Source: an uncultured Bdellovibrionales bacterium (lineage in GTDB: Bacteria > Patescibacteriota > Minisyncoccia > Moranbacterales > UBA1568). Taken from it: a stretch of 64,000 nucleotides of DNA. The notes beneath the pieces were generated by a model, which did no database searches, was not told the DNA's origin, and saw only the letters and a program-made list of their open reading frames with translations. The stretch spans positions 19,681-83,680 of the forward strand of contig CAYTED010000006.1 of NCBI GenBank assembly GCA_964436855.1, read 5' to 3'. The position numbers and the translations under genes were made by a program. Below are positions 1 to 64,000 of this stretch, piece after piece; positions within the stretch are counted from its first letter, which is position 1, and each line of letters begins with the position of its first letter.

Positions 1-138
1 GTGTACGAAGAAGGCGGAGAAACTTTTGTATCGGCAGTTCTTCCGACAGTAGCGATGAGCATGATCGAAAACCCCGCCCTGTCTGTCATTGCGGTTGAAG
101 TTGAAGCAAAACTAAAAAAAGTGGTCGATTCTCTTTAA
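1..138 (+). CDS. 3' end of an unidentified CDS (partial, runs off window start)
   Basis: Open frame from position 1 to a stop at 136-138 (...AVEVEAKLKKVVDSL*). No recognisable motif. Confidence 0.3.
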   Translation: MYEEGGETFVSAVLPTVAMSMIENPALSVIAVEVEAKLKKVVDSL

Positions 139-159
139 TAAATCAATCAATTCAAAAAT

Positions 160-381
160 ATGAAACTATCAAAATTAATGCACGTGGTCAGCGTTATCGT
201 GGGTTTTGTTGGAGTCATTTCATTTTTAGCAGCAGTGCTTGGTGGTGCCGATAATAGAGTCTTTGGAATCACAAAAGTAGATGCTTTGCTGTGTGCTGGG
301 ATTCTCATTCTCATCGCCATTTGGCTTCAGGTAGGAACGATTCACCACATGATGCTTGAGAAGCGCGGAGAACTTGTTTAA
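160..381 (+). CDS. small hydrophobic membrane protein
   Basis: 73-aa ORF with two predicted TM helices, directly upstream of the metal ATPase cluster. Confidence 0.35.
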   Translation: MKLSKLMHVVSVIVGFVGVISFLAAVLGGADNRVFGITKVDALLCAGILILIAIWLQVGTIHHMMLEKRGELV

Positions 382-386
382 TTCCT

Positions 387-593
387 TTGTTCAAATGTAT
401 GGAACAGACCGAAACATTTTCTCGAAAGACATGGCTAGTTATTTTGATTATCGGTTTGGTCGGGCTAATATTTCTTTTGAGAAATCATACCTCGCATGTC
501 TTTTCAGTATTACCGTATCTGGTTCTTCTTTTGTGTCCGCTGATGCACTTATTCATGCATAAGAGTCACGGACACAATGGTGAGCATAAATAA
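387..593 (+). CDS. small His-rich membrane protein (DUF2933-like, metal-transporter-associated)
   Basis: 68 aa with a TM segment and the C-terminal motif LLCPLMHLFMHKSHGHNGEHK. Ends 3 nt before the P-type ATPase start. Family assignment is from memory. Confidence 0.4.
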   Translation: MFKCMEQTETFSRKTWLVILIIGLVGLIFLLRNHTSHVFSVLPYLVLLLCPLMHLFMHKSHGHNGEHK

Positions 594-595
594 CT

Positions 596-2692
596 ATGGA
601 TCATAGTAAGCACGCTAGTCATGTTACCCACAACATGACCCGGATGGGTTTTTTGGAGAAATTAAAAATGAGCATGTCGATGACAATGGGCATGGATCAT
701 ACTGGTCTCGCTGGACGAGAAATGGCTCGTCTCATGGAAATAGATATTCGAAACAAGTTCTTCTTTGCTCTCGTATTCACCATACCGATCATTTTCTACT
801 CGCCTCTCGGCACGGAGTTTCTCGGTCTCAACCTCCCATCTCCACTCCCGCTGCCGTGGCTTCTTTTGCTTCTCACCACGCCGGTATTCTTCTACTCCGG
901 TTGGATTTTCCTCTACTCGACATATTTTGCACTGAAGGAGAGGACACTGAACATGGCCGTGCTTATCGCGGTTGGTATTACGGCCGCCTATGGCTTCAGT
1001 ATTCTGCTTACCTTGATTGGGAGCACTGATTCTTACTATGAGGCGGCTGCCATGCTTATCACCTTTGTCCTTTTTGGGCACTGGATGGAAATGAAATCCC
1101 GTCGAGGAACGACTGACGCGCTGAGAGCCCTCCTCAACCTTGTGCCACCTCAAGCTCGTATCATACGCGACGGTAAGGAGGCATTAGTGCCGACAAGCGA
1201 AGTCAAAGTAGGTGACACGCTTCTCTTGAAACCAGGTGATAAAATACCGGTGGACGGCGAAGTCTCCGAAGGAGAATCGGCCGTTGATGAATCACTGGTA
1301 ACGGGCGAATCCTTTCCGGTGACAAAAAAACCAGGCGATACGGTCGTGGGTGGCTCTATCAATCAGAATGGGTCACTGCGTTTCCGAGCGACGAAGGTAG
1401 GTGATGAAACGGCTCTCGCGCAGATCATGAAATTGGTAGAAATAGCTCAGAACTCAAAGGCTCCTGGGCAAAGAATCGCCGATAGGTTTGCAAAATATTT
1501 GGTCATTGGAGCTATCGGGTCAGGACTGCTTGTTTTTATCATCTGGTATTTTATTGTCGGTTCACCACTTCTCTTGGCGCTCTCATTCGCGATTGCTACA
1601 GTTGTAATTGCTTGTCCGGACGCACTGGGATTGGCCACCCCGACGGCAGTAGCAGTTGGAACAGGTCTTGGTGCCAAGCACAATATTCTCATCAAAGATG
1701 CTCCGACCCTTGAACAAGTCTCAAAAATTCAGGCTATCGTACTCGATAAAACCGGTACGCTTACTGAAGGAAAGCCGAAGGTAACAGATGTGATTGTTTC
1801 AAGCGGTTTCTCAGAAGAACAATTGCTCGCTGTGGCTGCGGTTACAGAAATGCGTTCCAATCATCCACTCGCACGAGCGATTATCGGAGAGGCTGAATCG
1901 AGAGGAATTGCTTTGACGCAGACGGTAGAAAACTTCATGTCTCTTGCTGGACACGGGATTGAGGCTCAGGTGGACGGTCAGTCAGTATCAATCGGGACGC
2001 GAAAGCTTTTAGCTCTTCGAAACGTTCCCTTGGGAGATATTGAGGGATGGGTAAAGCCACTTGAGGCTGAAGGCAAGACGCTCATGTTCATATCCGTCGA
2101 TAAAAAGGCAGCCGGTGCCATCGCAGTCACTGATCCAATCAAAGCAACAGCCAAACAGGCTATTGATGGGATGAAGCAGCTCGGGATTGAAGTAGCTCTT
2201 ATTAGTGGCGACAATCAGAAGACGGTTGAGGTCATTGGAAAAAAGCTCGGGATTGATCGTCTGTTTGCGGAAGTCTTTCCTGAAGACAAGGCTCGCTACG
2301 TTGAATCGCTCCAAAAGGAAGGGAAATTTACAGCGATGGTAGGAGACGGAATTAATGATGCCCCAGCATTGGCTCAGTCGGATGTCGGTATTGCAATTGG
2401 TGCCGGTACGGATGTAGCGATCGAAACGGCAAAGGTGGTGCTGATGAAGTCTGATCCTCTCGATATACTCCGGGCAATAACCCTGAGCAAGGCGACAGTT
2501 CGCAAGATGAAGCAGAATCTTTTCTGGGCTTCCATCTACAATATTCTCGCCATACCGGTCGCCGGTGGCATTTTGTATCCAAATTTTGGCATTATGCTTC
2601 GTCCAGAATTTGCAGCTCTTCTCATGAGCGTTTCGTCGATTATCGTTGCTACTAATGCGGTGTTGCTGAAGCGGGTGGAATCGGAGCTCTAG
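596..2692 (+). CDS. P1B-type heavy-metal (probably copper) translocating ATPase
   Basis: Has DKTGTLT phosphorylation motif, GDGINDAPAL hinge, a CPD variant of the CPx motif in TM6 (IACPDALGLATP), a His/Met-rich N-terminus (MDHSKHASHVTH..MSMSMTMGMDH) and no CxxC HMA domain. Confidence 0.9.
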   Translation: MDHSKHASHVTHNMTRMGFLEKLKMSMSMTMGMDHTGLAGREMARLMEIDIRNKFFFALVFTIPIIFYSPLGTEFLGLNLPSPLPLPWLLLLLTTPVFFYSGWIFLYSTYFALKERTLNMAVLIAVGITAAYGFSILLTLIGSTDSYYEAAAMLITFVLFGHWMEMKSRRGTTDALRALLNLVPPQARIIRDGKEALVPTSEVKVGDTLLLKPGDKIPVDGEVSEGESAVDESLVTGESFPVTKKPGDTVVGGSINQNGSLRFRATKVGDETALAQIMKLVEIAQNSKAPGQRIADRFAKYLVIGAIGSGLLVFIIWYFIVGSPLLLALSFAIATVVIACPDALGLATPTAVAVGTGLGAKHNILIKDAPTLEQVSKIQAIVLDKTGTLTEGKPKVTDVIVSSGFSEEQLLAVAAVTEMRSNHPLARAIIGEAESRGIALTQTVENFMSLAGHGIEAQVDGQSVSIGTRKLLALRNVPLGDIEGWVKPLEAEGKTLMFISVDKKAAGAIAVTDPIKATAKQAIDGMKQLGIEVALISGDNQKTVEVIGKKLGIDRLFAEVFPEDKARYVESLQKEGKFTAMVGDGINDAPALAQSDVGIAIGAGTDVAIETAKVVLMKSDPLDILRAITLSKATVRKMKQNLFWASIYNILAIPVAGGILYPNFGIMLRPEFAALLMSVSSIIVATNAVLLKRVESEL

Positions 2693-2712
2693 ATCTAATT
2701 GAGATAAGCGCT

Positions 2713-3297
2713 ATGAAGAAAATAATTGTTATTTTTATTGTCATTCTTGCTCTCATGGAGGGTGTCTCATGGTGGGTTTATAGATCATTATCTTCCAAAA
2801 ACACCGATGAGACTTTTCGGCCATCAGAAGAAAAACAAGTGCCGAGAGCGCTTCCTAGTCCTTCTGTAAGTCAGCAGCCTGTTGAAAAGTCAGAAAGCAG
2901 CTCTTCGAATAACAATCAAACGCTGACTGTTTCTCAGGCTCCTCTTGCTGAAATTCCTCCAAAAGAGACGGGTTCAGGTTTTGGAGACTTCCCTCTTCCG
3001 AGCACGGAAGTGGTGAGTGGCAGAACAGAGCGGACCATCCATATGGGTGTGAGGCAGTATGTATGGGAACCAGCGACTATTACTGCCAAAAAAGGTGAAC
3101 TAGTAAGGCTTATTATCCACAATGCCGATGTAAAGCATGGTCTCGTCATTCCAGACTTAGGAGTGAATCAAGATATTCCTCCCGACGGAGCAATTGTGGA
3201 GTTTATCGCAAGCAAAGTAGGTACTTTTGAGTTCTTCTGTTCTGTTTGGTGTGGTGAGGGGCATATGGAAATGAGGGGTAAGATTGCGATAGAGTAG
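2713..3297 (+). CDS. secreted cupredoxin-fold copper-binding protein (CuA-like motif)
   Basis: Signal peptide or N-terminal TM. The C-terminal H...C-x3-C-G-x-G-H-x2-M (HNADVKHG...FCSVWCGEGHMEM) resembles CuA/cupredoxin ligands. Confidence 0.55.
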   Translation: MKKIIVIFIVILALMEGVSWWVYRSLSSKNTDETFRPSEEKQVPRALPSPSVSQQPVEKSESSSSNNNQTLTVSQAPLAEIPPKETGSGFGDFPLPSTEVVSGRTERTIHMGVRQYVWEPATITAKKGELVRLIIHNADVKHGLVIPDLGVNQDIPPDGAIVEFIASKVGTFEFFCSVWCGEGHMEMRGKIAIE

Positions 3298-3347
3298 TTC
3301 AATAGATAAATAACAAGAAGTCCATAAACACTAATGGAACCATAAAT

Positions 3348-3965
3348 ATGTCAGATCATTGTTGTCCGGCCGATGGAGTAAATCTGTCCGATGAAAAAAA
3401 CAACAAGCTGAAGAGAATGTTTTGGATTGTGCTTGTTCTCAATGCTGCGATGTTTTTTGTCGAGTTTTTCTATGGATTGATTGCTGGTTCAAATGCGCTC
3501 TTGGCTGATTCGCTTGATATGCTGGGTGATGCATTCGTGTACGGTATCAGTCTTCTCGTAGTCACAAGGAGTATCCAGGCAAAAGCAAATGCTTCGCTTA
3601 TCAAGGGCATAGTGACTCTACTACTCGGTCTCTTTGTTGTGGGTCAGTCGGTATACAAGATATTTGTTCCGTCTATCCCTCAAGGTGAAACAATTACGTT
3701 CATCGGTATTCTCGCGCTTGTTGTGAATCTCGGCTGTTTCTGGCTCCTCACGAAATATAAAAACGGCGATCTTAACGTACAGTCTGCCTGGATTTGTTCA
3801 AGAAACGATGTCTTGGGAAACGCAGGTGTCATTATCGCAGGAGTTTTGGTGGTTTATTTCGGTTCGATGTGGCCTGACATTATCATCGGCCTTGGCATTT
3901 CAATGGTGGTGCTTAGCTCGGCCATTGGGATCATCAAGGAGTCGGTAAGCCAAAGAAGGATTTGA
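3348..3965 (+). CDS. cation diffusion facilitator (CDF) family transporter, membrane domain only
   Basis: Six predicted TM helices and the CDF signature LLADSLDMLGDA in TM2. At 205 aa it lacks the usual cytoplasmic C-terminal domain. Confidence 0.65.
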   Translation: MSDHCCPADGVNLSDEKNNKLKRMFWIVLVLNAAMFFVEFFYGLIAGSNALLADSLDMLGDAFVYGISLLVVTRSIQAKANASLIKGIVTLLLGLFVVGQSVYKIFVPSIPQGETITFIGILALVVNLGCFWLLTKYKNGDLNVQSAWICSRNDVLGNAGVIIAGVLVVYFGSMWPDIIIGLGISMVVLSSAIGIIKESVSQRRI

Positions 3966-4029
3966 GCGGATGCGCCCGAGTATGGAAGATGAAAAAAGGT
4001 TCAGAAAGCCCCTAGAATCCGAACAAAAG

Positions 4030-4200
4030 AAAAGAGACAAGAAGCTGTCTTAAATGGTAAAATGATACAAGGGTCGTCCCATGTCTCATTTGTCTCGTTT
4101 TATCCTCAAAACCGCGACCCGAGAGCCTCAATTCACTCGTCGGCCAAGACCTCCAAGAAATCCCTCAACGGCTTGATTTCTCAAAGTTCTAGACCGATGA
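4030..4200. repeat. conserved recombinase 3'-flank repeat, copy 1 (candidate att/recombination site with multiple TGTCTCA/TGAGACA subsites)
   Basis: About 93% identical over ~143 bp to 13719-13860. Contains five 7-8-bp TGTCTCA/TGAGACA motifs in direct and inverted orientation and a GGGTCG..CGACCC stem. Abuts the recombinase stop codon. Confidence 0.7.
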
Positions 4201-5706
4201 CGCCCGCCAAAATTCGGAATCAGAAGAAACGGACAAAGCGGGGTCGCGCCGAAGGCGCGACACTAATGCATTCCCCCCGCCGAATCCAGAATCCAAAAGG
4301 GTTTTCCACGCTCCGCGTGGCTCAAAAAGTACGGTTCGATCCTTAATTTGAAAGTTCGAACCGACTTTTTTGAACAAATGAAGATTTTCTTCATTTGTTC
4401 CCTCGTTTGTCAATTCCATACTGGATTTTATGAATCTATCAGCAAGTTCGAACCGATTATGAGATTTTTTCTCAAAAGATGATAATTTCTCTTTGAGAAG
4501 CTGTTTTTGACACATCAGCTTGTTTTTAGAATCACGATATTCGTCTAGCGAAAGTGCGTTCTCTAGGTAAGCACTCATCAGCTTCTCAATTTTGGAATCC
4601 AAAAGAGAAATTTCATCTTTTGTTTTTTGAGAAAAAATCTCACTCGATTGGACTTCTGATTGCCGATCTTTCTCGTTTTCGGCAATCATCCAGTTTGCCC
4701 AATCGAGTGGCAAAGAAACTTTTTGTACTTCCGTTCTGATTTGAGAAGTTATGATTTCCTCGCGAACATATTTTTGTTCACAAGGATTTTTCCGTTTAGT
4801 ACAGCGGAGATAGTTATGACCTTTCTGTGTTTCGGTAGTAATGAAGTAACCACATTCTCCGCAACGGAAAAATCCTCTGTATAGATAATATTTCAAACCT
4901 TTTCCCTTCGGCTTACTTTTCCTCATCATCACTTCTTGAACGGAATCAAAAAGTTTCTTTGTGATAATCGGTTCATGCTTACCCTCAAAAATCTCTCCGT
5001 TATATCGCATTAGTCCTGTGTAGATAGGATTTTTGAGGATTTGCTGATAGTTCGACACCGCAAGTTCCTTTCCGCTTTTTCGCCTCAATCCAAGTCCGTT
5101 AAATTTATCTCGGATTTGATGCAAAGTGAACGACCCTGTTGCGTATGCCTCAAATGTTTTTTTGATAAGCGGAGCTATCTCTTTGTCGGGAACAATGCCT
5201 TGTCCTTTTACATTCACATATCCAAGTGGAGACATTTGAGGCCATATACCTTCTTTCACTTTGTTGCGATGACCTCGTTTGATATTTTCCGACAAATTGT
5301 CCACATAATACTTAGATTGCGAAAAAGCGATTGAAAGCATGAATTTGCCTTGCGGTGTCGGATCACACCAGAAAGTTGGAAATTTTAGCTCGGCAATCTT
5401 TCCCGTATCGAGCAAATAGATAATTTTTCCACCATCAACAGAATTTCTCGCTAATCTGTCGGGATGCCAAGCTAAAATTCCATTTGCTTCACCTTGCTCG
5501 ATACGGAGAAGCATTTCATTAAATACTGGCCGACCTGGGACTTTGGCGGTTTGTTTTTCTACGAAAATATCAACAACCTCGATTTGCTCTTTCAACGCGA
5601 GTTCTTTGAGTTCAGCCAGTTGATCTGAAATACTTCTCACTTGCCGATCTTCGGTGTCGGTTGATTTCCTTGTGTAGATGAAAAACTTTCTGGTGTGATT
5701 ATTCAT
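4189..5706 (-). CDS. large serine recombinase (resolvase/integrase family)
   Basis: N-terminal resolvase catalytic motif (FIYTRKSTDTEDRQVRSISDQ, catalytic Ser), recombinase domain and C-terminal zinc ribbon (CGECGYF...CTKRK), 505 aa. Confidence 0.9.
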   Translation of the reverse strand: MNNHTRKFFIYTRKSTDTEDRQVRSISDQLAELKELALKEQIEVVDIFVEKQTAKVPGRPVFNEMLLRIEQGEANGILAWHPDRLARNSVDGGKIIYLLDTGKIAELKFPTFWCDPTPQGKFMLSIAFSQSKYYVDNLSENIKRGHRNKVKEGIWPQMSPLGYVNVKGQGIVPDKEIAPLIKKTFEAYATGSFTLHQIRDKFNGLGLRRKSGKELAVSNYQQILKNPIYTGLMRYNGEIFEGKHEPIITKKLFDSVQEVMMRKSKPKGKGLKYYLYRGFFRCGECGYFITTETQKGHNYLRCTKRKNPCEQKYVREEIITSQIRTEVQKVSLPLDWANWMIAENEKDRQSEVQSSEIFSQKTKDEISLLDSKIEKLMSAYLENALSLDEYRDSKNKLMCQKQLLKEKLSSFEKKSHNRFELADRFIKSSMELTNEGTNEENLHLFKKVGSNFQIKDRTVLFEPRGAWKTLLDSGFGGGNALVSRLRRDPALSVSSDSEFWRASSV

Positions 5707-5929
5707 AGAATTGTATTGGCAAACGAGGAGCCACGCGGAGCGTGGCGAATCCTTGCAGAATCAGGATTTTGTGGGGGGAATACAGAGCAGACGGCGCCTC
5801 GCGCCGACCGCATTTTTGCTTCGGAATCCGATTTCCAATTTTGGCGGTGTTTGTTGGACAAAGTTCGAATGTATTTCGAGCAGAATCCCGAAGACTAATC
5901 GCGCCTCGTCCGCTCCCTTCGGTCGCGGT

Positions 5930-6025
5930 ACAAAACCAAAAATTTTCCTTCCTTTCTTCTGATTTTCGGCGGGGGGTGTGGGGGGAGCCGACAAAAAATG
6001 GAAAGGAAATTTTTGGTTTTGGTTC
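5930..6025. promoter_or_regulatory. stem-loop presenting a G6TGTG6 motif (copy 1)
   Basis: A 25-bp inverted repeat (acaaaaccaaaaattttccttcctttc / gaaaggaaatttttggttttggttc) flanks cggcGGGGGGTGTGGGGGGagccg. The same G-rich core recurs at 15242-15280. Confidence 0.5.
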
Positions 6026-6074
6026 CGACGCTTCATAAAAATACTGTTTTGCACACTTGTGTTATAACTTAACA

Positions 6075-6104
6075 TTGAGCCAAAACACAATAGCGTGATA
6101 TAAT
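6075..6104 (+). promoter_or_regulatory. sigma70-like promoter upstream of the ydeI-xre-broN operon
   Basis: TTGAGC, 18-bp spacer, TATAAT, ending ~30 bp upstream of the ATG at 6133. The palindrome ACACTTGTGT lies just upstream. Confidence 0.45.
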
Positions 6105-6132
6105 AATCAGTGTTGATAAGTTTTCATAGAAT

Positions 6133-6432
6133 ATGGCGAAACAAGTAACACAAAAAATACCGCATACTTTACCTAAGGACATGCGAGACGTACTCACCAC
6201 TCACTCCGATGTTAAAGCAAAGTGGGATACTCTCACTTCACTTGCTCAAAATGAGTGGATTTGTTGGGTGACTATTGTGAAGAAAAAAGAAACTCGGAAT
6301 GAGCATCTTGCTCGGTTTGTTCAGGATTTACAAAAAGGAAAAAGAAGACCATGTTGTTGGCCAGGATGTCCGCATCGCAGACCAAGTGCACAAAAGTGGT
6401 TTAGTAGCAAAACAAGGTTAGTAAATAAATAA
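6133..6432 (+). CDS. YdeI/OmpD-associated (OmdA) family protein
   Basis: 99 aa with AKKPETR-like core (VKKKETRNEHLARFVQDLQKGKRRPCCWPGCPHR) typical of the YdeI/OmdA family. Assignment is from memory. Confidence 0.5.
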   Translation: MAKQVTQKIPHTLPKDMRDVLTTHSDVKAKWDTLTSLAQNEWICWVTIVKKKETRNEHLARFVQDLQKGKRRPCCWPGCPHRRPSAQKWFSSKTRLVNK

Positions 6433-6433
6433 T

Positions 6434-6643
6434 ATGGCAAAAACCACAGCACAAAAATTTGGCGAAAATATGAAAAAGATTCGGCTCGAAAAAGGTATGT
6501 CGCAAGGCGACATTTGCCGAGAGTTAGGATTAGATCGAGCATATATTAGCAATGTCGAGAACGGCAAACAAAATCTTACAATTAGCACAATGGAAAAGGT
6601 CGCCACAGTGCTTGGGGTTAGCGTAGATCAACTTTTAAAATAA
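6434..6643 (+). CDS. XRE-family helix-turn-helix transcriptional regulator
   Basis: 69 aa with HTH_3 pattern (GMSQGDICRELGLDRAYISNVENGKQNLTISTMEKVATVLGVSVDQLL). Starts 1 nt after the upstream gene. Confidence 0.85.
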   Translation: MAKTTAQKFGENMKKIRLEKGMSQGDICRELGLDRAYISNVENGKQNLTISTMEKVATVLGVSVDQLLK

Positions 6644-6645
6644 CT

Positions 6646-7500
6646 ATGACGACACAAAATCAAACCATTACCAAAATCGCTATTTTTCAGAAAAAGGAAG
6701 TTCGCAAGATTCTCTATAAAAATGAGTGGTGGTTTTCTGTAATTGATGTTATTGAGGTTTTAACAGATACAGCACGCCCACGAAAATATTGGAGCGACCT
6801 CAAGAAGAAACTAATAAAAGAGGGTTATTCTGAAGTGTCCGAAAATATCGGACAGTTGAAAATGACCTCTCCTGACGGCAAAAAGCGAGAAACTGACTGC
6901 GCGAATACCGAAACAATTTTTCGCATTATCCAAGCTATACCATCACCAAAAGCAGAGCCGTTCAAGCGTTGGTTGGCGCGGGTTGGTTATGAGCGAATTG
7001 AAGAAATAGAAAATCCGGAACTTGCCACAAAACGCACGCGTGCGTTATACAGGGCAAAAGGATATTCAGATGCTTGGATTGAAAAACGAATGCGTGGTAT
7101 TGAAGTACGCGAGACACTTACGGACGAATGGAAAAAACGTGGAGTAAAAGAAGGGCAGGAATATGCAATTCTCACAGCGGAAATCTCAAGAGCAACATTT
7201 GGTATGACACCGAGTCAATACCAAAAACTCAAAGGTTTGAAGCGGGAAAATTTGCGCGACCACATGAATGACCTCGAGCTTATTTTTACAATGCTCGGCG
7301 AAGCCTCAACTACCGAAATCGCTCGCAACAAAAACACCCAAGGATTTTTGGAAAATAAAATTGCTGCGAAAGAAGGAGGAGATATAGCTGGTGAAGCACG
7401 CCGAAAACTTGAAATAAAGAGTGGTAAAAAAGTTTCTACTGGTGAAAATTATTTACCAGAGCCAAAGTCGAATCGCAAGTTAAAGCCAAAAAATACATGA
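6646..7500 (+). CDS. Bro-N domain protein (DinD/phage antirepressor-like)
   Basis: N-terminal Bro-N pattern (ITKIAIFQKKEVRKILYKNEWWFSVIDVIEVL...KYWSDLKKKL), 284 aa. Typical cargo of phages and integrative elements. Confidence 0.8.
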   Translation: MTTQNQTITKIAIFQKKEVRKILYKNEWWFSVIDVIEVLTDTARPRKYWSDLKKKLIKEGYSEVSENIGQLKMTSPDGKKRETDCANTETIFRIIQAIPSPKAEPFKRWLARVGYERIEEIENPELATKRTRALYRAKGYSDAWIEKRMRGIEVRETLTDEWKKRGVKEGQEYAILTAEISRATFGMTPSQYQKLKGLKRENLRDHMNDLELIFTMLGEASTTEIARNKNTQGFLENKIAAKEGGDIAGEARRKLEIKSGKKVSTGENYLPEPKSNRKLKPKNT

Positions 7501-7964
7501 AACTGACATTCGATGAAAACTTGATAGCGGACTACACCAGTGCTTCTCAAAAGGTCAGAGTTTTAAGCGAGAATTTGGTCTTAAAGGAAATATATTGCCC
7601 TAATTGCGGTGAGTCTATTTTTGAATATCAAAACAATAAACCCGTTGCCGATTTTTACTGCTCAAAATGTTCAGAGGATTTCGAACTCAAGTCAAAGCAA
7701 GGAAAATTTGGCAAAAAAGTTTCCGCTGGCGCATATTCCAAAATGATAGAAAGAATCAATTCTGCACAAAAGCCGAATTTCTTCTTCATGGGATATCTGC
7801 TAGAACTTTTGAATGTTAATGACTTCTTTGTTGTTCCAAAACATTTCTTTGTATCTGAAATTATCGAAAAGCGAAAACCATTATCCGAAACTGCTCGTCG
7901 AGCGGGTTGGGTCGGTTCAAATATTCTCTTTTCAAAAATACCGAAGGCAGGGCAAATCTTTTGA
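7497..7964 (+). CDS. DpnI-like (Dam-replacing family, type IIM methyl-directed) restriction endonuclease catalytic domain, lacking the C-terminal winged-helix domain
   Basis: Strong resemblance to the DpnI N-terminal region: YCPNCG...NKPVADFYCSKCSEDFELKSKQG, PNFFFMGY, RKPLSETARRAGWVGSNI (recalled from memory). The ORF stops after ..SKIPKAGQIF; DpnI continues for ~80 aa more. Overlaps the bro-N stop by 4 nt. Confidence 0.6.
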   Translation: MKLTFDENLIADYTSASQKVRVLSENLVLKEIYCPNCGESIFEYQNNKPVADFYCSKCSEDFELKSKQGKFGKKVSAGAYSKMIERINSAQKPNFFFMGYLLELLNVNDFFVVPKHFFVSEIIEKRKPLSETARRAGWVGSNILFSKIPKAGQIF

Positions 7965-8019
7965 TGAAAGCCTGAAGCAACTTGGTAAAGTCCTTGGATT
8001 TGAGGCTTCAAGACCTGAA

Positions 8020-8421
8020 ATGAATGGGGATGGAACTTTAGACGTATGCTGGGAAGATGAGGAAAGGAAAGTTGTTATAGGGTTTGAAAATAAAATTGAA
8101 AAGACTAATAAGATTCTATCTAAACAAGAAATAGACCAGTGTTCTGGACACGGAAACTGGCTCTCACAAAACTACCCTGACTATGAGCGCATCATGTTTG
8201 TTGTTGGTCGAATTGATGGCTATAACGAATTAGCGTCTCCTCTTGATCTAAATATTTTGGAAGTAACAGAAATTGAGAGAGTGTCAGGTGAGATTAAACA
8301 GGTACATGGGAAAAAGGTTTACCCTGAGCAAGTGGACGCATCTCTTGACTCTCAAAAACTAAGGGCTAGTAGTATCTTTCCTCAAGTTAAAGTTTCGTCT
8401 TTACCGAAGATAAAGTGCTGA
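8020..8421 (+). CDS. hypothetical protein (possible replacement C-terminal module for the DpnI-like nuclease; start uncertain)
   Basis: The ORF at 7813-8421 overlaps the DpnI-like gene in another frame; the first in-frame ATG after that gene's stop is at 8020 (MNGDGTLDVCWEDEERK...). No recognisable motif. Confidence 0.35.
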   Translation: MNGDGTLDVCWEDEERKVVIGFENKIEKTNKILSKQEIDQCSGHGNWLSQNYPDYERIMFVVGRIDGYNELASPLDLNILEVTEIERVSGEIKQVHGKKVYPEQVDASLDSQKLRASSIFPQVKVSSLPKIKC

Positions 8422-8431
8422 TTTCAAGTTC

Positions 8432-9523
8432 GTGATTGAATACTATAAATATCTCAAAGGCCATTCCTACTACTCCAACCTCTACGACCGCATCACCATA
8501 GAGGAATGCCAGCGTTGGGAAAATAAGGAATATCCTAAATCGCTTAAGGAGACCGATGAGGAGGCAAAGCTTACAAAAGTAAAAGAAGAGTATTTTCATA
8601 AAGTGGTTATCCGGCTTGCCATATACTTTCTCACCGCTGACCGTGCTGCAAAAAAATCTGAAACCATTCAGGAATGGATGAAGCGAGACCAAGAAAAGGA
8701 TGAGCGAGTGGCTAATGCTGAAGAGCCGCGGGGTATCCGTTGTCTTGGTTGCAGTTCGCTTTTAACGAATTGCATTTCTCGAGATCTCATGGATAACCAC
8801 CAAGGACAAGAAGCGGTTCTTTTCATGTTCGAATGTGGAAAATGTCACAAACGCCGAGCCTTTTGGGAGAATGGCAAGGAGTGGGAGCATAAGCCGAAGT
8901 GCATACAGTGCCGATCGGAAGTGGTATCAGAGAATACAAGAGAAGGCGATATTATCACCACTCGATACTCCTGCTCTCATTGTGGCAATGTAGAGGTGGA
9001 CACTATGGATCTGAACAAGAAAGAAGAAGAGGTTGATCCTCACTTTGAGGCGAATCGAAAGAAATATTGTATTTCAGAACTAGAGGGCAAAGAGATCATT
9101 CGTGAATCTCAGGAGATGAAAGAGCTTGTCGATAGCTGGAGAGAAAGGGATGAAAAGAAAGAGTTATACGAAGACATAGCTAAGATCCAGAAACTAACCT
9201 TGGTTGAGCTCCAAACCCTTGTTACCCCGGTCATAGAGAAGGCGGGGTATACCAAGCTTGAGTTTGAGAAGCCTACCTTAGAGAAGGATGTGATCCTCGG
9301 ATTCAGTCTCCAAGATGCTCAATCTGGCCGAGTAGAGTACGATAGCGTCCATAATCTCCAGAAGCTCCTGAAAAAGACCCTTGAGCCAACAAATTGGCGC
9401 CTAATGAGCGAAGGGGTCAGTTATCGCCTTGGATTCCTCCAAGGGCGTTTAAAGGGTGTGGAAGGCGAGGAAAAGCTTAAGCAGCTTCTAGAAACAGAGA
9501 GAAAAAAGAAATCTAGAGAGTAG
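8432..9523 (+). CDS. hypothetical protein with two CxxC...CxxC zinc-ribbon-like modules
   Basis: 363 aa with CLGC, CGKC, CIQC and CSHC pairs in the central region and a charged coiled-coil-like C-terminus. Confidence 0.5.
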   Translation: MIEYYKYLKGHSYYSNLYDRITIEECQRWENKEYPKSLKETDEEAKLTKVKEEYFHKVVIRLAIYFLTADRAAKKSETIQEWMKRDQEKDERVANAEEPRGIRCLGCSSLLTNCISRDLMDNHQGQEAVLFMFECGKCHKRRAFWENGKEWEHKPKCIQCRSEVVSENTREGDIITTRYSCSHCGNVEVDTMDLNKKEEEVDPHFEANRKKYCISELEGKEIIRESQEMKELVDSWRERDEKKELYEDIAKIQKLTLVELQTLVTPVIEKAGYTKLEFEKPTLEKDVILGFSLQDAQSGRVEYDSVHNLQKLLKKTLEPTNWRLMSEGVSYRLGFLQGRLKGVEGEEKLKQLLETERKKKSRE

Positions 9524-9548
9524 AAAATAATCCGGTTTTGCGATTGAT

Positions 9549-10433
9549 ATGAATCCAGAAAACGTGTCGGTTACGTTTTCCATAGTTGTGGCAAATAACA
9601 CCCACAGAAATCATACTAAGTTTTCTGAAGAGTGGAATTTTTCTATTGATCGTTATACCTTCACTCGAATAAGCAAGGATGAAGTAAGAGTTTCCTTTAC
9701 TTTTGATGCTGTTCTAAAGAAATATGATGAGGATTATCGACTCGTTGATGAATGTCCCTCAGAGTATCTCCCCGAATATCAGGAATGCGAGGAAGAAATC
9801 GAAGTTATATTAGATTTACTGTCTCTGGAAGTTGGGGCGGGATTACAGATAAAAGAGGAAAGTTTTCTTTTTGCCTCAGCCACCTGTAGAAATAACGAGT
9901 TTAAGAATAGTCGCTTCATAGTGCCTTCAAAAACAAGGGATATCTATCCTCAATTTGAAATAGAAGATAATAGAAAGCTAGGGCTAGCTCTTCGTCTGTA
10001 TCGGCAGTCGGTGTCTACGAATGATCCTCGGGAACAAATGGTGAAGCTTTTTGCTGCTCTTGAACAACTATTTTCTAATGAAGGGAAGCGAATGTTGACC
10101 AAAGAAGAGATTGACCAGGTTAGAGGAGCTGTGGAGGCCTTGTCTCTTTCGCCAGAAAAAAAGAAGATTATCCTTGATAGAGTTTGTGACATCAGAAAAA
10201 GCTCGAAAACAATGATTGCGGAGAATCTTGAGTTAATGAGCGGTGACGAGCTGATTTCTGAAGAAGAGCGAAAGCAGCTGGTTGGGACTTGGAATAAATA
10301 TAGGTCAGTGATAGCGCATGGGGAGCTTATTTCAAGAAGAGACATGGATTTTGATTATGCTGTTTCTGAAATTGATACGATTGTCGAAGCAATCTTGAAA
10401 AGAAGCATAGAACACAGGATGCGAGAGTCTTAA
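9549..10433 (+). CDS. hypothetical protein
   Basis: 294-aa ORF with a plausible context (26 nt after the upstream stop); no recognisable domain. Confidence 0.45.
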   Translation: MNPENVSVTFSIVVANNTHRNHTKFSEEWNFSIDRYTFTRISKDEVRVSFTFDAVLKKYDEDYRLVDECPSEYLPEYQECEEEIEVILDLLSLEVGAGLQIKEESFLFASATCRNNEFKNSRFIVPSKTRDIYPQFEIEDNRKLGLALRLYRQSVSTNDPREQMVKLFAALEQLFSNEGKRMLTKEEIDQVRGAVEALSLSPEKKKIILDRVCDIRKSSKTMIAENLELMSGDELISEEERKQLVGTWNKYRSVIAHGELISRRDMDFDYAVSEIDTIVEAILKRSIEHRMRES

Positions 10434-10458
10434 GTGGCTTGTGATGGAGAAATAAAAA

Positions 10459-10486
10459 TCACCCGGAAGCACAAGCTTCCGGGTGA
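10459..10486. terminator. bidirectional rho-independent-type hairpin between convergent genes
   Basis: tcacccggaagc-acaa-gcttccgggtga perfect 12-bp stem, between the + gene ending at 10433 and the - gene ending at 10501. A TGTCTCA motif follows. Confidence 0.55.
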
Positions 10487-10500
10487 AAAGTTGTCTCATC

Positions 10501-12525
10501 TCACTTCTTCGAATACCTCGAGTAATACGCGCAGACCTCGGTGTTCGGGTCACCAACCGGAGTGCTCCCGTCCTGTTTGAGGCAGGCCCGGATAGTATGC
10601 CACTGGAGCTTCCAAGCGCTGCTCGAGGGAATCGGCCAGCCGTTACCTTCCATATAGTCCTCGTCGGTGCCGCCGGGAGGCAGTTCCGAGGGATGGATGA
10701 CGCCGTAGCCGATGTTCCACCATGCTCCGCCCGTCGCTACCGGACTCGAGATATGGTAGAGGACGGTGACATCGGTGGCGGGAGCGACCGGACCGTCGTT
10801 TCGCACCCAGATATCGGGCTTGATACGGCTTCCCGTGTTGGTGGTACAGCAGCCGACCTCATCCTGGAACTTGGTGATGACAAGCTTGGGCGCCGGTCTC
10901 GGTTGAAGAACGAAGGAGAGGCTCGTGCAGTTGTTCGTCTCGTCCGATTCGGATACCGCTCCTTGGTAGTCGGCACAGAAGTACGCCGTGCAGGCACCGG
11001 TAACGTTCGGGAGAGTGACAGACCCGATGTTTTCCTCGAACGCGGATGCACCAGCGGAAAGCGTGCTCGCCATGGTTCCGTCATCGGCCAGATAGATGAG
11101 ACTGGTACCGGGGCACTGGACGCTGTAGCTGCTGCGGATATCCGCTGGAGAACCGATATTGCCTTGGTTGGTTACCCAAGCGCCGAACCGAGCCTGATCC
11201 CCTGCATAGTACGGAGCCTGCCGGAACTGGAGGCCGCTTGTCACGAAATCGACGAAGCGCGGATCCTGGTTCTCGATCGGATTGGCCGTCACCTCGAAGA
11301 CCGCTTCGGTACTGCAGTTGTTGCTTTCGTGTTTTTCCTGATGGTCACCTCCGTTGTTGTGATCGTCCCGGGGATGATCGATGCAGTAGACGATGTTGTA
11401 GATGCCCGGTTCCGTGATCCACTGACTGATGACCGTGTTTTTGGTCTCGGTATGGGTGTCACCCGGCTTCAGGTTATCGCACTGCGTCGTCGTACTGTCG
11501 ATCCTCTGCCATGCTCCGTCTCCGCTGTGAACATCCTCCTTGTACCCCTTGGAGAGGTAGAAGTGGCCGGTGATGGTACTGATCTCGCCGCTGACACACT
11601 GGCCGTCGCCGATATTCTCGGACTGGGCTTTGGTATCGAAGGACTCGTTCAGGCCGAACTTGTATATCTCATCGCCCCACGGAGTGACGAGCCAAGTCTT
11701 CCGGACGATGAAGTCGGGAAGATTCGGATTCGGAGCGTCGGCCGCTTCGGTAAGATAACCGGCGCCGGCACCATGCACCGCGAGCGTCGCGTTGCCAGCC
11801 ACTACCGTTCCCGTATAGACATTGATGGTATTGACCGTACCGAACGACTGTATTTCAGCGGCACTCGCTACCTTTCCGAAGAAATTGACGATCGCACGCC
11901 ACCATTTCCGCCACCCATGATCCTCGGGGATTCTTTCCTGGGGATTGGGAGCGCTCGTGATGTAGGTCAGGTTGGATTGCAACTCACCACATACACTTGC
12001 ACCTTCTATCTGGGCATACGGTGGGTTGACGATACGATACCAAGACGTCGCCGTCTCGCAGGAAGCTGTCTTCGGCTCCCAGCAGATGTCGCCCTGACAC
12101 ATAGTCTGCGCTTCAGTTGAGGGATTGTAGGCGTAGTGGGTTTGGATGAAGGCAATTGGGTCAATGAAAGTATTAGTACACTGACTGTTTCCATCGCAAG
12201 GATTGGTCCAGAATGAATTATTCATTCTTCCCCAGCCCTTACCACCACCAGTTGGTGGAATACTATCCCCAATACACGCCGAAATGCAGGTGAGCACCAT
12301 TGGCACTGCCATTCCATATGCCGGTTTTCCCAATTGGTTTTCCGGCATAGACATCGTTACCGGCCGGAAGGGTTCCGCTTGAAAGATGGCCGTATAGCGC
12401 GGTAAACACCTGCCCATCATGCGTCTTATGCTTGATGAACAAAGCACAGTTTCCAGGACCCCATGAGGCATCATCGCAATGGCGTTTGTAGATCGTGCCG
12501 TCCGCAATAGCGTAGACTTTGGCAT
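10501..12525 (-). CDS. large secreted Cys/Trp/Gly/Asn-rich protein domain; N-terminal part of this ORF overlaps the M23 peptidase gene in another frame
   Basis: 674-aa ORF in GC-rich DNA with >30 Cys and many Trp and no recognisable domain. Its first ~85 codons overlap the 12263-12745 ORF, so the true product probably begins at the frameshift point near 12262. Confidence 0.5.
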   Translation of the reverse strand: MPKSTLLRTARSTNAIAMMPHGVLETVLCSSSIRRMMGRCLPRYTAIFQAEPFRPVTMSMPENQLGKPAYGMAVPMVLTCISACIGDSIPPTGGGKGWGRMNNSFWTNPCDGNSQCTNTFIDPIAFIQTHYAYNPSTEAQTMCQGDICWEPKTASCETATSWYRIVNPPYAQIEGASVCGELQSNLTYITSAPNPQERIPEDHGWRKWWRAIVNFFGKVASAAEIQSFGTVNTINVYTGTVVAGNATLAVHGAGAGYLTEAADAPNPNLPDFIVRKTWLVTPWGDEIYKFGLNESFDTKAQSENIGDGQCVSGEISTITGHFYLSKGYKEDVHSGDGAWQRIDSTTTQCDNLKPGDTHTETKNTVISQWITEPGIYNIVYCIDHPRDDHNNGGDHQEKHESNNCSTEAVFEVTANPIENQDPRFVDFVTSGLQFRQAPYYAGDQARFGAWVTNQGNIGSPADIRSSYSVQCPGTSLIYLADDGTMASTLSAGASAFEENIGSVTLPNVTGACTAYFCADYQGAVSESDETNNCTSLSFVLQPRPAPKLVITKFQDEVGCCTTNTGSRIKPDIWVRNDGPVAPATDVTVLYHISSPVATGGAWWNIGYGVIHPSELPPGGTDEDYMEGNGWPIPSSSAWKLQWHTIRACLKQDGSTPVGDPNTEVCAYYSRYSKK

Positions 12526-12745
12526 CCAGGCTACGAGTCATCATATCGGTGCCAATATGGTAAACCCCATCAGGTTCATAGCATCCATCACTGAAACGAT
12601 CCCGACCAAGCCATGTCCCACATTGCTGATCGAAACCTGCTGTGCCGATCGGGTAGAAAAACCCAGTTTCCATTTGATCAAGCGCGTAGGTTGCATTCGC
12701 GAACATGCACAAGATCATGAGGATGAATCTCATCACTGCTTTCAT
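12263..12745 (-). CDS. secreted M23 (LytM-type) metallopeptidase domain protein
   Basis: Signal peptide MKAVMRFILMILCMFANATYA; M23 motifs HIGTDM (HxxxD) and ...GAHLHFGVYWG (HxH). Terminates 3 codons after the HxH motif at a GGGG tract. Confidence 0.75.
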   Translation of the reverse strand: MKAVMRFILMILCMFANATYALDQMETGFFYPIGTAGFDQQCGTWLGRDRFSDGCYEPDGVYHIGTDMMTRSLDAKVYAIADGTIYKRHCDDASWGPGNCALFIKHKTHDGQVFTALYGHLSSGTLPAGNDVYAGKPIGKTGIWNGSANGAHLHFGVYWG

Positions 12746-12857
12746 GCTTCTCTCCTTGTCGGTGAGTTTGGTTGTGAACGAACTACAGATGTAGCGATGG
12801 AAATATCATCCTACAAAATTCTCGCATCAGACTCGATACGAGAATTATTGCAAGACA

Positions 12858-13511
12858 CTATTCAAGAAACTTGAACGTTTTTGTCATACCAAGAAAAATG
12901 GTGTGCTCATCTACGTGTATATTATTGTTTGGGTCATAATATAGTTGAAAACTAATAGTCCAAGCTTTATCGCTATTAAAGAAATATACACTTTTTTCAC
13001 CGAGTACTATCGCTTTTGTGTTATCGACGGATAGTGATGATAAGTTTTCACCGTAACCAGATTTTCTTTTCTGTAAAAACTCCCTGATAGGCATCGCTTT
13101 TTTATTAAATCGATCAGACGACATCACAAGGATAGCCGCACCCGATTCGCCACCTTCTGAGATAGGATAAGTTGTTCCTTCTTTTCCAAAATACAGATAC
13201 TCTCCTTTTATTTCACTATCTTTGTAAGTATTTACGAGCTTCCAGTTTTTAGGAATCTTCATTTCAAATCCCGCCTCTTCGTTTCGATACGTTTGCCAAT
13301 CAGAGGTATCAATGGGAGCGAAAACATACTCTCCATCAATAAGATCCTTTACACTTTCGATCTCATCATCCTTTGCTGATTGTCGTTCGATTTTTTCCGC
13401 TATTTTCTCTGATTGAGACACATTTTTTATCTTCCACCAAAGAATTCCTGTCCCAGTAAGAACGAGTGCAATGAAAACTACAATAGCTATTTTTTTATGA
13501 TTCATAATCAT
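12858..13511 (-). CDS. membrane-anchored hypothetical protein
   Basis: 217 aa with an N-terminal TM (IAIVVFIALVLTGTGILWW) and no recognisable domain. Confidence 0.45.
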   Translation of the reverse strand: MIMNHKKIAIVVFIALVLTGTGILWWKIKNVSQSEKIAEKIERQSAKDDEIESVKDLIDGEYVFAPIDTSDWQTYRNEEAGFEMKIPKNWKLVNTYKDSEIKGEYLYFGKEGTTYPISEGGESGAAILVMSSDRFNKKAMPIREFLQKRKSGYGENLSSLSVDNTKAIVLGEKSVYFFNSDKAWTISFQLYYDPNNNIHVDEHTIFLGMTKTFKFLE

Positions 13512-13689
13512 TCGCTAAAGCCTATCGGATTACTCTACATGATTCTTCATATCAGAAATATAAAGAAAAGATAAAATATTTATAAAATCGCCAATCATGC
13601 TTAGTCTAGCGACTGACTGTATAAAATCATGGAATAACCCTTTTGTCAAAGCCAAAAGCGAATAGAAAACTAGTTGGTATTTCGGTGTC

Positions 13690-13860
13690 GTATGAGACAT
13701 ATAACTGTCTCAGTATGCTAAAATGAGACAAGGGTCGTCTCGTGTCTCATTTGTCTCATTTTATCCCTGAAACCGCGACCCGAGAGCCTCAATTCACTCG
13801 TCGGTCAAGACTTCCAAGAAATCCCTCAACAGCTTGATTTCTCAAAGTTCTAGACCGATG
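13690..13860. repeat. conserved recombinase 3'-flank repeat, copy 2
   Basis: See copy 1. Includes the perfect 12-bp inverted repeat aaaatgagacaa/ttgtctcatttt around gggtcgtctcgtgtctcat and five TGAGACA/TGTCTCA motifs. Confidence 0.7.
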
Positions 13861-14164
13861 TAGCCCGCAGATAGGAACAAGGCAGGTTTTCGGAAACGCC
13901 AAGGAAGGGGCTCTTGGCTTGAACGCGCAATACTTTGTCCGTCAGTGTGAGGTTCGAACTGATGGCACGCATGATCTGCTTCTTGCATCGACTGTCACCG
14001 GTCTCGTAGCGAAAGAGGGCTTGTTTGCGGAACGAATCGAGTGTGTTCTCGAATTCGAACCGATCCGGACGATCTTCTAAGAGTTCTGAAATTTGAGATT
14101 CAATAGACATAATCTGTCTATCCTCACTCTCGGTAGATTTTCTGGTGTAGATAAAGTATTTCAT
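13850..14164 (-). pseudogene. serine recombinase remnant (internally deleted: N-terminal ~35 aa joined to C-terminal ~65 aa)
   Basis: MKYFIYTRKSTESEDRQIMSIESQ matches the catalytic N-terminus of the 4189-5706 recombinase. The C-terminal part (RFEFEN...LRATSV) matches that recombinase's C-terminus (RFELAD...WRASSV). Only 104 aa. Confidence 0.7.
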
Positions 14165-14195
14165 AAAGATTTAGAAAAGCCCGCTTCTGGCCTTA

Positions 14196-14260
14196 CTGAA
14201 TTCAAAACGGCTTGAATTTTCGGCGAAAAACGGCTGGCGAGCCCGCGTAGCGGGCGAGCC
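14196..14260. repeat. 65-bp inverted repeat, left copy (IR-L), abutting the XRE start codon
   Basis: ctgaattcaaaacggcttgaattttcggcgaaaaacggctggcgagcccgcgtagcgggcgagcc is the reverse complement of 15345-15409 with one mismatch. Contains the inner hairpin GCCCGC-GTA-GCGGGC. Confidence 0.8.
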
Positions 14261-14467
14261 ATGGCAACTGAAAACAACATTGGCGAAAATATAAAGAAAC
14301 ACCGCACAAGATTAGGGCTTTCGCAAGAAAATTTTGCCCAAAAGTCTGGTGTGAAGTATACGACTCTTACAAAGATTGAAAGCGGGGTTATTCAAAAGCC
14401 ATCTGTCGTTTTGGTGGCAAAAATTGCTAAAGTCCTCGGTGTTTCTATTGAGGATTTATTGAAATAA
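14261..14467 (+). CDS. XRE-family helix-turn-helix transcriptional regulator (paralog of 6434-6643)
   Basis: 68 aa with HTH_3 pattern (LGLSQENFAQKSGVKYTTLTKIESGVIQKPSVVLVAKIAKVLGVSIEDLLK). Confidence 0.85.
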   Translation: MATENNIGENIKKHRTRLGLSQENFAQKSGVKYTTLTKIESGVIQKPSVVLVAKIAKVLGVSIEDLLK

Positions 14468-14468
14468 T

Positions 14469-15185
14469 ATGGAAGAAAAAGAACAACCTAAAAATTTAGA
14501 ATATCGGGATTACATTGAAGGCACGCGTAAAGTGCTTGAACAAAGCAAGACTGAAACAGGACCATATGAAGTAACTGTTTCGGGGAAAAAATTTATTGTT
14601 TTTCCAAATGTTTTTTCTCCGAAATACTTTAACGATACGGAATTATTTGCAGACAACTTTCCGGTCCAAGATGGAGAGGAGATGTTAGAAATAGGTCCTG
14701 GAACGGGTGCCATTTCGATTCTCGCTATTTATAAAGGTGCTGGAAAAGTTTTGGCGATAGATATAAATCCCGATGCAGTAAAAAACACACAGGCCAATAT
14801 CAAACTTCACAATTTGCAAGAAAAGGTTGAAGTTCGGCAAGGTAACTTATATGAGTCCCTTAAATCCGATGAGAAATTTGATACGATATTTTGGAACACG
14901 CCGTTTGGATTTATTGAAGACGAGGATGTGCCAGACCTAGAAAAAGCGGTCTATGATCCTGCATACAAATCAACCGAGAAGTTTATCAGAGAGGCAAAAC
15001 AGCACTTGAAAAAAGGAGGGCGAGTTTTGGTAGGTTTCAGTACGACTTTGGGTAGATTGGATTTGCTTCAAAAATTTGCCGAAGAAGCAGGATTATCTCT
15101 ACGTCTAATTTATGAGGTAGAATCAAAGGAGACACATCCTGTTAAGTTCGAAATTTTTGAAGCCTTACCGATTGAGTCAGAATGA
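14469..15185 (+). CDS. class I SAM-dependent methyltransferase (small-domain/HemK-RsmC-like; substrate unknown)
   Basis: SAM-binding motif I LEIGPGTGAISI, an acidic residue after beta2 (AIDIN) and an NPPY-like motif IV as NTPFGF. Starts 1 nt after xre. Confidence 0.75.
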   Translation: MEEKEQPKNLEYRDYIEGTRKVLEQSKTETGPYEVTVSGKKFIVFPNVFSPKYFNDTELFADNFPVQDGEEMLEIGPGTGAISILAIYKGAGKVLAIDINPDAVKNTQANIKLHNLQEKVEVRQGNLYESLKSDEKFDTIFWNTPFGFIEDEDVPDLEKAVYDPAYKSTEKFIREAKQHLKKGGRVLVGFSTTLGRLDLLQKFAEEAGLSLRLIYEVESKETHPVKFEIFEALPIESE

Positions 15186-15241
15186 AAATTTGCCGCCAAA
15201 GAAAAACTTGAAATCGTCCTTTCCGCTCCGGTTCAAGGCGA

Positions 15242-15280
15242 GGCGGGCGGAAGGGGGGTGTGGGGGGAATTCCGCCCGCC
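15242..15280. promoter_or_regulatory. stem-loop presenting a G6TGTG6 motif (copy 2)
   Basis: Perfect inverted repeat ggcgggcgg / ccgcccgcc flanking aaGGGGGGTGTGGGGGGaatt. Confidence 0.5.
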
Positions 15281-15344
15281 GAGCCCAGAGAGTTCCGTTC
15301 GGATATTTTCAAACAGACACCGCCAGTTAGGAAATGAAGTCATT

Positions 15345-15409
15345 GGCTCGCCCGCTACGCGGGCTCGCCAGCCGTTTTTCGCCGAAAATTCAAGCCTTTT
15401 TGAATTCAG
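15345..15409. repeat. 65-bp inverted repeat, right copy (IR-R)
   Basis: Reverse complement of 14196-14260 with 1 mismatch. Confidence 0.8.
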
Positions 15410-15463
15410 CATAAAGTTCGAGCCGACATTTTTAAGAAATGCGCGGATTTGCGTTTTGTCGCC

Positions 15464-15600
15464 CTACGACAAAAGAATTTTGGCTTGGCTACTCAATAAA
15501 ATCACTTCTCGCATCGGTTCGAGCCAATTATTTCCTTTTTGTTCAAAAGCCGATAATTTCTCTTTGAGAATGGGTGCTCTTTTCGTGCCTTGAGAAAAAG
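15464..15600 (-). pseudogene. third serine recombinase fragment (C-terminal end only)
   Basis: Minus-strand translation LKEKLSAFEQKGNNWLEPMREVILLSSQAKILLS* is homologous to LKEKLSSFEKKSHNRFELADRFIKSSMELTN of the intact recombinase. The DNA shares gataatttctctttgagaa with 4484-4502. Truncated by the alkD-like gene. Confidence 0.5.
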
Positions 15601-15624
15601 AGATGGGGCGAGTACAATTTTTCT

Positions 15625-16323
15625 ATGATTGCGCCACAAAAAACAATTCGATTACTGGCTCATCCGAAGAAGGCAATGCATGCATCGCGGTTTTTCAAGA
15701 CCGGAAAAGGGGAGTATGGCGAGGGAGATGTTTTTCTGGGACTTACGGTTCCGGAGTCGCGGACGATTGCGAAACAATACCGAGACCTTTCTTTGTCGGA
15801 TATCGAAATATTGCTTCAGTCGAAATATCATGAAGAGCGGTTGGTAGCACTCATTATTCTCGTCGAGCGATTTCGTTCTGGAAATTCACGCGAACGAAAA
15901 ATCATTTTTGATTTTTATAGCGCGCATTTGGATCGGGTGAATAATTGGGACTTAGTTGATATTTCGGCGGATAAAATTGTCGGGGCATATTTGTTCGGGA
16001 AATCGACGCGTCAATTGAATCGATGGATTCGATCGGATATTCTGTGGGAGCGTCGCGTGGCGATGGTCGCGAGTTTCTGGTTTATCAAAGAGGGAAATGC
16101 AACGCTTTCGTTTCATCTTGCGGAACAACTTTTGAATGATAAGGAGGATCTGATGCACAAGGCGGCGGGATGGATGCTTCGTGAGGCGGGGAAGCGGGTT
16201 TCGAAGATTGCTCTCGTGAAATTTTTGGAGAAAAACGCCAGGAAAATGCCACGAACCATGCTTCGGTATGCGATTGAACATTTTCCGGCGCCAGAACGGC
16301 GTCGATTTTTGTCGCTACAATAA
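15625..16323 (+). CDS. DNA alkylation repair protein (AlkD/AlkC-like HEAT-repeat glycosylase family)
   Basis: MHASRFFKTGKGEYGEGDVFLGLTVPESRTIAK... is typical of PF08713-type proteins. Start set at MIAPQ (15625) because upstream codons overlap the recombinase fragment. Confidence 0.75.
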   Translation: MIAPQKTIRLLAHPKKAMHASRFFKTGKGEYGEGDVFLGLTVPESRTIAKQYRDLSLSDIEILLQSKYHEERLVALIILVERFRSGNSRERKIIFDFYSAHLDRVNNWDLVDISADKIVGAYLFGKSTRQLNRWIRSDILWERRVAMVASFWFIKEGNATLSFHLAEQLLNDKEDLMHKAAGWMLREAGKRVSKIALVKFLEKNARKMPRTMLRYAIEHFPAPERRRFLSLQ

Positions 16324-16371
16324 GGCGAAATGGGAGGGTGATATAATAAGGGCGAAATAATTCTGTAAAGC

Positions 16372-17547
16372 GTGTTTATGAAAAAAACGGTGAAAGGGCA
16401 GACTGGTGCTGTTCGGAGGGATGTGGGAGCGAAAGCGCTTGAACTTCATAAAAAACTGCGGGGAAAAATTTCGGTCGAACCAAAAGCGAAGTTGTCGCCA
16501 GAGACACTGAAGCTTCTCTATACGCCGGGTGTAGGTACGGTGTCGCTTGCGCTTGCGGAGAAGCCGGAGCGAACGGATGAATACACGTGGCGAGGAAATA
16601 CAGTGGCGATTGTGTCGGATGGATCGGCAGTGCTTGGACTCGGGAATATTGGCCCCGAGGGTGCCCTTCCGGTTATGGAGGGGAAGGCATTTCTTTTCAA
16701 GGCACTTGCGGGAATTGATGCAGTACCGATTGTACTTGGGGTGCAGTCAATCGAAAGTGTTGTTGAAACAGTAATGAATATTTCGCCATCATTTGGTGGA
16801 ATTAATTTGGAAGATATTGCTGCGCCGGATTGTTTCGAGATCGAGCAACAATTGAGGGAGCGACTCGATATTCCGGTCATGCACGATGATCAGCATGGCA
16901 CGGCGATGGTGGTACTCGCCGGACTGATCAATGCGCTCAAGGTGGTGAAGAAGCGTCCAAAAGATTGCGTGATTGTGGTTGGTGGCGCGGGCGCTGCTGG
17001 GCAGGCAATTGTCGATCTACTTCTTCGCTTTGGCATAGGAGAGATCTTGGTTGTTGATAGTCGAGGCATTATTCATCACGATCGTCCGGATCTCAATAAA
17101 TACAAGAAAGAAATTGCCGACAAGACGAATCAGTCGCGCGTATCGGGCGATCTTACCGAGGCGCTCGCAGGGGCGGATGTCTTTATCGGGGTGTCTCGAG
17201 GTGGAACGGTGACGGAGGATATGGTGCGGTCGATGGCGTCGAAGCCGATTGTATTTGCACTTGCGAATCCGTATCCGGAGATTTTGCCACCGGATGCTCT
17301 GCGTGGTGGGGCGGCAGTTGTTGCGACGGGACGATCGGATTTTCCAAATCAGATCAATAATGCACTTGGATTTCCGGGGATTTTTCGTGGCGCTCTTGAT
17401 AGGGGTGTACGAGAAATTACCGATGATATGCTCTTTCGCGCATCGAAACGATTGGCGGCGATGGTGAAACGACCGACAGCGGACTCTATTATTCCTTCGG
17501 TGTTTGATAAGCAAGTCGCGAAGGAAGTGGCGAAAGCGATTTACTAG
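16372..17547 (+). CDS. NAD(P)-dependent malic enzyme
   Basis: YTPGVG, VSDGSAVLGLGNIGPEGALPVMEGKAFLFKALAGIDAVPIVL, and a Rossmann GGAGAAG motif. Confidence 0.85.
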   Translation: MFMKKTVKGQTGAVRRDVGAKALELHKKLRGKISVEPKAKLSPETLKLLYTPGVGTVSLALAEKPERTDEYTWRGNTVAIVSDGSAVLGLGNIGPEGALPVMEGKAFLFKALAGIDAVPIVLGVQSIESVVETVMNISPSFGGINLEDIAAPDCFEIEQQLRERLDIPVMHDDQHGTAMVVLAGLINALKVVKKRPKDCVIVVGGAGAAGQAIVDLLLRFGIGEILVVDSRGIIHHDRPDLNKYKKEIADKTNQSRVSGDLTEALAGADVFIGVSRGGTVTEDMVRSMASKPIVFALANPYPEILPPDALRGGAAVVATGRSDFPNQINNALGFPGIFRGALDRGVREITDDMLFRASKRLAAMVKRPTADSIIPSVFDKQVAKEVAKAIY

Positions 17548-17597
17548 GCTTGTTTCTTGAAGCGAACAGGCAAAGGGAGTACAATAAAAGAAAAAAA

Positions 17598-19727
17598 ATG
17601 ACGCTTCAGAAAAAAATTTTCGTCATCGTTTTTCCTCTCCTTATCCTCCTGTTCGGACTTGTTTACTGGTATCTCTCGAAGGACCTTTTGGGAAAGATTG
17701 GCAATGCCCAAAAAATTGAAGCCGCAGAGCAAGCATCGCTCGTGCGAAATTTGTTTGAAAATGAGGTTGATAACCTTTTACGAAAAGCAGCTGATTGGTC
17801 GCAGTGGGATGATACTTATGAATTTGTGGAAACCCGCGATCCAGACTATATTGAATCCAATTTGATCGACGAGTCTTTTGTTGCCATTGGTGTCAATGTT
17901 GTTGTCATTCAAAATCATTCCGGAGAGGTGGTTTTCGGCAAAGAGGTTTCTTCCGGAGTCTCGACAGCGGATGTTTCTCCTTACGAAGAAGCATTTTCTC
18001 GACTTTCACAGGAAGTGCTTGCCACACGTGAAAAACGTTCTGGATTCCTTATTCTTCGCAGTAAGGTGTTTTTGGTAACAGCGCAACCCATTCTTCGAAG
18101 TGACGGAAGTGGGGATCCTCGCGGAGTTTTTTTCTTCGGTCAATACTTTGATCGAGAGCTCGAATCGAAGATTGAAAGAGTGAGTGGATCTCATGTTAAT
18201 TTTATTGTGACACCGGACCCATTTTCTCTTGACGGTATTGAGGCAGATCGGGTGGAGAGACTTCTTCGAGGTGAGCAATTGGAACTTGCCTTTCTGTTCG
18301 GAAAGGAAAAAGTTGTAGGGTATGACACCTTGGAGGATATTTTTTCCGAGAAGCGTATGGTGATTCGGACACAGGACATTCCAACGATTTATTTGAATGG
18401 CCATCAAGATGTTTCCTTGTTTGGGTCGTTGATGCTTTTTTTCGGAATAGTCTTTTTTATCATCCTTTTTTTAACGCTTGAGTTTTTTGTTCTCCATCGG
18501 CTGCAGTTGCTTCAGCGAGAGCTTGATACGGTAGGAAGTCCGGATGCGAAAATTTCTCTTTCCGGTAAGGATGAATTTGCGCACATTGCCGATTTGATCA
18601 ATCAAATGCTCAAACGTATTCACTCTACTACGGCAATGGTGTCTTCAGAAAAAGCTCGTGCTGAAGGTATCCTCAAGTATCTTCAATCGATTGGAGAAGC
18701 GGTGTTTGCGACGGATAAAAGCGGGAATATTGTTTTCTGTAACACGAAGGCGATTCAGCTCTCTGGCTTGGATGAAAAAAGCGTTTTGCTTCAAATGGGT
18801 GATTCCACATTCCGTTTTTTTCACGGAACAGGAGAACAGAAAGAAAATCTCTTGCCGGTTTCTTCGGTGCTTGATCGGCATGAGTCCGGAGTTTTTCCAC
18901 AGAAAACATTTTTCGAGCAGTCCAATGGTGCTCTGCTCCCGATCTCGGGGACATACTCGCCTATCCTTGAGCAGGAGTATGTTGTTGGAGTGGTTGTGGT
19001 GTTTCAGGATATGACGGAACGATATGAGCTTGAGAAAGCGAAAGATAACTTTATTTTAGTGGCAGCGCATCAACTCCGGACGCCACTTGGAAGTATGCGG
19101 TGGAATATGGAGCTTTTGAAAAATGGAGACTTTGGAAAGGTTTCCAAAAAAGTCCACTCGGCCGTGGAGGACCTCTATCGCAATAGCGGGCGTATGCTTT
19201 TGCTTGTGAACGATCTGCTCGAGGCTTCCTCTATCGATCGCGGAAAGAAAGAAGAGGAGCCAAGCGATATTGATTTGAAGAAGATCATTACAGATATCGC
19301 AAAGACACTGGAGGGCGAAGCGGAAAAAAAGAACGTTCATATCAAGATGCATATCTCGGATCGTTCCGTTCCAATGTTACACGCCTCGGAAAAGCATATT
19401 TTCGAATCGATCGAGAATTTGGTTTCGAATGCGATTCGGTATAATCGGGCAAATGGTTCGGTTGATATTTTCCTTGATGCCGATGATCAAAAAATAACTC
19501 TGAAGATTCACGATACCGGGATTGGTATTCCGGAAAAGGACCGGGAAAAACTCTTTAAAAAATTCTATCGGGCTTCAAATGCGGCTGTTTCGGATGTCGA
19601 CGGCACCGGACTTGGACTGTATATTTCAAAATCGTATATCGAAGCAGTTGGCGGAACAATTTCTTTTGAAAGTACGGAAAATGTTGGTACCACTTTTGTT
19701 ATCGAGTTTCCAGTTCACAGGCCTTGA
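17598..19727 (+). CDS. sensor histidine kinase with periplasmic sensor, PAS, HisKA and HATPase domains
   Basis: N-terminal TM; H-box VAAHQLRTPLGSMRWNMELL; ATPase motifs IHDTGIGIPEKDREKLFKKFYRA and GTGLGLYISKSYIEAVGG. Start chosen at MTLQKK. Confidence 0.85.
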   Translation: MTLQKKIFVIVFPLLILLFGLVYWYLSKDLLGKIGNAQKIEAAEQASLVRNLFENEVDNLLRKAADWSQWDDTYEFVETRDPDYIESNLIDESFVAIGVNVVVIQNHSGEVVFGKEVSSGVSTADVSPYEEAFSRLSQEVLATREKRSGFLILRSKVFLVTAQPILRSDGSGDPRGVFFFGQYFDRELESKIERVSGSHVNFIVTPDPFSLDGIEADRVERLLRGEQLELAFLFGKEKVVGYDTLEDIFSEKRMVIRTQDIPTIYLNGHQDVSLFGSLMLFFGIVFFIILFLTLEFFVLHRLQLLQRELDTVGSPDAKISLSGKDEFAHIADLINQMLKRIHSTTAMVSSEKARAEGILKYLQSIGEAVFATDKSGNIVFCNTKAIQLSGLDEKSVLLQMGDSTFRFFHGTGEQKENLLPVSSVLDRHESGVFPQKTFFEQSNGALLPISGTYSPILEQEYVVGVVVVFQDMTERYELEKAKDNFILVAAHQLRTPLGSMRWNMELLKNGDFGKVSKKVHSAVEDLYRNSGRMLLLVNDLLEASSIDRGKKEEEPSDIDLKKIITDIAKTLEGEAEKKNVHIKMHISDRSVPMLHASEKHIFESIENLVSNAIRYNRANGSVDIFLDADDQKITLKIHDTGIGIPEKDREKLFKKFYRASNAAVSDVDGTGLGLYISKSYIEAVGGTISFESTENVGTTFVIEFPVHRP

Positions 19728-19755
19728 GAGAAGTGTATACTGGAGAGAGGAAGGG

Positions 19756-20349
19756 ATGCGTCGGATAGAGAATTTTTTAAAGGAAGAAAAAAGTATGAAT
19801 GAAACAACGATTGTTCCGGGGAAAAAGCCGGTGATTGTACAGTGGCTCTTGGTTGCCGGCCTTGCGATTGTGACGAATTTGTTTGTGCTGCAGATTGAGC
19901 GTGTCGTCTTTGATGAGCCGCAGTATGAGGCGTTCTGTCCGGTTCCGCAGGTGTCGAGAGTGGTTGAAACCGAGGCCGAGTGTCTTTCGTCAGGTGGGCG
20001 GTGGAATGAAAACATCCCTCAAAAAAATATCGAACCGGTCGTTTCGGGATATTGTGAAGAGAATTTTACCTGCAACAAACAATTCGAAGAAGCACACAAG
20101 GTGTATGAGCGCGATTCGTTTGTCGTGTCGGTGATTGCGGGTGTTGTTATTCTTGCGTTTGCAGCGTTTCTTCCGGCACTTGCCGGCGTCGTCGGGAATG
20201 GACTTTCGTTTGGAGCGATCCTTCTTCTTATTGTCAGTTCGACCACGTATTGGACCTATATGGAAGAGTGGCTCCGACTGATTGTGCTTGCGGTTGCCTT
20301 TGTATCTCTTATCGGTATTGCGGTGAAAAAATTCGGCGATCGAAATTGA
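19756..20349 (+). CDS. membrane protein with a Cys-containing extracellular segment
   Basis: Frame overlaps the kinase 3' end. First plausible starts are 19756 and 19795, the latter with an aggaag SD. Two or three TM helices. Confidence 0.45.
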   Translation: MRRIENFLKEEKSMNETTIVPGKKPVIVQWLLVAGLAIVTNLFVLQIERVVFDEPQYEAFCPVPQVSRVVETEAECLSSGGRWNENIPQKNIEPVVSGYCEENFTCNKQFEEAHKVYERDSFVVSVIAGVVILAFAAFLPALAGVVGNGLSFGAILLLIVSSTTYWTYMEEWLRLIVLAVAFVSLIGIAVKKFGDRN

Positions 20350-20366
20350 GGTATACTGTTTTTGTT

Positions 20367-20990
20367 ATGAACAAAGAAATGAACCATGTAGAAGAGCCTG
20401 AGGTTTTGGAGGAGACGCCTTCTCAAACAGCAAATGGAAGATCATCTTCGAAAGAGGCGATGCTTGGAATGTTTCTTTTTATTTCGCTCATTCTTTTTTT
20501 TCTTGTGATTGTTTCGTATGTTGGGTTTGCGCTCTATGGAGGAGTGCATGATCGAATGAGTACGGAGGAGGGAGAGTCGATCGCCTTGCTTCCAAAGGCC
20601 GAGATGAAACAATCGGAATCAATCGAAATGGCGAAGCCTATGGAAGAGTCGAAGGAACCATTAGCGCAAGAGTCGCGAACACAAATGACAACACCCGAAC
20701 CGAACACAAAAATCGCAATTAAAGTGCTCAATGGCGGTGCGGCGAAGGGGAGTGCTTCAGTGTATGCGGATATTCTGAAAGGAGCGGGGTATACATCAGT
20801 AACGGCGGGAAATTCTGCCGGGGATTATACCGGCGTGTCGGTGTATTATGCGCAGGCAGGCACGCAAGCGAATGCCGAAGCGGTGAAAGCGGCACTCTCG
20901 AAAAAGGCGCCGAATGCCGAAGTGAGGATCGGTGTCGCGAACAGTGCCGATACCGGATCGTCCGCGATTACGGTGATCGTGGGGAAATAA
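20367..20990 (+). CDS. membrane-anchored LytR_C-like domain protein
   Basis: TM (LGMFLFISLILFFLVIVSYVGFALY) and a C-terminal ...IAIKVLNGGAAKGSASVYADILKGAGYTSV...VIVGK domain resembling LytR C-terminal domains. Start at MNKEMNH. Confidence 0.5.
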   Translation: MNKEMNHVEEPEVLEETPSQTANGRSSSKEAMLGMFLFISLILFFLVIVSYVGFALYGGVHDRMSTEEGESIALLPKAEMKQSESIEMAKPMEESKEPLAQESRTQMTTPEPNTKIAIKVLNGGAAKGSASVYADILKGAGYTSVTAGNSAGDYTGVSVYYAQAGTQANAEAVKAALSKKAPNAEVRIGVANSADTGSSAITVIVGK

Positions 20991-21061
20991 TGCCCCGCAT
21001 GTACTTGTTGTCATGCCGGATTTGAACCGGTATCTTTTTTTATCTTATCAGCCTCTCTCTA

Positions 21062-21997
21062 CTATCTTTCTCCTCTCTTCCTTTTTGCGGCGTGGAATTT
21101 TTTGTGGGTTTCTTTCAGGTATTCGTTCGAAACATGGGTGTAGATCTGGGTCGTGGTGATAGAGCTGTGGCCGAGCATGGTTTGAACACTTCGAATATCG
21201 GCGCCGTTTTGGAGAAGGTCGGTCGCGAAACTGTGGCGGAGGGTGTGCGGGTGGACATCCTTCACAATACCGGCTTTCGCGGCAGAGTGCTTTACGATAC
21301 GCTGGACGCTCCGTGCAGTGAGGCGGATGGATTTTTTGTCGATTTTTTCCGGGTGTTTTGGAAAGGAAACAAAGAGCGCCGAATCGAGGTCGTCGCGTTT
21401 TTTGAGGTACGATTCGAGTGCGTTTTTCGCCGATGGAGAGAGAAAAACGATACGAAGTTTACTCCCTTTGCCGCGGACGCTGAACTCTTCTTTTTTCAGA
21501 TTGATGTGGTCGCGATTGAGGTTTACGAGCTCGGAAACGCGAAGGCCGGCAGAGAAGAGGAGTTCGAGGATTGCGCGGTCACGGAGGGATTTTCGGTCGG
21601 AGCCGTTTGCTGACTCGATGAGGCGGAGCACTTCGTCGTATTCTAGAAAATCGACTTGTCGCATCGGCACCTTTCCAATTTCAATTTTTTCCGCCGGGAC
21701 GGCCGCAATGTCTTCTTTGGCAAGGAACTTAAGAAAGGATCGGAGAACGACGATGTGGAAGGTTTGGCTGACCTTTTTCATCGGTTCGCCTCGACCGGTT
21801 TCGAGACGGTTCAGGTATATCCGGTATTCGCGGATTTTTTCGAGAGTGATGCTTTCCGGGTCGATAATACGTCCCCAGTTGGTGAATTTTACGAGCGATC
21901 GCTCGTAGTTTGCAAGGGTCCGGGGCGCTCGATTGAGTTCGATTTCCAGGTGCTCGAGGAATTTTTGAATGAGGGATTGTATTTTTGTCGTTGGCAT
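21062..21997 (-). CDS. tyrosine recombinase XerC/XerD family
   Basis: C-terminal catalytic motifs HTLRHSFATDLL and LGHSSITTTQIYTHV (R-H-R-Y), 311 aa. Confidence 0.9.
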   Translation of the reverse strand: MPTTKIQSLIQKFLEHLEIELNRAPRTLANYERSLVKFTNWGRIIDPESITLEKIREYRIYLNRLETGRGEPMKKVSQTFHIVVLRSFLKFLAKEDIAAVPAEKIEIGKVPMRQVDFLEYDEVLRLIESANGSDRKSLRDRAILELLFSAGLRVSELVNLNRDHINLKKEEFSVRGKGSKLRIVFLSPSAKNALESYLKKRDDLDSALFVSFPKHPEKIDKKSIRLTARSVQRIVKHSAAKAGIVKDVHPHTLRHSFATDLLQNGADIRSVQTMLGHSSITTTQIYTHVSNEYLKETHKKFHAAKRKRGER

Positions 21998-22184
21998 AGG
22001 GATATTATAAGGAGATTGTGGAAATTATGATAGAAGATACTCGATAAAGGATATCAGATAATGGATGATAGAGAGCTCGTAATGAGAAGTTGATGGTTTT
22101 TGACGGCTCGATTTTTCTATTATCCACTATCCAATATCTACTCTCAAATTTTCCCTTATTTAAGGGAAAATTTACACTTTTCGA

Positions 22185-22213
22185 TTGACAGAAACCGCCC
22201 AGGTCGGTACAAT
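22185..22213 (+). promoter_or_regulatory. strong sigma70-like promoter (TTGACA-17-TACAAT)
   Basis: Consensus -35 TTGACA, exact 17-bp spacer, -10 TACAAT, 43 bp upstream of the TTG start at 22256. The palindrome TTTCCCTTATTTAAGGGAAA (22150-22170) lies just upstream. Confidence 0.6.
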
Positions 22214-22255
22214 GGCCTTTGTAAAAATTAGGGCAAAAGCCGATGGTCCGATTTC

Positions 22256-23551
22256 TTGCCATTTGGGCAAACCGGTTCTACCGCTTGCGCTTATCGAAAG
22301 GACATTCCTATTATTCAGCGACTTTTCAAAGGTTTGCTTGAACGAAAGGAAGATCTTGTTCAAAGCTTCCGGGATTTTCATACCCGGTTGCATCATTATC
22401 AGACTTCATTCTCGCGTTTCGTGAAAGAAGGAAAGACGGGGCGGTGGCTCCTTCGGACTTTTCGAACATCGTCGGCGTTTTCGGTGGTGTTCTCGAGCGC
22501 GCTTCTTGTTTCCGTAACCAATTTTTCCCAAGGGAGGGAAAATGACGGAACACTCCTCGGCTACTTCAGCGGTTCCGGTGAAACTGTGGCATCTTCGACC
22601 GGAAAGCGTCTTGCGGCGCAGCTTCCGCGTACTGACAATCTCTCGCTTGTACCCCTCGCGAGCGCGTCATCGAGCTTTGACGCGTCGGATAAAGATAGTG
22701 TCAGTACGATTTTCGATATTACCGGGAATACGAAGCTTTCGCTCGAGAGCCAGCTTGTCCTTTCGGATTATCAGGGCAGTCCGAATATCGCCCGCGATCC
22801 GGAAGAAGACGATGGAGTGAAAATCTACACCGTCGAATCGGGTGATACCATTTCCGGTATTGCGGCAAAGTTTGATATTACCGTAAACACCGTGCTTTGG
22901 GCGAACGATATTGAAAATATCGACTCGATCAAGCCGGGTGATCAGATCTTCATTCTTCCGATCGCCGGTCTTACACATATCGTGAAGGAAGGCGAGACGA
23001 TCGACGATATCGCGAAAAAATATCAGGCCGATCGTGAGAAAATTATCGCGTTCAATGACTTGCCGGCCAATGGAGAAATCAAGGCAAATGCGAGTATTGT
23101 TATTCCCGGCGGAGTAAAGGAAGTGCCGGTGGCATCGGGACTTGCATCGGGATTGGGGCGGCGTCAATACGCAACTTCGGCCGGCGGCGCGACAACCGAT
23201 CTCTCGGTTTCCGGTTGGCGAAAATTGGAAGGAAAGGCCGGCACGGGGCACCGGTTCCCGTATGGGTATTGCACGTGGTATGTGGCACAAAGGCGCTATG
23301 TGCCATGGGGAGGTAATGCGGGGACCTGGCTTTATAATGCGAAGGCGCTTGGGTATAAAACCGGCAAAGCTCCAACCGCTGGCTCGATCGTTGTGACGAC
23401 GGAAAACCGCTACTATGGTCACGTGGCCATTGTCGAAAAAGTCGAGAATGGGCAAATCTATGTGAGTGAAATGAATTACCGCGGTTGGGCGAAGACGAGC
23501 AAGCGCTGGCTTTTGACCTCAAGCCGCGTGATCAAGGGGTATATTTATTAG
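22256..23551 (+). CDS. peptidoglycan hydrolase with 2 LysM domains and a C-terminal CHAP domain
   Basis: Two LysM repeats (YTVESGDTISGIAAKFDITVNTVLWAN; HIVKEGETIDDIAKKYQADREKIIAFNDL). CHAP motifs with catalytic Cys (GYCTWYVAQ) and His (GHVAIVEKV). TM anchor. TTG start, uncertain. Confidence 0.8.
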   Translation: MPFGQTGSTACAYRKDIPIIQRLFKGLLERKEDLVQSFRDFHTRLHHYQTSFSRFVKEGKTGRWLLRTFRTSSAFSVVFSSALLVSVTNFSQGRENDGTLLGYFSGSGETVASSTGKRLAAQLPRTDNLSLVPLASASSSFDASDKDSVSTIFDITGNTKLSLESQLVLSDYQGSPNIARDPEEDDGVKIYTVESGDTISGIAAKFDITVNTVLWANDIENIDSIKPGDQIFILPIAGLTHIVKEGETIDDIAKKYQADREKIIAFNDLPANGEIKANASIVIPGGVKEVPVASGLASGLGRRQYATSAGGATTDLSVSGWRKLEGKAGTGHRFPYGYCTWYVAQRRYVPWGGNAGTWLYNAKALGYKTGKAPTAGSIVVTTENRYYGHVAIVEKVENGQIYVSEMNYRGWAKTSKRWLLTSSRVIKGYIY

Positions 23552-23619
23552 GAAATTCTGAATGACGGACTCTTAAATTTTGTCATTCCGAGCGAAGTCA
23601 AGGAATCTTATACTTTCTC

Positions 23620-23652
23620 ACAAAGGCCGGCGGAGCAATCCGCCGGTTTTTG
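23620..23652 (+). terminator. rho-independent terminator
   Basis: gccggcgg-agcaatc-ccgccggc followed by TTTTTGG. Confidence 0.7.
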
Positions 23653-23866
23653 GTTGTTAGGATTTTGGCTTAGGAAGGGCTGACTTGACAAGATCAGGAT
23701 GGAGGATTTGCAGAAAATATGGTTTTGTGGTATAAAGGAAATAGCAATGAGGAAGGAGGGAGTCGCTTGAACAAGCGGTCTTCTCCTCTCGTTCTCTTAC
23801 AACTGAATTCCGCGCTTCGGCGGAGTTACGCCGAAAGGCGGGTAGAGCCCTTGAGTGGGCGAGGAG

Positions 23867-24406
23867 ATGGAAATGAAACGGGTTATCATCGCACTCGCGG
23901 CGATCGCCGCGTTTCTCGGATTCGGCTTTGGTCCCTCTGTGGATTGCGGCAACTGCAAGGTCGCGGGCGTACCAACGATCGCGACGATCGGTTTCGTCGC
24001 TCCGGCGATGGCGGCGCAGCCGGTGCCGAAGGAGCTTAGTGTTCCGAAGTTCTGTGAGAAGGTGGAGTTCACGTGGCTCGTTCAGTATGATATCTCTCCA
24101 ATGAAAAGAGCGGGCATATCCAACGGGAAACAAGTAGTTGACATCGGTTGGGGAGATAGGGTTCCCGGAAGCCAAGATGAACGTGAGGGGTATCTCAAGA
24201 GAAAAACAACAGGAAAGGGTTTCTGGGCCATTGAGGTTGATACCAGTGTTTCTTACTCGGTTATTTCCGTTACGGCACGAACCCTCGATGGAAGAGGCAT
24301 GCCGCTCTGGACTGCGGAATGGACCAAGTGGAAGAAGGAAACAGGTTTCGTGGTTGAATCGGTTTACGGATCGGGCGAGAGAAAAGAGGTGTGCTGGCGC
24401 AAATGA
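23867..24406 (+). CDS. secreted hypothetical protein (GC-rich)
   Basis: Signal peptide MEMKRVIIALAAIAAFLGFGFG. GC content noticeably above the flanking DNA. Confidence 0.5.
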   Translation: MEMKRVIIALAAIAAFLGFGFGPSVDCGNCKVAGVPTIATIGFVAPAMAAQPVPKELSVPKFCEKVEFTWLVQYDISPMKRAGISNGKQVVDIGWGDRVPGSQDEREGYLKRKTTGKGFWAIEVDTSVSYSVISVTARTLDGRGMPLWTAEWTKWKKETGFVVESVYGSGERKEVCWRK

Positions 24407-24433
24407 TGCGCAAGCAGGTGTGTCATTTCGGGA

Positions 24434-24474
24434 TGGCGAGGAAGCATAGAGTCTTTCCTCGCCGATTTTTTTTC
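24434..24474 (+). terminator. rho-independent terminator
   Basis: ggcgaggaa-gcatagagtct-ttcctcgcc followed by gattttttttcc. Confidence 0.6.
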
Positions 24475-24491
24475 CCTATAATAGAGAAAGA

Positions 24492-26546
24492 ATGTCTTCG
24501 CAAAAGAAAAAGATATTTTTTTCTTCATTTTTGGCGCTTCTCATAGCGTTCAGCTTTTTCTTTTTTTCAGAAAAATCTTTTGCGCAAGAAAAGATTAGCA
24601 AAGAAGTACGGGGTGCAGCTGCAACTGAGGCAGCAAAAAATCAGACAAATGCATCCACACCATCAGGAAAGTCGAATCCGGCGCCATCCGGCGGAAGGGA
24701 AATTGGTGGGGACGGCTGTTCCTTAGTAAATCTTCCCTGTATAGCTTTCCAGGTGATTTTATATGGTTTGTTGAAGTTCTGTGTCTTGCTCGCGAGTCTT
24801 GCCGGCTATCTTTTCTCGCTCGTGATCGACGTCCCGCTCTTTAAGTCTCTTATGACCAATCCGGTCGTTTACGAGATCTGGAAGCTCGTCAGGGATTTCT
24901 TTAATATTTTCTTTATCCTCGTTCTTCTTCTTGCGGCATTTGCGACGATTTTTCAGGTGGACAAATACAGCGTGAAGGGTGGAGCGCTCAAAAAAATCGT
25001 CCTTGCGGCGCTCTTTATCAATTTCAGTTATCCGATCGCGCTTGCGATTATCGACTTCGGGAATGTAATGCTCTATTCATTGGTGAATGACGTGTTTGGT
25101 GTGAAGGACGCTTCTGGAGATGTTCTTGGTGTGTCCGGAATTGCGGATATCTTTTTCCCAAAGGGCTTCGATCGATCGGTTGGTTTTGGTACCTATTTTC
25201 TGTCTATTGTGTGTATGTTCCTTTTTGCGACTTCATTTCTCACGCTTTCGGTACTCATGCTTGTGCGGCTGGTGATGCTTCCTATTCTTGTAATGTTCTC
25301 GCCAGTCGGGTTTGCGGCATCGGCATTTCCCGGGATGGGAAAATTTTCGAGCGACTGGTGGAATATGCTTATTAAGTACACGTTCTATGGGCCGATTGCG
25401 ATGTTTATGATTCTTATCGCGCTCAAGTTTCTTCAAACATTTGAAGGATTAAAAAAATCCGGTGTTGGTGTGGGTGGCGCCTTCTATACGAGTAGCACGG
25501 GATTTTTGAGTACGCTTGTATACTTCACTATCCCCATTATTTTTATGTGGATTGCGATTACGACGGCGGAGAAATTAAGTTCGCAAACAGCTGGTTTCGC
25601 GGGAGATTGGGGGAAAAAAGCAAGACAGAAATTGCAGGCATGGGGGAAGAAGGGCGGGATGGGGGCTTTGGGTTGGACTGGTCGAACTATTGGTGTTACG
25701 GGAACATATGAGAATGCGAAAGCCGGAATGAAAAATTGGTGGGATAGGGATGGTTTTGTTGCAAAAAGAACCGCTCGATTGCGACAAGGTGGTTTTAATG
25801 CGTATCGTGCCAAGCAGGAGGAGTTGAAAAAATATGATGATGAGGTAAATAAGCAGAGATCAGAGGATCTTGGCAAACCTGGGAAAAATGCGGCTCGCGA
25901 TGAGATGGATAAAAAAGATAAAGAACTTATCGCCAAGGGCGGTGAAGTTGGCAAGGTTGCGCAGAAACGATACAACGATCGGAAACGAACGGCAAATAAC
26001 GAGGATATCAAGAAGAAAAAGGAAGAGCTGGAAAATTCCGGAATGTCCAATGATGCAGGCGCGCTTTTGACGAGAATGAATGAGATTGACGCAAAAGGCG
26101 TCACAGCGACCAAGGAAGAACAAATAGAGCGTGCCGCACTTGCCTCACACCTTATAAAAGCGAAGGCAGGAATGTCCAGAGATGCGCAAGAGGAGTTTTT
26201 GGAAAAGCACTCAAGTGTTAATGCCATGGTGAATAAGGAATACAAAGATATTTTTGGCGATCGTCCGGACCCGAGTCTTCCGGGTGGTACGGAGAAAGCG
26301 AAAGAATATGATAGAAAAAAGCAGGAGTATGAAGATTTGCGCAATAAAGCAAAGGCCGCTCGGGCGAGGCTACAGAGTCCAAATCCAATGAGTGTCTATA
26401 CCGGGAGTAAGGAAGATCGGGATAAGAAGATGAAATCTGATCGGGTTGCGATCGAACAATTCCTTTCTTATAAAACAAAGACTGGTATTCAAGGGGGAAG
26501 TGATTTTGACACCGATACCACTAATTTCAGTTCTTCTACGCCATAA
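24492..26546 (+). CDS. polytopic membrane protein, VirB6/TrbL-like (type IV secretion channel component candidate)
   Basis: Signal peptide, Cys-containing N-domain (GDGCSLVNLPC), at least 6 TM helices, then a ~330-aa Lys/Glu/Asp-rich C-terminal tail. Same strand and neighbourhood as virB3/virB4-like genes. Confidence 0.45.
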   Translation: MSSQKKKIFFSSFLALLIAFSFFFFSEKSFAQEKISKEVRGAAATEAAKNQTNASTPSGKSNPAPSGGREIGGDGCSLVNLPCIAFQVILYGLLKFCVLLASLAGYLFSLVIDVPLFKSLMTNPVVYEIWKLVRDFFNIFFILVLLLAAFATIFQVDKYSVKGGALKKIVLAALFINFSYPIALAIIDFGNVMLYSLVNDVFGVKDASGDVLGVSGIADIFFPKGFDRSVGFGTYFLSIVCMFLFATSFLTLSVLMLVRLVMLPILVMFSPVGFAASAFPGMGKFSSDWWNMLIKYTFYGPIAMFMILIALKFLQTFEGLKKSGVGVGGAFYTSSTGFLSTLVYFTIPIIFMWIAITTAEKLSSQTAGFAGDWGKKARQKLQAWGKKGGMGALGWTGRTIGVTGTYENAKAGMKNWWDRDGFVAKRTARLRQGGFNAYRAKQEELKKYDDEVNKQRSEDLGKPGKNAARDEMDKKDKELIAKGGEVGKVAQKRYNDRKRTANNEDIKKKKEELENSGMSNDAGALLTRMNEIDAKGVTATKEEQIERAALASHLIKAKAGMSRDAQEEFLEKHSSVNAMVNKEYKDIFGDRPDPSLPGGTEKAKEYDRKKQEYEDLRNKAKAARARLQSPNPMSVYTGSKEDRDKKMKSDRVAIEQFLSYKTKTGIQGGSDFDTDTTNFSSSTP

Positions 26547-26555
26547 AAAAAGTTT

Positions 26556-26954
26556 ATGAGGCTTTTAATTACAGAGGAAACAGCTGTTTTTGAACGATAT
26601 GTTACTCCGCATCTGAAAAATTTAGGGGACAGCCTTGGTGTACGAAAAACGGCGTACGAGGTTTTCGTACGAAAACCGGAGGATATTCTTTTGATAAGTG
26701 GAACCGAGCTTGCGTTCGGGGCGACGGTCGCGGGGCTGACAGAGGCGATGGCGGAAGTTTTGCTTCGGCATGGGACACGGTCGCAGAAAGAAGGTCTAGC
26801 GGATTTTCTTTCGGATGAGGAAGCGTTGAATGAAGCGATGAAAGTGGCGGAAGATATGGATGATGATGAGGAAGCGCGCGGATCAACCAAACATCGGGAG
26901 CGTGTGGCGCGAGTGATACGGTATTTGAGGGATAATGAAATGGTGATCCATTGA
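26556..26954 (+). CDS. hypothetical acidic protein
   Basis: 132-aa ORF following the VirB6-like gene; no recognisable domain. Confidence 0.4.
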   Translation: MRLLITEETAVFERYVTPHLKNLGDSLGVRKTAYEVFVRKPEDILLISGTELAFGATVAGLTEAMAEVLLRHGTRSQKEGLADFLSDEEALNEAMKVAEDMDDDEEARGSTKHRERVARVIRYLRDNEMVIH

Positions 26955-27072
26955 GTCCCAACACTTCAGTGCCGTTCGGCCTCCAACGAGGCCTCACTGA
27001 AGTTGAATCCGAAACTTTTTCAGAAAAAAGACCGTGCTTTCGGATTCAAATTCGCCCCAAAGTGTTGGAACT
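26953..27072. repeat. nested-palindrome intergenic element, copy 1 (shares a central hairpin with 48371-48518)
   Basis: Outer inverted repeat cccaacactt/aagtgttggaa; inner cttcagtg..cactgaag; core hairpin ttgaatccgaaa...aaagaccgtgcttt..tttcggattcaa; then attcgcccc. Confidence 0.55.
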
Positions 27073-27108
27073 CAATGGTATAGAGAGTAAGGGGTAAGGG
27101 AAAACAAA

Positions 27109-27149
27109 CCCCTCCTCAATCCTCCCCTTGGAAAGGGGAGGAGGGAAGG
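27109..27149 (+). repeat. polypyrimidine/polypurine hairpin repeat (CCCCTCCTCAATCCTCCCC-loop-GGGGAGGAGGG), copy a
   Basis: aacccctcctcaatcctcccc is identical at 27109, 48891 and 53123, with a variant at 30109. Inner stem CCTCCCC/GGGGAGG. Confidence 0.7.
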
Positions 27150-27186
27150 CTAGATCCCGGATCAGTGTCCGGGATGACAATGGAGA

Positions 27187-28932
27187 GTGAGTCGGGATGA
27201 TAGGAATACACAAAGAAAAAAAGCAATGGATTTTCAGACACACAATAACAATATTCGCGGGGTGAGTTTCTCGAATCCTTCAGAAGGAGGGCATGAGGAT
27301 GACGATCTTGTCTTTGATCCGCAGGAAGAGCGGAAGCGAATCGCAGAGGGAACGGAGGAATACCTCGGCGAGCTTCGCCGCGAGTGGGCGACGCGAAACG
27401 CGGGAAAACAATTGTTTCCGGAAAGTGTGGTGCGATTGAGTGAGCCGCTCCGGAACTGGATGCTGTCGATTGATCGGACGAGTTTTTACGATCGTCTTGC
27501 TGCGGAAACGAAACTTTCCTTCGAAGATCGAATCGGTCTCGCGAAAGCGGGATGGGAAATCGCCCTTGGTTCGAATTGGGGAGATCTGACACCGATTCTT
27601 TCCAAGTATATCCAATTGAATCCGTCGGCAATTTCTTTGCTTACGAACAAATTTTCAACGGAATTTCTTCCGAAAGCGAAAGAACTTTCGATACAGCAAG
27701 GGAAGCCTTCCATGCCGAGTGCATTTTCGGCATCGGTTCCGGAACAAAAATCTTTTGAACAACTCTCTTTGCTTCAAGCGTTGGGGAAATATCAGAATCT
27801 TGGGAATCAGCAGATAACGGGGTCGAAGATCGCGATTAAGGGGCAAAACGATCCGGTACGTCCGACGATTTTCAATTGGCTGAAAGCGTATCGTGATGAA
27901 CTCGGCGTGGGCAGGCACGATGCGGTCGTACGGGGAAATTTTCTCTTTCATTCGATCAATGGGAAGGGGCTCTCGGCGGAGGAGCGCGAGCGGCTCGGTA
28001 TGATCTTGAAGTCGCTTGATGAAAATGTGCCGGTGTCGGTGGACCCCGGGAAGCAGGAGATTGTGTTTCAAGAGGTGAGACCCGCCCACATTCCTTCAGA
28101 AAGTGTAGTGGGCAGGAGTGAGAGGCGAGAGGTGAGGAATGAGAAAGAAGATGCAGGCGTGACAAAGCCGGCATTTGCGATGCTCGCGCATCATCCGGAG
28201 GCGGCGTCTTATGAATCAAGAGCGAGGAATCAAGAGTTTAGAAATGAAAGAACAGATCAAAACATAAACAACACACGTCAAATAACCGAGCCGCCGAAAA
28301 TGTCGGAACAAATCGAGCTCGGGAAGCTTGCCGTGGTTCCCGGCGGATCGATGGTAAAAGAGGTTTCGGAGCCGGCCCCGGCTTCGGTGCCGCGTCGTGT
28401 GTCGTTTGAGCCGGCGAAAATCGAGAAGTTTGAATTTGGCACGAGTTCGGTTTCGGGTGGCGAGGCGAATCCGGTTTTTTCTGAATCAATTGAGCGATTT
28501 GGTGAAATCGAAAATACAATACCGCTTGCGACGCAGAATCCGAAGGTGGCGGAGTTTTTCAAGGCATCCCCAAAACATTCGAATCCTTCATCTCAAGAAG
28601 TTGGAGAATCGTCCTTGGAGAGAAGCGCTACAAGAGACGGAGAGATGAACAATGTGGGATCGGTGGTGTTTACGACAAAGCACGTTCTTCCGGCGGAAAA
28701 AGAAGCCGCGCTTGAAGCGAAAAAATCGGAAGAAAAACCGAAAGCCACTCCCAATACTCCGCTTTCAAAACCGGCATTCGATATTCCGAAGGTTGCCCCG
28801 AAACCAAAGCCGTCCGCACCGGCGCAACCGGTATATAATCCGGCGTATCGTATTCGCCCGATGTCGCATATGCATAAACAAGAAGAGGAGAAAGAGAATC
28901 TTCCTCCGAACGTAGTGAATTTGAAGGAGTGA
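27187..28932 (+). CDS. large hypothetical protein (acidic, low-complexity C-terminus), T4SS-locus associated
   Basis: 581-aa ORF with GTG start and a GGAGA SD. No recognisable domain; Pro/Lys/Ala-rich C-terminal region. Confidence 0.5.
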   Translation: MSRDDRNTQRKKAMDFQTHNNNIRGVSFSNPSEGGHEDDDLVFDPQEERKRIAEGTEEYLGELRREWATRNAGKQLFPESVVRLSEPLRNWMLSIDRTSFYDRLAAETKLSFEDRIGLAKAGWEIALGSNWGDLTPILSKYIQLNPSAISLLTNKFSTEFLPKAKELSIQQGKPSMPSAFSASVPEQKSFEQLSLLQALGKYQNLGNQQITGSKIAIKGQNDPVRPTIFNWLKAYRDELGVGRHDAVVRGNFLFHSINGKGLSAEERERLGMILKSLDENVPVSVDPGKQEIVFQEVRPAHIPSESVVGRSERREVRNEKEDAGVTKPAFAMLAHHPEAASYESRARNQEFRNERTDQNINNTRQITEPPKMSEQIELGKLAVVPGGSMVKEVSEPAPASVPRRVSFEPAKIEKFEFGTSSVSGGEANPVFSESIERFGEIENTIPLATQNPKVAEFFKASPKHSNPSSQEVGESSLERSATRDGEMNNVGSVVFTTKHVLPAEKEAALEAKKSEEKPKATPNTPLSKPAFDIPKVAPKPKPSAPAQPVYNPAYRIRPMSHMHKQEEEKENLPPNVVNLKE

Positions 28933-28953
28933 TTGTGTGGTAGAATAAAAAAT

Positions 28954-29349
28954 ATGATGTTCAATGTTCCACAATATATTGATATCGAAGACAAAATTGC
29001 CGGGCCGTTTACGGCGAAGCAACTCGGCTGGCTTTTTGCCGGTGGCGGGGCGTTGCTTGTTCTTTATTCGCTCTTTGATACCGCGACGCTTGCGGTAACG
29101 GGACTTCCGGTGCTTCTTTTGTCGCTCGCGCTCGCGTTTTATAAGCCGAACGGCGTTCCGTTTTCAAAGTTCCTCGTGCATGCGCTTCTCTATGTTTTTC
29201 GTCCGAAAATCGCGGTGTGGGAGCGTCCGGTGCGACAGGCGAATACATTGAAAATTTTTCCGGAACAGAAAAAGGAGGAAGTAAAAGAACAAAAGCATGT
29301 GACCGTAGCGGAAATTAGCGAAATTGCGAGAATGATTGACCAAAAATAG
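28954..29349 (+). CDS. VirB3/PrgI-like small membrane protein
   Basis: ~130 aa with two adjacent TM helices and the N-terminal motif VPQYIDIEDKIAGPFTAKQLGWL, immediately upstream of virB4-like genes. Confidence 0.45.
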   Translation: MMFNVPQYIDIEDKIAGPFTAKQLGWLFAGGGALLVLYSLFDTATLAVTGLPVLLLSLALAFYKPNGVPFSKFLVHALLYVFRPKIAVWERPVRQANTLKIFPEQKKEEVKEQKHVTVAEISEIARMIDQK

Positions 29350-29374
29350 TGACAAGTGACAAGGAATGTAAAGT

Positions 29375-30073
29375 ATGGAATTTCTGACAAAATCAAAAAA
29401 AGCGGAAGGATCGGGTCGGGCGAGTACCCAGCAATATATCGATGTCGAGCAGGTGCGCGATGGCGCGATCGTACTTCGGAATGGGTCGCTTCGCGCGGTT
29501 TTGCTTGTGTCGTCTGTGAACTTCGATCTCAAATCAAGCGAGGAACAAGACGCGACGATTATGCAGTATCAGAATTTCTTGAACTCGCTTGATTTTCCGG
29601 TGCAGATCGTGATTCAGTCGCGGCGGTTTAATGTGGAACCGTACCTCGCGCTTTTGCGGGACAAGGAAGCACAACAGGAAAACGAACTGCTTCGGTTTCA
29701 AATTTCCGAATACAAGTCCTTTATCGAAGGACTTGTGGAAGATCAGAATATTATCTCGAAGTTTTTCTATGTGGTCGTGCCGTTTTATCCGACCGAATCG
29801 CAATCGGAGGGGTTTGTGCAGAGGATCGGAGCGATGTTTAAGCCAAAGGAAACAATACTTGCCGATGAGAAGGTGTTCGAGGCGTACCGGAATCAACTCT
29901 ATCAACGCGTAAATCACGTGATGGCGGCGCTTGGAGCGACCGGCGTTCGACTCGCGGTGCTCGACACGGAAGATCTGATAGAGCTTCTCTACAATGCGTA
30001 TAACCCGTCACTTTTCACATCGGATGTGATTAAGGATTTGAGTCAGATAGAGTTGTCGGAAAAAGTACGGTAG
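29375..30073 (+). CDS. VirB4-like ATPase, N-terminal segment (split gene product)
   Basis: Matches the N-terminal region of Gram-positive-type VirB4/TcpF/PrgJ proteins (YIDVEQVRDGAIVLRNGSLRAVLLVSSVNFDLKSSEEQDATIMQYQNFLNSLDFPVQIV). Ends 88 bp before the main virB4 ORF, in a different frame. Confidence 0.55.
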   Translation: MEFLTKSKKAEGSGRASTQQYIDVEQVRDGAIVLRNGSLRAVLLVSSVNFDLKSSEEQDATIMQYQNFLNSLDFPVQIVIQSRRFNVEPYLALLRDKEAQQENELLRFQISEYKSFIEGLVEDQNIISKFFYVVVPFYPTESQSEGFVQRIGAMFKPKETILADEKVFEAYRNQLYQRVNHVMAALGATGVRLAVLDTEDLIELLYNAYNPSLFTSDVIKDLSQIELSEKVR

Positions 30074-30081
30074 GAAGAAGA

Positions 30082-30106
30082 GGTAACAGATAACAGATAA
30101 CAAAGG
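30082..30106. promoter_or_regulatory. tandem TAACAGATAA motif
   Basis: ggTAACAGATAACAGATAAcaaagg. The same 10-mer recurs at 32024, 49448 and 57369. Confidence 0.45.
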
Positions 30107-30108
30107 AA

Positions 30109-30149
30109 CCCCTCCCCGATCCTCCCCTTGAAAAGGGAAGGAGGGGAGG
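30109..30149 (+). repeat. polypyrimidine/polypurine hairpin repeat, copy b (3' arm is the virB4 Shine-Dalgarno)
   Basis: cccctccccgatcctcccc-ttgaaaa-gggaaggaggggagg; the GGAGG lies 9-13 nt upstream of the ATG at 30162. Confidence 0.7.
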
Positions 30150-30161
30150 TAAAGAAGAAGT

Positions 30162-32006
30162 ATGGAGTTGCCGTTTTTGGGAAAAAAGAATATCGCGGGG
30201 AACGGAATGGGAGCGCAAGATGCGGTTCCGATGGCGGCGTTGCGCGAAGAAGCGAATCTTTATCAGCGCGGACTTGCGTCGATGAAAGATCTGATTGCGC
30301 CGCCCGCGGTAAAAGTAACGTCGAATTCGATGCAAGTCGGGGCAACAATCACTCGAACGATGTTTGTGGTGGCGTACCCGCGATATTTGTCTACGAATTG
30401 GTTTTCCCCAATCGTGAATTTGGATTTTCCGATGGATGTCACGCTCTTTGTGCACCCGATCGATACCGGAGAGATTTTGAAACAGCTTCGGAAGTCGGCA
30501 ACGCAAGTGGAATCGCAAATCGAGATCGAACAGGAGGGTGGGAAAATTCGCGACCCCGTGCTCGAGACGGCGATGCAAGATATCGACGCGCTTCGAGACC
30601 GGCTTTTGCAGGGAACGGAAAAATTTTTCCGATTCGGGTTGTATCTCACGCTTTTTTCGGAAGATGAGACGAAATTGAACGAGATGAGTCAGACGATCGA
30701 ATCGCTTCTTGAGGCGCAACTCGTATATGTGAAGCCGGCCGTACTTCGGATGGATGAGGGGTTCGCCTCGACGCGCCCCTTGGCGACCGACAATCTTGAT
30801 GTCGCGAATAACCTTAATACCGGACCGCTTTCAACCACGTTTCCGTTTGTGTCGTCGGATCTTTCGTCGAATACAGGGATTCTCTACGGTATCAATCGAC
30901 ACAACAATTCGCTCATTCTTTTTGATCGGTTCAAGATGGAAAACGCGAATATGGTGGTGTTCGCAAAATCCGGCGCCGGAAAAAGTTATACCGTGAAACT
31001 TGAAGTATTGCGGACGATGATGATGGGGACGAGCGTGATTATTATCGATCCGGAAAACGAGTACAAGCATCTTGCCGAAACGGTCGGAGGATCGTTTCTT
31101 AAGATCTCGCTGAATTCGGAAGTACACTTGAATCCGTTTGATTTGCCGAAGATTGCCGAATCGGACGATCCGGAAGGCGTGTTTCGGAATACAATCGCAA
31201 GTCTTGTCGGACTTTTGCACCTGATGCTTGGGACGGTTACGCCGGAAGAGGATTCGATTCTTGACCGGGCGATTCGCGAGACTTACGCGATCCGCGATAT
31301 CAGCGAGCGAGCGGACTTCAAGTCGCTTGACGCTGGGTCGTTCCCGACAATGTCGGACCTCTATGCGGTGCTGAAAAATATGGAAGGAGCGGAATCGCTC
31401 GCGGCACGGCTCGAGCGGTATACCGAGGGGATTTTTGCCGGCTTTCTCAATCATCAGACGAATATTACGACGGAAAATCAGCTGGTTGTTTTTAACATTC
31501 GAGATCTCGAAGACGAGCTTCGGCCGATCGCGATGTATATTATTCTCCAGTATATTTGGAATGAAATGCGATCGAATATGAGGCAGCGGATTGTTGTCGT
31601 GGATGAAGCGTGGGTAATGATGCAACACGAAGATGCAGCCGCGTTTCTTTTTGGTGTCGCGAAGCGTTGTCGGAAATATTTTACCGGCCTCACAACGATT
31701 ACGCAGGATATTTCCGATTTTATGGCGTCGCGATTCGGGAAGCCGATCGTTACGAATTCCTCGATGCAGCTTCTTCTCAAACAGTCGCCGTCGTCGATTG
31801 ATGTGATCGCGGAAACGTTTTATCTCACCGATCACGAGAAGTTTCTCTTGCTCGAATCGAATGTGGGCGAGGGGATTTTCTTCGCGGGGACGAAACATGT
31901 TGCGATTAAGGTGATCGCTTCGTACAGCGAGGATCAGATTATTACGACCGATCCGCGGCAGCTCCTCGAAATCGAAGAGGCGAAGAAGGAGTTTGAGGGG
32001 AAGTGA
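30162..32006 (+). CDS. VirB4/TrbE/CagE-family type IV secretion ATPase (main segment)
   Basis: CagE_TrbE_VirB-region motif (TMFVVAYPRYLSTNWFSPIV), Walker A VVFAKSGAGKSYTV, Walker B RIVVVDEAWVMM, 614 aa. Confidence 0.85.
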   Translation: MELPFLGKKNIAGNGMGAQDAVPMAALREEANLYQRGLASMKDLIAPPAVKVTSNSMQVGATITRTMFVVAYPRYLSTNWFSPIVNLDFPMDVTLFVHPIDTGEILKQLRKSATQVESQIEIEQEGGKIRDPVLETAMQDIDALRDRLLQGTEKFFRFGLYLTLFSEDETKLNEMSQTIESLLEAQLVYVKPAVLRMDEGFASTRPLATDNLDVANNLNTGPLSTTFPFVSSDLSSNTGILYGINRHNNSLILFDRFKMENANMVVFAKSGAGKSYTVKLEVLRTMMMGTSVIIIDPENEYKHLAETVGGSFLKISLNSEVHLNPFDLPKIAESDDPEGVFRNTIASLVGLLHLMLGTVTPEEDSILDRAIRETYAIRDISERADFKSLDAGSFPTMSDLYAVLKNMEGAESLAARLERYTEGIFAGFLNHQTNITTENQLVVFNIRDLEDELRPIAMYIILQYIWNEMRSNMRQRIVVVDEAWVMMQHEDAAAFLFGVAKRCRKYFTGLTTITQDISDFMASRFGKPIVTNSSMQLLLKQSPSSIDVIAETFYLTDHEKFLLLESNVGEGIFFAGTKHVAIKVIASYSEDQIITTDPRQLLEIEEAKKEFEGK

Positions 32007-32046
32007 GGCAGAGAAAGATGATTGATAACAGATAATACTATTTTGT

Positions 32047-32598
32047 ATGCCGGTACCGATTGTTGCGGCGGTTGGAGGAGCAGCGGTGCGAGGAGTCGCC
32101 TCTGGTGGCGCGCGTTCGACGATTCGCGGAACTGCTCGGAATGCTCGTCGAAAATATATTGAAGCGACGGAACAGGCGTTTTTGTTTGAGCAGGGTGAGG
32201 CGGAGATACGGAAACATCATACATCGCTTCTTCTATATGCACCCGCATTTATGGTCGCTGGTTTTAAGGATATGATGGATTTGGTTGGTATCGGATCGCT
32301 TCCGGGCATCGGAACGATTGTGACTCTTTGTTGCTCGATACTGATTTTTCTTCTTTTGTTTATCACGCGGACGAATAAATCTCTCATTCAATCGCGATTT
32401 TTGATTCGAGCCGGACTGATTCTTATTTTCGCGACTCTCGTCGAAGGACTTGCGTTGGGCCTTAATTTTCTCCCCATAGAGATAATGACGATCTATGCGA
32501 TTTATTGGCTTGACAAGCACGAAGGATCAAAGGCCGCGCAGGCGATTCAAGGGACGCTTTCTTTGGTAGCTCGTTCCGGAAAGTTTGGAAGAGAGTAA
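32047..32598 (+). CDS. membrane hypothetical protein
   Basis: 183 aa with 3-4 TM helices and a Gly/Ala/Arg-rich N-terminus. A TAACAGATAA motif sits immediately upstream. Confidence 0.45.
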   Translation: MPVPIVAAVGGAAVRGVASGGARSTIRGTARNARRKYIEATEQAFLFEQGEAEIRKHHTSLLLYAPAFMVAGFKDMMDLVGIGSLPGIGTIVTLCCSILIFLLLFITRTNKSLIQSRFLIRAGLILIFATLVEGLALGLNFLPIEIMTIYAIYWLDKHEGSKAAQAIQGTLSLVARSGKFGRE

Positions 32599-33277
32599 TA
32601 TATTTGAATTTATGAATACTATTGTTGTACGTGAAATGTTTTCGGATCGAAAATTCCTTGTAACCGGAGGAGTGATAATCTCAATTCTTCTTCTGTATGC
32701 GTTTTTTCCGGAATCGGTCGGACTCGCGCCGGTTCTTCAGGGCATTATTGCGCTCTTTCTTTTCTTTTTCCTCTTTCCGGTTCTCTATTGTAAAATAATA
32801 CTGAAGGAACCGATCTTTACGCTCGGATTTCGGTTTCCGGAGGGGGTGGCCGGTTGGTTTTTTGTTCTTTTTGCGGTCGTTCTTGGTATCGGAGGAGCTT
32901 TTCTCTTGAAGATATTTTTTCCGGAAGCAATGTCCGACGCGGCGATTCCCGATACGGTCAGAAAATCGTTTGGATCGTTCCTTCGGTTCGAACTTTTTTC
33001 GATCGTTATTCTCTTCTTGTATGAAGTGTTTTTCCGCGGGTTCGTAATGCTTTCGTGGCTTTCTCGATTTGGTCGGGGATCGGTGGTATTGCAGTGGGTC
33101 GTGTTTATGTTGTTTCTTGCAACCACGGGAACATTCGGGTGGGATCAGGCGCGGATGATTCTTTTTGCGCCGCTTGCCGGGTGGATCGCGCTTTCGACTC
33201 GATCAATCGGCTTCTCGTTTCTTGCGGCGACTCTTTTTTTTCTCATCACCGATATTATTATTCTTTTTTCCCGATAA
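32585..33277 (+). CDS. CPBP-family (CAAX protease/Abi-like) intramembrane protein, tentative
   Basis: Multi-TM protein with an EExxxR-like motif (LYEVFFRGFV). Confidence 0.35.
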   Translation: MEESNIFEFMNTIVVREMFSDRKFLVTGGVIISILLLYAFFPESVGLAPVLQGIIALFLFFFLFPVLYCKIILKEPIFTLGFRFPEGVAGWFFVLFAVVLGIGGAFLLKIFFPEAMSDAAIPDTVRKSFGSFLRFELFSIVILFLYEVFFRGFVMLSWLSRFGRGSVVLQWVVFMLFLATTGTFGWDQARMILFAPLAGWIALSTRSIGFSFLAATLFFLITDIIILFSR

Positions 33278-33280
33278 TAT

Positions 33281-36031
33281 ATGAATCAAAAAAACAAAAA
33301 ATTTTTGAGAAGTACGCTCGCGGTCGTTTCCGCGTTTGCGGTTATCCTCCAAGTGTCTTTTCCGGTCGCGTTTGCGCGTGGGATAAAAATCCCCTCGCCG
33401 TCGGAAGTCGCCGCCGAACTCGAGCAACGCTATAATCTGAATCTCGGGAGTATTCAGACACAGTCGCAACAATTCAATGTCGCCAATCAGAAAAAGACAA
33501 CTCCGGAAGTTTCGCTTTTTTTCTCTCCGTCCGATCCGAAGCCGGGGCAGAAAGTATCCGCCGCGGCGCTTCCGGCATTTTTTTCGAATGAGAAAAGCGA
33601 TCTTTATTTTACCTGGTATTTGAAACGGAAAGACTGTGATCTGACGAATAGTCCGAGCGCGGAAGAGCGTCTTCGTTGCGATGCCGATAATAATGGGAAA
33701 ATTACGGTTAACGATTGGAAGGTGGAAGCCGCTCGCATTGTCGCGCTGAACGGATATGACAATGGCGACGCGGATTATTCTCCGGCAAACGGAGACAGCG
33801 ACTCCGACGGATACAAGGCTCTTTTCGGTGGTGATAACAAACCCGGATCCCCGGATCGATGCGCGGTGTATGATTCCGGGTCGGGGGATATTTACGAGAT
33901 CGGCAAGGGAGGAAATACGAATATCGATATCTGTCCCGCCGGAACAACTCCCGCTTGTATGATTGCTCGGGAAGAGGTGAGCGGCGGAGATTTTTCTTCC
34001 GGATCAGGATCGGCGTTTTCGGTTGCGGATACGACGGTGTGCGATTTTGCCGGGTATCCGTATTGCTCTACAACGACCACCACCTGTCGAACGGGAAGTT
34101 TGAAATGCGTTTCCGATCCGTATGCGGGAAGTTGCGGCTCGGATCCGTCGACAACCACATGTAGCGTAACGACATCGTCTTCTTTCACCTCCAAGTGCCG
34201 ACACCTTTTTGCGAGTTCCGGAACGGGTCAAACAGGAGATGGCAATTTTAAAAATGAGGAAGAAGAATTTTGGCGCACCGATCCCAAGGATCCCGGGACG
34301 GCGAACAATGGCAATAAGGATGAGGCGAATATCGTCGGACTCGGTCGGGATACGTTTTCGTGGACCTATGACGCCGGCGACAAGGTAGGGGTTTCGGTGG
34401 AGGGTACCTCTATGATCACCACAAAGCACGATGATTCTTCCGCGTATATTATGTGGGCGTTTTCGAAAAACAAGTGTCCGATTGCGGAAGCGGACGACAC
34501 GGGCGGATATGTGAAAAATATTCGCGGGTTCAATGTAACATTTCCCACGGCGGATATTGATTTGAATAAATGTCTCGAGATGAATTTAGTCGATCCTGCG
34601 GAAGGGGGGCAGCCGGGACAAATCTCGGTCGATGTTTCCGCTACGCCGGATCGTCCGGTGAATGATGAAACGGGAAATCTTTCGGGCGATATCGTGCTCG
34701 CGCTCGCTTCCCTTTCCAATTCTTCGAAAACACCGGGAGAAATTTTGTTCGAGTGGAGAGTGAGTCTCGCGAATAATATTCAATTCGACAATAGTGGATC
34801 CGGTCGACGATCGACCGATATCACGGATGAATTGAAGGAAGAAGGCTTGCTTCGGAATGTTCGCGGGAACGGACTTTCGCAGCTTTCACTCCCGATGAAT
34901 CTTCCGAAGTCATTCAAATCCGGCTTGCGGCTTTCGGATTATCTTGATTCCAGTAAGACCGGGTATATCCGGTTCTCTCTGCTTGCTTCCGAAAATTTCG
35001 ATTCCGGTCCGACGCGAAAAGGGCGCGGTGAAGCGATTCTCAAATTTCAGAATGTCGGAGACCGGATCAATGCCTATGCGCCAACCGTATCCGGAAATCC
35101 CGCCAAGCTTTCTTTTACTACCGGAAAAAACGGAACGGAAATTTGTAACGAAAATCTTTTTTCCGAATCGGTGTGCAAGGTAATGAAAAATGAGATTATC
35201 GGACTTACGGTCGGGACGAGCGGATTCGACCGGTTTCATTGGACGGTGAACGGAAAACCGCTTGGGTGCTCGTCTGTATTATCGGCGCGATGTAAAGATG
35301 ATGAAGAGACCGATACGGTATTTTTGCCGATAATCGGCAATGTCGGTGAAACATATACGATATCGGTTGATGCGACAAATATTGTGTCCGGGGCGGCGGC
35401 AACCCTGTCTCGATCGTTTCGCATTGTCGATCCGGATGTTGAAATATTGTCTCTCGATACCAATTCGGCGTGGAGGCGTTTACTTGGGCAGTACAAGGAT
35501 TTGGACGGAAAACTTTATGATGATGTGAGTCGGACAAGTTTTCAGGCGTTTGGAGGAGGCGAGGTTCGACTGAAACCGGAATTTTCTCCCGGCTTTTTAC
35601 AGAAACTTTCGCAGCGCGAATGGAGGGTTGACGGGCAGGTGGTTGCGGAGAATTCCGACGGCGAGCTCTCCTTTATCGTTGAAAAGCCGGCCGGATCGAC
35701 CTACGATGTGGAGCTTTCCGCTCTTTACAATCAATCGACGGAGATTCGGAAAATATTGCGGGACTTTTTCAATATTTCCGTGTTTGATTCGGATGATGTG
35801 AGATTCTCAAAGACGATTCAGGTGGAAGTTGTCGAAAGCGAGGATTCGGTTGCGAGTGCTAAGAAGGGTATTTTCGGCAATCAGACCGGACTCGCGGCAA
35901 TCGCAAGTTATCTTCCATCCTCGATTCTTTTCTCGTTAAAGGTGATACTCTCGGGATTTCTTATTCTCGTTATCGCGTCGTTCGCTCTTTCGATTCAACC
36001 GAGTGTTCCGATACGCCGCTCGGAGGAGTAA
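33281..36031 (+). CDS. giant Cys-rich surface protein with signal peptide and C-terminal TM anchor
   Basis: 916 aa with signal peptide (AVVSAFAVILQVSFPVAFA), many Cys/Asp/Gly/Thr-rich segments, and a C-terminal hydrophobic anchor (ILSGFLILVIASFALSI). Confidence 0.55.
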   Translation: MNQKNKKFLRSTLAVVSAFAVILQVSFPVAFARGIKIPSPSEVAAELEQRYNLNLGSIQTQSQQFNVANQKKTTPEVSLFFSPSDPKPGQKVSAAALPAFFSNEKSDLYFTWYLKRKDCDLTNSPSAEERLRCDADNNGKITVNDWKVEAARIVALNGYDNGDADYSPANGDSDSDGYKALFGGDNKPGSPDRCAVYDSGSGDIYEIGKGGNTNIDICPAGTTPACMIAREEVSGGDFSSGSGSAFSVADTTVCDFAGYPYCSTTTTTCRTGSLKCVSDPYAGSCGSDPSTTTCSVTTSSSFTSKCRHLFASSGTGQTGDGNFKNEEEEFWRTDPKDPGTANNGNKDEANIVGLGRDTFSWTYDAGDKVGVSVEGTSMITTKHDDSSAYIMWAFSKNKCPIAEADDTGGYVKNIRGFNVTFPTADIDLNKCLEMNLVDPAEGGQPGQISVDVSATPDRPVNDETGNLSGDIVLALASLSNSSKTPGEILFEWRVSLANNIQFDNSGSGRRSTDITDELKEEGLLRNVRGNGLSQLSLPMNLPKSFKSGLRLSDYLDSSKTGYIRFSLLASENFDSGPTRKGRGEAILKFQNVGDRINAYAPTVSGNPAKLSFTTGKNGTEICNENLFSESVCKVMKNEIIGLTVGTSGFDRFHWTVNGKPLGCSSVLSARCKDDEETDTVFLPIIGNVGETYTISVDATNIVSGAAATLSRSFRIVDPDVEILSLDTNSAWRRLLGQYKDLDGKLYDDVSRTSFQAFGGGEVRLKPEFSPGFLQKLSQREWRVDGQVVAENSDGELSFIVEKPAGSTYDVELSALYNQSTEIRKILRDFFNISVFDSDDVRFSKTIQVEVVESEDSVASAKKGIFGNQTGLAAIASYLPSSILFSLKVILSGFLILVIASFALSIQPSVPIRRSEE

Positions 36032-36066
36032 GCGAAGAAATACGGTGCGCTGATTTCTCTGAAAAA

Positions 36067-36093
36067 ACACCCTCTCATGGGGTGTTTTTTTTT
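36067..36093 (+). terminator. rho-independent terminator
   Basis: acaccc-tctcat-gggtgt followed by TTTTTTTTT. Confidence 0.75.
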
Positions 36094-36177
36094 GGTGCCT
36101 TGGGAGAGACTCGAACTCTCATGGATTGCTCCGCTAGTTCCTAAAACTAGTGCGTATACCAATTCCGCCACCAAGGC
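36094..36177 (-). tRNA. tRNA-Leu (anticodon UAG), CCA encoded
   Basis: Manual fold: acceptor GCCTTGG/CCAAGGC, long D-loop, anticodon stem CTAGT/ACTAG with loop TTTAGGA (UAG), long variable arm, T-arm GAGAG-TTCGAGT-CTCTC, discriminator A, CCA. Confidence 0.8.
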
Positions 36178-36192
36178 ATAGAAGTTGTTTCC

Positions 36193-36513
36193 CTATTTAT
36201 TTTCGAAGATTTTTGTATTTGATCCGAAGAGTCGTAGGAGGCGATCGACTTCATTTTTGAGAGGACCTTCATTGTCGTATTCGCCGTGATGGCGAGTTTC
36301 TTTTCCGTACGTTTCTTTTTTTTGGTCGAGATGGATATTGACAGTTATGTCGGTTTTTTCAATTTTCGCATAGGCATGGAATCGCGGGAAGCCGGCGCTT
36401 GCAAGCGGGCGAACAAAGCTCATCTCATCGCCTTCTTTCCGTTGAAAGGTGTATCCGGCGCGACGAAAGAGGGTAGTGGGATTTTCGGTAAGATTGCGAA
36501 TGGAGAGTTTCAT
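36193..36513 (-). CDS. hypothetical protein
   Basis: ORF trimmed to the MKLSIRNL start to avoid overlap; no confident family. Confidence 0.35.
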   Translation of the reverse strand: MKLSIRNLTENPTTLFRRAGYTFQRKEGDEMSFVRPLASAGFPRFHAYAKIEKTDITVNIHLDQKKETYGKETRHHGEYDNEGPLKNEVDRLLRLFGSNTKIFENK

Positions 36514-36544
36514 AGGAAAGAAATGAGAGGGGGTGAATGAGGGT

Positions 36545-37114
36545 TCAGAATGTATAGAAATGAACGCTTGAAATGATCCGGTATTTTTTTTTGGGAATGG
36601 GAAGTGTAAGGATTGGCGGGATGGATTGTGGGAGGAGAAAGGTTGGTGTAATGACCAGAGCACCTTGTTTTAATTCGCGTTTGAATTTTTCGGAAAGTTG
36701 CGCAAGAGTTTTTGAGAAAAGATACGCATAAATCAAATCGGCTTTTTCGTAGGTTTCAAGGAAAATGTTTTTTCGGAGGATTTGTATGTTGTTGGGATTG
36801 CCGACCCGCCAGAGTTTGAAAATCGCGAGGAGATAGGGGAGGAGATTTTTTTCGATTCCGATATAGGTATTTTTTGGATATTTCCGGAAACACTCGATGA
36901 GAAATCTCGCATCTCCGCATCCGAGATCGTATATGATTGCGCCTTCTCGCGGAAAATTCGGATGATCGATAATCGCCTTTAGGGCTTCCTTTTCAACCGG
37001 AACGAATGGCGGTTCTCCCTGAAGCATTCGTACTTCTGTCAGGATGAGGGAGGAAATAAAAAAAATCGCAGCCACAAGAAAAAGAAGCTGAAGAAAAAGA
37101 AGAAAGAGAAACAT
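36545..37114 (-). CDS. membrane-anchored class I SAM-dependent methyltransferase
   Basis: N-terminal TM, then SAM motif I IYDLGCGDARFLIE and a post-I acidic residue (IGIEKN). Confidence 0.6.
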   Translation of the reverse strand: MFLFLLFLQLLFLVAAIFFISSLILTEVRMLQGEPPFVPVEKEALKAIIDHPNFPREGAIIYDLGCGDARFLIECFRKYPKNTYIGIEKNLLPYLLAIFKLWRVGNPNNIQILRKNIFLETYEKADLIYAYLFSKTLAQLSEKFKRELKQGALVITPTFLLPQSIPPILTLPIPKKKYRIISSVHFYTF

Positions 37115-37130
37115 CTTTGTTTTTTACCAG

Positions 37131-37201
37131 TCGGAGTGCCGGGAATCGAACCCGGGTTACACGCACCCGAAGCGTGCGTAATACCACTATACCACACTCC
37201 G
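37131..37201 (-). tRNA. tRNA-Pro (anticodon CGG), no encoded CCA
   Basis: Manual fold: acceptor CGGAGTG/CACTCCG, anticodon stem CACGC/GCGTG with loop TTCGGGT (CGG, U33, G37), T-arm CCGGG-TTCGATT-CCCGG, discriminator A. The D-stem has one mismatch. Confidence 0.65.
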
Positions 37202-37293
37202 ATTTTATGGATTTATGATGTATGATTTTTGATTGAAGAATAGATGCGGAAACATTCATTCATAAATCTTAAATCTAAAATCCCAAATCATTC

Positions 37294-38787
37294 TTATTCC
37301 ACCCAGTGTCGTTTTTTGATCTTCTCGTCATCTTCCCCACGCTTTTCCTCGATTTTTTCTTTGGCGAGTTCCCGCAATTCCTCGAGGTCTCGGTCCAAAA
37401 GTTCTTCGCTTCGGGCAAGCAAAGCAGGTTTGGAATTTCGAGCGGGGTCTTCGATCACTTCCGCGAGGAGCACATCGAGAATAGCGCCGATTTTCGGTCC
37501 GGCCGGAATCTTGAGAGATTCCATAAGATCCGTTCCTTTGATCGCAAGCATTTTGACCGAAATCGGATCTTTCGAAACCTTCTCGATCATATATTCGAGG
37601 TGACGAAGTTTGTAGGGTTTCGCCTTCGGCGTCCCGGATCCGAGTCGGTCGCCGATTCGGACATCCATCAGATCCTTCATATTTTCGATGCCGACCTTTC
37701 GAATAAGTCGCCGTACCGAGGCTTCGGACACCTCTCCTACATTATAGTAAAATAGGTGATTGTCAACGAGGAGGGTTGATTTCTCGACAATCTCCCTTGG
37801 AAAACGGAGTCGTGTGAGGATGGCGCGGGTCATTCGCGCGCCAACGTGATCGTGATTGTAAAATGTTGAACGATACCCGTTTCCGCGCTTGGTTCGAGGT
37901 TTGGCAACGTCGTGAAGGAGGGCGGCAAGGCGCACTTCGAGTTTTTTTGACGGGCAGGTTTCGAGCGCGCGGAGATTGTGTTCCCAAACGGTGTAGATGT
38001 GATGGAGGTTTTGTCCAACACCGATACCTTCCTCGAGTTCGGGAAGAATGTGTTTTAAGAGCCCCGTTTTTTCGAGGAGATCGATGCCGAGCGAGGGACT
38101 TTCGGAGAGAATAATTTTCGCGAGCTCGTCGCGCACTCGTTCGGTTGAAATGTGCGTGATGTTTCCGGAAAGTTTTTTGATGGCGTCGAGCGTTGCGGAG
38201 TCGATCGCCCAATCATTTTTTTTCTGCTTTGGGTTTGAGAGTTCAGCATAAAAGCGAATCGCTCGCATCAAACGGAGAGCGTCTTCGGAAAATCGCTCTT
38301 CGGGAATGCCGACGGTTCGAATGATTTTTTGTTTTAAGTCTTGCTGTCCGTTAAAAGGATCGATAGTATGCCAGGAATCGCCTGCATCTTTTCCGAGGGC
38401 GATCGCGTTTACGGTAAAATCGCGTCGCGCGAGATCTTCTTCGAGCGATTGAGTGAACAAAACTTCTTTCGGTCGGCGTTTGTCGGTGTATTCGGATTCG
38501 ATACGGTATGTCGTTACTTCGATGACATCGTGTTCTCGATCTTCCGGTGTCCCGGGATGGAAACGAGGGACTTTTACTCCGACGGTTCCAAAATCGTTTT
38601 CATAAAAGCTCTCCGGAAAAATTTTCGTCACGTCTTCCGGCTTCGCGTTTGTCGTCACGTCCCAGTCTTTCGGCGTGCGATCAAGCAAGAGATCGCGTAC
38701 GCATCCACCCACGATATATGCTTCAAACCCCGCCTCTTTCAGGCGCTCGCAGATGTCGAGAACGGGTTGTGGAATCTCGTATTTCAT
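37294..38787 (-). CDS. cca: CCA-adding enzyme / tRNA nucleotidyltransferase with HD domain
   Basis: Pol-beta NTase head (FEAYIVGGCVRDLLLDRTPKDWD), an HD domain (ALLHDVAKP), 497 aa. Confidence 0.85.
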   Translation of the reverse strand: MKYEIPQPVLDICERLKEAGFEAYIVGGCVRDLLLDRTPKDWDVTTNAKPEDVTKIFPESFYENDFGTVGVKVPRFHPGTPEDREHDVIEVTTYRIESEYTDKRRPKEVLFTQSLEEDLARRDFTVNAIALGKDAGDSWHTIDPFNGQQDLKQKIIRTVGIPEERFSEDALRLMRAIRFYAELSNPKQKKNDWAIDSATLDAIKKLSGNITHISTERVRDELAKIILSESPSLGIDLLEKTGLLKHILPELEEGIGVGQNLHHIYTVWEHNLRALETCPSKKLEVRLAALLHDVAKPRTKRGNGYRSTFYNHDHVGARMTRAILTRLRFPREIVEKSTLLVDNHLFYYNVGEVSEASVRRLIRKVGIENMKDLMDVRIGDRLGSGTPKAKPYKLRHLEYMIEKVSKDPISVKMLAIKGTDLMESLKIPAGPKIGAILDVLLAEVIEDPARNSKPALLARSEELLDRDLEELRELAKEKIEEKRGEDDEKIKKRHWVE

Positions 38788-38866
38788 AAAGGAACTCTAG
38801 CAGCCTTTCCTTGCCCTGCCAATACTTTGCGTTCTTCCTCAAATGTTTCTTGTGCCACTTTTTGTT

Positions 38867-38903
38867 TGTACACAAAAGTAAGCGGTCGTGGAGAATTGTG
38901 TAC
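38867..38903. repeat. 37-bp palindromic element, copy 1 (GTACACAA-N19-TTGTGTAC)
   Basis: tgtacacaaaagtaagcggtcgtggagaattgtgtac is identical at 41408-41444. Confidence 0.75.
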
Positions 38904-38998
38904 AGATATTCTTTTCGGATAACCTTTTTTTTGACAGGAAATGTCGGGGGTGGTAATCTAGAGATAGTTTTTATTGGTGTAAATTCGTAAGCGTTTTT

Positions 38999-39619
38999 AT
39001 GTATCAATTAAGCAATGGAGTGAAAATCCTCTTTGGTATTGCTGGTGTTATTGTTGTCGCTGGTGTAGCGTATTTCTTGGTATTTAAAAAGGATGTTCCT
39101 GTTGAAAATTCGAAAAGTGATGATAAGAGTGCTCAGGTCGAACAAAAGACGATTCTCAAAAATGAGACGACAACAGAGACAAGTGCCTTCAAGACTTACG
39201 AAAGCAAAACGGGAAAGTTTTCCGTCGAGTATCCCAAGGAATTTCTGATACGGGAATATGCCGGAGAATATGAATATCTGGGAAATATTTTGAACGTCGC
39301 CATCGGAAAAAATGTCGCTGATGAGAAAAAATCTTTGACGAGCGATATTTTTATCAGCGTTTTTGATCGGTATGCTCCGGAGGATCCTCTTGCGATGCCG
39401 AATGGTATGGATCCGAAAGGAAGTATCGATATGATGATCGGCGGAGCAAAGGCGAAGAAATATATTGATAGGAAGGCATCCGATGAGAATGGTTTCGGGG
39501 GTTATGTTGTCGTGAATAGTGCAACGGGTTTCCGGTACGAAATCACGTTCGACGCTGGCGATGCGGAAACTTTGCAGGCCTTTGATGTAATAGCGCGAAG
39601 TTTTCGGTTTATTGAATAA
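38999..39619 (+). CDS. secreted/membrane-anchored hypothetical protein
   Basis: 206 aa with an N-terminal signal anchor (ILFGIAGVIVVAGVAYFLVF). Confidence 0.5.
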   Translation: MYQLSNGVKILFGIAGVIVVAGVAYFLVFKKDVPVENSKSDDKSAQVEQKTILKNETTTETSAFKTYESKTGKFSVEYPKEFLIREYAGEYEYLGNILNVAIGKNVADEKKSLTSDIFISVFDRYAPEDPLAMPNGMDPKGSIDMMIGGAKAKKYIDRKASDENGFGGYVVVNSATGFRYEITFDAGDAETLQAFDVIARSFRFIE

Positions 39620-39640
39620 TAATCTCTATTACTGGAACAT

Positions 39641-40282
39641 ATGAGTATTGAATCATCACCACCTATTTCTCAAGAACGCGAAGATTTTGAAAAGAATGAA
39701 AAGAGACTGAAGGAAATCAAGCAAACTCCGATCGGAGATATGTCTTTCGAGGAGCTTCAAAAACTCGTGGATGAACGGAGTCGGTTGGAAAATATGCTCC
39801 AAGGGATGATTCGTCAGGCGCAAACTGAAGCGGTAGCTGAAAATGAAATCCGTATTGCGTACGATGAGGCGGTAAAGGAAAACAAATTGCGCGAAAGTGA
39901 ACTCAAGCGAGCCGATAAATTAGCGCAACACATTAAAAAAGGAAACGTTGAAGTGAATGGAGATGAAATTGAAGATGCTGATTCTCACGATGAAAGTCTC
40001 GAATGGAAGGATTTTCAATCGAGTCTTGAAACGGTTGCCGAGGCGCTGAAAGGAGAGATATCTCGAGAATCTCTCGAGAAACTTTTCGGAATGCAAAAAT
40101 TGAAATACAAGGGCGTGGAAGAACAAAGAGAGGCGATCCGGAAGTCGATACGAGCGATGAAAACATTTCTTTCCGATTCGGAGCACACGGCGGCGAAGCT
40201 CCACGAAATAGTTGATCGAATGAATCTTACGGCGAATCCGGTAGACCATTTCTCGTTTCGCGATGAAAACCTCAATCCATAA
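39641..40282 (+). CDS. hypothetical coiled-coil protein
   Basis: 213-aa charged ORF; no recognisable domain. Confidence 0.45.
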   Translation: MSIESSPPISQEREDFEKNEKRLKEIKQTPIGDMSFEELQKLVDERSRLENMLQGMIRQAQTEAVAENEIRIAYDEAVKENKLRESELKRADKLAQHIKKGNVEVNGDEIEDADSHDESLEWKDFQSSLETVAEALKGEISRESLEKLFGMQKLKYKGVEEQREAIRKSIRAMKTFLSDSEHTAAKLHEIVDRMNLTANPVDHFSFRDENLNP

Positions 40283-40302
40283 TTCATTTTTGAAAAAAAC
40301 AT

Positions 40303-41229
40303 ATGATGGGCGAAATGGCACCAAAAGCATCCGGGGGACGGGAGGAATATGCGAAAAACGAAGCGCGTTTGAATGATGTGAACGCAGAGATCGCGAAACT
40401 TTTAGCTGAAAAGCAAGCGCTTGAAAGTAAGCAGGAAGCATCGGTGAGTGAGGCGCAGAGCGAAGCGACGGCCGAGAATCGTTTGCGCGATGATTTTGAA
40501 GCGGCAAAAGTTGAGAATCAAGCCTTCGACGAAGCGAAGGCTCGCGAGGCGGAGGAAAAGGCAGCGGCTGAAGCGGCGGCGCGTGAAAAGAAAAAAGCGG
40601 AAGATGTTACCAAGCAAGCCGAAGATGCCGAAAAAGCAGCAAAGCTCGCGGAGCAGATAAAAGGCGGTCAAATGGGCATAGAAAATGAAAATCAATCAAG
40701 TAACACCGAGTTAAATCAAGAAGGTGCTGGCATCGAGAATGAATCGCTTTCTCCGGTATTGCAGAAGTATTCCACTCCGATTGAAAAAACATTTTCCGAA
40801 TATCAGGCACTCATCGCGCAGGCGGAAAAATTGCGAGCCGAAGGAAAAGAACGGGAGGCTATTGATGTTGAAATTCAGGCCAACCGAACATCTGCTCGAA
40901 TTCTCAATGGTGGAGGCGACACGTTCGATGATTCGTTTTTGGAGTATCCGAAAAGAAATAGAAGCGAGTCTTATGAACAATGGAGAAAACAAGTGGATGC
41001 CGTAGGTAAGGAATACTATCGTGCCCTAGCAGACTCGCCACAAATGATATTGAGATTGGCGCGGGAAACGGGGAGGTTGGACTTCGAAAACATTTCCGGA
41101 CGATTATTACGAGATAAACAATTTATCAGCGTTCTTGCGCAAACAGAGGCTGCCAAGAAAGATGCGAAATTTCAGGTTGCGCTTCGTGATAACTTGTTTG
41201 GTCAATACGCAGCACGAGCAAGGTACTAA
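40303..41229 (+). CDS. hypothetical coiled-coil protein (Ala/Glu/Lys-rich)
   Basis: 308-aa ORF related in composition and N-terminal pattern (EEYAKNEARLNDV vs EDFEKNEKRLKEI) to the preceding ORF. Confidence 0.45.
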   Translation: MMGEMAPKASGGREEYAKNEARLNDVNAEIAKLLAEKQALESKQEASVSEAQSEATAENRLRDDFEAAKVENQAFDEAKAREAEEKAAAEAAAREKKKAEDVTKQAEDAEKAAKLAEQIKGGQMGIENENQSSNTELNQEGAGIENESLSPVLQKYSTPIEKTFSEYQALIAQAEKLRAEGKEREAIDVEIQANRTSARILNGGGDTFDDSFLEYPKRNRSESYEQWRKQVDAVGKEYYRALADSPQMILRLARETGRLDFENISGRLLRDKQFISVLAQTEAAKKDAKFQVALRDNLFGQYAARARY

Positions 41230-41248
41230 AAGGGAAGCTTTTATCTCA

Positions 41249-41279
41249 ACAAAAACAGCGGTTCAACCGCTGTTTTTGT
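41249..41279 (+). terminator. rho-independent terminator
   Basis: aaaaacagcgg-ttcaa-ccgctgttttt. Confidence 0.7.
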
Positions 41280-41407
41280 GTTGAAAATTTCTGAAAAATC
41301 TACAAATTACTCTCTCTTTTCTTCTTCAAACCATATCAATACATGACGGCCGTCACAAGTTGACACGTTTTTTTGGAGGAAAAAGTAAGGAAAGATCTCG
41401 CATTCAT

Positions 41408-41444
41408 TGTACACAAAAGTAAGCGGTCGTGGAGAATTGTGTAC
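41408..41444. repeat. 37-bp palindromic element, copy 2
   Basis: Identical to 38867-38903. Followed ~25 bp downstream by the strong terminator aaaaaacagccccgacgcacatcggggctgttttt (41468-41505). Confidence 0.75.
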
Positions 41445-41646
41445 GATCTGGTTTGGTATGGGTGGTGTAAAAAACAGCCCCGACGCACATCGGGGCTGTT
41501 TTTGTGTCGCGTATTGATTTTATCCGTACTTTATTACCAAACGAAGCGAGCGAAACGAAAGTCCGACTTTCGTTTCCGAGCGAGCGTCGGGTCAATACCC
41601 CGCGGCTTACCCCGCGGTGTAATACCCGTTATTTTACTTGTGGAAA

Positions 41647-41812
41647 CTGGATTCCCGCCTTCGCGGGAATGACAAACTTCCTCGAGAGCCTGCCGGCAGG
41701 CAGGCTCGACAAGCTCGGAGTGACAAATTCAATTACAGCGTTCGTTTCTTTGTCTCTTCCTTGAAACAGAGGAGGATGTCGCCGACTTGGATTTTGATGC
41801 CGCTCTCGAAAG
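41647..41812 (+). pseudogene. duplicated fragment of the infB 3' end and downstream hairpin (target-site-like duplication)
   Basis: ctggattcccgccttcgcgggaatgacaaac...attacagcgttcgtttctttgtctcttccttgaaacagaggaggatgtcgccgacttggattttga is ~85% identical to 42726-42838 (the infB stop region), with a 50-bp palindromic insert. Confidence 0.6.
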
Positions 41813-41852
41813 AGAAGTTGCTTTTGTGTGCGATTTTTGGTAGTGTTCGGAT

Positions 41853-42245
41853 ATGAATGAACGAGAAAACAATCAAGTGAAAGCGATATGCGAGCGGCAT
41901 CCGGAAGTGGGGGTGGTGTATCTGTTCGGATCACGCGCCACGGGGACTGCGGGACCAATGAGCGATTATGATTTTGCGGTGTATGCCGATCTCTCCGATC
42001 GAGGATCACTTGCCCAACTGGAGCTTGAATTACGCGGAGAGCTGTCGCAAGCATTGAATACGGATATGATCGATCTCGTGATGCTCAATACCGCGCAGTC
42101 GCCGGAATTGAAATACGCCATCCTTCGGGAAGGGGTAGTTCTTTTTGAACGCGAATCGTTTCGGGTGCGCATCGAGCCGAATATCCTGAATGAGTATTTC
42201 GATTTTCGAGATATGTTGCGCCGATATAAGCTCACTTCAGCGTAG
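41853..42245 (+). CDS. nucleotidyltransferase (MNT-type antitoxin-like, Pol-beta superfamily)
   Basis: GSRATGTAGPMSDYDFAV (G-S-x9-13-D-x-D motif), 130 aa, directly followed by a HEPN gene. Confidence 0.8.
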   Translation: MNERENNQVKAICERHPEVGVVYLFGSRATGTAGPMSDYDFAVYADLSDRGSLAQLELELRGELSQALNTDMIDLVMLNTAQSPELKYAILREGVVLFERESFRVRIEPNILNEYFDFRDMLRRYKLTSA

Positions 42246-42685
42246 TGTGTATGAGTACGATTTCCGTTATCGAAAACAAGATCAGTTCCGTGAAAAAATA
42301 CCTTGCAATTCTCGAGGATTTCAAGAAATATTCCCGCGAAGAGATTTTTGGAGATGTAACTCGGAGCGGAGCCTTTGAGCGGTATCTCTACTTGGTCACG
42401 CAGGCATCAATTGAGGTTGGTGAGAGCTATATTGCTTATCGAAATTTTCGCAAACCGACGACCCTTCGTGAAGTGTTCGGTATTCTTTTTGAGAATGGGA
42501 TTATCGGGAACGATTTGTCAGCCAAGCTTTCGATATGACCGGGTTTCGCAATGCGCTCGCGCATGATTATGAGGAGCTTGATCCGGAAAAACTGTACGGC
42601 GTGCTTCATCATCACCTCGGAGATATCGCAACTTTCATCTCGGTGATAGAAGAGAAAATAAAGAATGGAGAAGCGGGTAACTGAT
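42245..42685 (+). pseudogene. HepT/DUF86 HEPN-family toxin gene interrupted by a frameshift
   Basis: Frame A 42245-42538 ends ...GNDLSAKLSI*. The HEPN motif MTGFRNALAHDY(EELD) continues in the other frame to 42685. A 1-nt indel near 42525-42535 would restore a ~145-aa DUF86 protein. Confidence 0.6.
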
Positions 42686-42696
42686 TGTGAGCCTAC

Positions 42697-42727
42697 AAAA
42701 AACAGCGGAGAGACCGCTGTTTTTTCT
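42697..42727. terminator. bidirectional rho-independent terminator
   Basis: aaaaaacagcgg-agaga-ccgctgttttttct between hepT (+) and infB (-). Confidence 0.7.
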
Positions 42728-42760
42728 GGATCCCCGCCTTCGCGGGGATGACAAACCAAA

Positions 42761-44542
42761 TTACAGTGTTCGTTTCTTCGTTTCTTCCTTGAAACAGATA
42801 AGAGTGTCGCCGACTTGGATTTTGACGGGACCTTCGAAGACGACACCGCACTCGTTCCCTTGACCGACTTCATCGGCGTTTTCTTTGTTGCGTTGGAGAT
42901 TCTGCATTTTTCCGAGACCGATAATTTCGTCGCCGCGTTTCACCTCGAGTTGCGAGCCGCGGAGCATTTTCCCCTCCGAGACGCGACCACCGACGATCAT
43001 ATCTTTTTTCCCGGTCTTAAAGATCGCGAGAACCGAGAGACGGCCGGAATCGGTGCGAATCACTTCGGGCGGGAGGAGGTCGGACATTTTTTCTTTTACT
43101 CGTTCGACGAGTTTGTAAATGATATTGAACGTTTCAATCTCAACCTTCATTGTTTCGGCAAGCCGCGCGGCGACGGAGGTCGGATCGGCATTGAAACCGA
43201 AAATTTTCGCGCCGGAGGTTGCCGCCATTTTCACATCAGATTCGGTAATGGCGCCGACGCCGGAACTGATTTCCTGCAGCGCGATTTCATCCGATTGGAT
43301 GGTTGCAAGAATTTGCTCGATTGCTTCGAGCGATCCTTGCACATCGGCCTTGAGGACAACCGGAAATTTTTTGATATCGGCATTGTCATTCAAACTTTTT
43401 ACGCCTTTTCCTTCGCCTTCTTTCAGGAGCGCTTCCTGCGAGCGGAGGCGGGCGAGTGATTTCCCGCTTACGACTTGGACGACGCTGTTCACTTGCGGCG
43501 CGGCGTCGAATCCATAGAGAACGACCGGGGTTGATGGTCCGGCGTGTTCGAGGTTTTTTCCATTGAAATCTTCGATACGGCGAAGACGACCGAAGTTTTT
43601 TCCGGCGATCACGTCTTGACCGACTTTCAGTGTGCCGGTTTTCACCACACCGGTTGCGACCGGGCCTTTTTGCGGATCGAGATGCGATTCGAGAATAATC
43701 GCGAACCCGTCGCGTTTTGCGTCGGCCTTGAATTCTTCCACCTCGTCCAAAAGAAGGATGCTTTCGAGGAGTTTGTCGATTCCGATATTTTGCTTGGCAC
43801 TCACTTCATTGCAAAGGACGGTTCCACCCCACTCTTCGACGAGAATATTCTGTTCGGCGAGTTCTTGTTTCACGCGCTGTACATTTGCTTCCGGCTTGTC
43901 GACCTTGTTGATGGCGACGATTGTTGGAATTTTTTTCTCGAGGAGGTAGGAAATGACTTCTTTGGTTTGCGGGCGAACGCCGTCGTCCGCAGCAACGACG
44001 AGAATCGCTATATCGGCAATCGAAACACCGCGCTCACGCATGCCGGAAAACGCTTCGTGTCCCGGGGTGTCGATAAAGGTGATGAGTTTTCCGCGCTTTT
44101 TGACCTGATAGGCGCTGATTTTCTGGGTGATTCCACCCGCTTCTCCTGCGGCGACATTTGCTTTTCGAATGGTATCGAGAAGGGTGGTTTTTCCGTGGTC
44201 GACGTGCCCGAGAATCGTAACAATCGGGGGACGTTCGGCGAGATTTTGACCGGTTTTTTTCTCCTCTTCGCAGAGCGCAACGAGTCTCTCGAGGGTCATT
44301 TCACCGCTCGTTTCTTCTTCCGCCGGTTTTGGTTCGAAACCGAGATCCATCGCGATAACACTTGCGGTTTCGTAGTCGATTTCCTCGTTGATTGTCGCGA
44401 GAATTTTGTTTTTCATTAGCTCCGTGATAACCGCCGGAACGGGCAAATTCAAAATTTCCGCAAACCGTTTGACGGTGATCGTTTGCGGAAGGGAAACAGC
44501 TTTCGGTGTTGTGGCTTGAGATTGTTCCATAGAAAAAATCAA
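42761..44542 (-). CDS. infB: translation initiation factor IF-2 (short form)
   Basis: G-domain motifs [20 protein letters not shown] and NKVD, with the C-terminal IF-2 domain. At 593 aa it lacks the long N-terminal extension. Confidence 0.9.
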
Positions 44543-44543
44543 A

Positions 44544-45092
44544 TCATTTCTTTTCAGCAGTCATTTCTTCTTTTTTCGCCGAAGCAAGGACGATTGCTTC
44601 GCGCTCTTCTTCGGTAAACGGGAAGCCGTCTTCTTTGCCCTCGATGACGGGTTTTGCGTAAATCCGCGCTCCTTCTCGCGTATGAAGCGACGAGAGTACG
44701 GTTCCCGAGTTTTTTCCATCAAGGAGAGCGAGCGAGAAACTTTGGTTGCTTCCAACTTCTTTGAATGGATTGAATCGAACGAGCTCGGTTTTATGGATAC
44801 CCTGATTGGCAAGTCCGTAAATCCGATTCGATATTTCGAACAATTCCTGAATCTCTTTATCGATACTCTTGAGCGTTTCGGAATGATTCTCTAAAACTTT
44901 CTCGAGATTGGCGCCGTTTTTTCCTCGGAGAAACAGATTCAATTTTTTCTCGTATGAAGTATTTTTCTTCCAGAGAAAGAAAACAAGCCCGAGGAGAACG
45001 ATATGCACGCCGAATGCGATGGAAAAAAGCATCCATTCCGCAAATGAAATGTCGGAAAAGGTTGAAAAATTCATAGCGCTTCTCGGAATCAT
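44544..45092 (-). CDS. DUF4446-like membrane protein
   Basis: N-terminal TM and ...RFNPFKEVGSNQSFSLALLDGKNSGTVLSSLHTREGARIYAKPV... resembling DUF4446 (from memory). Its stop is adjacent to the infB start. Confidence 0.45.
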   Translation of the reverse strand: MIPRSAMNFSTFSDISFAEWMLFSIAFGVHIVLLGLVFFLWKKNTSYEKKLNLFLRGKNGANLEKVLENHSETLKSIDKEIQELFEISNRIYGLANQGIHKTELVRFNPFKEVGSNQSFSLALLDGKNSGTVLSSLHTREGARIYAKPVIEGKEDGFPFTEEEREAIVLASAKKEEMTAEKK

Positions 45093-45156
45093 CCAGTATC
45101 GAAACTTTCCGCAGAATACACCGAATTTTGTCTTTTGTAAAGGGTTTTTTAATTTG

Positions 45157-45243
45157 CGGAAAGGGAGAGATTCGAACTCTCGATACCCTTTCGGGTATGC
45201 CGCTTTTCGAGAGCGGTGCCTTCAACCACTCGGCCACCTTTCC
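45157..45243 (-). tRNA. tRNA-Ser (anticodon CGA), no encoded CCA
   Basis: Manual fold: acceptor GGAAAGG/CCTTTCC, D-arm GCCGAGTGGTTGAAGGC, anticodon stem CCGCT/AGCGG with loop CTCGAAA, long variable hairpin, T-arm GAGAG-TTCGAAT-CTCTC, discriminator G. Confidence 0.8.
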
Positions 45244-45318
45244 ATATATCGCGCGTGCATTTCAAAAAAGCACTTCCTTGTTGTACAATAAATACAGTAT
45301 AAAGGCAAACACAATACT

Positions 45319-45861
45319 ATGCAGAACGGAATGTCGTTTGTGGATCCGGCGTCGGTGATTCGTGCGCTCAAGCTCGAGGCAGGGAAGGTCGTGGCGGATT
45401 TTGGGTGCGGTGCGGGGTATTTTACTTTCGAGGCGGCAAAGGCGGTAAAAGATGAGGGAAAGGTTTATGCGCTCGATATTTTACAGCCCGCACTTGAGTC
45501 GGTGTCGAGTCGGGGAAAAATTCTCGGATTGAAGAATATCGAACCGAAGCGCGTGAATTTGGAAAAAGTCGGCGGATCGGGACTTTCTCCGGAAAGTATC
45601 GATTGGGTGATTTTGAAGGATATGCTCTTCCAAAACAAGGGGAAGGAAGTGATCTTGCAAGAGGTGTTTCGCGTGCTTCGCCCGGGAGGAAAAGCGCTTG
45701 TTATGGAGTGGGTTCCCGATGATTCTGCGGTCGGTCCGGAAGAGGGGATACGTATTTCCGAAGACGAAGCGAAGAAACTTGCGCAGTCAATGGGATTTTC
45801 CGTCATTTCGGGCGTTCCATCGGGGGATTTTCATTATTCGTTCATTATTGAAAAGAAATGA
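45319..45861 (+). CDS. class I SAM-dependent methyltransferase
   Basis: Motif I VADFGCGAGYFT, a post-I acidic residue (YALDI) and motif II-like VDWVILKDM, 180 aa. Confidence 0.75.
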   Translation: MQNGMSFVDPASVIRALKLEAGKVVADFGCGAGYFTFEAAKAVKDEGKVYALDILQPALESVSSRGKILGLKNIEPKRVNLEKVGGSGLSPESIDWVILKDMLFQNKGKEVILQEVFRVLRPGGKALVMEWVPDDSAVGPEEGIRISEDEAKKLAQSMGFSVISGVPSGDFHYSFIIEKK

Positions 45862-47267
45862 GGCGGTTTCAAAACAAAAAAACAGGACGGGTGTTTCGTG
45901 TTTTGGCAGTGGCGTTTTTTCTCGTCTCGGCGATTTCTCTTTCCGGGTGCGGCTTCAAAGAGCAAGAAGAGCCGTATGCCGTTACGCTTGAAATGTGGGG
46001 TGTGTTTGACGATACCGACGCGTTTCAAGATGCGATCGGCGAATACTTGCGTACCAATCCGCATGTTCGGAATATCGAATATCGGAAAATGCCGGTTGAT
46101 ACGTATGAAAAAGATCTTCTTGAGGCGCTTGCCACCGGCAACGGGCCGGATATTTTTCTCATTCGCAATTCGTGGCTTCCGTCATATATCGACAAAGTGG
46201 CGCCGGCCGACCCCGCGTTTATTTCCGAGCGATCCTATCGCGATACATTTATCGACGTCGCCGCGGATGATTTTTTCGCGGAAGGAAAGGCGTATGCCGT
46301 CCCGCTCTCGGTTGATTCTTTGGGATTGTATTACAACAAGAGTCTTTTGAATGCTGCCGGCATCGGCTCTCCGGCGCGAACATGGGACGAACTTGCCAAG
46401 CAGGTCCGGCTCCTGACCAAGGTGGATGAGTATGGGAATATTACGCAGGCAGGTGTCGCACTTGGTACCGCGTACAATATCAATCGTTCGACGGATATTC
46501 TCTCGGCGCTTTTTCTTCAGTTTGGCGCGAGGATTGATTCTTACAAGGAAAATCAGGTTGATTTTCAGAAAGAGGCGAGCGACGCGATGCAATTTTATAC
46601 GGAATTTTCTCGACGCGGCGAATACTATTCTTGGGACAGCCGGGAGCATTATTCTCACGATGCCTTTTACGAGGGATCGCTTGCGTATATGATCAATTAC
46701 TCGTGGCATATTCCGACGATTCGCCAGAAAAACGCAAAGCTTGATTTTGGAGTTGCTTCACTTCCGCAGTTCAATGGTGTCGCGCCGGTGAACTTTGCGA
46801 ATTACTGGGGGTTTGCGGTGGCGAAAAATAAAATTGCTCCCACGCCGAATCCCGGAGAGCCGGTTACGCTTCCCGCCGGAAAAGAAAATGACTTGCGAAT
46901 TTTCGAGTCGTGGCAGTTTCTTCGGTATCTTTCGTTTCCGAATAAGGGGGCGATCACCCTCAAAAACGCGCTTTCGGGAAATACGAGGGAGTTTCCGATG
47001 AAAATCGATCCGGCGAAGAAGTATCTTGAGGTAACCGGAAAGCCGGCCGCGCGTCGGGATCTTCTTGAGGCGCAGAAAAGCGACTTGTGGCTTGGTCCGT
47101 TTGCCGAGGGAAATCTTATCGCAAAGAGCTTTCGGCAGTATCGACCGGAGCAAACCGAGGCGCTTCTCGCGGAAGCGATCGACAATGTGAATCGCGGGGC
47201 GTTGTCGATTTATAATGCGCTTGATCTTGCAAAATCGAAAATCAATCAGGTAAATGGGGAAAGGTGA
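45858..47267 (+). CDS. extracellular solute-binding lipoprotein (ABC transporter SBP family 1-like), orphan
   Basis: Lipoprotein signal (LSGCGF), then a pattern typical of sugar-type SBPs (GNGPDIFLIRNSWLPSYID...). No permease or ATPase genes adjacent. Confidence 0.7.
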   Translation: MRRFQNKKTGRVFRVLAVAFFLVSAISLSGCGFKEQEEPYAVTLEMWGVFDDTDAFQDAIGEYLRTNPHVRNIEYRKMPVDTYEKDLLEALATGNGPDIFLIRNSWLPSYIDKVAPADPAFISERSYRDTFIDVAADDFFAEGKAYAVPLSVDSLGLYYNKSLLNAAGIGSPARTWDELAKQVRLLTKVDEYGNITQAGVALGTAYNINRSTDILSALFLQFGARIDSYKENQVDFQKEASDAMQFYTEFSRRGEYYSWDSREHYSHDAFYEGSLAYMINYSWHIPTIRQKNAKLDFGVASLPQFNGVAPVNFANYWGFAVAKNKIAPTPNPGEPVTLPAGKENDLRIFESWQFLRYLSFPNKGAITLKNALSGNTREFPMKIDPAKKYLEVTGKPAARRDLLEAQKSDLWLGPFAEGNLIAKSFRQYRPEQTEALLAEAIDNVNRGALSIYNALDLAKSKINQVNGER

Positions 47268-47315
47268 TTCGGACAGTAGATACAAGGTTACGTAATTCGG
47301 TATTCGAATAAAGAA

Positions 47316-48371
47316 ATGCGGGTGAGTTTTCAAAAACTTTTTTTCGTGATCGGAAGTTCTCTTTTTGTATGGATGCAACCGACATCGGTCGGGGCGGCGC
47401 TTGTGCCGTGCGGCATCGGGGATGGTCCGGCGTGTACGCTCTGTCATATTATTGTCGGTGGCAAGGGTTTGATCGACTGGGGAATGAGCATTATGGTGAT
47501 CGTCGGGATCGCGCTTATTACGATTGCCGGTATTCGGTATGTCGTTTCGATCGGTCGATCGGGCGAAATGGGCGCCGCGAAGGGGATGATCGGGAAAACG
47601 CTCGGCGGGATCGCGCTTCTCCTGACGGGATGGTTGATTGTGAATGTAATCATTACCGTTCTTGCAAACGACAATCTCGGTATCGGCATTCAAAAAGAAA
47701 ACTGGTACAAGTTTTCGTGTGATGCGAAATCGGCGATAGAAGCGTCGGCGGAAGGGGCGATTCTTTCTCGCGGGAGTGATTCAAAACAAATCGCTTGTGA
47801 AAATGCCGATACGATGAAATCACGGCTTTCGAGCGGGGGCGGGGTATGCGTCGGGGTATGCCAGAGGAATGCATGCAGTTTTTCCGGTCCGGTCGATATC
47901 GCGATCCGCGAAGCAAAACTCCCGAATGGTATTTCGAGAAACCTTCTTGCCGCGGTGATCTGCCAAGAATCAAGCGGTCGAGCGTCGGCAACCAACACCA
48001 GAGGCTCTTTTACGAGTTGTGGACTGATGCAGGTAAATTCAAACGAGGTCGGCAATACGACCTGTACCGACAAGGTGAATTTGTTTGATCCGAAAATAAA
48101 TATCGAAAAGGGACTGGAAATTCTTTCCAAAAAATTCTCGAGTGTCAGCGCCGAGAAATATAAGACTGTCTCGAAAACGAACCAGGCGCTCGCGGCGTAC
48201 AATTGTTGCGGAAATGGCGAGAATCCGAATACCGAAAGCGTGAGTTGCAAGGCAAATGACGGGTGGGAATCGGTTCCAAGATGGGCGTGTCCGATTGATC
48301 CCGGTGGAATGTGTGTTGTCCGGGAGTATGCGTGCGATGTGGCGCTGTGTGAAGGACAGTATTCATATTAA
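47316..48371 (+). CDS. fusion of a TrbC/VirB2-like pilin module and a lytic transglycosylase (SLT/VirB1-like) domain
   Basis: N-terminal signal plus Cys motif (LVPCGIGDGPACTLC) and a two-TM pilin-like hairpin, then an SLT domain with catalytic-Glu motif AVICQESSG and GLMQV. Confidence 0.6.
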   Translation: MRVSFQKLFFVIGSSLFVWMQPTSVGAALVPCGIGDGPACTLCHIIVGGKGLIDWGMSIMVIVGIALITIAGIRYVVSIGRSGEMGAAKGMIGKTLGGIALLLTGWLIVNVIITVLANDNLGIGIQKENWYKFSCDAKSAIEASAEGAILSRGSDSKQIACENADTMKSRLSSGGGVCVGVCQRNACSFSGPVDIAIREAKLPNGISRNLLAAVICQESSGRASATNTRGSFTSCGLMQVNSNEVGNTTCTDKVNLFDPKINIEKGLEILSKKFSSVSAEKYKTVSKTNQALAAYNCCGNGENPNTESVSCKANDGWESVPRWACPIDPGGMCVVREYACDVALCEGQYSY

Positions 48372-48518
48372 TCCTGATTTTTTCAAGCAATCTTTCTGTG
48401 CCGGAAAATTTCCAGCGAAACTTTCCTGAAGTTGAAGAAAAAACTTTTCTGCTGGAACAGCAAAGACCGTGCTTTTTTCTTCAAATTCGCCCAGAAAGAT
48501 TCTTGAAAAAAATCAGGA
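48371..48518. repeat. nested-palindrome intergenic element, copy 2
   Basis: Outer 27-bp inverted repeat atcctgattttttcaagcaatctttctg / cagaaagattcttgaaaaaaatcagga. The core ctgaagttgaag...aaagaccgtgcttttttcttcaaattcgccc is homologous to 27000-27060. Confidence 0.55.
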
Positions 48519-48531
48519 AGGATTCAGTGAT

Positions 48532-48810
48532 ATGATTTTATTTGAAACAGCGAAGGCGGCGGGGGTGATTGAAAGCGCACCATCGGTCGGAGCGCTTTTC
48601 TCGAATATTCTCTTCTTTTTGTTGTCGGTTGTCGGGATCGTTGGTATACTGGGGATGGTGTTCTCCGGTTTTCAGTATCTCTTTTCATTTGGCGATGCCA
48701 AGAGGGTGGAACAGGCGAAAGCATCGTTTCGGTATTCGGTGATCGGCATTCTTGTCGCTCTCGGGGCGCTCATTCTTTTGAAAACGATCGAAGGGTTGTT
48801 GCGACAGTGA
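48532..48810 (+). CDS. TrbC/VirB2-like pilin
   Basis: ~92 aa with two TM helices and the pattern FSNILFFLLSVVGIVGILGMVFSGFQYLFSFGDAKRVEQAKASFRYSVIGILVALGALILL shared by the paralogs. Confidence 0.6.
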   Translation: MILFETAKAAGVIESAPSVGALFSNILFFLLSVVGIVGILGMVFSGFQYLFSFGDAKRVEQAKASFRYSVIGILVALGALILLKTIEGLLRQ

Positions 48811-48850
48811 AAGGTTATGGGTACTGAAAAGTTTTTTCCCCTCTCCTTTC

Positions 48851-48935
48851 GCGGAGGAGGAGGCAGGGGGAGGTGGGAATGAAATCTAAACCCCTCCTCA
48901 ATCCTCCCCGCCAGCTGGCGGAAAAGGGGAGGAAG
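48851..48935 (+). repeat. polypurine arm plus polypyrimidine/polypurine hairpin repeat, copy c
   Basis: gcggaggaggaggcagggggaggtggg...cccctcctcaatcctcccc-gccagctggcggaaaa-ggggaggaag. Confidence 0.65.
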
Positions 48936-48976
48936 CGAACTTGGTAAAAATAAAAACAGAAAGGAGGTGACGGCAC

Positions 48977-49342
48977 ATGATACAAACAATGAAAAAAATC
49001 GGATATGGAATTGCTGCGAGCGCAATGATGTCGGCTCCGATGGCGGCATTCGCGCAGTGGAATGCGAGCAATTACTCAAGTAGCGGTCTTTCCAATACGA
49101 GCGTGACCACACTTATCGTGAACATAATGAAGTGGCTCCTCTATCTCCTTGGATTCATCGCTATTATCGGATTTGTTATCGCGGGCGTTCTCTATCTTAC
49201 CGCGTACGGTGATAAGGAGCAGATCGACAAGGCGAAAAAAGCGATGCTCTATTCGATTGTTGGCGTGCTTGTGGCACTGATCGGATTTATCGTCGTTACC
49301 GCGGTCACCAATTTCCTTTCGGGAGGAACGACCTCGATTTAA
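48977..49342 (+). CDS. TrbC/VirB2-like pilin
   Basis: Signal peptide (AASAMMSAPMAAFA), TTLIVNIMKWLLYLLGFIAIIGFVIAGVLYLTAYGDKEQIDKAKKAMLYSIVGVLVALIGF. Confidence 0.6.
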   Translation: MIQTMKKIGYGIAASAMMSAPMAAFAQWNASNYSSSGLSNTSVTTLIVNIMKWLLYLLGFIAIIGFVIAGVLYLTAYGDKEQIDKAKKAMLYSIVGVLVALIGFIVVTAVTNFLSGGTTSI

Positions 49343-49466
49343 TGCAGAGAAGTCAAAGTGTATACACTTCGAAACAATCCCGCCTTTTTGGCGGATTGTT
49401 TTTTTTCGTGCGTATGGGATAATATGGGAAGAAGAGAAGGTATATTTGATAACAGATAATTTTTTT

Positions 49467-50078
49467 ATGAAGAAATATTTTTTTGTCTCGTTTGTATTTT
49501 TTGCAGCTCTTGTTTTCTTTGGTTTTCAGGGGGCGGCGTTTGCGCAGCTTGCTCCGCTTCAGTGTGTATCTGAAAATGCATCGTGTCAGCTCAATAATAC
49601 TACGATAGGTATATGTAAGAAGGTGTGTTCTGAATTTGACAACTCCTGCGGGCTTTCTTGTTCTGCTGATCCAAATGCCAAGACAAGTACAGCACTCCCG
49701 ACTCCCTCGACGAGTACGACGCAGCAGAGCCCAACCCAGGCGCAAAGCAGTACGAGCGCCCCTGTTCCGGTAACCTCTATCAAGCGTACCGGGCCGATTG
49801 TTCCGTCGTCGCAGGAACTTTTCGGATTGCCGGATACGTCAATTACGACACTGATTACGAATCTGATGGGGTGGCTCCTCTATATTTTCGGATTTATCGC
49901 GATTATCGCCTTTATTATTTCGGGATTGCAGTATCTGACGTCGGCGGGGGACTCGAAACAAATTGAGACCGCAGAATCAACAATGAAATATGCAATGCTT
50001 GGTGTCCTTGTAACGCTCGGATCGCTTGTTGTGATCAAGGCGATCGAACGAATGCTCCGCGCCTCGCTTATTTTCTGA
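49467..50078 (+). CDS. TrbC/VirB2-like pilin with N-terminal Cys-rich extension
   Basis: Signal peptide, six Cys (CVSENASCQ..CKKVCSEFDNSCGLSC), a Thr/Ser/Pro linker, then the pilin module ITTLITNLMGWLLYIFGFIAIIAFIISGLQYLTSAGDSKQIE. Confidence 0.55.
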   Translation: MKKYFFVSFVFFAALVFFGFQGAAFAQLAPLQCVSENASCQLNNTTIGICKKVCSEFDNSCGLSCSADPNAKTSTALPTPSTSTTQQSPTQAQSSTSAPVPVTSIKRTGPIVPSSQELFGLPDTSITTLITNLMGWLLYIFGFIAIIAFIISGLQYLTSAGDSKQIETAESTMKYAMLGVLVTLGSLVVIKAIERMLRASLIF

Positions 50079-50091
50079 AATGTTTTTCTGT

Positions 50092-50847
50092 ATGACCCGA
50101 CATCGAAATACTTTTTTTTCTTTTGTTCTCGCTTCGCTCGTGTTTTTTTCCGGAGCTGCTTCGGTTTCGGCACAAGCGCCGAGTTGTGCAAGTTTTGGCG
50201 GGACATGTGAATTAAGTTGTGATCTTTCGGTGACAGAGGATAAGACACCGGTATCTGATTGTAAAATTCCACCGAAGCAGACTTGTTGCGTCGCAAAAAA
50301 ATCACCCACGTCTTCGTCGGTAGGTCTGTCCGATGTTCAAATCACCAATTCTTTGAAATACGATTCCGTGGAAGCATTTGTTTCGGCGGTGCTTGTTACA
50401 ATTCAAGGGATTGTCGCGACGCTTGCGGTGCTTGCGATCGTGATCGGCGGCGTTCTCTATATTATTTCCGCTGGCAATTCGACGTGGATGGGGTATGCGA
50501 AAGGAGCGATTACCGGGGCGCTTATCGGACTCGCTCTCGTGATCGCGGCACCATCGTTTTTGAAAGAAATTTACGATATCCTTGGCGCTCGAAACAAACC
50601 GGCTGAAGTTTCGGCGGCGCTTTCTCTTACGCAGATTGCGATGAATGTGCTCAATTTCCTCCTCTCCATTATCGGTGTCCTCGCGGTGATTATGCTCATT
50701 ATCGGCGGGCTCACTTATCTCACTTCGGCGGGGGATACGAAGCGTATCGAAACCGGTCGGAATATCGTAAAATACGCGTTCATCGGTATTACGGTCGCCC
50801 TTGCGTCGCTTATTCTTATCCGAACGGTCGAAGGACTGCTTCGGTAA
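50092..50847 (+). CDS. tandem double TrbC/VirB2-like pilin with N-terminal Cys-rich segment
   Basis: Two successive pilin-like modules (..AILVLAIVIGGVLYIISAGNS.. and ..NVLNFLLSIIGVLAVIMLIIGGLTYLTSAGDTKRIE..) after a Cys-rich signal region. Confidence 0.55.
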   Translation: MTRHRNTFFSFVLASLVFFSGAASVSAQAPSCASFGGTCELSCDLSVTEDKTPVSDCKIPPKQTCCVAKKSPTSSSVGLSDVQITNSLKYDSVEAFVSAVLVTIQGIVATLAVLAIVIGGVLYIISAGNSTWMGYAKGAITGALIGLALVIAAPSFLKEIYDILGARNKPAEVSAALSLTQIAMNVLNFLLSIIGVLAVIMLIIGGLTYLTSAGDTKRIETGRNIVKYAFIGITVALASLILIRTVEGLLR

Positions 50848-50910
50848 TTTATTCTTGAAAAACAAAAACGGGCGAAGCGCGATGATACTGTGCTTGCCCG
50901 TCTTTACCTC

Positions 50911-52044
50911 CTACAACCGGATTCCGGTGTAGAAGTTGATCTTGATTTGCGTGGGACCGCTCAAGATCAAAGTGGTTTTCAATGTGCTAGGGATATTGAA
51001 TTCCCCGGAGGCACACCCACCTACATCGCTCTCGAACTCTCCGTCACCCGGGAGGGCTTTGTTGAGAACGAGTGCCCACGCGCGGTTTTTCGGACCCGGG
51101 AGCATCTCTCCTTTCGGATCGACACTCTCCGTACCGCTCACGTCGCGGGCTCGCTTTTCGTACTCGACGCCGTTTGACGTTTCGTATCCAACAATGAGCG
51201 ACCCGTCGACCTTGAACCGATATTGTTGCATCGGCTCGAGCCCACAGACCTCGATCGGCTTCGCGAGCGAGTCGACTCGGATGATTTTTTCGAGGCCGAC
51301 CACCTTTGCTTTGAGAGCATCGGTTCTTGGCGTCTTCCTCACCTCCGCGTAAACTTTCTTCACGAGCTCGGGATGGTCTTTCCTTGAAAGGTTTCCCTTT
51401 CGGAGCTCTTCCATCTCGCGGGCTTTCGCGGCATTCTCCCGATCTTCGAGATCGTTGAGAATTTGCTGTGCCGCCACTTGTTGTGGTGGTGTCGCAAAGG
51501 CGCGGAGTGGATCGAACCCCAAGAGGTTGATCCTCGTGGCCGATGGGAACATCGCCACGATTCCGACGGCACACATCGCGAGGAATATCCACGCCGTGAT
51601 TCGCCGGTACCACTTTACCGGCGTTTGGTAGTGCCAACACCAGAATCCGAAGCCGATGAGCCCCGCGACGAGGATCATCGATTGGATGAAGTTGCCTTTG
51701 AGGGGGAGTAGGAACGTCGCCCCTACAAAGGCTGCGAGGAAGAGGCCAGCCGAGACGCAGAAGTTTTTGTACTTCTTGAACGCGTCGTCGACCGCGAGTC
51801 CCACGACTCCGACCATCACGAGCACGTACGGCTGTATTGCGAAGTATGTGACCGCCGCAATCGCCGGGATGAGGAGGAGGACATTCACGAGTTCCTTGCC
51901 GATGAATCCGGCAAAGATCATGCCGAGTCCGAACAGTACCAGATTCACGACGACCCGGAAATACAGGGTGTCGTAGAAGATCTGGGCATTGCGTCCGGCT
52001 CGGAGGAATGCGAGCTGTGCAGCCCGCCGAATCAGTGTGAACAT
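50911..52044 (-). CDS. polytopic membrane hypothetical protein (GC-rich patch)
   Basis: 377 aa with at least 6 TM helices in the N-terminal half and a soluble C-terminal domain. GC content is above the neighbours. Confidence 0.45.
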   Translation of the reverse strand: MFTLIRRAAQLAFLRAGRNAQIFYDTLYFRVVVNLVLFGLGMIFAGFIGKELVNVLLLIPAIAAVTYFAIQPYVLVMVGVVGLAVDDAFKKYKNFCVSAGLFLAAFVGATFLLPLKGNFIQSMILVAGLIGFGFWCWHYQTPVKWYRRITAWIFLAMCAVGIVAMFPSATRINLLGFDPLRAFATPPQQVAAQQILNDLEDRENAAKAREMEELRKGNLSRKDHPELVKKVYAEVRKTPRTDALKAKVVGLEKIIRVDSLAKPIEVCGLEPMQQYRFKVDGSLIVGYETSNGVEYEKRARDVSGTESVDPKGEMLPGPKNRAWALVLNKALPGDGEFESDVGGCASGEFNIPSTLKTTLILSGPTQIKINFYTGIRL

Positions 52045-52067
52045 TTAATACTCCTTTCCCCGAACCT

Positions 52068-52841
52068 TCAGAAGGTCCGGATATCGTTGTTGGTCATGAG
52101 CATGAAAGCTACCATGCCCACGATGGCGAGTACTGCGAGGAGGTACCAGAGCATTCGACCGGGTTTATCGTTGGCCGTCCGCTCCGTCAACCACTCACGC
52201 CCTTGGCGCTCGTGATCACGTTGCCATCCGTCGAGCTGCGATTTCAATTCCTCGACGGAGTTCACTCCGAAGAGTTTGAAAATCTCTTTCTGAAGTTTGA
52301 CGCTCTTTACGAGTCGGATGACATACTTCAAATCATCCTTTGGACCCGAAAGGGTCTTGGAATCACGAAGTATCTTCACGGCTTCTTTTGGATCCATCGA
52401 GCAAAAAAGCTTGAGGATCATTGCTCCGCGGATATTTCCGACGGTTTTGGCATCATGATACCCGCCTTGACCATCGGGGATCCTGATCGTTACATCACTT
52501 TCGCGACGACCGATCATTTGGTAGAACTTTTTGCATTCGCCCGGATTCTTTTTGAGTATACCGAGAATTTGAGCAAGATGGTTGAGTTCTTGTTGGTTCA
52601 GTATGCCCTTGTTTTGACCAAGAGCAACCGCCCCCCAGAACAACGTTTCATCATCAAGGCCAAATCCAAATGGATCTGCGGCGAGCTTGTCCTTATCAGG
52701 TGCTTGTTGTTGCACGCCTTCGAATTTCTGACGTGCCGCCCCTATCGCTTGGCCGATCGTCCCATAACCCAGGAACGAGCCGAGCGTTTCAAATCCTCCG
52801 AGGATTTTTTTCCAGGTTTCCCTGTTGTCAACCATCTCCAT
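52068..52841 (-). CDS. hypothetical protein with C-terminal TM anchor
   Basis: 257 aa with a C-terminal TM (MLWYLLAVLAIVGMVAFMLM). Convergent with nothing annotated. Confidence 0.45.
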   Translation of the reverse strand: MEMVDNRETWKKILGGFETLGSFLGYGTIGQAIGAARQKFEGVQQQAPDKDKLAADPFGFGLDDETLFWGAVALGQNKGILNQQELNHLAQILGILKKNPGECKKFYQMIGRRESDVTIRIPDGQGGYHDAKTVGNIRGAMILKLFCSMDPKEAVKILRDSKTLSGPKDDLKYVIRLVKSVKLQKEIFKLFGVNSVEELKSQLDGWQRDHERQGREWLTERTANDKPGRMLWYLLAVLAIVGMVAFMLMTNNDIRTF

Positions 52842-53122
52842 TCCCTTCTCCTCCGCTTGGGAGGTAAAAAATTGGTAAAGTGCCTGTTACAAATGATGCC
52901 TGAACAGGCTCTGATTTTGTAACACTCTATATTAGCACAAAATTGAGAAAAAGTCAAGTGTAAAAAACGAGATATTGAGCTTTATATAAGCCTCAATTTC
53001 GATGAACAAGGAGGGAATTTTTATGGATTTAAAGACTCGGTGTCTTGACGAAGGTAAAAGGCTTTTTCTTTCTCCTCCAAAAAAGAGGGTAGAGTGAGGT
53101 AAAAGTGAGAGTAAAATCCGAA

Positions 53123-53158
53123 CCCCTCCTCAATCCTCCCCTTAGAAAGGGGATGAGG
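53123..53158 (+). repeat. polypyrimidine/polypurine hairpin repeat, copy d
   Basis: cccctcctcaatcctcccc-ttagaaa-ggggatgagg. Confidence 0.65.
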
Positions 53159-53284
53159 TTAGGGATTTTTGTTTTGAACTTGCTTGCTTTTGACATTCGT
53201 GACTTGAGATGCTATACTGTCCTTGTAATGAGTGGTCTCGGATGTTCGCGATTGGTTCGCGGATTCTTTTTTTCGAAAAAACAT

Positions 53285-53420
53285 TTTTTCGAAAAAATGC
53301 AAAATGAAAATATCAAAAATCAAAATGACACTGTAAAATGAAAAATTTTCGGACTTTCTCATTTTCCCATTTTGAATTTTTGATTGTCATTTTTCACTTT
53401 GATTTTTAAGTTTTAAATTT
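53285..53420. repeat. AT-rich quasi-palindromic element (AAAATGNAAAATATCAAAAATCAAAATGACACTG arms), copy 1, upstream of nusA
   Basis: aaaatgcaaaatgaaaatatcaaaaatcaaaatgacactgtaaaatg ... cattttgaatttttgattgtcatttttcac; related to 56690-56770. Confidence 0.55.
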
Positions 53421-53429
53421 TCTATAATT

Positions 53430-54737
53430 ATGCCAAAGAAAAAGGTGGTACAAGATGAAGAATCGCAGGAGGCGGGAAGTCTTTCGGGACGACTGGGTGA
53501 ATTCGGAAGTGCGGTGATGCAGATTGCCGATGAGAAGGGAATCGATCGAGGGAAGGTTGTGGAAATTGTCGAGGCGGCGCTTGCGGCCGCGTACAAGAAG
53601 GATTACGGCAAAAAGGGGCAGGTGATTCGTGCCGAGTTTGATGAAGTTACGAAAACCGCGAAATATTTTCTTGTGAAAGAGGTGGTCGATGAAACGACCC
53701 GCGATTTTACCGTTCCTGAAGAGAGCGAAGAAGGAAATGAAAAGGAGGAAAAAGGAAGCGTGGAAAAAGTCGACGAAAAGGCTGAAGAGATGGGTGAAGA
53801 TGTTCCCGAAGAAGATCGTCTCCCGCGGTATAATCCGGAGCGTGATCTCACTCTCGAAGAAGCGAAACAGGGAAAGAAGAATGCAAAAGTAGGCGATACG
53901 ATCGAGATCGAACTTGAATCGCACGATGAGTTTGGTCGTGTGGCGGCGCAGACTGCCAAGCAGGTGATTATTCAGCGTGTGCGTGAAGCGGAACGCGAAT
54001 CAATGTTTGAAGAATACAAGGGTCGCGAAGGGCAAATGGTATCCGGCGTGGTGCAACGAATCGAGGGACGGAATGTGTTTCTTGATCTTGGAAAATCGAT
54101 CGGTATTCTCTTTCCGTCGGAACAGGTGGAAGGAGAAAATTATCGAATTGGTCAGCACGTGAAGGTGTATCTTGTGCGCGTGGAAAGTGATCCGAAGGGA
54201 CCGGGACTTCTTTTGTCGCGAACGCATCCGGAGATGATTCGGCAACTTTTTTCACTCGAAGTTCCGGAAGTATACTCCGGAATCGTCGAGATTAAGGCGA
54301 TTTCTCGCGAGGCGGGATCGCGCGCAAAGATTGCGGTGGTATCGACACAGGAAGGCGTTGATCCGATCGGGTCGTGTGTGGGGCAAAAAGGAACGCGCGT
54401 GCAGGCGGTAATCGACGAGCTCGGCGGCGAGAAAATCGATATTATCGAATGGAACGAAGATCCGAAAAAGTTTATCGCTGCGGCATTGTCGCCGGCGAAG
54501 GTATTGAACGTGGAAATCGTGGAGGATTCCGAGGGACGAAGAGCGATTGTTACGGTTCCGTCGGATCAACTTTCGCTTGCTATCGGAAAACGCGGACAGA
54601 ACGTGCGTCTTGCGGCGAAACTTACCGGATATCGGATTGATGTTTCGGCAACGGATGCGGTTGTTGAAGAAGAAACTCCATCGGAAGAAGCTTCTCCGGA
54701 AGAATCTCCGGAAGTTTCCGAAGAGACGAAGGATTAA
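53430..54737 (+). CDS. nusA: transcription termination/antitermination factor NusA
   Basis: S1 and tandem KH domains (..VTVPSDQLSLAIGKRGQNVRLAAKLTGYRIDV..) with an acidic C-terminus, 435 aa. Confidence 0.9.
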   Translation: MPKKKVVQDEESQEAGSLSGRLGEFGSAVMQIADEKGIDRGKVVEIVEAALAAAYKKDYGKKGQVIRAEFDEVTKTAKYFLVKEVVDETTRDFTVPEESEEGNEKEEKGSVEKVDEKAEEMGEDVPEEDRLPRYNPERDLTLEEAKQGKKNAKVGDTIEIELESHDEFGRVAAQTAKQVIIQRVREAERESMFEEYKGREGQMVSGVVQRIEGRNVFLDLGKSIGILFPSEQVEGENYRIGQHVKVYLVRVESDPKGPGLLLSRTHPEMIRQLFSLEVPEVYSGIVEIKAISREAGSRAKIAVVSTQEGVDPIGSCVGQKGTRVQAVIDELGGEKIDIIEWNEDPKKFIAAALSPAKVLNVEIVEDSEGRRAIVTVPSDQLSLAIGKRGQNVRLAAKLTGYRIDVSATDAVVEEETPSEEASPEESPEVSEETKD

Positions 54738-54788
54738 TTTTTTCTTCTCTTGATTCCTGATTCTTAATTCTTAATTCTTCTAATAACT

Positions 54789-55319
54789 ATGAACTTGTGG
54801 CATGAAGTTTCATCGGGAAAAAATACGCCTGAATTGATCAATGTAATTGTGGAGATTCCAAAGGGATCAAAAAACAAATACGAGATCGATAAGGAAACAG
54901 GGATGATTAAGCTTGATCGCGCGATGAAGTCCGCGCAGGACTACCCATTTGATTACGGTTTCGTTCCCCGGTCACTTTGGGAGGATGGCGATGCGCTTGA
55001 TGTTGTGCTGCTCACAACCTATCCGCTTGCCCCGGGAATTCTTGTTGAAGCGCGACCGGTTGCGGTGATGCATATGATTGATGGCGGAGAGGGTGATGAT
55101 AAAGTGATTGCCGTGCCGAAGAACGATCCGCGCTGGGAAGAGGTTGATGATTTGAGCGGAATCAACAAGCATACCGTAAAAGAAATTCAGCATTTTTTCG
55201 AGACATACAAGAGTATTGAAGGAAAGAGTGTGGAAATTACGGGAGTGGAGGGTCGCGAGGCGGCATTTGAGGCGGTCAAGAAAGGCCTTGCGATGTATCA
55301 GGAAAAATTCAATAAATGA
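54789..55319 (+). CDS. ppa: inorganic pyrophosphatase (family I)
   Basis: DYGFVPRSLWEDGDALDVVLL and the EIPKGSKNKYEID pattern. Confidence 0.9.
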   Translation: MNLWHEVSSGKNTPELINVIVEIPKGSKNKYEIDKETGMIKLDRAMKSAQDYPFDYGFVPRSLWEDGDALDVVLLTTYPLAPGILVEARPVAVMHMIDGGEGDDKVIAVPKNDPRWEEVDDLSGINKHTVKEIQHFFETYKSIEGKSVEITGVEGREAAFEAVKKGLAMYQEKFNK

Positions 55320-55398
55320 TTTATGATTTTAGATTGAGGATTTAAGAATGATTTATAAATCATACATCATAAATCTTTAATCTGTTCTGTGTGATGTT

Positions 55399-56688
55399 AT
55401 GGAAATTTCGATGAAAAAATTGCCGCAGTCGCGGGTAGAAATGAAAGTGTCTCTTCCGTGGGAGGAATGGTCGAAATATATCGACGAAGCGGTGGAACAT
55501 ATCGCGCATGAGGTAAAGGTGCCGGGGTTTCGACCGGGCCGGACGCCGAAAGCGATGCTTGAGAAGAAGGTGGGGAAGGGTATGATGCTTGCGGAGGCGG
55601 CGGAGCACGCGATTCAGCACGCGTATCCGGAAGCGCTTGAGAAGGAGAAAATCGATGCGATCGGTCGGCCGGACGTTGAACTTGAGTCGGTCAAGGAAAA
55701 CGAAGCACTTGTTTTTTCCGCGAAAACCGATATCGTGCCGGAAATCGAATTGAAAGATTGGCGAAAATCGGTGAAGAAGACGAATGAGACGTTTGCGAAA
55801 AAACCTTTTGCGGTAACAGAAGAGGAAGTGACTGCGGAGATTGATCGGTTGCGCGATATGCGATCGGAATTGGCGCCCGTTGATCGTCCGGCACAAAATG
55901 ATGATGTGCTTGAAATTGATTTTGATGTTTTTGTTGATAACGTATTGATTGACGGCGGATCGGCGAAAAATCATCCGATTGTTCTTGGGAAGAAAACATT
56001 TATTCCCGGATTTGAGGACGCACTTCTTGGTACGAAAACGGGGGAGTCGAAAGAGTTTGAACTTTCGTTTCCGAGTGAATATCACGCAAAACATCTTGCC
56101 GGCAAGCAAGCGACCTTCAAGGTGAAGGTGAATGCCGTGAAAGAGAAAAAACTTCCGGAATTGTCGGATACCTTTTCGGCTTCGGTAGGGAGTTTCAAAA
56201 CCGTACAGGAACTTACGGAGAGCGTTCGGAAGGGGCTGGAAGAAGAGGGGAAGGAAAAACTCAAAGAAGAACGGCGCGCGGCGATTCTTGATGCGCTTGT
56301 GGAATCATCGACGGTTGAGTTTCCGGTGTCGCTTGTGGAAGAAGAAAAGAAACGAATGCTTTCCGAATTCAGTCGGCAGGTTTCGATGACGGGACTCGAG
56401 TTTTCGGAGTATTTGAAACAAATGAAGAAGACTGAAGAAGAACTGGCGAAGGAATGGGAGCCGCAGGCGAAGAAACGTCTCTCTGCGGGGCTCGCGATCG
56501 AACGGGTTGCCGACGAGAATGAAATCGAAATCGAGAATGATGCCGTCGAGGCGGAGATGAATCAGGCGTTTCGGTATTTCAAAAATGTGAAGGACGCGGA
56601 AAAAAATCTCGATATGCAGGCGCTCTATCGGTCCGTGCGGAATCGATTGAGGAATGAAAAGGCGTTTGAGTTGCTTGAAAAAATGTAA
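55399..56688 (+). CDS. tig: trigger factor
   Basis: N-terminal ribosome-binding signature GFRPGRTPK, FKBP-like middle domain, 429 aa. Confidence 0.85.
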   Translation: MEISMKKLPQSRVEMKVSLPWEEWSKYIDEAVEHIAHEVKVPGFRPGRTPKAMLEKKVGKGMMLAEAAEHAIQHAYPEALEKEKIDAIGRPDVELESVKENEALVFSAKTDIVPEIELKDWRKSVKKTNETFAKKPFAVTEEEVTAEIDRLRDMRSELAPVDRPAQNDDVLEIDFDVFVDNVLIDGGSAKNHPIVLGKKTFIPGFEDALLGTKTGESKEFELSFPSEYHAKHLAGKQATFKVKVNAVKEKKLPELSDTFSASVGSFKTVQELTESVRKGLEEEGKEKLKEERRAAILDALVESSTVEFPVSLVEEEKKRMLSEFSRQVSMTGLEFSEYLKQMKKTEEELAKEWEPQAKKRLSAGLAIERVADENEIEIENDAVEAEMNQAFRYFKNVKDAEKNLDMQALYRSVRNRLRNEKAFELLEKM

Positions 56689-56689
56689 A

Positions 56690-56770
56690 ATGTAAATATC
56701 AAAATGGAAAAAGATGATTTTACATTTTACACTGTCATTTTGATTTTTGATTTTTTCATTTTTCATTCAG
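56690..56770. repeat. AT-rich quasi-palindromic element, copy 2, between tig and clpP
   Basis: aaaaaatgtaaaatgtaaatatcaaaatgg ... cattttacactgtcattttgatttttgatttt; the second arm is the reverse complement of the 53310-53345 arm. Confidence 0.55.
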
Positions 56771-56776
56771 AGGCTT

Positions 56777-57361
56777 ATGAAAAACAATTATTTAGTGCCG
56801 ATGGTGGTCGAGAAGACGAATCTCGGGGAGCGGGCATACGATATCTACTCGCGTCTCTTGAAGGACCGAATTATTTTTCTCGGTTCGCCGATCGATGACG
56901 ATGTGGCGAATGCGATTATCGCGCAGCTTCTCTTTCTTGATTCGCAAAATTCGAAGGAAGATATCAAGATGTATATCAATTCCCCGGGCGGATCGGTAAC
57001 GGCGGCGCTTGCGATGTATGACACCATGCAATATGTGAAAGCGGATGTGCAGACAATCTGTATCGGTATGGCGGCATCGGCAGCGGCACTCCTCTTGTCG
57101 TCCGGGAAAAAAGGAAAACGTTTTGCGCTTCCGAACAGTGAAGTGATGATTCATCAGGTGCTTGGCGGTGCGCAGGGGCAGGCGACGGAAATCGATATTC
57201 ACGCGCGACATATTCTGAAAACGCGCGATCGCTTGAATAAAATTCTCGCGAAGCACACGGGGCAGAAACTCGCGAAAATCGAACGCGATACGGACCGCGA
57301 TTATTTTCTGTCGGCCGAAGAAGCGCAGAAGTACGGCATTGTCGACAAGGTGATTGAGTAA
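56777..57361 (+). CDS. clpP: ATP-dependent Clp protease proteolytic subunit
   Basis: Catalytic triad context [11 protein letters not shown] (Ser), MIHQVLGG (His), plus the conserved [22 protein letters not shown] end. Confidence 0.9.
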
Positions 57362-57396
57362 GTGCGAATAACAGATAATAGAGGATAATCAGCATG

Positions 57397-57426
57397 AAAT
57401 CCGCCCAGTTGGGCGGATTTTTTTAT
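57397..57426. terminator. bidirectional rho-independent terminator
   Basis: aaatccgccc-agtt-gggcggattttttt between clpP (+) and gpmI (-). Confidence 0.75.
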
Positions 57427-57434
57427 GGGAATTT

Positions 57435-59009
57435 TTATTCAAACAGCGGGAGGAGGGAGGTGCCGTTCATTTCGGCGGGTCTTTCAATACCCAAGAGGTC
57501 GAGAATGGTTGGTGCGACATCGGAGAGGAGTCCGCGGACTTCATTCTGTTCGCGTACCATAGTTTCCGCGTTTTTTTCTTTGTGATTGTCGGGTGTGATA
57601 AACCAGAGCGGGACGGGGTTGGTTGAGTGCTCCGTGTCCATTTCTCCGGTGGAGGGTTTGGTGAGCTCTTCGACATTCCCGTGATCGGCGGTAACAAACA
57701 TACAACCGCCTGCCTTCAGGATGGCGGGAATGAGAATGGAGAGTGTTTTATCGGTTGCTTCGACGGCTTCAATTGAGGCCTGCTCATTTCCTGTATGGCC
57801 TACCATATCGGGATTGGCGTAATTCATCAGAATGAAGTCGTAATTACTGCGCTCGATTGCCTCAATGACTGCTTCGGTAATTTTTGGAGCGCTCATTTCC
57901 GGTACTTCGTCGAAGTGTGCGACGACGGGGGATGGGATAAGCACGCGGTCTTCATCCGGAAAGGGTTTTTCTTTTCCGCCGTTGAAAAAATAAGTCACAT
58001 GGGCGTATTTTTCGGTTTCGGCGATACGAAGTTGTTTTTTTCGATTTTGCGAGAGGACTTGTCCAAGGCAGCTTTCAACGTCTTCCGGTGGGAAAGCGAT
58101 GTCGACCGGAAGATCTCGTTCGTATTCGGTCATTGTTACAAAAGAAATATCGAGAAATTTCGGTCGTTCGAATTTATCGAAACTTGGGAGGATAAATGCT
58201 TTGGTAAGTTCGCGTGCGCGGTCTTCGCGGAAGTTGTAGAAAATAACGGAATCCTTTTCGCTGATCAGTCCGATCGGGCGGCCGTTTTCGGAGACGATGC
58301 CGGGCTCGATGAATTCGTCGGTAATATTTTTTCCGTAGCTTTGTTCGAGATAGAGCGCGGGGTCGGTAATGAGCTCGCCTTTCCCTTCAACCAGCATTCG
58401 ATAGGCTTTCTCGATCCGATCCCAGTTATTATTCCGATCCATCGCCCAATTGCGACCGATAATGGTTGCGATACGCCCGACACCGGCCATTTTAATAAAT
58501 CGTTCGGTTTCTTGAAGGTGTTGAACGCCGGACGTCGGCGCGGAATCTCGACCGTCCGTGAAACAGTGAATGAAAACTTTATCCACTCCCTCCGCTTTGA
58601 TCATTCGGAGAAGTGCGAAGAGGTGGTCTTTATGGGAATGAACTGATCCCGAAGAAACGAGTCCCATAAGATGAATGGCGCTCTTTTTTTCTTTGGCGTT
58701 ATGAATCGCCTTGAGGATGGTTGGATTTTTAAAAAAACTTCCGTCTTGAATGGCGAGTCCGATGCGGGGGAGGTTTTGGTAGATCACGCGTCCGGCGCCG
58801 ATTGTCATATGGCCAACCTCGCTGTTTCCGGCAGTATTCCACGGAAGGCCGACGGAAATACCCGATGCCTGCAGTGTGGTCATCGGGTAAAAACGATTCA
58901 TTTTGTCAAAAGTGGGGAGTGAGGCTTCTCGAATCGGGTTTCCTTGAATAAAATTCGAGAGACCCCATCCGTCGAGTACTACGAGTACGATCGGTTTGTA
59001 TGTTTTCAT
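57435..59009 (-). CDS. gpmI: 2,3-bisphosphoglycerate-independent phosphoglycerate mutase
   Basis: VLVVLDGWGLS N-terminus and catalytic Ser context (SGSVHSHKDHL), 524 aa. Confidence 0.9.
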   Translation of the reverse strand: MKTYKPIVLVVLDGWGLSNFIQGNPIREASLPTFDKMNRFYPMTTLQASGISVGLPWNTAGNSEVGHMTIGAGRVIYQNLPRIGLAIQDGSFFKNPTILKAIHNAKEKKSAIHLMGLVSSGSVHSHKDHLFALLRMIKAEGVDKVFIHCFTDGRDSAPTSGVQHLQETERFIKMAGVGRIATIIGRNWAMDRNNNWDRIEKAYRMLVEGKGELITDPALYLEQSYGKNITDEFIEPGIVSENGRPIGLISEKDSVIFYNFREDRARELTKAFILPSFDKFERPKFLDISFVTMTEYERDLPVDIAFPPEDVESCLGQVLSQNRKKQLRIAETEKYAHVTYFFNGGKEKPFPDEDRVLIPSPVVAHFDEVPEMSAPKITEAVIEAIERSNYDFILMNYANPDMVGHTGNEQASIEAVEATDKTLSILIPAILKAGGCMFVTADHGNVEELTKPSTGEMDTEHSTNPVPLWFITPDNHKEKNAETMVREQNEVRGLLSDVAPTILDLLGIERPAEMNGTSLLPLFE

Positions 59010-59438
59010 TCTTTTTTTGAGAAAATCCCCCTTCTTTTCTTTATTTTACCATTGTTTTTGTCTTTGACAAAGGAATAAAAACGGACTATCATAATCGTGG
59101 AGCCTGTTCTCACGGTCTGTGTTCCGTTCGGATTCCGATTTTTTGGTCGTAAAAGATTCAGAACTCGCTTCCGCTTCAAGAAATCGGAGTTTTGCAGTAC
59201 AAGAGACTTTGGGAACAGGCTCTTATAAACAGTTTATTCTCTCTTTTCGGAAAATTGTCGTTACGGAAAGGCCTCTTCGAGTCATGAATCGGATTTTCTC
59301 TCATCATATTTTTCTTCCCTCGACTGTTATCGGTCGTTTGAAGCTTTTTTGAGACCATTCGTCGCTTTTTGACGGTTTTTCTTCGGGGTTGTCTTTATTG
59401 TATGCCCCAACCTTCTTTCGGAAAGAGACCTTATCATT

Positions 59439-60971
59439 ATGGATACGGGAATTTTTTCTTTTGGGATAGGTATGATAGCGCTCCTTTTTGGTGCGGGTAT
59501 CGGGTATTTTATTCGGCAGAGTGTTGCCAAAAATCAACTTTCGACCGCAGAGGGACGCGCGACAAAGATTGTCGAAGAGGCGGAAATCAAGGCGAGGGAA
59601 GCCATGCTTGAAGCAAAAAAACAGGCAGTTGAGATTCTTGAGAACGCAAAAAAGGAGGGAAAAGATCGTGAGGAGTCGCTTAATCGTGAATCGCGACGAC
59701 TGGAGAAACGCGAAGAGCAGATCGAAAAAATAAATGAAGAAGTGTCGATCGAAAAGAAATCACTTCTTAAAAAAGCCGAGGATATCAAGAAAATTCAAGA
59801 AGAAACCGAACGTATTCGGAAGGCAGAAGAAGAACGACTTCAGGAGATTGCCGGGCTTTCTCCGGAAGAAGCGAAAACGCAGCTCCTCTCCTTGGTGGAA
59901 GAGGAGAGTAAGGATGTTCTTGCGGAAAAAATCGCAAAACTGGAAAAAGAAGGTCGAGACGGTCTTGAGCGCCGAGCGCTTGATATTATGGCGACGGTGA
60001 TTCAAAAATTTTCTCGATCGCACGTTTCCGAGTTTACCACGACGACGATCCAGATTCCGTCCGATGAAATCAAGGGGAAAATTATCGGAAAGGAAGGACG
60101 GAATATCCGGGCGCTTGAAAAGGAAACGGGGGTCGAATTGATCGTGGATGATACGCCGGAATCGGTTGTTATTTCCGGGTTTGATCCGGTTCGGCGCGAA
60201 GTGGCGCGACTTGCGCTCGAGAAATTAATCACGGACGGGCGTATTCATCCGGCGCGTATCGAGGAGGCGGTTCTCGAAGCGAAGCAAGAAATCGATCAGA
60301 AGATAAAAGAAGCCGGCGAGGCCGCGGCTTACGAAGCCGGTGTGACCGGGCTTCATCCGAAACTGCTCTATATTCTCGGGCGACTCCGGTATCGCTACAG
60401 TTACAAGCAGAATATTCTTCTCCATTCGCTTGAAGTGTCATATATTTCCGGTGCGCTTGCGGCGGAACTTGGCGGGAATGTCGCGGTCGCGAAAAAGGCC
60501 GGTCTGATGCATGATATCGGAAAAGCGGTCGATCATGAGATTGAGGGGACGCATGTGAAAATCGGTATTCGAATTCTCGAAAAATTCGGGGTGGGGCAAG
60601 AGGTGATTGATGCGATGAAGTGTCATCATGACGAGTACCCGCATACGACGCTTGAATCGTTTATCGTTACGGCTGCGGACGCGATCTCGGCGTCTCGGCC
60701 GGGTGCGCGCAAGGAAACGGCGGAAAAATATATCAAACGAATGCAGGAACTCGAGTCGCTCGTCAATTCATTTCCGGAAGTGGAGAAGTCATATGCCATT
60801 CAGGCGGGTCGTGAAGTACGGATTTTCGTGAATCCGGAAAAAGCCGATGATTACGCCTCGCTTCGGCTTGCAAAAGATGTCGCGCAGCGTATTCAGGAAG
60901 AACTTCAATACCCGGGAGAAATAAAGGTGGTCGTGTTTCGTGAGACGAAGGCGATTGAGTACGCGCGGTGA
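59439..60971 (+). CDS. rny: ribonuclease Y
   Basis: N-terminal TM, coiled coil, KH domain (IIGKEGRNIRALEKETGVEL) and HD domain (HSLEVSYISGALAAELG...GLMHDIGKA). Confidence 0.9.
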   Translation: MDTGIFSFGIGMIALLFGAGIGYFIRQSVAKNQLSTAEGRATKIVEEAEIKAREAMLEAKKQAVEILENAKKEGKDREESLNRESRRLEKREEQIEKINEEVSIEKKSLLKKAEDIKKIQEETERIRKAEEERLQEIAGLSPEEAKTQLLSLVEEESKDVLAEKIAKLEKEGRDGLERRALDIMATVIQKFSRSHVSEFTTTTIQIPSDEIKGKIIGKEGRNIRALEKETGVELIVDDTPESVVISGFDPVRREVARLALEKLITDGRIHPARIEEAVLEAKQEIDQKIKEAGEAAAYEAGVTGLHPKLLYILGRLRYRYSYKQNILLHSLEVSYISGALAAELGGNVAVAKKAGLMHDIGKAVDHEIEGTHVKIGIRILEKFGVGQEVIDAMKCHHDEYPHTTLESFIVTAADAISASRPGARKETAEKYIKRMQELESLVNSFPEVEKSYAIQAGREVRIFVNPEKADDYASLRLAKDVAQRIQEELQYPGEIKVVVFRETKAIEYAR

Positions 60972-61261
60972 GGTGAGGAAGGGGTCTTCTTTAAATGAAC
61001 TTTCTGCCGCCGTTTGACTTCCAGCGAAGTCAAACTGACGTTCATTGAATTAAATTTATAAAGGAACTTTTCAAAAGAAACAAGAGAATGAGAAAACTCG
61101 CATCAAAAATTCCTCAAAGGAATGTATTGGTGTTATAAAATAAGAGAAGGGATTTGCCTTGTTTTCGCGGAAAGTTTACAATACTCGAGAGGAGGTAAGA
61201 AAATATCATCGATGTTTTGCCCCTCCGGCGAATATCGAAACTAGAAAGCGGGGTGGGTACA

Positions 61262-61546
61262 ATGGCAAAAAATATCAACAAAGACACGCTCGTTCACTCG
61301 ATCGTCGGCAAGACCGATCTTTCGAAGAAAGACGTGGAAGCGGTGCTTGAATCGTTTATCGATGTGGTAACCGCCGAGCTTCGCTCGGGAAACAAAGTGA
61401 CGATGACCGGTTTCGGTACATTCCGTGTTTCCAAGCGTGCGGCTCGCGAGGGTATCAATCCGCAGACCAAGGCAAAGATTATGATTCCAGCGATGACCGT
61501 TCCAAAGTTTACAGCCGGAAAAACGCTCAAGGAGGCTGTTAAATAG
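61262..61546 (+). CDS. HU/IHF-family DNA-binding protein
   Basis: MAKNINKDTLVHSIV...GFGTFRVSKRAAREGINPQTKAKIMIPAMTVPKFTAGKTLKEAV. Confidence 0.85.
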   Translation: MAKNINKDTLVHSIVGKTDLSKKDVEAVLESFIDVVTAELRSGNKVTMTGFGTFRVSKRAAREGINPQTKAKIMIPAMTVPKFTAGKTLKEAVK

Positions 61547-61612
61547 TTTTCGTGATTCCGTGTATGATAACGGAGTAAATGAATCCGCTTTGGCGGAAAA
61601 AAGATAGGGTAG

Positions 61613-61651
61613 TATCCCGCCAACCGAAAGGAGAGCGGGATATTGCTTTTT
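61613..61651 (+). terminator. rho-independent terminator
   Basis: tatcccgc-caaccgaaaggaga-gcgggata followed by ttgcttttt. Confidence 0.65.
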
Positions 61652-61685
61652 CTAAGCGGTAAACGTACACTGTGGAGGTACATTT

Positions 61686-61756
61686 CGGGGCATAGTATAG
61701 TGGTAGTACGAGTGGTTTGGGACCATTTAGTCTCGGTTCGATTCCGAGTGCCCCGA
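61686..61756 (+). tRNA. tRNA-Pro (anticodon UGG), no encoded CCA
   Basis: Manual fold: acceptor CGGGGCA/TGCCCCG, anticodon stem AGTGG/CCATT (one G-U) with loop TTTGGGA, T-arm CTCGG-TTCGATT-CCGAG, discriminator A. Confidence 0.75.
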
Positions 61757-61840
61757 CAGCATTTAAAGTCTCGGTTACCCGCCTACAGTTCCACTGAAGC
61801 GGAACAGTATGGCGGGCGGGGATTCCGAGTGCCCCGACAG
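61757..61840 (+). repeat. partial second copy of the tRNA-Pro 3' half with a 45-nt hairpin inserted in the T-loop
   Basis: agtctcggtt + acccgcctacagttccactgaagcggaacagtatggcgggcgg + ggattccgagtgccccgacag. The last 20 nt exactly repeat 61740-61759. Confidence 0.65.
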
Positions 61841-61875
61841 AATTTTTGGTGTACCGCGTTTATGGATGGGAAGTT

Positions 61876-62892
61876 ATGAAAAAAGTCGTGACGATCGGTG
61901 GTGGAACGGGGAGCTTTATGCTTCTTTCGGGATTGAAAAAATATCCGATTGAACTTTCGGCCATTGTGTCGATGGCGGATGATGGCGGGTCGACCGGGGT
62001 TTTACGCGATGAGCTTGGCGTGCTTCCGCCGGGCGATGTGAGGCAGTGTCTTGCGGCGCTTTCGGATTCGTCGGAGATGCTTCGGAAACTGATGAATTAT
62101 CGATTTGAGGAGGGTGGGCTTGCGGGGCATAGTTTCGGCAATCTTCTTCTTTCGGCGCTTGAGAAAATTTCCGGAGGATTCGGGCGCGGTGTACTGGAAG
62201 CGTCGAAAATTTTGAATGTGAAGGGAGAAGTCATCCCGGTTACGGAAACGGATACCAAGATTTTTATGGAATTAAGAAATGGGAAGCTTCTTCGGGGTGA
62301 ACACGAAATCAATACGAGTGCCCGCGTGGAAAAAGTTGGCGTGAAGCGGGTGTTTTTTGATCCGAAACCAAGAGTAAATTCGCTCGCGGTGAAACGCATT
62401 CTCGAGGCCGATTTGATTGTGATCGGTCCGGGAAATCATTACTGCAGTATTGTTCCGAATTTACTTGTTCCGGGCATCGCGGAGGCGATCGTGAAATCGA
62501 AGGGGAAAATCGTCTACAACTGTAACTTGGTGAATAAAACGGGGCATACGGACAACTTTACGCTTGAAGACTATGTTACGGCAATCGAATCGTTTCTCAA
62601 AAAACGAACACTCGATTATGTAACCTTCAATACGAAAGCCCCCTCGCGTTCGCTTCTTCAAAAATACGCCGAGAAGGAAGAATCTCTCGTTTTGTTTAAA
62701 AATCACTCGACTCGCTCGTACCGTGTGATTCGTGCAAATCTCCTCTCGACCAAGCCGGTTCGTCTGGGGCGAGGTGATACGTTTCCGGTTGTTCGCGGTT
62801 TTATTCGGCATGACGGGGAAAAGCTTGCCAAAGTGCTTCTTATGCTTCTTGAACTTTCGGAATATGAGAGTATCCTGAAGAATATGGAATAA
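61876..62892 (+). CDS. YvcK/CofD-like (UPF0052, gluconeogenesis factor family) protein
   Basis: VVTIGGGTGSFMLLSGLK...SMADDGGSTGVLRDELGVLPPGDVRQCLAAL. Confidence 0.8.
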   Translation: MKKVVTIGGGTGSFMLLSGLKKYPIELSAIVSMADDGGSTGVLRDELGVLPPGDVRQCLAALSDSSEMLRKLMNYRFEEGGLAGHSFGNLLLSALEKISGGFGRGVLEASKILNVKGEVIPVTETDTKIFMELRNGKLLRGEHEINTSARVEKVGVKRVFFDPKPRVNSLAVKRILEADLIVIGPGNHYCSIVPNLLVPGIAEAIVKSKGKIVYNCNLVNKTGHTDNFTLEDYVTAIESFLKKRTLDYVTFNTKAPSRSLLQKYAEKEESLVLFKNHSTRSYRVIRANLLSTKPVRLGRGDTFPVVRGFIRHDGEKLAKVLLMLLELSEYESILKNME

Positions 62893-62952
62893 TTTTTTTG
62901 AATCATACTTATGGAATAACAGTCAAACTTACTTCATATTTTTGAGGAAGTT

Positions 62953-63369
62953 TTGCAAGAAAAATTTCCTTCCGAACAAATTTTTTCAAACTCTCTTGAG
63001 TCTGATGCTGAAAAAGATGAAGCGTCGAATATGAGAGTGTACAGGGAGGTATACCGGGATCACTCGTATCATTTTTTTACCGAGGAACTTGCCGGGGCTT
63101 TGAAACAAGAGCCGAAATCGGAGGGGTATGATGTGAGTGAATTTGCTACGAAGATTGAGCGTTCGGTGAGGTTGCGGATGTACAATGAGTTAGGCATTAA
63201 TGAAGACCAAAGTAAAATGAAGTCTTTTTTGGAGGCAGATCTTGTTTCGTCGAGAGCGCTTCTTTTGGAAAAATTTCAAGATGGAGAGGTGATTCAGGCA
63301 ATGCGGGACGAGCTTTTCAAAAAGTTGCCATCTCGATTTCAGCAAGAGGGAATGATGAAAAATCGCTAG
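62953..63369 (+). CDS. hypothetical protein
   Basis: 138-aa acidic ORF; no recognisable domain. Confidence 0.35.
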   Translation: MQEKFPSEQIFSNSLESDAEKDEASNMRVYREVYRDHSYHFFTEELAGALKQEPKSEGYDVSEFATKIERSVRLRMYNELGINEDQSKMKSFLEADLVSSRALLLEKFQDGEVIQAMRDELFKKLPSRFQQEGMMKNR

Positions 63370-63461
63370 AGTATTTTTGAATTTTTCATTTTTGTATGGT
63401 TCTTTGACCCTTTTTTAAGCCACGCGTATAATAAAGGAAAGTAATTTTTTGGCGAAAAGAT

Positions 63462-64000
63462 ATGGAAATGACGACGCTTGTTTTGAAAGAAATTCGCGAT
63501 GTGGCGGATGGGACGCGACTGTATGTTTTTGAAAAACCGGCAGGGTTTTCGTATCGGGCGGGTCAGTACACGGCGATCAAGCTCGAGAATCTGATTGAAC
63601 CGGATGAAAAAAGCGGCGTACGGTCGTTTTCGTTTGCTTCGGCGCCGTCGGATGATGAAATATCGTTTGCGATGCGCGAAGGAGAGAGTGGGTTTAAGAA
63701 AACATTCTGGGCGCTTACTCCCGGAGCGACGATCGGCGTGACAAAACCGGTCGGGTTTTTTACCGTTGATGACAATGATACCCGTCCGGTCGTATTTCTT
63801 GCCGGGGGAATCGGGATTACTCCCGTTCGCAGTATTCTCCGCGAGGCGACGGCAAGCGGATCGGAGCGGGAATTTGTTCTTTTCTATGCCAATCGATTCG
63901 AAAAGGACGCGGCGTTTCTCGAAGAAGTGCGGGCGCTTCCGGTCAAAAATTTGAAGGTGATAACGGTGTATAGCAAATCTCAAGTGGCTTGTGCTGATTG
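63462..64000 (+). CDS. FNR-like FAD/NAD(P)-binding oxidoreductase (partial, runs off window end)
   Basis: RxYS-type FAD motif (RSFSFASAP) and NAD(P) motif LAGGIGITPVRSIL. The minus-strand ORF 63366-63983 is therefore judged spurious. Confidence 0.7.
   Translation, partial: MEMTTLVLKEIRDVADGTRLYVFEKPAGFSYRAGQYTAIKLENLIEPDEKSGVRSFSFASAPSDDEISFAMREGESGFKKTFWALTPGATIGVTKPVGFFTVDDNDTRPVVFLAGGIGITPVRSILREATASGSEREFVLFYANRFEKDAAFLEEVRALPVKNLKVITVYSKSQVACAD

Follow-up and report, generated by a model that had tools for sequence, protein, structure and literature searches.

An MntA/HepT toxin-antitoxin operon with a split toxin gene between two copies of the infB 3' end in a patescibacterial contig

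Structure and family assignment of the operon

The window, that is, the whole 64,000-nucleotide stretch of DNA analysed here, contains a 913-bp unit (41813–42725, + strand) that carries an mntA/hepT operon complete with promoter and terminator and lies between two copies of the infB 3' end. The unit was delimited by homology to four related cassettes (L081, L082, L086, and L088). This homology begins at the −35 box at 41818, which is 8 nt past the end of the upstream infB copy (copy A), and extends to the HepT stop codon. The terminator adjoins the downstream copy (copy B) directly. The two genes are co-oriented with the antitoxin gene first, the mntA stop at 42245 being followed by the hepT ATG at 42251, and they share one promoter and one terminator.

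The mntA gene (41853–42245, +) is intact and encodes a putative adenylyltransferase antitoxin of 130 aa. A nucleotidyltransferase gene had been predicted between the two copies, and profile searches against Pfam (Polbeta, 2.5e-20) and NCBIfam (equivalog NF047752, MntA_antitoxin, 86.2 bits with a cut-off of 60) bore this out. The GSX10DXD motif (GSRATGTAGPMSDYD) was read from the translation as GS-RATGTAGPMS-DYD at residues 26–40, and its defining residues were invariant across 20 homologues.

The hepT gene is present in two pieces. The N-terminal fragment (42251–42538, +; 95 aa) covers positions 2–80 of the Pfam HepT-like family and ends at a TGA made by a frameshift. The C-terminal fragment (42535–42684, +; 49 aa), in the −1 frame, covers positions 83–120 and carries the RX4HXY motif (RNALAHDY); its start codon and the upstream TGA overlap as ATGA. 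With one base restored, the protein scored 106.9 bits against the NCBIfam equivalog NF047751 (HepT_toxin, cut-off 60), in agreement with Pfam, so the HMM check confirmed the family named in the original prediction. HepT also matched the solved toxins PDB 5YEP, 6M6U, and 7AE2, with E-values down to 1e-11.

Judged by these profiles and motifs, the operon is a type VII toxin-antitoxin system of the MntA/HepT (MNT/HEPN) kind. It shares the motifs and the gene order of the systems of Shewanella oneidensis (SO_3165/3166) and Aphanizomenon flos-aquae, and both of its proteins pass their NCBIfam equivalogs. It differs from them in that the toxin reading frame is split by a 1-nt deletion, that the host belongs to the Patescibacteria (CPR), and that the system is known here from sequence. 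As in the rest of the family, the predicted HepT would cleave RNA, and the predicted MntA would neutralise HepT by AMPylating the Tyr of RX4HXY.

A consensus scan flagged neither the promoter nor the terminator, and conservation and folding were therefore used, the promoter assignment being inferred from conservation. The candidate promoter (41818–41846, +) consists of TTGCTT, a 17-nt spacer, and TAGTGT. The four homologous cassettes have their two boxes at the same positions (TTGCTT/TTGTCT/TTGTTT/TTGCCT and TAGGAT/TAAGAT/TAGAAT). The terminator (42697–42725) is a putative bidirectional hairpin, AAAAAACAGCGG-AGAGA-CCGCTGTTTTTT, that would serve the convergent hepT and infB genes in common. Its 12-nt arms are 100% complementary, and it folds at −18.1 kcal/mol (z = −5.0).

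Probable inactivation of the toxin gene

The HEPN/DUF86 gene had been said to need a 1-nt correction near 42525–42535. Alignment with intact relatives located this correction to a single missing base at about 42526–42528 (+), in the Ser codon of KLS-DMTGFRNALAHDY (KLS-DMTGFRN), three codons ahead of the RX4HXY motif. The site is in frame in a sister strain (L169; SRR30303844) and in four homologues, and 70 homologous cassettes carry an intact HepT. The HepT of the sister strain (P0147) is intact at 144 aa, and outside one patch the two strains are 99.8% identical.

The original prediction had named inactivation and sequencing error as two options. Inactivation is now favored, and an error is disfavored by the sister strain and by a second assembly: the Logan assembly of SRR12229868 holds the identical frameshift, although it was possibly built on the same reads as the window. 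The two assemblers agree, and no long homopolymer surrounds the site. We regard the frameshift as very probably genuine and of recent date, the latter because so close a sister strain has an intact 144-aa HepT. We read the toxin as inactivated by the 1-nt deletion, which leaves the intact antitoxin as an orphan.

Some features could speak for a break without loss of function, whether as a sequencing error, a programmed frameshift, or a toxin split in two at the ATGA overlap. The TGA and ATG do overlap, the C-terminal fragment holds the whole RX4HXY motif, and the two assemblies possibly derive from the same reads. However, the site lacks a slippery heptamer and the relatives are in frame, and a programmed frameshift was rejected on these grounds. 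The sister strain and the 70 homologues encode one continuous protein. Furthermore, this ATG encodes the conserved Met in DMTGFRN, and the overlap is a by-product, because any nearby upstream −1 deletion without an earlier stop in the new frame terminates at the TGA inside this ATGA. We consider a break without loss of function quite improbable.

The comparison with the sister strain also revealed a hyper-divergent patch of 90 bp in hepT (42454–42543, +), which holds 33 of the 37 differences between the strains (binomial p = 1e-40 for clustering). The lesion lies at the edge of this patch. DGR-type mutagenesis was rejected as its source, as all substitution types are present. A search of 170 loci and of the rest of the window gave no donor of the patch.

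Duplication of the infB 3' end

The infB gene (42761–44542, −) is intact and encodes translation initiation factor IF-2, with 593 aa by the longest ORF. Its product matched GTP_EFTU (1.7e-38), IF-2 (3e-32), and IF2_N in Pfam and was 80–82% identical to IF-2 of Moraniibacteriota. Copy B (42726–42838, −) comprises the last 25 infB codons and the stop (42761–42838), a 12-nt spacer, and REP-like hairpin B (42726–42753). It is joined to the gene body and is the functional infB end. Copy A (41647–41810, −) comprises a tail of 25 aa (41733–41810), a spacer, a 51-nt insert, and REP-like hairpin A (41647–41674), and its tail is displaced and non-functional.

Two ungapped matches join the copies, with 29/31 identical positions between 41647–41677 and 42726–42756 and 74/90 between 41721–41810 and 42749–42838. 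When the 51-nt insert is excluded, 96 of the 113 nt of copy B are identical (85%), and the tail part of the repeat alone gave a blastn E-value of 6e-21. The claim that a segment at the infB end occurs twice at about 85% identity therefore stands, and the "last codons of infB" that it was said to hold are exactly 25 codons and the stop. The upstream copy had been placed at 41647–41812; its start was right, and its homology ends at 41810 instead. Likewise, the extra insert of copy A is palindromic as described, with a length of 51 nt in place of 50 bp.

The probability is negligible that this duplication arose in assembly or from dispersed REP elements that happen to lie next to each other. The hairpin half is indeed a dispersed repeat, and Logan contigs end at the repeat edges. 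However, with 17 mismatches over 113 positions, the copies would not have been collapsed or misjoined by an assembler, and at 100% identity a single Logan contig runs from copy A through the cassette and copy B into 1.1 kb of infB. Coding sequence of infB, as opposed to REP, makes up 78 nt of the repeat, and this part occurs only twice in the window. The start of a contig at 41646 was also considered as a sign of cassette polymorphism; this was not supported, the break being the edge of a multicopy REP k-mer.

Comparison with relatives

In many relatives, cca directly follows infB with a gap of 43–140 bp, compared to 3.97 kb in the window. A set of 79 relatives had one infB tail and no cassette, and the nearest of them were 80–82% identical in IF-2 with intergenic DNA that could not be aligned. 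The ancestral state, as read from these sequences, is infB followed by cca without the cassette. A second infB tail was found in 0 of the 79 relatives, and the duplicated tail without a cassette, which would have contradicted the original prediction, was thus not seen among them. No empty site was found in a close relative or in the same species, the nearest relatives being those at 80–82% identity in IF-2, which weakens the case that both repeats come from one target.

A protein search with the C-terminal 250 aa of IF-2 returned only fragments at ≤79% identity and no close relative. Exact look-up of IF-2 and of a 308-aa neighbour gave no record, probably on account of differing start calls, and look-up of a 206-aa neighbour led to three same-species Logan contigs, none of which extends to the junctions. 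The infB–cca interval was also considered as a hotspot for mobile elements. This was not supported, since ordinary genes (cysK-like) occupy it in other lineages.

Proposed insertion with long target duplication

The duplication brackets the cassette in the manner of a target-site duplication, as had been proposed. A transposon, IS, or MITE was rejected as its source: no inverted repeats pairing the cassette ends were found, and the 113-nt duplication compares with the short 2–15 bp of such elements. Pfam detected no transposase, integrase, or other recombinase or mobility gene within the insert or in the flanking genes, and attC-like sites were not present. At 113 nt, the repeat is far too long for a duplication of the transposase type, and a long target duplication is the best fit.

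Insertion with long target duplication has been described for restriction-modification gene complexes (Nobusato et al. 2000, Gene 259:99; Furuta et al. 2010, PMC2853133). The target duplications of these units are long and variable, and some overlap the 3' ends of flanking genes (PMC2853133). Such insertions have been cited as a parallel for toxin-antitoxin systems (PMC2654758). Furuta et al. (2010) required flanking direct repeats of >30 bp, an insert of <20 kb without mobile-element genes, alignment of both repeats with a single-copy target, and a repeat that is not dispersed. Here, the repeat is 113 nt long at 85% identity, with ends that lie ≤8 nt from the promoter and touch the terminator, and the insert is 913 bp with mntA and hepT only. 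Within the repeat, the 28-nt hairpin part is a member of a dispersed REP-like family, which counts against this reading. In common with the restriction-modification insertions, the cassettes are small addiction-type units without mobility genes, flanked by long, locus-specific repeats of varying length, some over gene ends. They differ in having toxin-antitoxin cargo, repeats of 72–87% identity compared to mostly >90%, and divergence that is partly coding-like. The 85% identity between copies A and B, set against mostly >90% in the published restriction-modification cases, counts against the proposal.

On balance, we lean toward a recombinase-independent insertion of the type VII operon into the infB 3' end of this Moraniibacteriota lineage with long target duplication, followed by recent inactivation of the toxin. 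The target would have been the 113 nt made up of the last 25 infB codons, the stop, the spacer, and the REP-like hairpin, which would have come to flank the insert. If a linear cassette arrived and its ends were joined to two breaks 113 nt apart, filling in the gap would produce such a duplication. Of these breaks, one would have lain at the hairpin's outer boundary and one within the infB tail, and the two may have been staggered on one duplex or placed on sister chromosomes. Copy B, on the gene body, would have kept infB intact, and copy A would have become a dead tail that later gained the second REP-like hairpin of 51 nt. Addiction to MntA/HepT would favor retention of the cassette.

Phage 21 and e14 integrate in icd, and SXT integrates in prfC. 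The present locus resembles such prophage and ICE integrations in the imperfect direct duplication of a gene terminus, the intact target, and the dead fragment at the far junction; it differs in that no integrase is present and in that the element is just 913 bp, exactly one operon. The cassette could accordingly be the relic of an integrase-mediated integration through a mimic of the infB tail, the rest of the element having later been deleted or the cassette having been mobilised in trans. A gene-end duplication that leaves the target gene intact would be expected from this route, the imperfect repeats contain an identical 22-nt stretch (GTGTCGCCGACTTGGATTTTGA) as a possible core, and the pattern of divergence is coding-like. 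However, integrases and recombinases are absent in and beside the unit, whose repeat-bounded extent is exactly that of a minimal operon, with the −35 box at one end and the terminator at the other. At L082, L129, and L144, other targets show this minimal-operon geometry too, and flanking repeats are entirely missing from the closest cassettes (L081, L086, and L088). An integrase relic is thus an unlikely origin.

Related cassettes and divergence of the repeats

MntA homologues with 69–74% identity were found in four unrelated settings, and an intact HepT of 139–143 aa accompanied each of them. The cassette is mobile, given that its closest homologues lie in these four other settings. Flanking repeats were present at three further cassettes: 135 nt at 85% identity over the 5' end of a downstream cupin-like gene (L129), 64 nt at 87.5% over the last 21 codons of a dnaE-like gene (L144), and 71 nt at 72% (L082). 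Across loci, the repeats measured 24–135 nt with identities of 72–87%. Gene-end duplications occurred at 3 of 59 cassettes compared to 0 of 425 control gene units. Any flanking repeat occurred at 4/59 compared to 5/425 (p = 0.016; p = 0.059 without the window), a modest enrichment that counts against the proposal.

At three loci, the functional and displaced gene ends were compared. Third codon positions held 20 of the 32 differences (p = 7e-4 against 1/3), which is marginal against the ~0.45 expected under in-place decay of one copy (p = 0.035). The codon changes were 15 synonymous and 11 non-synonymous; stops were kept, and frameshifts were absent from the tails. The third-position bias hints that both repeat copies diverged while coding, a point against in-place duplication.

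These data bear on a possible but doubtful alternative, in which a related lineage already carried the cassette downstream of infB and its import from there brought in a diverged infB tail as well. Import could have occurred by homology-facilitated illegitimate recombination or by a Campbell-type single crossover of a circularised cassette with one repeat copy. One copy would then be foreign and the other native, and the 15% divergence would have arisen between lineages, not by in-place decay. The third-position bias, with stops and reading frames kept at three independent loci, speaks for this import, as does the absence of any pair near 100% identity among the long repeats. So do the two differences between hairpins A and B, which form a compensatory pair. 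Copies A and B share the lineage-specific residues KIQ, CFK, and ETKKRTL, which are absent from the relatives, so any tail donor would be a close relative. However, such a donor must already have held the cassette beside the same gene, and likewise, independently, at L129 and L144, and no donor lineage is known. The displaced copy contains more non-conservative changes than the functional copy, as in-place decay predicts, and the statistics are marginal.

To our knowledge, the movement of chromosomal toxin-antitoxin cassettes is poorly understood, because most of them lack any mobility gene. The present locus keeps both insertion junctions beside the essential gene infB, and three more cassettes of the family have the same architecture. 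Our analysis suggests that these cassettes use the route of restriction-modification units, namely long target duplication without a recombinase. The parts are of known kinds, and this mode of insertion had previously been described for restriction-modification genes, not for toxin-antitoxin genes. Overall the locus is ordinary, its insertion mode being the one modestly interesting aspect, and it leaves knowledge of MntA/HepT function unchanged.

A broader and more speculative view is that MntA/HepT operons, and perhaps addiction modules generally, may be autonomous mobile units that insert without a recombinase by long target duplication. Gene ends would be frequent targets, and the cassette would have supplied the end on the functional side or been imported together with it. 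If true, this would extend Kobayashi's restriction-modification model to toxin-antitoxin systems and to CPR bacteria, and the 90-bp HepT patch would be a second indication that cassettes often recombine with each other.

The locus also offers a dated snapshot of toxin-antitoxin decay, with the toxin broken here and intact in the 99.8%-identical sister, and the antitoxin kept. Decay of a chromosomal toxin-antitoxin system is documented for ccdO157 in E. coli (cited in PMC2654758). There, too, an inactivated toxin accompanies an intact antitoxin, and close strains differ in this respect. The family is a different one, however, and here the lesion borders a hyper-divergent 90-bp patch.

REP-like hairpins and palindromes

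The hairpin pattern CCCGCCTTCGCGGGRATGACAAA occurred exactly twice in the 64 kb, compared to 0 expected, and hairpin B folds at −17.4 kcal/mol. The second REP-like hairpin, the 51-nt insert found in copy A only (about 41677–41727), has a 9-bp stem (GAGCCTGCC/GGCAGGCTC) with TGACAAA direct repeats on both sides and folds at −24.7 kcal/mol. An Rfam search of 38700–42900 returned no significant match. The 38-bp palindromes were considered as integron-like or dif-like recombination sites and were downgraded; they are more likely operator sites, because a PaaX-like regulator gene in L060 is similarly flanked by perfect palindromes. Separately, an intergenic repeat in L018 was seen to hold a CCTGCCTGCCGGCAGGCAGG hairpin similar to that of the 51-nt insert.

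The MntA/HepT cassette and its boundaries

The mntA gene (41853-42245, 130 aa) matched Pfam Polbeta (2.5e-20) and the NCBIfam equivalog MntA_antitoxin (86.2 bits, cut-off 60) and carries the motif GSX10DXD. The hepT gene is split into an N-terminal ORF (42251-42538, HMM positions 2-80) and a C-terminal ORF (42535-42684, HMM positions 83-120). After one base was restored, HepT reached 106.9 bits with the HepT_toxin equivalog model (cut-off 60) and aligned over its full length with the HepT toxins of known structure (5YEP, 6M6U, and 7AE2), including the RX4HXY motif (RNALAHDY). The HMM searches thus bore out the MNT/HepT assignment of the original prediction, and the toxin-antitoxin (TA) system is an ordinary type VII member.

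A promoter (TTGCTT, 17 nt, TAGTGT; 41818-41846), conserved in the four most similar cassettes, and a terminator hairpin (42697-42725, -18.1 kcal/mol, z=-5) enclose the two genes. In flank alignments with these four cassettes (L081, L082, L086, and L088), homology extended from the conserved promoter to the HepT stop. Therefore, the inserted unit was placed at 41813-42725 (913 bp). It forms a minimal operon, with its left end at most 8 nt from the end of the displaced infB tail.

Duplication of the infB 3' tail

The infB gene (42761-44542, minus strand) was identified by the Pfam domains GTP_EFTU, IF-2, and IF2_N. Its functional tail, copy B (42726-42838), starts exactly at the terminator end and comprises the final 25 codons with their stop, followed by 12 nt of spacer and the 28-nt hairpin CTGGATCCCCGCCTTCGCGGGGATGACA. 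The displaced copy A (41647-41810) repeats this layout and would also encode 25 residues. The two copies aligned in two ungapped matches (29/31 and 74/90), that is, 96/113 or 85% identity (blastn E=6e-21), and the hairpin pattern occurred exactly twice in 64 kb against 0 expected. Only copy A contains 51 extra nt, which are bordered at either side by TGACAAA and fold into another hairpin (9-bp stem, -24.7 kcal/mol). The duplication of about 85% identity and the palindromic insert described in the original prediction were therefore found, with the insert 51 rather than 50 nt long and homology of the upstream copy ending at 41810 rather than 41812. With 17 differences between the copies and a single independent contig covering both, an assembly artefact is unlikely.

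The hairpin CTGGATTCCCGC-N4-GCGGGAATGACA (41647-41674 and 42726-42753) is a dispersed REP-like element of several Patescibacteria genomes, sometimes paired; it was located in comparison loci L032 (~3552), L051 (~2419), L059 (~8309), and L062 (~99). Copies A and B differ at two hairpin positions, which compensate each other (U-A to C-G), and a sister strain (contig L169, SRR30303844) shows the intermediate C/A state.

Mode of insertion

No recombinase was found inside or beside the inserted unit, nor any inverted repeats at the cassette ends, and an origin as an integrase relic appears improbable. A transposase-type duplication was ruled out by the 113-nt length, which is far too long. Furuta et al. 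2010 (PMC2853133) describe exactly such a pattern, "insertion with long target duplication", for restriction-modification units, mostly in naturally competent species: the repeats are long and variable, some of them extend into the 3' ends of neighbouring genes, and mobility genes are absent. PMC2654758 cites the first description of this mode (Nobusato et al. 2000) as a parallel for TA systems. The event was therefore classed as an insertion with long target duplication. The original observation and its interpretation were confirmed and sharpened. The pattern matches that of the restriction-modification units, whereas the cargo here is a TA operon. Duplication in place is the favoured reading and is judged slightly more likely than not. 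The cassette ends would have been joined at two breaks 113 nt apart, one of them where the REP-like hairpin ends on its outer side, followed by fill-in.

Recurrence in other cassettes

MntA homologues of 69-74% identity were found in four unrelated neighbourhoods (PFOR; AbiEii/AAA_14; LPG synthase; NUDIX). For 58 further distinct cassettes, the 400 nt upstream and downstream were compared, and direct repeats at E<1e-3 were detected in five. The L129 repeat (135 nt, 85%; 97-230 and 1367-1501) covers about the first 47 codons (5' end) of a downstream cupin-like gene, and the L144 repeat (64 nt, 87.5%; 189-252 and 1130-1193) covers the stop, and the 21 codons before it, of an oppositely oriented dnaE-like gene. 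The L082 repeat (71 nt, 72%; 4897-4966 and 5893-5963) is intergenic, and those of L112 (36 nt) and L145 (24 nt) are short. In all five, the unit between the repeats (877-1136 bp) contained nothing beyond the promoter, the two genes mntA and hepT, and a short tail. The L129, L144, and L082 cassettes come from metagenomes, and their repeats are long and imperfect.

As a control, 427 gene-boundary units of the same loci were searched at E<1e-7. Repeats appeared in 7/427; two were these cassettes and five were intergenic REP arrays, AT-rich DNA, or palindromes, with no coding-end duplication among the five. Any strong repeat was present in 4/59 cassettes versus 5/425 controls (p=0.016; p=0.059 without the window), and gene-end duplications in 3/59 versus 0/425. 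The recurrence is clear qualitatively, and the statistics are modest. This insertion mode is known but rarely documented; the present example concerns a TA operon of a CPR bacterium and is joined by three sibling cases.

The main doubt about duplication in place is the identity of only 85% between copies A and B. Between functional and displaced gene ends at three loci, 20/32 differences fall at third codon positions (p=7e-4 against uniform decay; a marginal p=0.035 against the ~45% expected if one copy alone decays). Codon changes were 15 synonymous and 11 non-synonymous, and stop codons were preserved. The third-position bias would fit a diverged allele imported with the cassette by homology-facilitated illegitimate recombination, a Campbell-type crossover, or an attachment-site mimic. 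However, the less conservative replacements sit in the displaced copy (T to I and I to L in the conserved GDTLIC), and import needs a donor with the cassette already beside the same gene; we consider this origin doubtful.

HepT frameshift and the sister strain

HepT is intact in 70 homologous cassettes. Compared with intact relatives, which have ...KLSDMTGFRNALAHDY here, a Ser codon of the window is one base short at about 42526-42528, in agreement with the predicted need for a 1-nt correction. The shifted frame terminates at a TGA within the conserved ATGA of a Met codon; therefore, the stop-start overlap is a by-product of the deletion, and a designed coupling of the hepT fragments was ruled out. 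A Logan assembly, L001 (SRR12229868), which may derive from the reads behind the window itself, is 100% identical to 41646-43976, deletion included.

A 90%-identity cluster look-up retrieved an intact 144-aa HepT (P0147) from the sister strain. Its contig matches 41862-43887 with 4 differences outside a 90-bp patch and 33 inside (42454-42543), a clustering of p=1e-40. This strain, about 99.8% identical, carries the same cassette at the same position and its toxin is intact, so the deletion in the window is recent and strain-specific. When TA systems decay, the toxin is expected to be lost first while the antitoxin is retained (ccdO157, cited in PMC2654758), and the toxin decay here is ordinary.

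The patch (residues ~69-97) lies in the helices just before RX4HXY, in strains ~99.8% identical over 1.9 kb, and the frameshift is at its 3' edge. The window agrees with the family consensus at 25/33 aa and L169 at 21/33 aa. All substitution types are present, which ruled out a DGR-like origin. The patch resembles a tract of gene conversion whose donor would be an unseen paralogue or allele of HepT.

The infB-cca neighbourhood

The host is a Candidatus Moraniibacteriota bacterium, with the nearest IF-2 80-82% identical among GTDB species representatives. Many relatives share the order DUF4446 gene, infB, cca, with an infB-cca gap of 43-140 bp holding a terminator and promoter. In the window this distance is 3.97 kb and includes the cassette, copy A, ~400 bp of hairpin-rich DNA, and three plus-strand genes (206, 213, and 308 aa). 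Neither a second infB tail nor an MntA/HepT pair was found in the infB loci of 79 relatives; a duplicated tail without the cassette, which would have spoken against the original prediction, thus occurred in 0/79. A close relative with an empty site was not found.

A perfect 38-bp direct repeat with palindromic arms (38866-38903 and 41407-41444; minus strand TGTACACAATTCTCCACGACCGCTTACTTTTGTGTACA) brackets the three-gene block (38999-41229) between cca and the old infB downstream region, and Logan contigs of two samples end within both copies. The repeat may be an operator site present in duplicate, or it may mark another insertion with target duplication in this intergenic region. A bidirectional terminator lies at 41470-41503. 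The old downstream region (41510-41646), which had no Rfam match, contains further small repeats, namely a palindrome with 12-bp arms (41552-41576) flanked by GCGAGCG direct repeats and a tandem CCGCGGGGTA x2 (41601-41624).

Several Moraniibacteriota lineages have an enlarged infB-cca spacer, though the genes in it differ: it is a cysK-like gene in L040 (7735-8637) and L048 (6838-7734). In L002 (6791-9605), the spacer encodes a membrane protein, a PaaX-like regulator (HTH plus Cas2-like), and a coiled-coil protein with distant similarity to the 308-aa protein of the window. Four similar elements (ATGTAACAC..CCRCGACCGTTGG..ATGTTACAT; ~7012, 8587, 8670, and 9420) lie between these genes, two near-identical ones flanking the PaaX-like gene. 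In L060, perfect palindromes (TTGTCAACTTCTTGCATATGCAAGAAGTTGACAA; 4782-4823 and 5492-5533) stand on both sides of another PaaX-like gene. These elements and palindromes are probably operator sites of PaaX-like regulators. The adjacent Lys/Glu-rich 213-aa and 308-aa proteins of the window (39641-41229) had no Pfam match and are probably coiled-coil. Among the loci compared, the 354-aa protein of L002 is the one relative that could be detected for them (39% identity over 154 aa).

Follow-up and report, generated by a model that had tools for sequence, protein, structure and literature searches.

A conserved array of VirB2-like pilin-family genes headed by a predicted pilin-muramidase fusion in a Moranbacteria-like genome

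Genes and signals of the array

The window analysed here, a stretch of 64,000 nucleotides, carries five consecutive open reading frames (ORFs) on the + strand at positions 47316-50847, on which the initial annotation and the ORF list of the window agree. The array is flanked by housekeeping genes (for IF-2, a methyltransferase, a solute-binding protein and NusA), and is composed of the following genes and signals, with the names used below in brackets:

47316-48371, + strand: gene 1 (F), 351 aa, fusion of a pilin module with a GH23 muramidase
48532-48810, + strand: gene 2 (p1), minimal pilin, 92 aa from ATG 48532 (in the ORF list 48469-48810, GTG start, 113 aa)
48961-48967, + strand: Shine-Dalgarno (SD) sequence AAGGAGG of gene 3
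48977-49342, + strand: gene 3 (p2), 121 aa, probable major pilin
49380-49404, + strand: hairpin CCGCC-TTTTT-GGCGG with T-run, resembling an intrinsic terminator, 38 nt past the p2 stop codon
49467-50078, + strand: gene 4 (p3), pilin with N-terminal extension, 203 aa from ATG 49467 (in the ORF list 49446-50078, TTG start, 210 aa)
50092-50847, + strand: gene 5 (D), tandem double pilin, 251 aa from ATG 50092 (in the ORF list 50080-50847, 255 aa)

The starts given for p3 and D, ATG 49467 and ATG 50092, are those chosen by gene callers. In the case of p1, the true start is most likely ATG 48532 rather than GTG 48469, because this ATG and the sequence AGGAAGGA directly upstream are both kept in a relative (locus L062), and because p1 orthologues are 90-102 aa long and carry the module at their C-terminus.

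The pilin module and the architecture of the five proteins

The feature common to the five proteins is a two-helix membrane module, of which there are six copies, D having two. The six modules align with zero gaps, and their consensus is close to that proposed in the initial annotation. A hidden Markov model (HMM) built only from the modules of p1, p2, p3 and D, run on the full set of 659 six-frame window ORFs, recovered the module of F at 25.2 bits (E=5e-7); the next-best ORF had an E-value of 0.86, and thus there is no other copy of the module in the window. With the exception of p1, which lacks a signal peptide, the proteins are predicted to run from a signal peptide into a hairpin whose two helices are joined by a short, charged loop, as judged by hydropathy, A-x-A cleavage sites and, for F and D, AlphaFold2 (AF2) hairpins with pLDDT values of 76-95; signal-peptide cleavage, put forward as a check of the pilin assignment, is predicted for four of the five proteins.

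The T4SS_pilin family of Pfam (PF18895, gathering threshold 26.6 bits) is matched above threshold by p1 (32.1 bits), p2 (40.8 bits), p3 (30.8 bits) and D (64.5 bits, over two matched stretches). F itself gave no match to PF18895 at E<=0.1 in the Pfam search; F orthologues carry PF18895 together with PF01464, the PF18895 match being precomputed for about half of them. The initial annotation had named TrbC/VirB2 as the expected match, and this part of the proposal stood only in its wider sense: p1, p2, p3 and D pass PF18895, but the matches to TrbC/VirB2 proper (PF04956, gathering threshold 27.9 bits) are sub-threshold for p1 (18.1 bits), p2 (23.4 bits) and p3 (22.4 bits), with E-values of 7e-5 to 3e-3, and D has no match, some D homologues carrying precomputed PF04956 matches. 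The pilins also score 18-30 bits, below the cutoff of 40, against NF045849, the family of the 'pilin-like conjugal transfer protein' Mbov_0395 from an ICE of Mycoplasma, which are wall-less bacteria. Aligned with hhalign, 32 CPR modules and 7 annotated VirB2/TrbC proteins matched with a probability of 70.5% (E=3.9e-5); the 63 aligned columns span the two helices and keep them in register. HMM searches of the PDB with a single sequence or with a module profile found no solved pilin, and a Foldseek search with the model of D returned generic helical bundles only; the VirB2 link therefore rests on weak sequence signals, which hydrophobic composition could inflate. On these sequence comparisons, all five proteins are assigned to the VirB2-like pilin family, as originally suggested.

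F, the first gene product, begins with a Sec-type signal peptide (aa 1-27, predicted to be cleaved between SVGA and A) and a Cys motif, PCG-x5-PAC-TLCH (aa 31-44), which are followed by the hairpin (aa ~45-118), a low-confidence linker (aa 119-159) and a Cys-rich GH23/SLT domain (aa 160-351). The last of these matches PF01464 in Pfam (E=3.8e-15, aa 197-300) and bears the catalytic E218-S219, GLMQV and AYNCCG motifs; the QESSG sequence noted in the initial annotation is likewise present, and the predicted fusion of a pilin module to an SLT domain is upheld. A structure prediction of the fusion had been called for, and the AF2 model (mean pLDDT 77.8) has a hairpin of helices at aa 42-77 and 82-117, while its GH23 domain is modelled with confidence (pLDDT >90). 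In a PDB profile search F matched goose-type lysozyme (2e-11), then MltE, MltC and Slt70, and in Foldseek it matched Slt, MltF and lysozyme with a probability of about 1. Residues E218, S219, Y75, S78 and G80 are invariant in 31 F homologues, with C32, C40, C43, H44 and C135 nearly so. The fusion is indeed unusual when compared to canonical T4SSs, as had been proposed, but it belongs to a conserved family within this class of Patescibacteria, with a GH23 domain in 49 genome loci; among the top 150 cluster representatives, 37 have module and GH23 domain together. Elsewhere, F-type modules are joined to many other C-terminal domains, including an S8 protease in some relatives, and Ig-like, CARDB and TSP3 domains.

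In p1, the module reaches the very C-terminus. The p2 signal peptide is predicted to be cleaved between AFA and Q, and p2 has the best per-module pilin scores of the five proteins (PF18895, as above; TrbC, E=7e-5; NF045849, 30.1 bits). In p3, a signal peptide (cleavage also between AFA and Q) is followed by a 6-Cys segment, a Ser/Thr/Pro-rich linker and the module (aa 131-197, numbered from TTG 49446), whereas in D the signal peptide is followed by a small 6-Cys beta-rich domain and two modules, Da, with a conserved AAPSFLKEI motif, and Db. The Cys-rich N-terminal segments initially noted in genes 4 and 5 are borne out, with six Cys within 33-35 aa in each, four of which are nearly invariant among D homologues. 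The tandem arrangement of modules in D is likewise confirmed, both by the two stretches matched by PF18895 and by the AF2 model (mean pLDDT 79.1), which has hairpins at 93-125/130-164 and 179-211/216-250. There are at least 217 homologues of D, many of them 230-400 aa long, and the last array gene is a double-module gene in 12 related loci, these being loci where the gene lies inside the retrieved DNA.

Conservation of the operon and linkage to virB4

The order F, p1, p2, p3 (sometimes p4), D was found again in at least 11 distant genome loci, between which F proteins are only 33-45% identical, and in one distant relative (locus L004) the same operon has the same flanking genes. The modules of the window have identities of 0.47-0.63 with same-position modules elsewhere, compared to 0.14-0.50 with neighbours in their own array. 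Because each module is closest to the module at the same position in other genomes, we take the array to be an old, fixed set of distinct subunits, and not the result of recent expansion or antigenic variation. The paralog expansion and antigenic diversification suggested in the initial annotation are thus not borne out: positional orthology and gene order are kept across F proteins of such low identity, and the longest DNA repeat between the paralogs measures 40 nt at 78% identity.

The members of this set differ in their predicted expression signals. A strong SD is present upstream of p2 in 12 of 12 loci, and upstream of F, p1, p3 or p4 in none of the 12; a hairpin with a T-run follows p2 in 11 of the 12 loci, with sequences that are unrelated between loci, and follows only one of 46 other array genes. 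The strong SD and the terminator-like hairpin suggest that p2, whose cross-genome identity of 0.63 is the highest among the window modules, is probably the major subunit. In chaperone-usher fim/pap operons and among the minor pilins found in type IV pili, a highly expressed major gene is followed by an attenuating terminator, with low-abundance paralogs acting as adaptor, tip or adhesin; the likeness of the array to these systems is in operon logic alone, the folds and assembly machines being unrelated.

The probable partner of the array is a T4SS core cluster that lies upstream, with the following features:

28933-36031, + strand: the whole T4SS core cluster
28933-29349, + strand: PrgI/VirB3-like protein (PrgI PF12666, 44.2 bits)
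29375-30073, + strand: conserved 232-aa protein
30162-32006, + strand: VirB4 ATPase (NF045971, CD1110 family, 367.8 bits, cutoff 325)
32047-32598, 32585-33277 and 33281-36031, + strand: three membrane or secreted proteins

The distance of 11 kb between array and virB4 locus given in the initial annotation is fair, since the last gene of the cluster (33281-36031) ends 11.3 kb upstream of the array; the VirB4 gene itself lies 15.3 kb upstream. In the window, housekeeping genes stand between the array and virB4, and the scanned ORFs include no recognisable relaxase or coupling protein. That the array goes with the virB4 system is supported by other genomes, where an F-type GH23 gene lies on the same strand 3-5 kb downstream of the VirB4 orthologue in 22 loci. 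In one Moranbacteria genome (locus L017), whose gene order is that of the window cluster, the F-type gene directly follows the orthologue of the window gene at 33281-36031. Because of this proximity to virB4 in sister lineages, and directly to the cluster in one Moranbacteria, the F-type muramidase is probably the VirB1 equivalent.

A proposed subunit operon and its alternatives

VirB2-like pilin arrays are known in Patescibacteria, where 441 arrays of 2-11 genes are reported, and the array of Southlakia epibionticum is essential (Wang et al. 2023, PMC10633639). One study (PMC12102498) defines an array as at least two pilin genes (PF18895/PF04956), in tandem or one gene apart, with VirB4 in the genome, and the window has five consecutive genes and a VirB4. 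The window array thus adds one more example to a class of which members have been published, patescibacterial VirB2 arrays as such being described in PMC10633639, PMC12102498 and PMC12857230. The shared features are tandem PF18895 genes, low mutual identity (~25% in the paper, 14-50% here), a chromosomal location and an MPF_FATA-like VirB4. In contrast, the window array is from Paceibacteria-class Moranbacteria, and lies 11 kb from the virB4 cluster, whereas Quinonero-Coronel et al. (2025, PMC12102498) report that arrays are commonest in Microgenomatia and Saccharimonadia. The available portions of the literature on patescibacterial arrays do not describe a set whose members and order are fixed and whose orthologues correspond by position, nor one member alone with strong predicted expression, a fusion of pilin and muramidase at the array head or a double pilin at its end.

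Our preferred reading, which we hold to be probable though by no means certain, is that the five genes are a subunit operon of a chromosomal, monoderm-type (MPF_FATA-like) T4SS in an ultrasmall, Moranbacteria-like member of the Patescibacteria (CPR). All five proteins, four with cleavable Sec signal peptides and p1 without, would insert in the membrane as VirB2-like hairpins, the two termini facing outwards and a loop of positive charge facing inwards. The p2 protein would be the abundant subunit that forms a filament or conduit, with p1, p3 and the double pilin D as low-abundance, specialised subunits, of which p3 and D would display small disulfide-rich N-terminal domains. The hairpin of F would hold the GH23 muramidase at the outer face, where it would open peptidoglycan for the apparatus, as VirB1 does, and might also cut the wall of a host cell. 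The VirB4 ATPase cluster, 11-15 kb upstream, would be the assembly motor. As a globular domain of 190 aa per subunit would be difficult to accommodate within a filament, F may be only membrane-anchored, and not a filament subunit.

A different view of the same genes is that the hairpins are T4SS components with no extended pilus, embedded in the membrane or spanning the wall as channel parts, much as small proteins with two TM helices do in monoderm systems and Mycoplasma ICEs, with the hairpin of F and of many relatives acting as a docking anchor only. We regard this as rather unlikely, yet it accounts for the sub-threshold NF045849 matches (18-30 bits against a cutoff of 40), the VirB4 of monoderm CD1110 type and the many different C-terminal domains of F-type modules. 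Monoderm VirB1-like hydrolases are membrane-anchored (PMC12102498), and a filament has so far been seen for no patescibacterial T4SS, monoderm T4SSs being normally without pili (PMC12857230). A pilus is deemed possible in the literature (PMC12857230). Five distinct hairpin proteins exceed the needs of a simple anchor. In addition, high expression of one dedicated subunit, with an attenuator behind its gene, is a pattern of polymer-forming major subunits.

It is improbable that the paralogs are interchangeable variants of a single structural subunit, expanded and shuffled for antigenic surface or host matching. Their high divergence (14-50% identity) would suit such a role, and host-range versatility of patescibacterial arrays is raised as a possibility, by analogy with Bartonella and Anaplasma, in PMC12102498; but modules are orthologous by position though F is only 33-45% identical, the genes do not vary in number or order, and the architecture is specific to each position (p1 without signal peptide, p3 and D with Cys domains, D with two modules). 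Moreover, strong expression signals are found at one gene only, no DNA repeat exceeding 40 nt at 78% is available for gene conversion, and the rest of the window holds no silent, partial copies. An origin of the array as a phage-type lysis cassette or its remnant, in which small two-TM, holin-like proteins lie beside a muramidase, would fit both the two TM helices of the small proteins and the weak matches of the F GH23 domain to PHROGs endolysin and lytic tail protein families (E-values of 6e-6 to 4e-3). Such an origin is extremely improbable, however, as the four pilins (p1, p2, p3 and D) match no PHROG family and have PF18895 membership, signal peptides occur, virB4 linkage is seen in 22 loci, and the flanks are housekeeping genes kept in a distant relative.

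Under the preferred reading of a T4SS subunit operon, the conserved genes provide concrete targets: a candidate major subunit for filaments, a defined set of minor subunits, and an enzyme that would cut the wall while tethered by a pilin module. In the one patescibacterium that is amenable to genetics, the T4SS is essential (PMC10633639, PMC11665869), and the joining of Cys-motif pilin modules to enzymes and to domains resembling adhesins suggests how these parasites may present tools at the site of host contact. A more speculative extension, which we offer as a tentative possibility, is that Patescibacteria use the VirB2-like hairpin generally as a scaffold for display, in a heteropolymeric T4SS appendage with one major and several minor pilins, where Cys-motif (F) modules would bear GH23 or S8 enzymes or adhesin-like Ig-like, CARDB and TSP3 domains, forming an enzyme-armed tool that breaches the host envelope in epibiotic growth.

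Two known arrangements of wall-cutting enzymes resemble that of F. Canonical MPF_T plasmids (the Agrobacterium Ti plasmid and relatives) have the order virB1, encoding the lytic transglycosylase, virB2, virB3, so that the enzyme-first array is collinear with them; both have a lytic transglycosylase gene directly upstream of a pilin gene, a two-helix hairpin pilin with a signal peptide, and VirB4 as partner ATPase. In MPF_T, however, there is a single pilin, and VirB1 is made on its own as a soluble protein of the periplasm, whereas here the enzyme is covalently attached to a hairpin of pilin type and is followed by another four pilin genes, in a monoderm host and with marginal sequence similarity to VirB2. 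The Gram-positive VirB1-like hydrolases described in PMC12102498 (TraG of pIP501, PrgK of pCF10 and CD419) share with F an N-terminal membrane anchor, an SLT domain outside the cell, as predicted for F, and an association with a CD1110/PrgJ-type VirB4, but F is anchored by a hairpin of the pilin family that follows a cleavable signal peptide, and not by a simple TM helix, and in the window SLT and CHAP domains are on separate proteins. The CHAP-domain protein of the window, at 22256-23551, has two LysM domains and a CHAP domain.

The five array genes and their shared module

Five co-oriented ORFs (g1-g5) are found at 47316-50847 of the window. They are named here, in order, F (a pilin module fused to a GH23, or SLT, domain), p1, p2 and p3 (single pilins), and D (a tandem double pilin with modules Da and Db). 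Pfam matches to PF18895 (T4SS_pilin) are above the curated threshold for g2 (32.1 bits), g3 (40.8), g4 (30.8) and g5 (64.5), with two matched stretches within g5, and PF04956 (TrbC/VirB2) is matched below its threshold in three paralogs (E between 7e-5 and 3e-3). In the case of g1, the Pfam scan identifies the SLT domain (E=3.8e-15) and no pilin match. A local module HMM, trained on the modules of g2-g5 alone and run on the 659 ORFs from all six frames of the window, does match g1 at residues 53-118 (25.2 bits, E=5e-7), and all six modules align without gaps. Beyond the array, the best ORF in the window reaches only E=0.86, despite the presence of other multi-TM ORFs. The array proposed in the initial annotation, including its SLT domain and two-module g5, is thus borne out by coordinates and Pfam, and a pilin module common to the five genes by Pfam together with the local HMM. 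These results support reading the genes as pilins and g1 as a fusion.

Hydropathy and A-x-A motifs, from which cleavage sites were placed by eye, indicate signal peptides for g1, g3, g4 and g5, and none for g2. The short N-terminal segments of g4 and g5 each contain six Cys, consistent with their earlier description as Cys-rich. The start codons of g4 and g5 were revised to ATG 49467 and ATG 50092, and that of g2 is most likely ATG 48532 (92 aa).

The g1-g2 gap is filled by an extended hairpin of roughly 150 nt (48372-48520) that is unique in the window, with 30-nt arms at 48372-48401 and 48489-48518, an MFE of -58 kcal/mol and a z-score of -6.4; none of 200 shuffles folds as well. Rfam gave nothing near threshold over 47000-51200. 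In the closest relative, locus L062, similarity to this gap is limited to the final ~45 nt upstream of ATG 48532, and a role for the hairpin as a conserved regulator was rejected because it is not conserved there. The left arm appears to duplicate this ~45-nt conserved stretch in inverted orientation.

The relationship of the module to VirB2 is suggested by several profile comparisons. For instance, hhalign against seven annotated VirB2/TrbC proteins gave a probability of 70.5% (E=3.9e-5) with both helices covered, and some homologues have PF04956 co-matches. The NCBIfam scan of g1-g5 returned sub-threshold Mbov_0395 pilin-like matches and no family above threshold. PDB sequences searched with g3 (phmmer) and with a 32-module HMM yielded no pilin, only chance TM matches, and Foldseek of the D model against the PDB returned only generic helical bundles. 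The proteins are therefore filed as PF18895 and 'VirB2-like', rather than as demonstrated TrbC/VirB2 members. In addition, tblastn of g3 against 72,556 plasmids gave no match at E<=1.

Conservation of the operon and signals around p2

About 30 homologues of g1, of roughly 350 aa, were found, about half with both PF18895 and PF01464. A scan for g1-type loci, with one genome per species, returned 49 loci, and the same gene order recurs in 11 of these, plus locus L004: F (about 355 aa), p1 (90-120 aa, module C-terminal), p2 (about 120 aa), p3, sometimes p4, and, last, D (250-353 aa, two modules). Each module of the window is closest to the module at the same position in other genomes, as listed below, as opposed to identities of 0.14-0.50 between modules of the window's own array.

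Best same-position module identity in another genome
F module: 0.54
p1 module: 0.48
p2 module: 0.63
p3 module: 0.55
Da module: 0.56
Db module: 0.62

The F proteins of these lineages are only 33-45% identical. This positional similarity implies that the duplications and both fusions are older than the split of the lineages. Many of the operon-bearing TPA MAG records are titled 'uncultured Bdellovibrionales' or 'Candidatus Saccharibacteria' (L006, L008-L011, L013, L015, L029, L030 and L019-L054); judging from gene content and closest relatives, which are Moranbacteria or Paceibacteria-like, these titles appear to be taxonomic mislabels.

The paralog expansion had initially been read as antigenic or functional diversification. 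The antigenic version fares poorly, as the modules are orthologous by position and no long DNA repeats exist between paralogs, which together argue for distinct structural roles. The idea of a phage lysis cassette was likewise dropped, because PHROGs gave weak GH23 matches for g1 only and nothing for the pilins.

Within the array, p2 is set apart by its flanking signals. An AAGGAG or GGAGG properly spaced from the ATG precedes p2 in 12/12 loci, and never F, p1, p3 or p4 in these loci, even with all candidate start codons allowed. Downstream of p2, a perfect GC-containing stem-loop followed by a T-run lies inside the intergenic gap in 11/12 loci, with a stem sequence that varies between loci; of the 46 other array genes in those loci, only one passes the same test. 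The best pilin-model matches per module among the array genes are also those of p2. Such signals probably mark p2 as the major subunit, transcription being attenuated ahead of the genes for the minor ones.

The T4SS cluster and the pilin-GH23 fusion

The array is flanked by housekeeping genes (IF-2, DUF4446, methyltransferase, solute-binding protein, NusA, pyrophosphatase, trigger factor), and the homologues carry the names Candidatus Moranbacteria or Moraniibacteriota, which places the window on the chromosome of a member of the Patescibacteria (CPR). A T4SS cluster is situated upstream of the array.

T4SS cluster and adjoining hydrolase gene
22256-23551, + strand: peptidoglycan hydrolase with two LysM domains and CHAP, just upstream of the cluster
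24492-26546: 7-TM protein
28933-29349: PrgI/VirB3-like protein (PF12666)
within the cluster: conserved 232-aa protein
30162-32006: VirB4 (NF045971, CD1110 family, 367.8 bits against a cutoff of 325)
last one ending at 36031: three membrane or secreted proteins

SLT and CHAP domains are united in Gram-positive VirB1-like proteins, whereas in the window they are on separate proteins. A tyrosine recombinase gene (Phage_integrase family) at 21062-21997 (-) adjoins the LysM-CHAP gene, and may either be XerC/D-like or point to an integrated element. The gene at 17550-19727, a few kb upstream of the cluster, encodes a CHASE4-PAS-HisKA-HATPase sensor histidine kinase. Downstream of the array, the minus-strand genes at 50911-52841 were rejected as parts of the system, as they are not conserved beside the array in L004. 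The top-GC stretch of the window (10001-12525; 0.54 versus about 0.46) contains overlapping opposite-strand ORFs at 10483-12120 (+, 545 aa) and 10501-12525 (-, 674 aa).

In an AF2 model of F, built with 31 homologues, a signal-peptide helix leads into a hairpin (helices 42-77 and 82-117, pLDDT 76-88), which a low-confidence linker joins to a confident GH23 domain (pLDDT above 90). By sequence profile, this domain matches goose-type lysozyme, MltE, MltC and Slt70, and by fold (Foldseek) it matches Slt, MltF and lysozymes. Residues E218 and S219 never vary among the homologues, the domain has GLMQ and AYN motifs, and near-invariance extends to C135 after helix 2 and to a Cys motif ahead of helix 1 (PCG...C-x2-C-H). 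With about 14 Cys, the GH23 domain fits an extracytoplasmic location.

Nomurabacteria and Paceibacterota-type genomes have the same GH23 domain, at 39% identity and with its Cys-rich C-terminal signature, after a divergent two-TM hairpin. In 22 loci, this GH23 gene is 3-5 kb downstream, on the same strand, of a VirB4 orthologue with 56% identity to that of the window, and in L017 (Moraniibacteriota) VirB4 and three partner genes orthologous to window 32047-36031 are followed by an F-type gene. Thus, the window appears to have in two parts what is elsewhere one contiguous cluster, with F as the cluster's probable VirB1 equivalent. The enzyme-first array is also collinear with canonical MPF_T plasmids, where the order is virB1, virB2, virB3. 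In four sister loci (L033, L053, L025 and L036; about 7.6-12 kb in each), the hairpin-GH23 gene is last in the T4SS cluster; directly after it come ORFs resembling yidC and rnpA, and then two larger ones, possibly dnaA and dnaN, all judged from ORF lengths and N-terminal sequences only. A nearby dnaA would fit a published remark that patescibacterial T4SSs are often near dnaA.

Arrays of this type have been reported from Patescibacteria, and as a phenomenon are not new. In 3,035 Patescibacteria genomes, searches with PF18895 and PF04956 by Quinonero-Coronel et al. 2025 (PMC12102498) yielded 441 VirB2 arrays, each of 2-11 genes, from 383 assemblies (mean identity 25%), and Wang et al. 2023 (PMC10633639) found the pilin series of the S. 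epibionticum T4SS cluster to be essential. A pilus in these monoderms is regarded as possible in a 2025 review (PMC12857230). The array studied here probably encodes a heteromeric subunit set for a patescibacterial T4SS, in which p2 would be the major subunit and F a VirB1-like muramidase anchored by its pilin module. The chief alternative, in which the proteins are membrane- or wall-embedded T4SS parts and no extended pilus is made, seems rather unlikely. The accessible portions of the literature searched contained no account of a fixed subunit set, a candidate major pilin, a pilin-GH23 fusion or a wider cargo-carrying module family. In the publications searched on PF18895/T4SS_pilin, and on pilin and lytic transglycosylase in Patescibacteria, no mention of the fusion was found, and neither PF01464 nor SLT is entered in the accessible part of the PMC12102498 supplement.

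The F-type module as a possible cargo carrier

A HMMER search with g1 against 1.84 billion cluster representatives gave 2068 matches (500 at E<=1e-10, 31 at E<=1e-30), the best 150 of which were sorted by architecture.

Architectures among the best 150 of 2068 g1 matches
F-type module + GH23: 37
F-type module + different C-terminal region of at least 100 aa: 42
Module only: 41
GH23 without F-type module match: 23
Module with long N-terminal region: 7

The C-x2-C motif is kept in 113 of the 127 modules from these 150. The ten largest sampled examples include Big_2, TSP_3 and CARDB/Ig-like domains, and in two proteins, P0153 (887 aa) and P0162 (872 aa), an N-terminal Peptidase_S8 (subtilase) domain precedes a central F-type hairpin and a C-terminal SLT domain. 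Both hairpin ends are predicted to face outward, so that domains at either end would be extracellular. In three loci, adjacent paired genes (L017, 6854-8673; L028, 5663-7954; L040, 6851-8977) have near-identical signal peptide and pilin-hairpin halves and differing C-terminal domains, one partner of each pair with GH23 and the other with no Pfam match, an arrangement that looks like duplication followed by a swap of the cargo domain.
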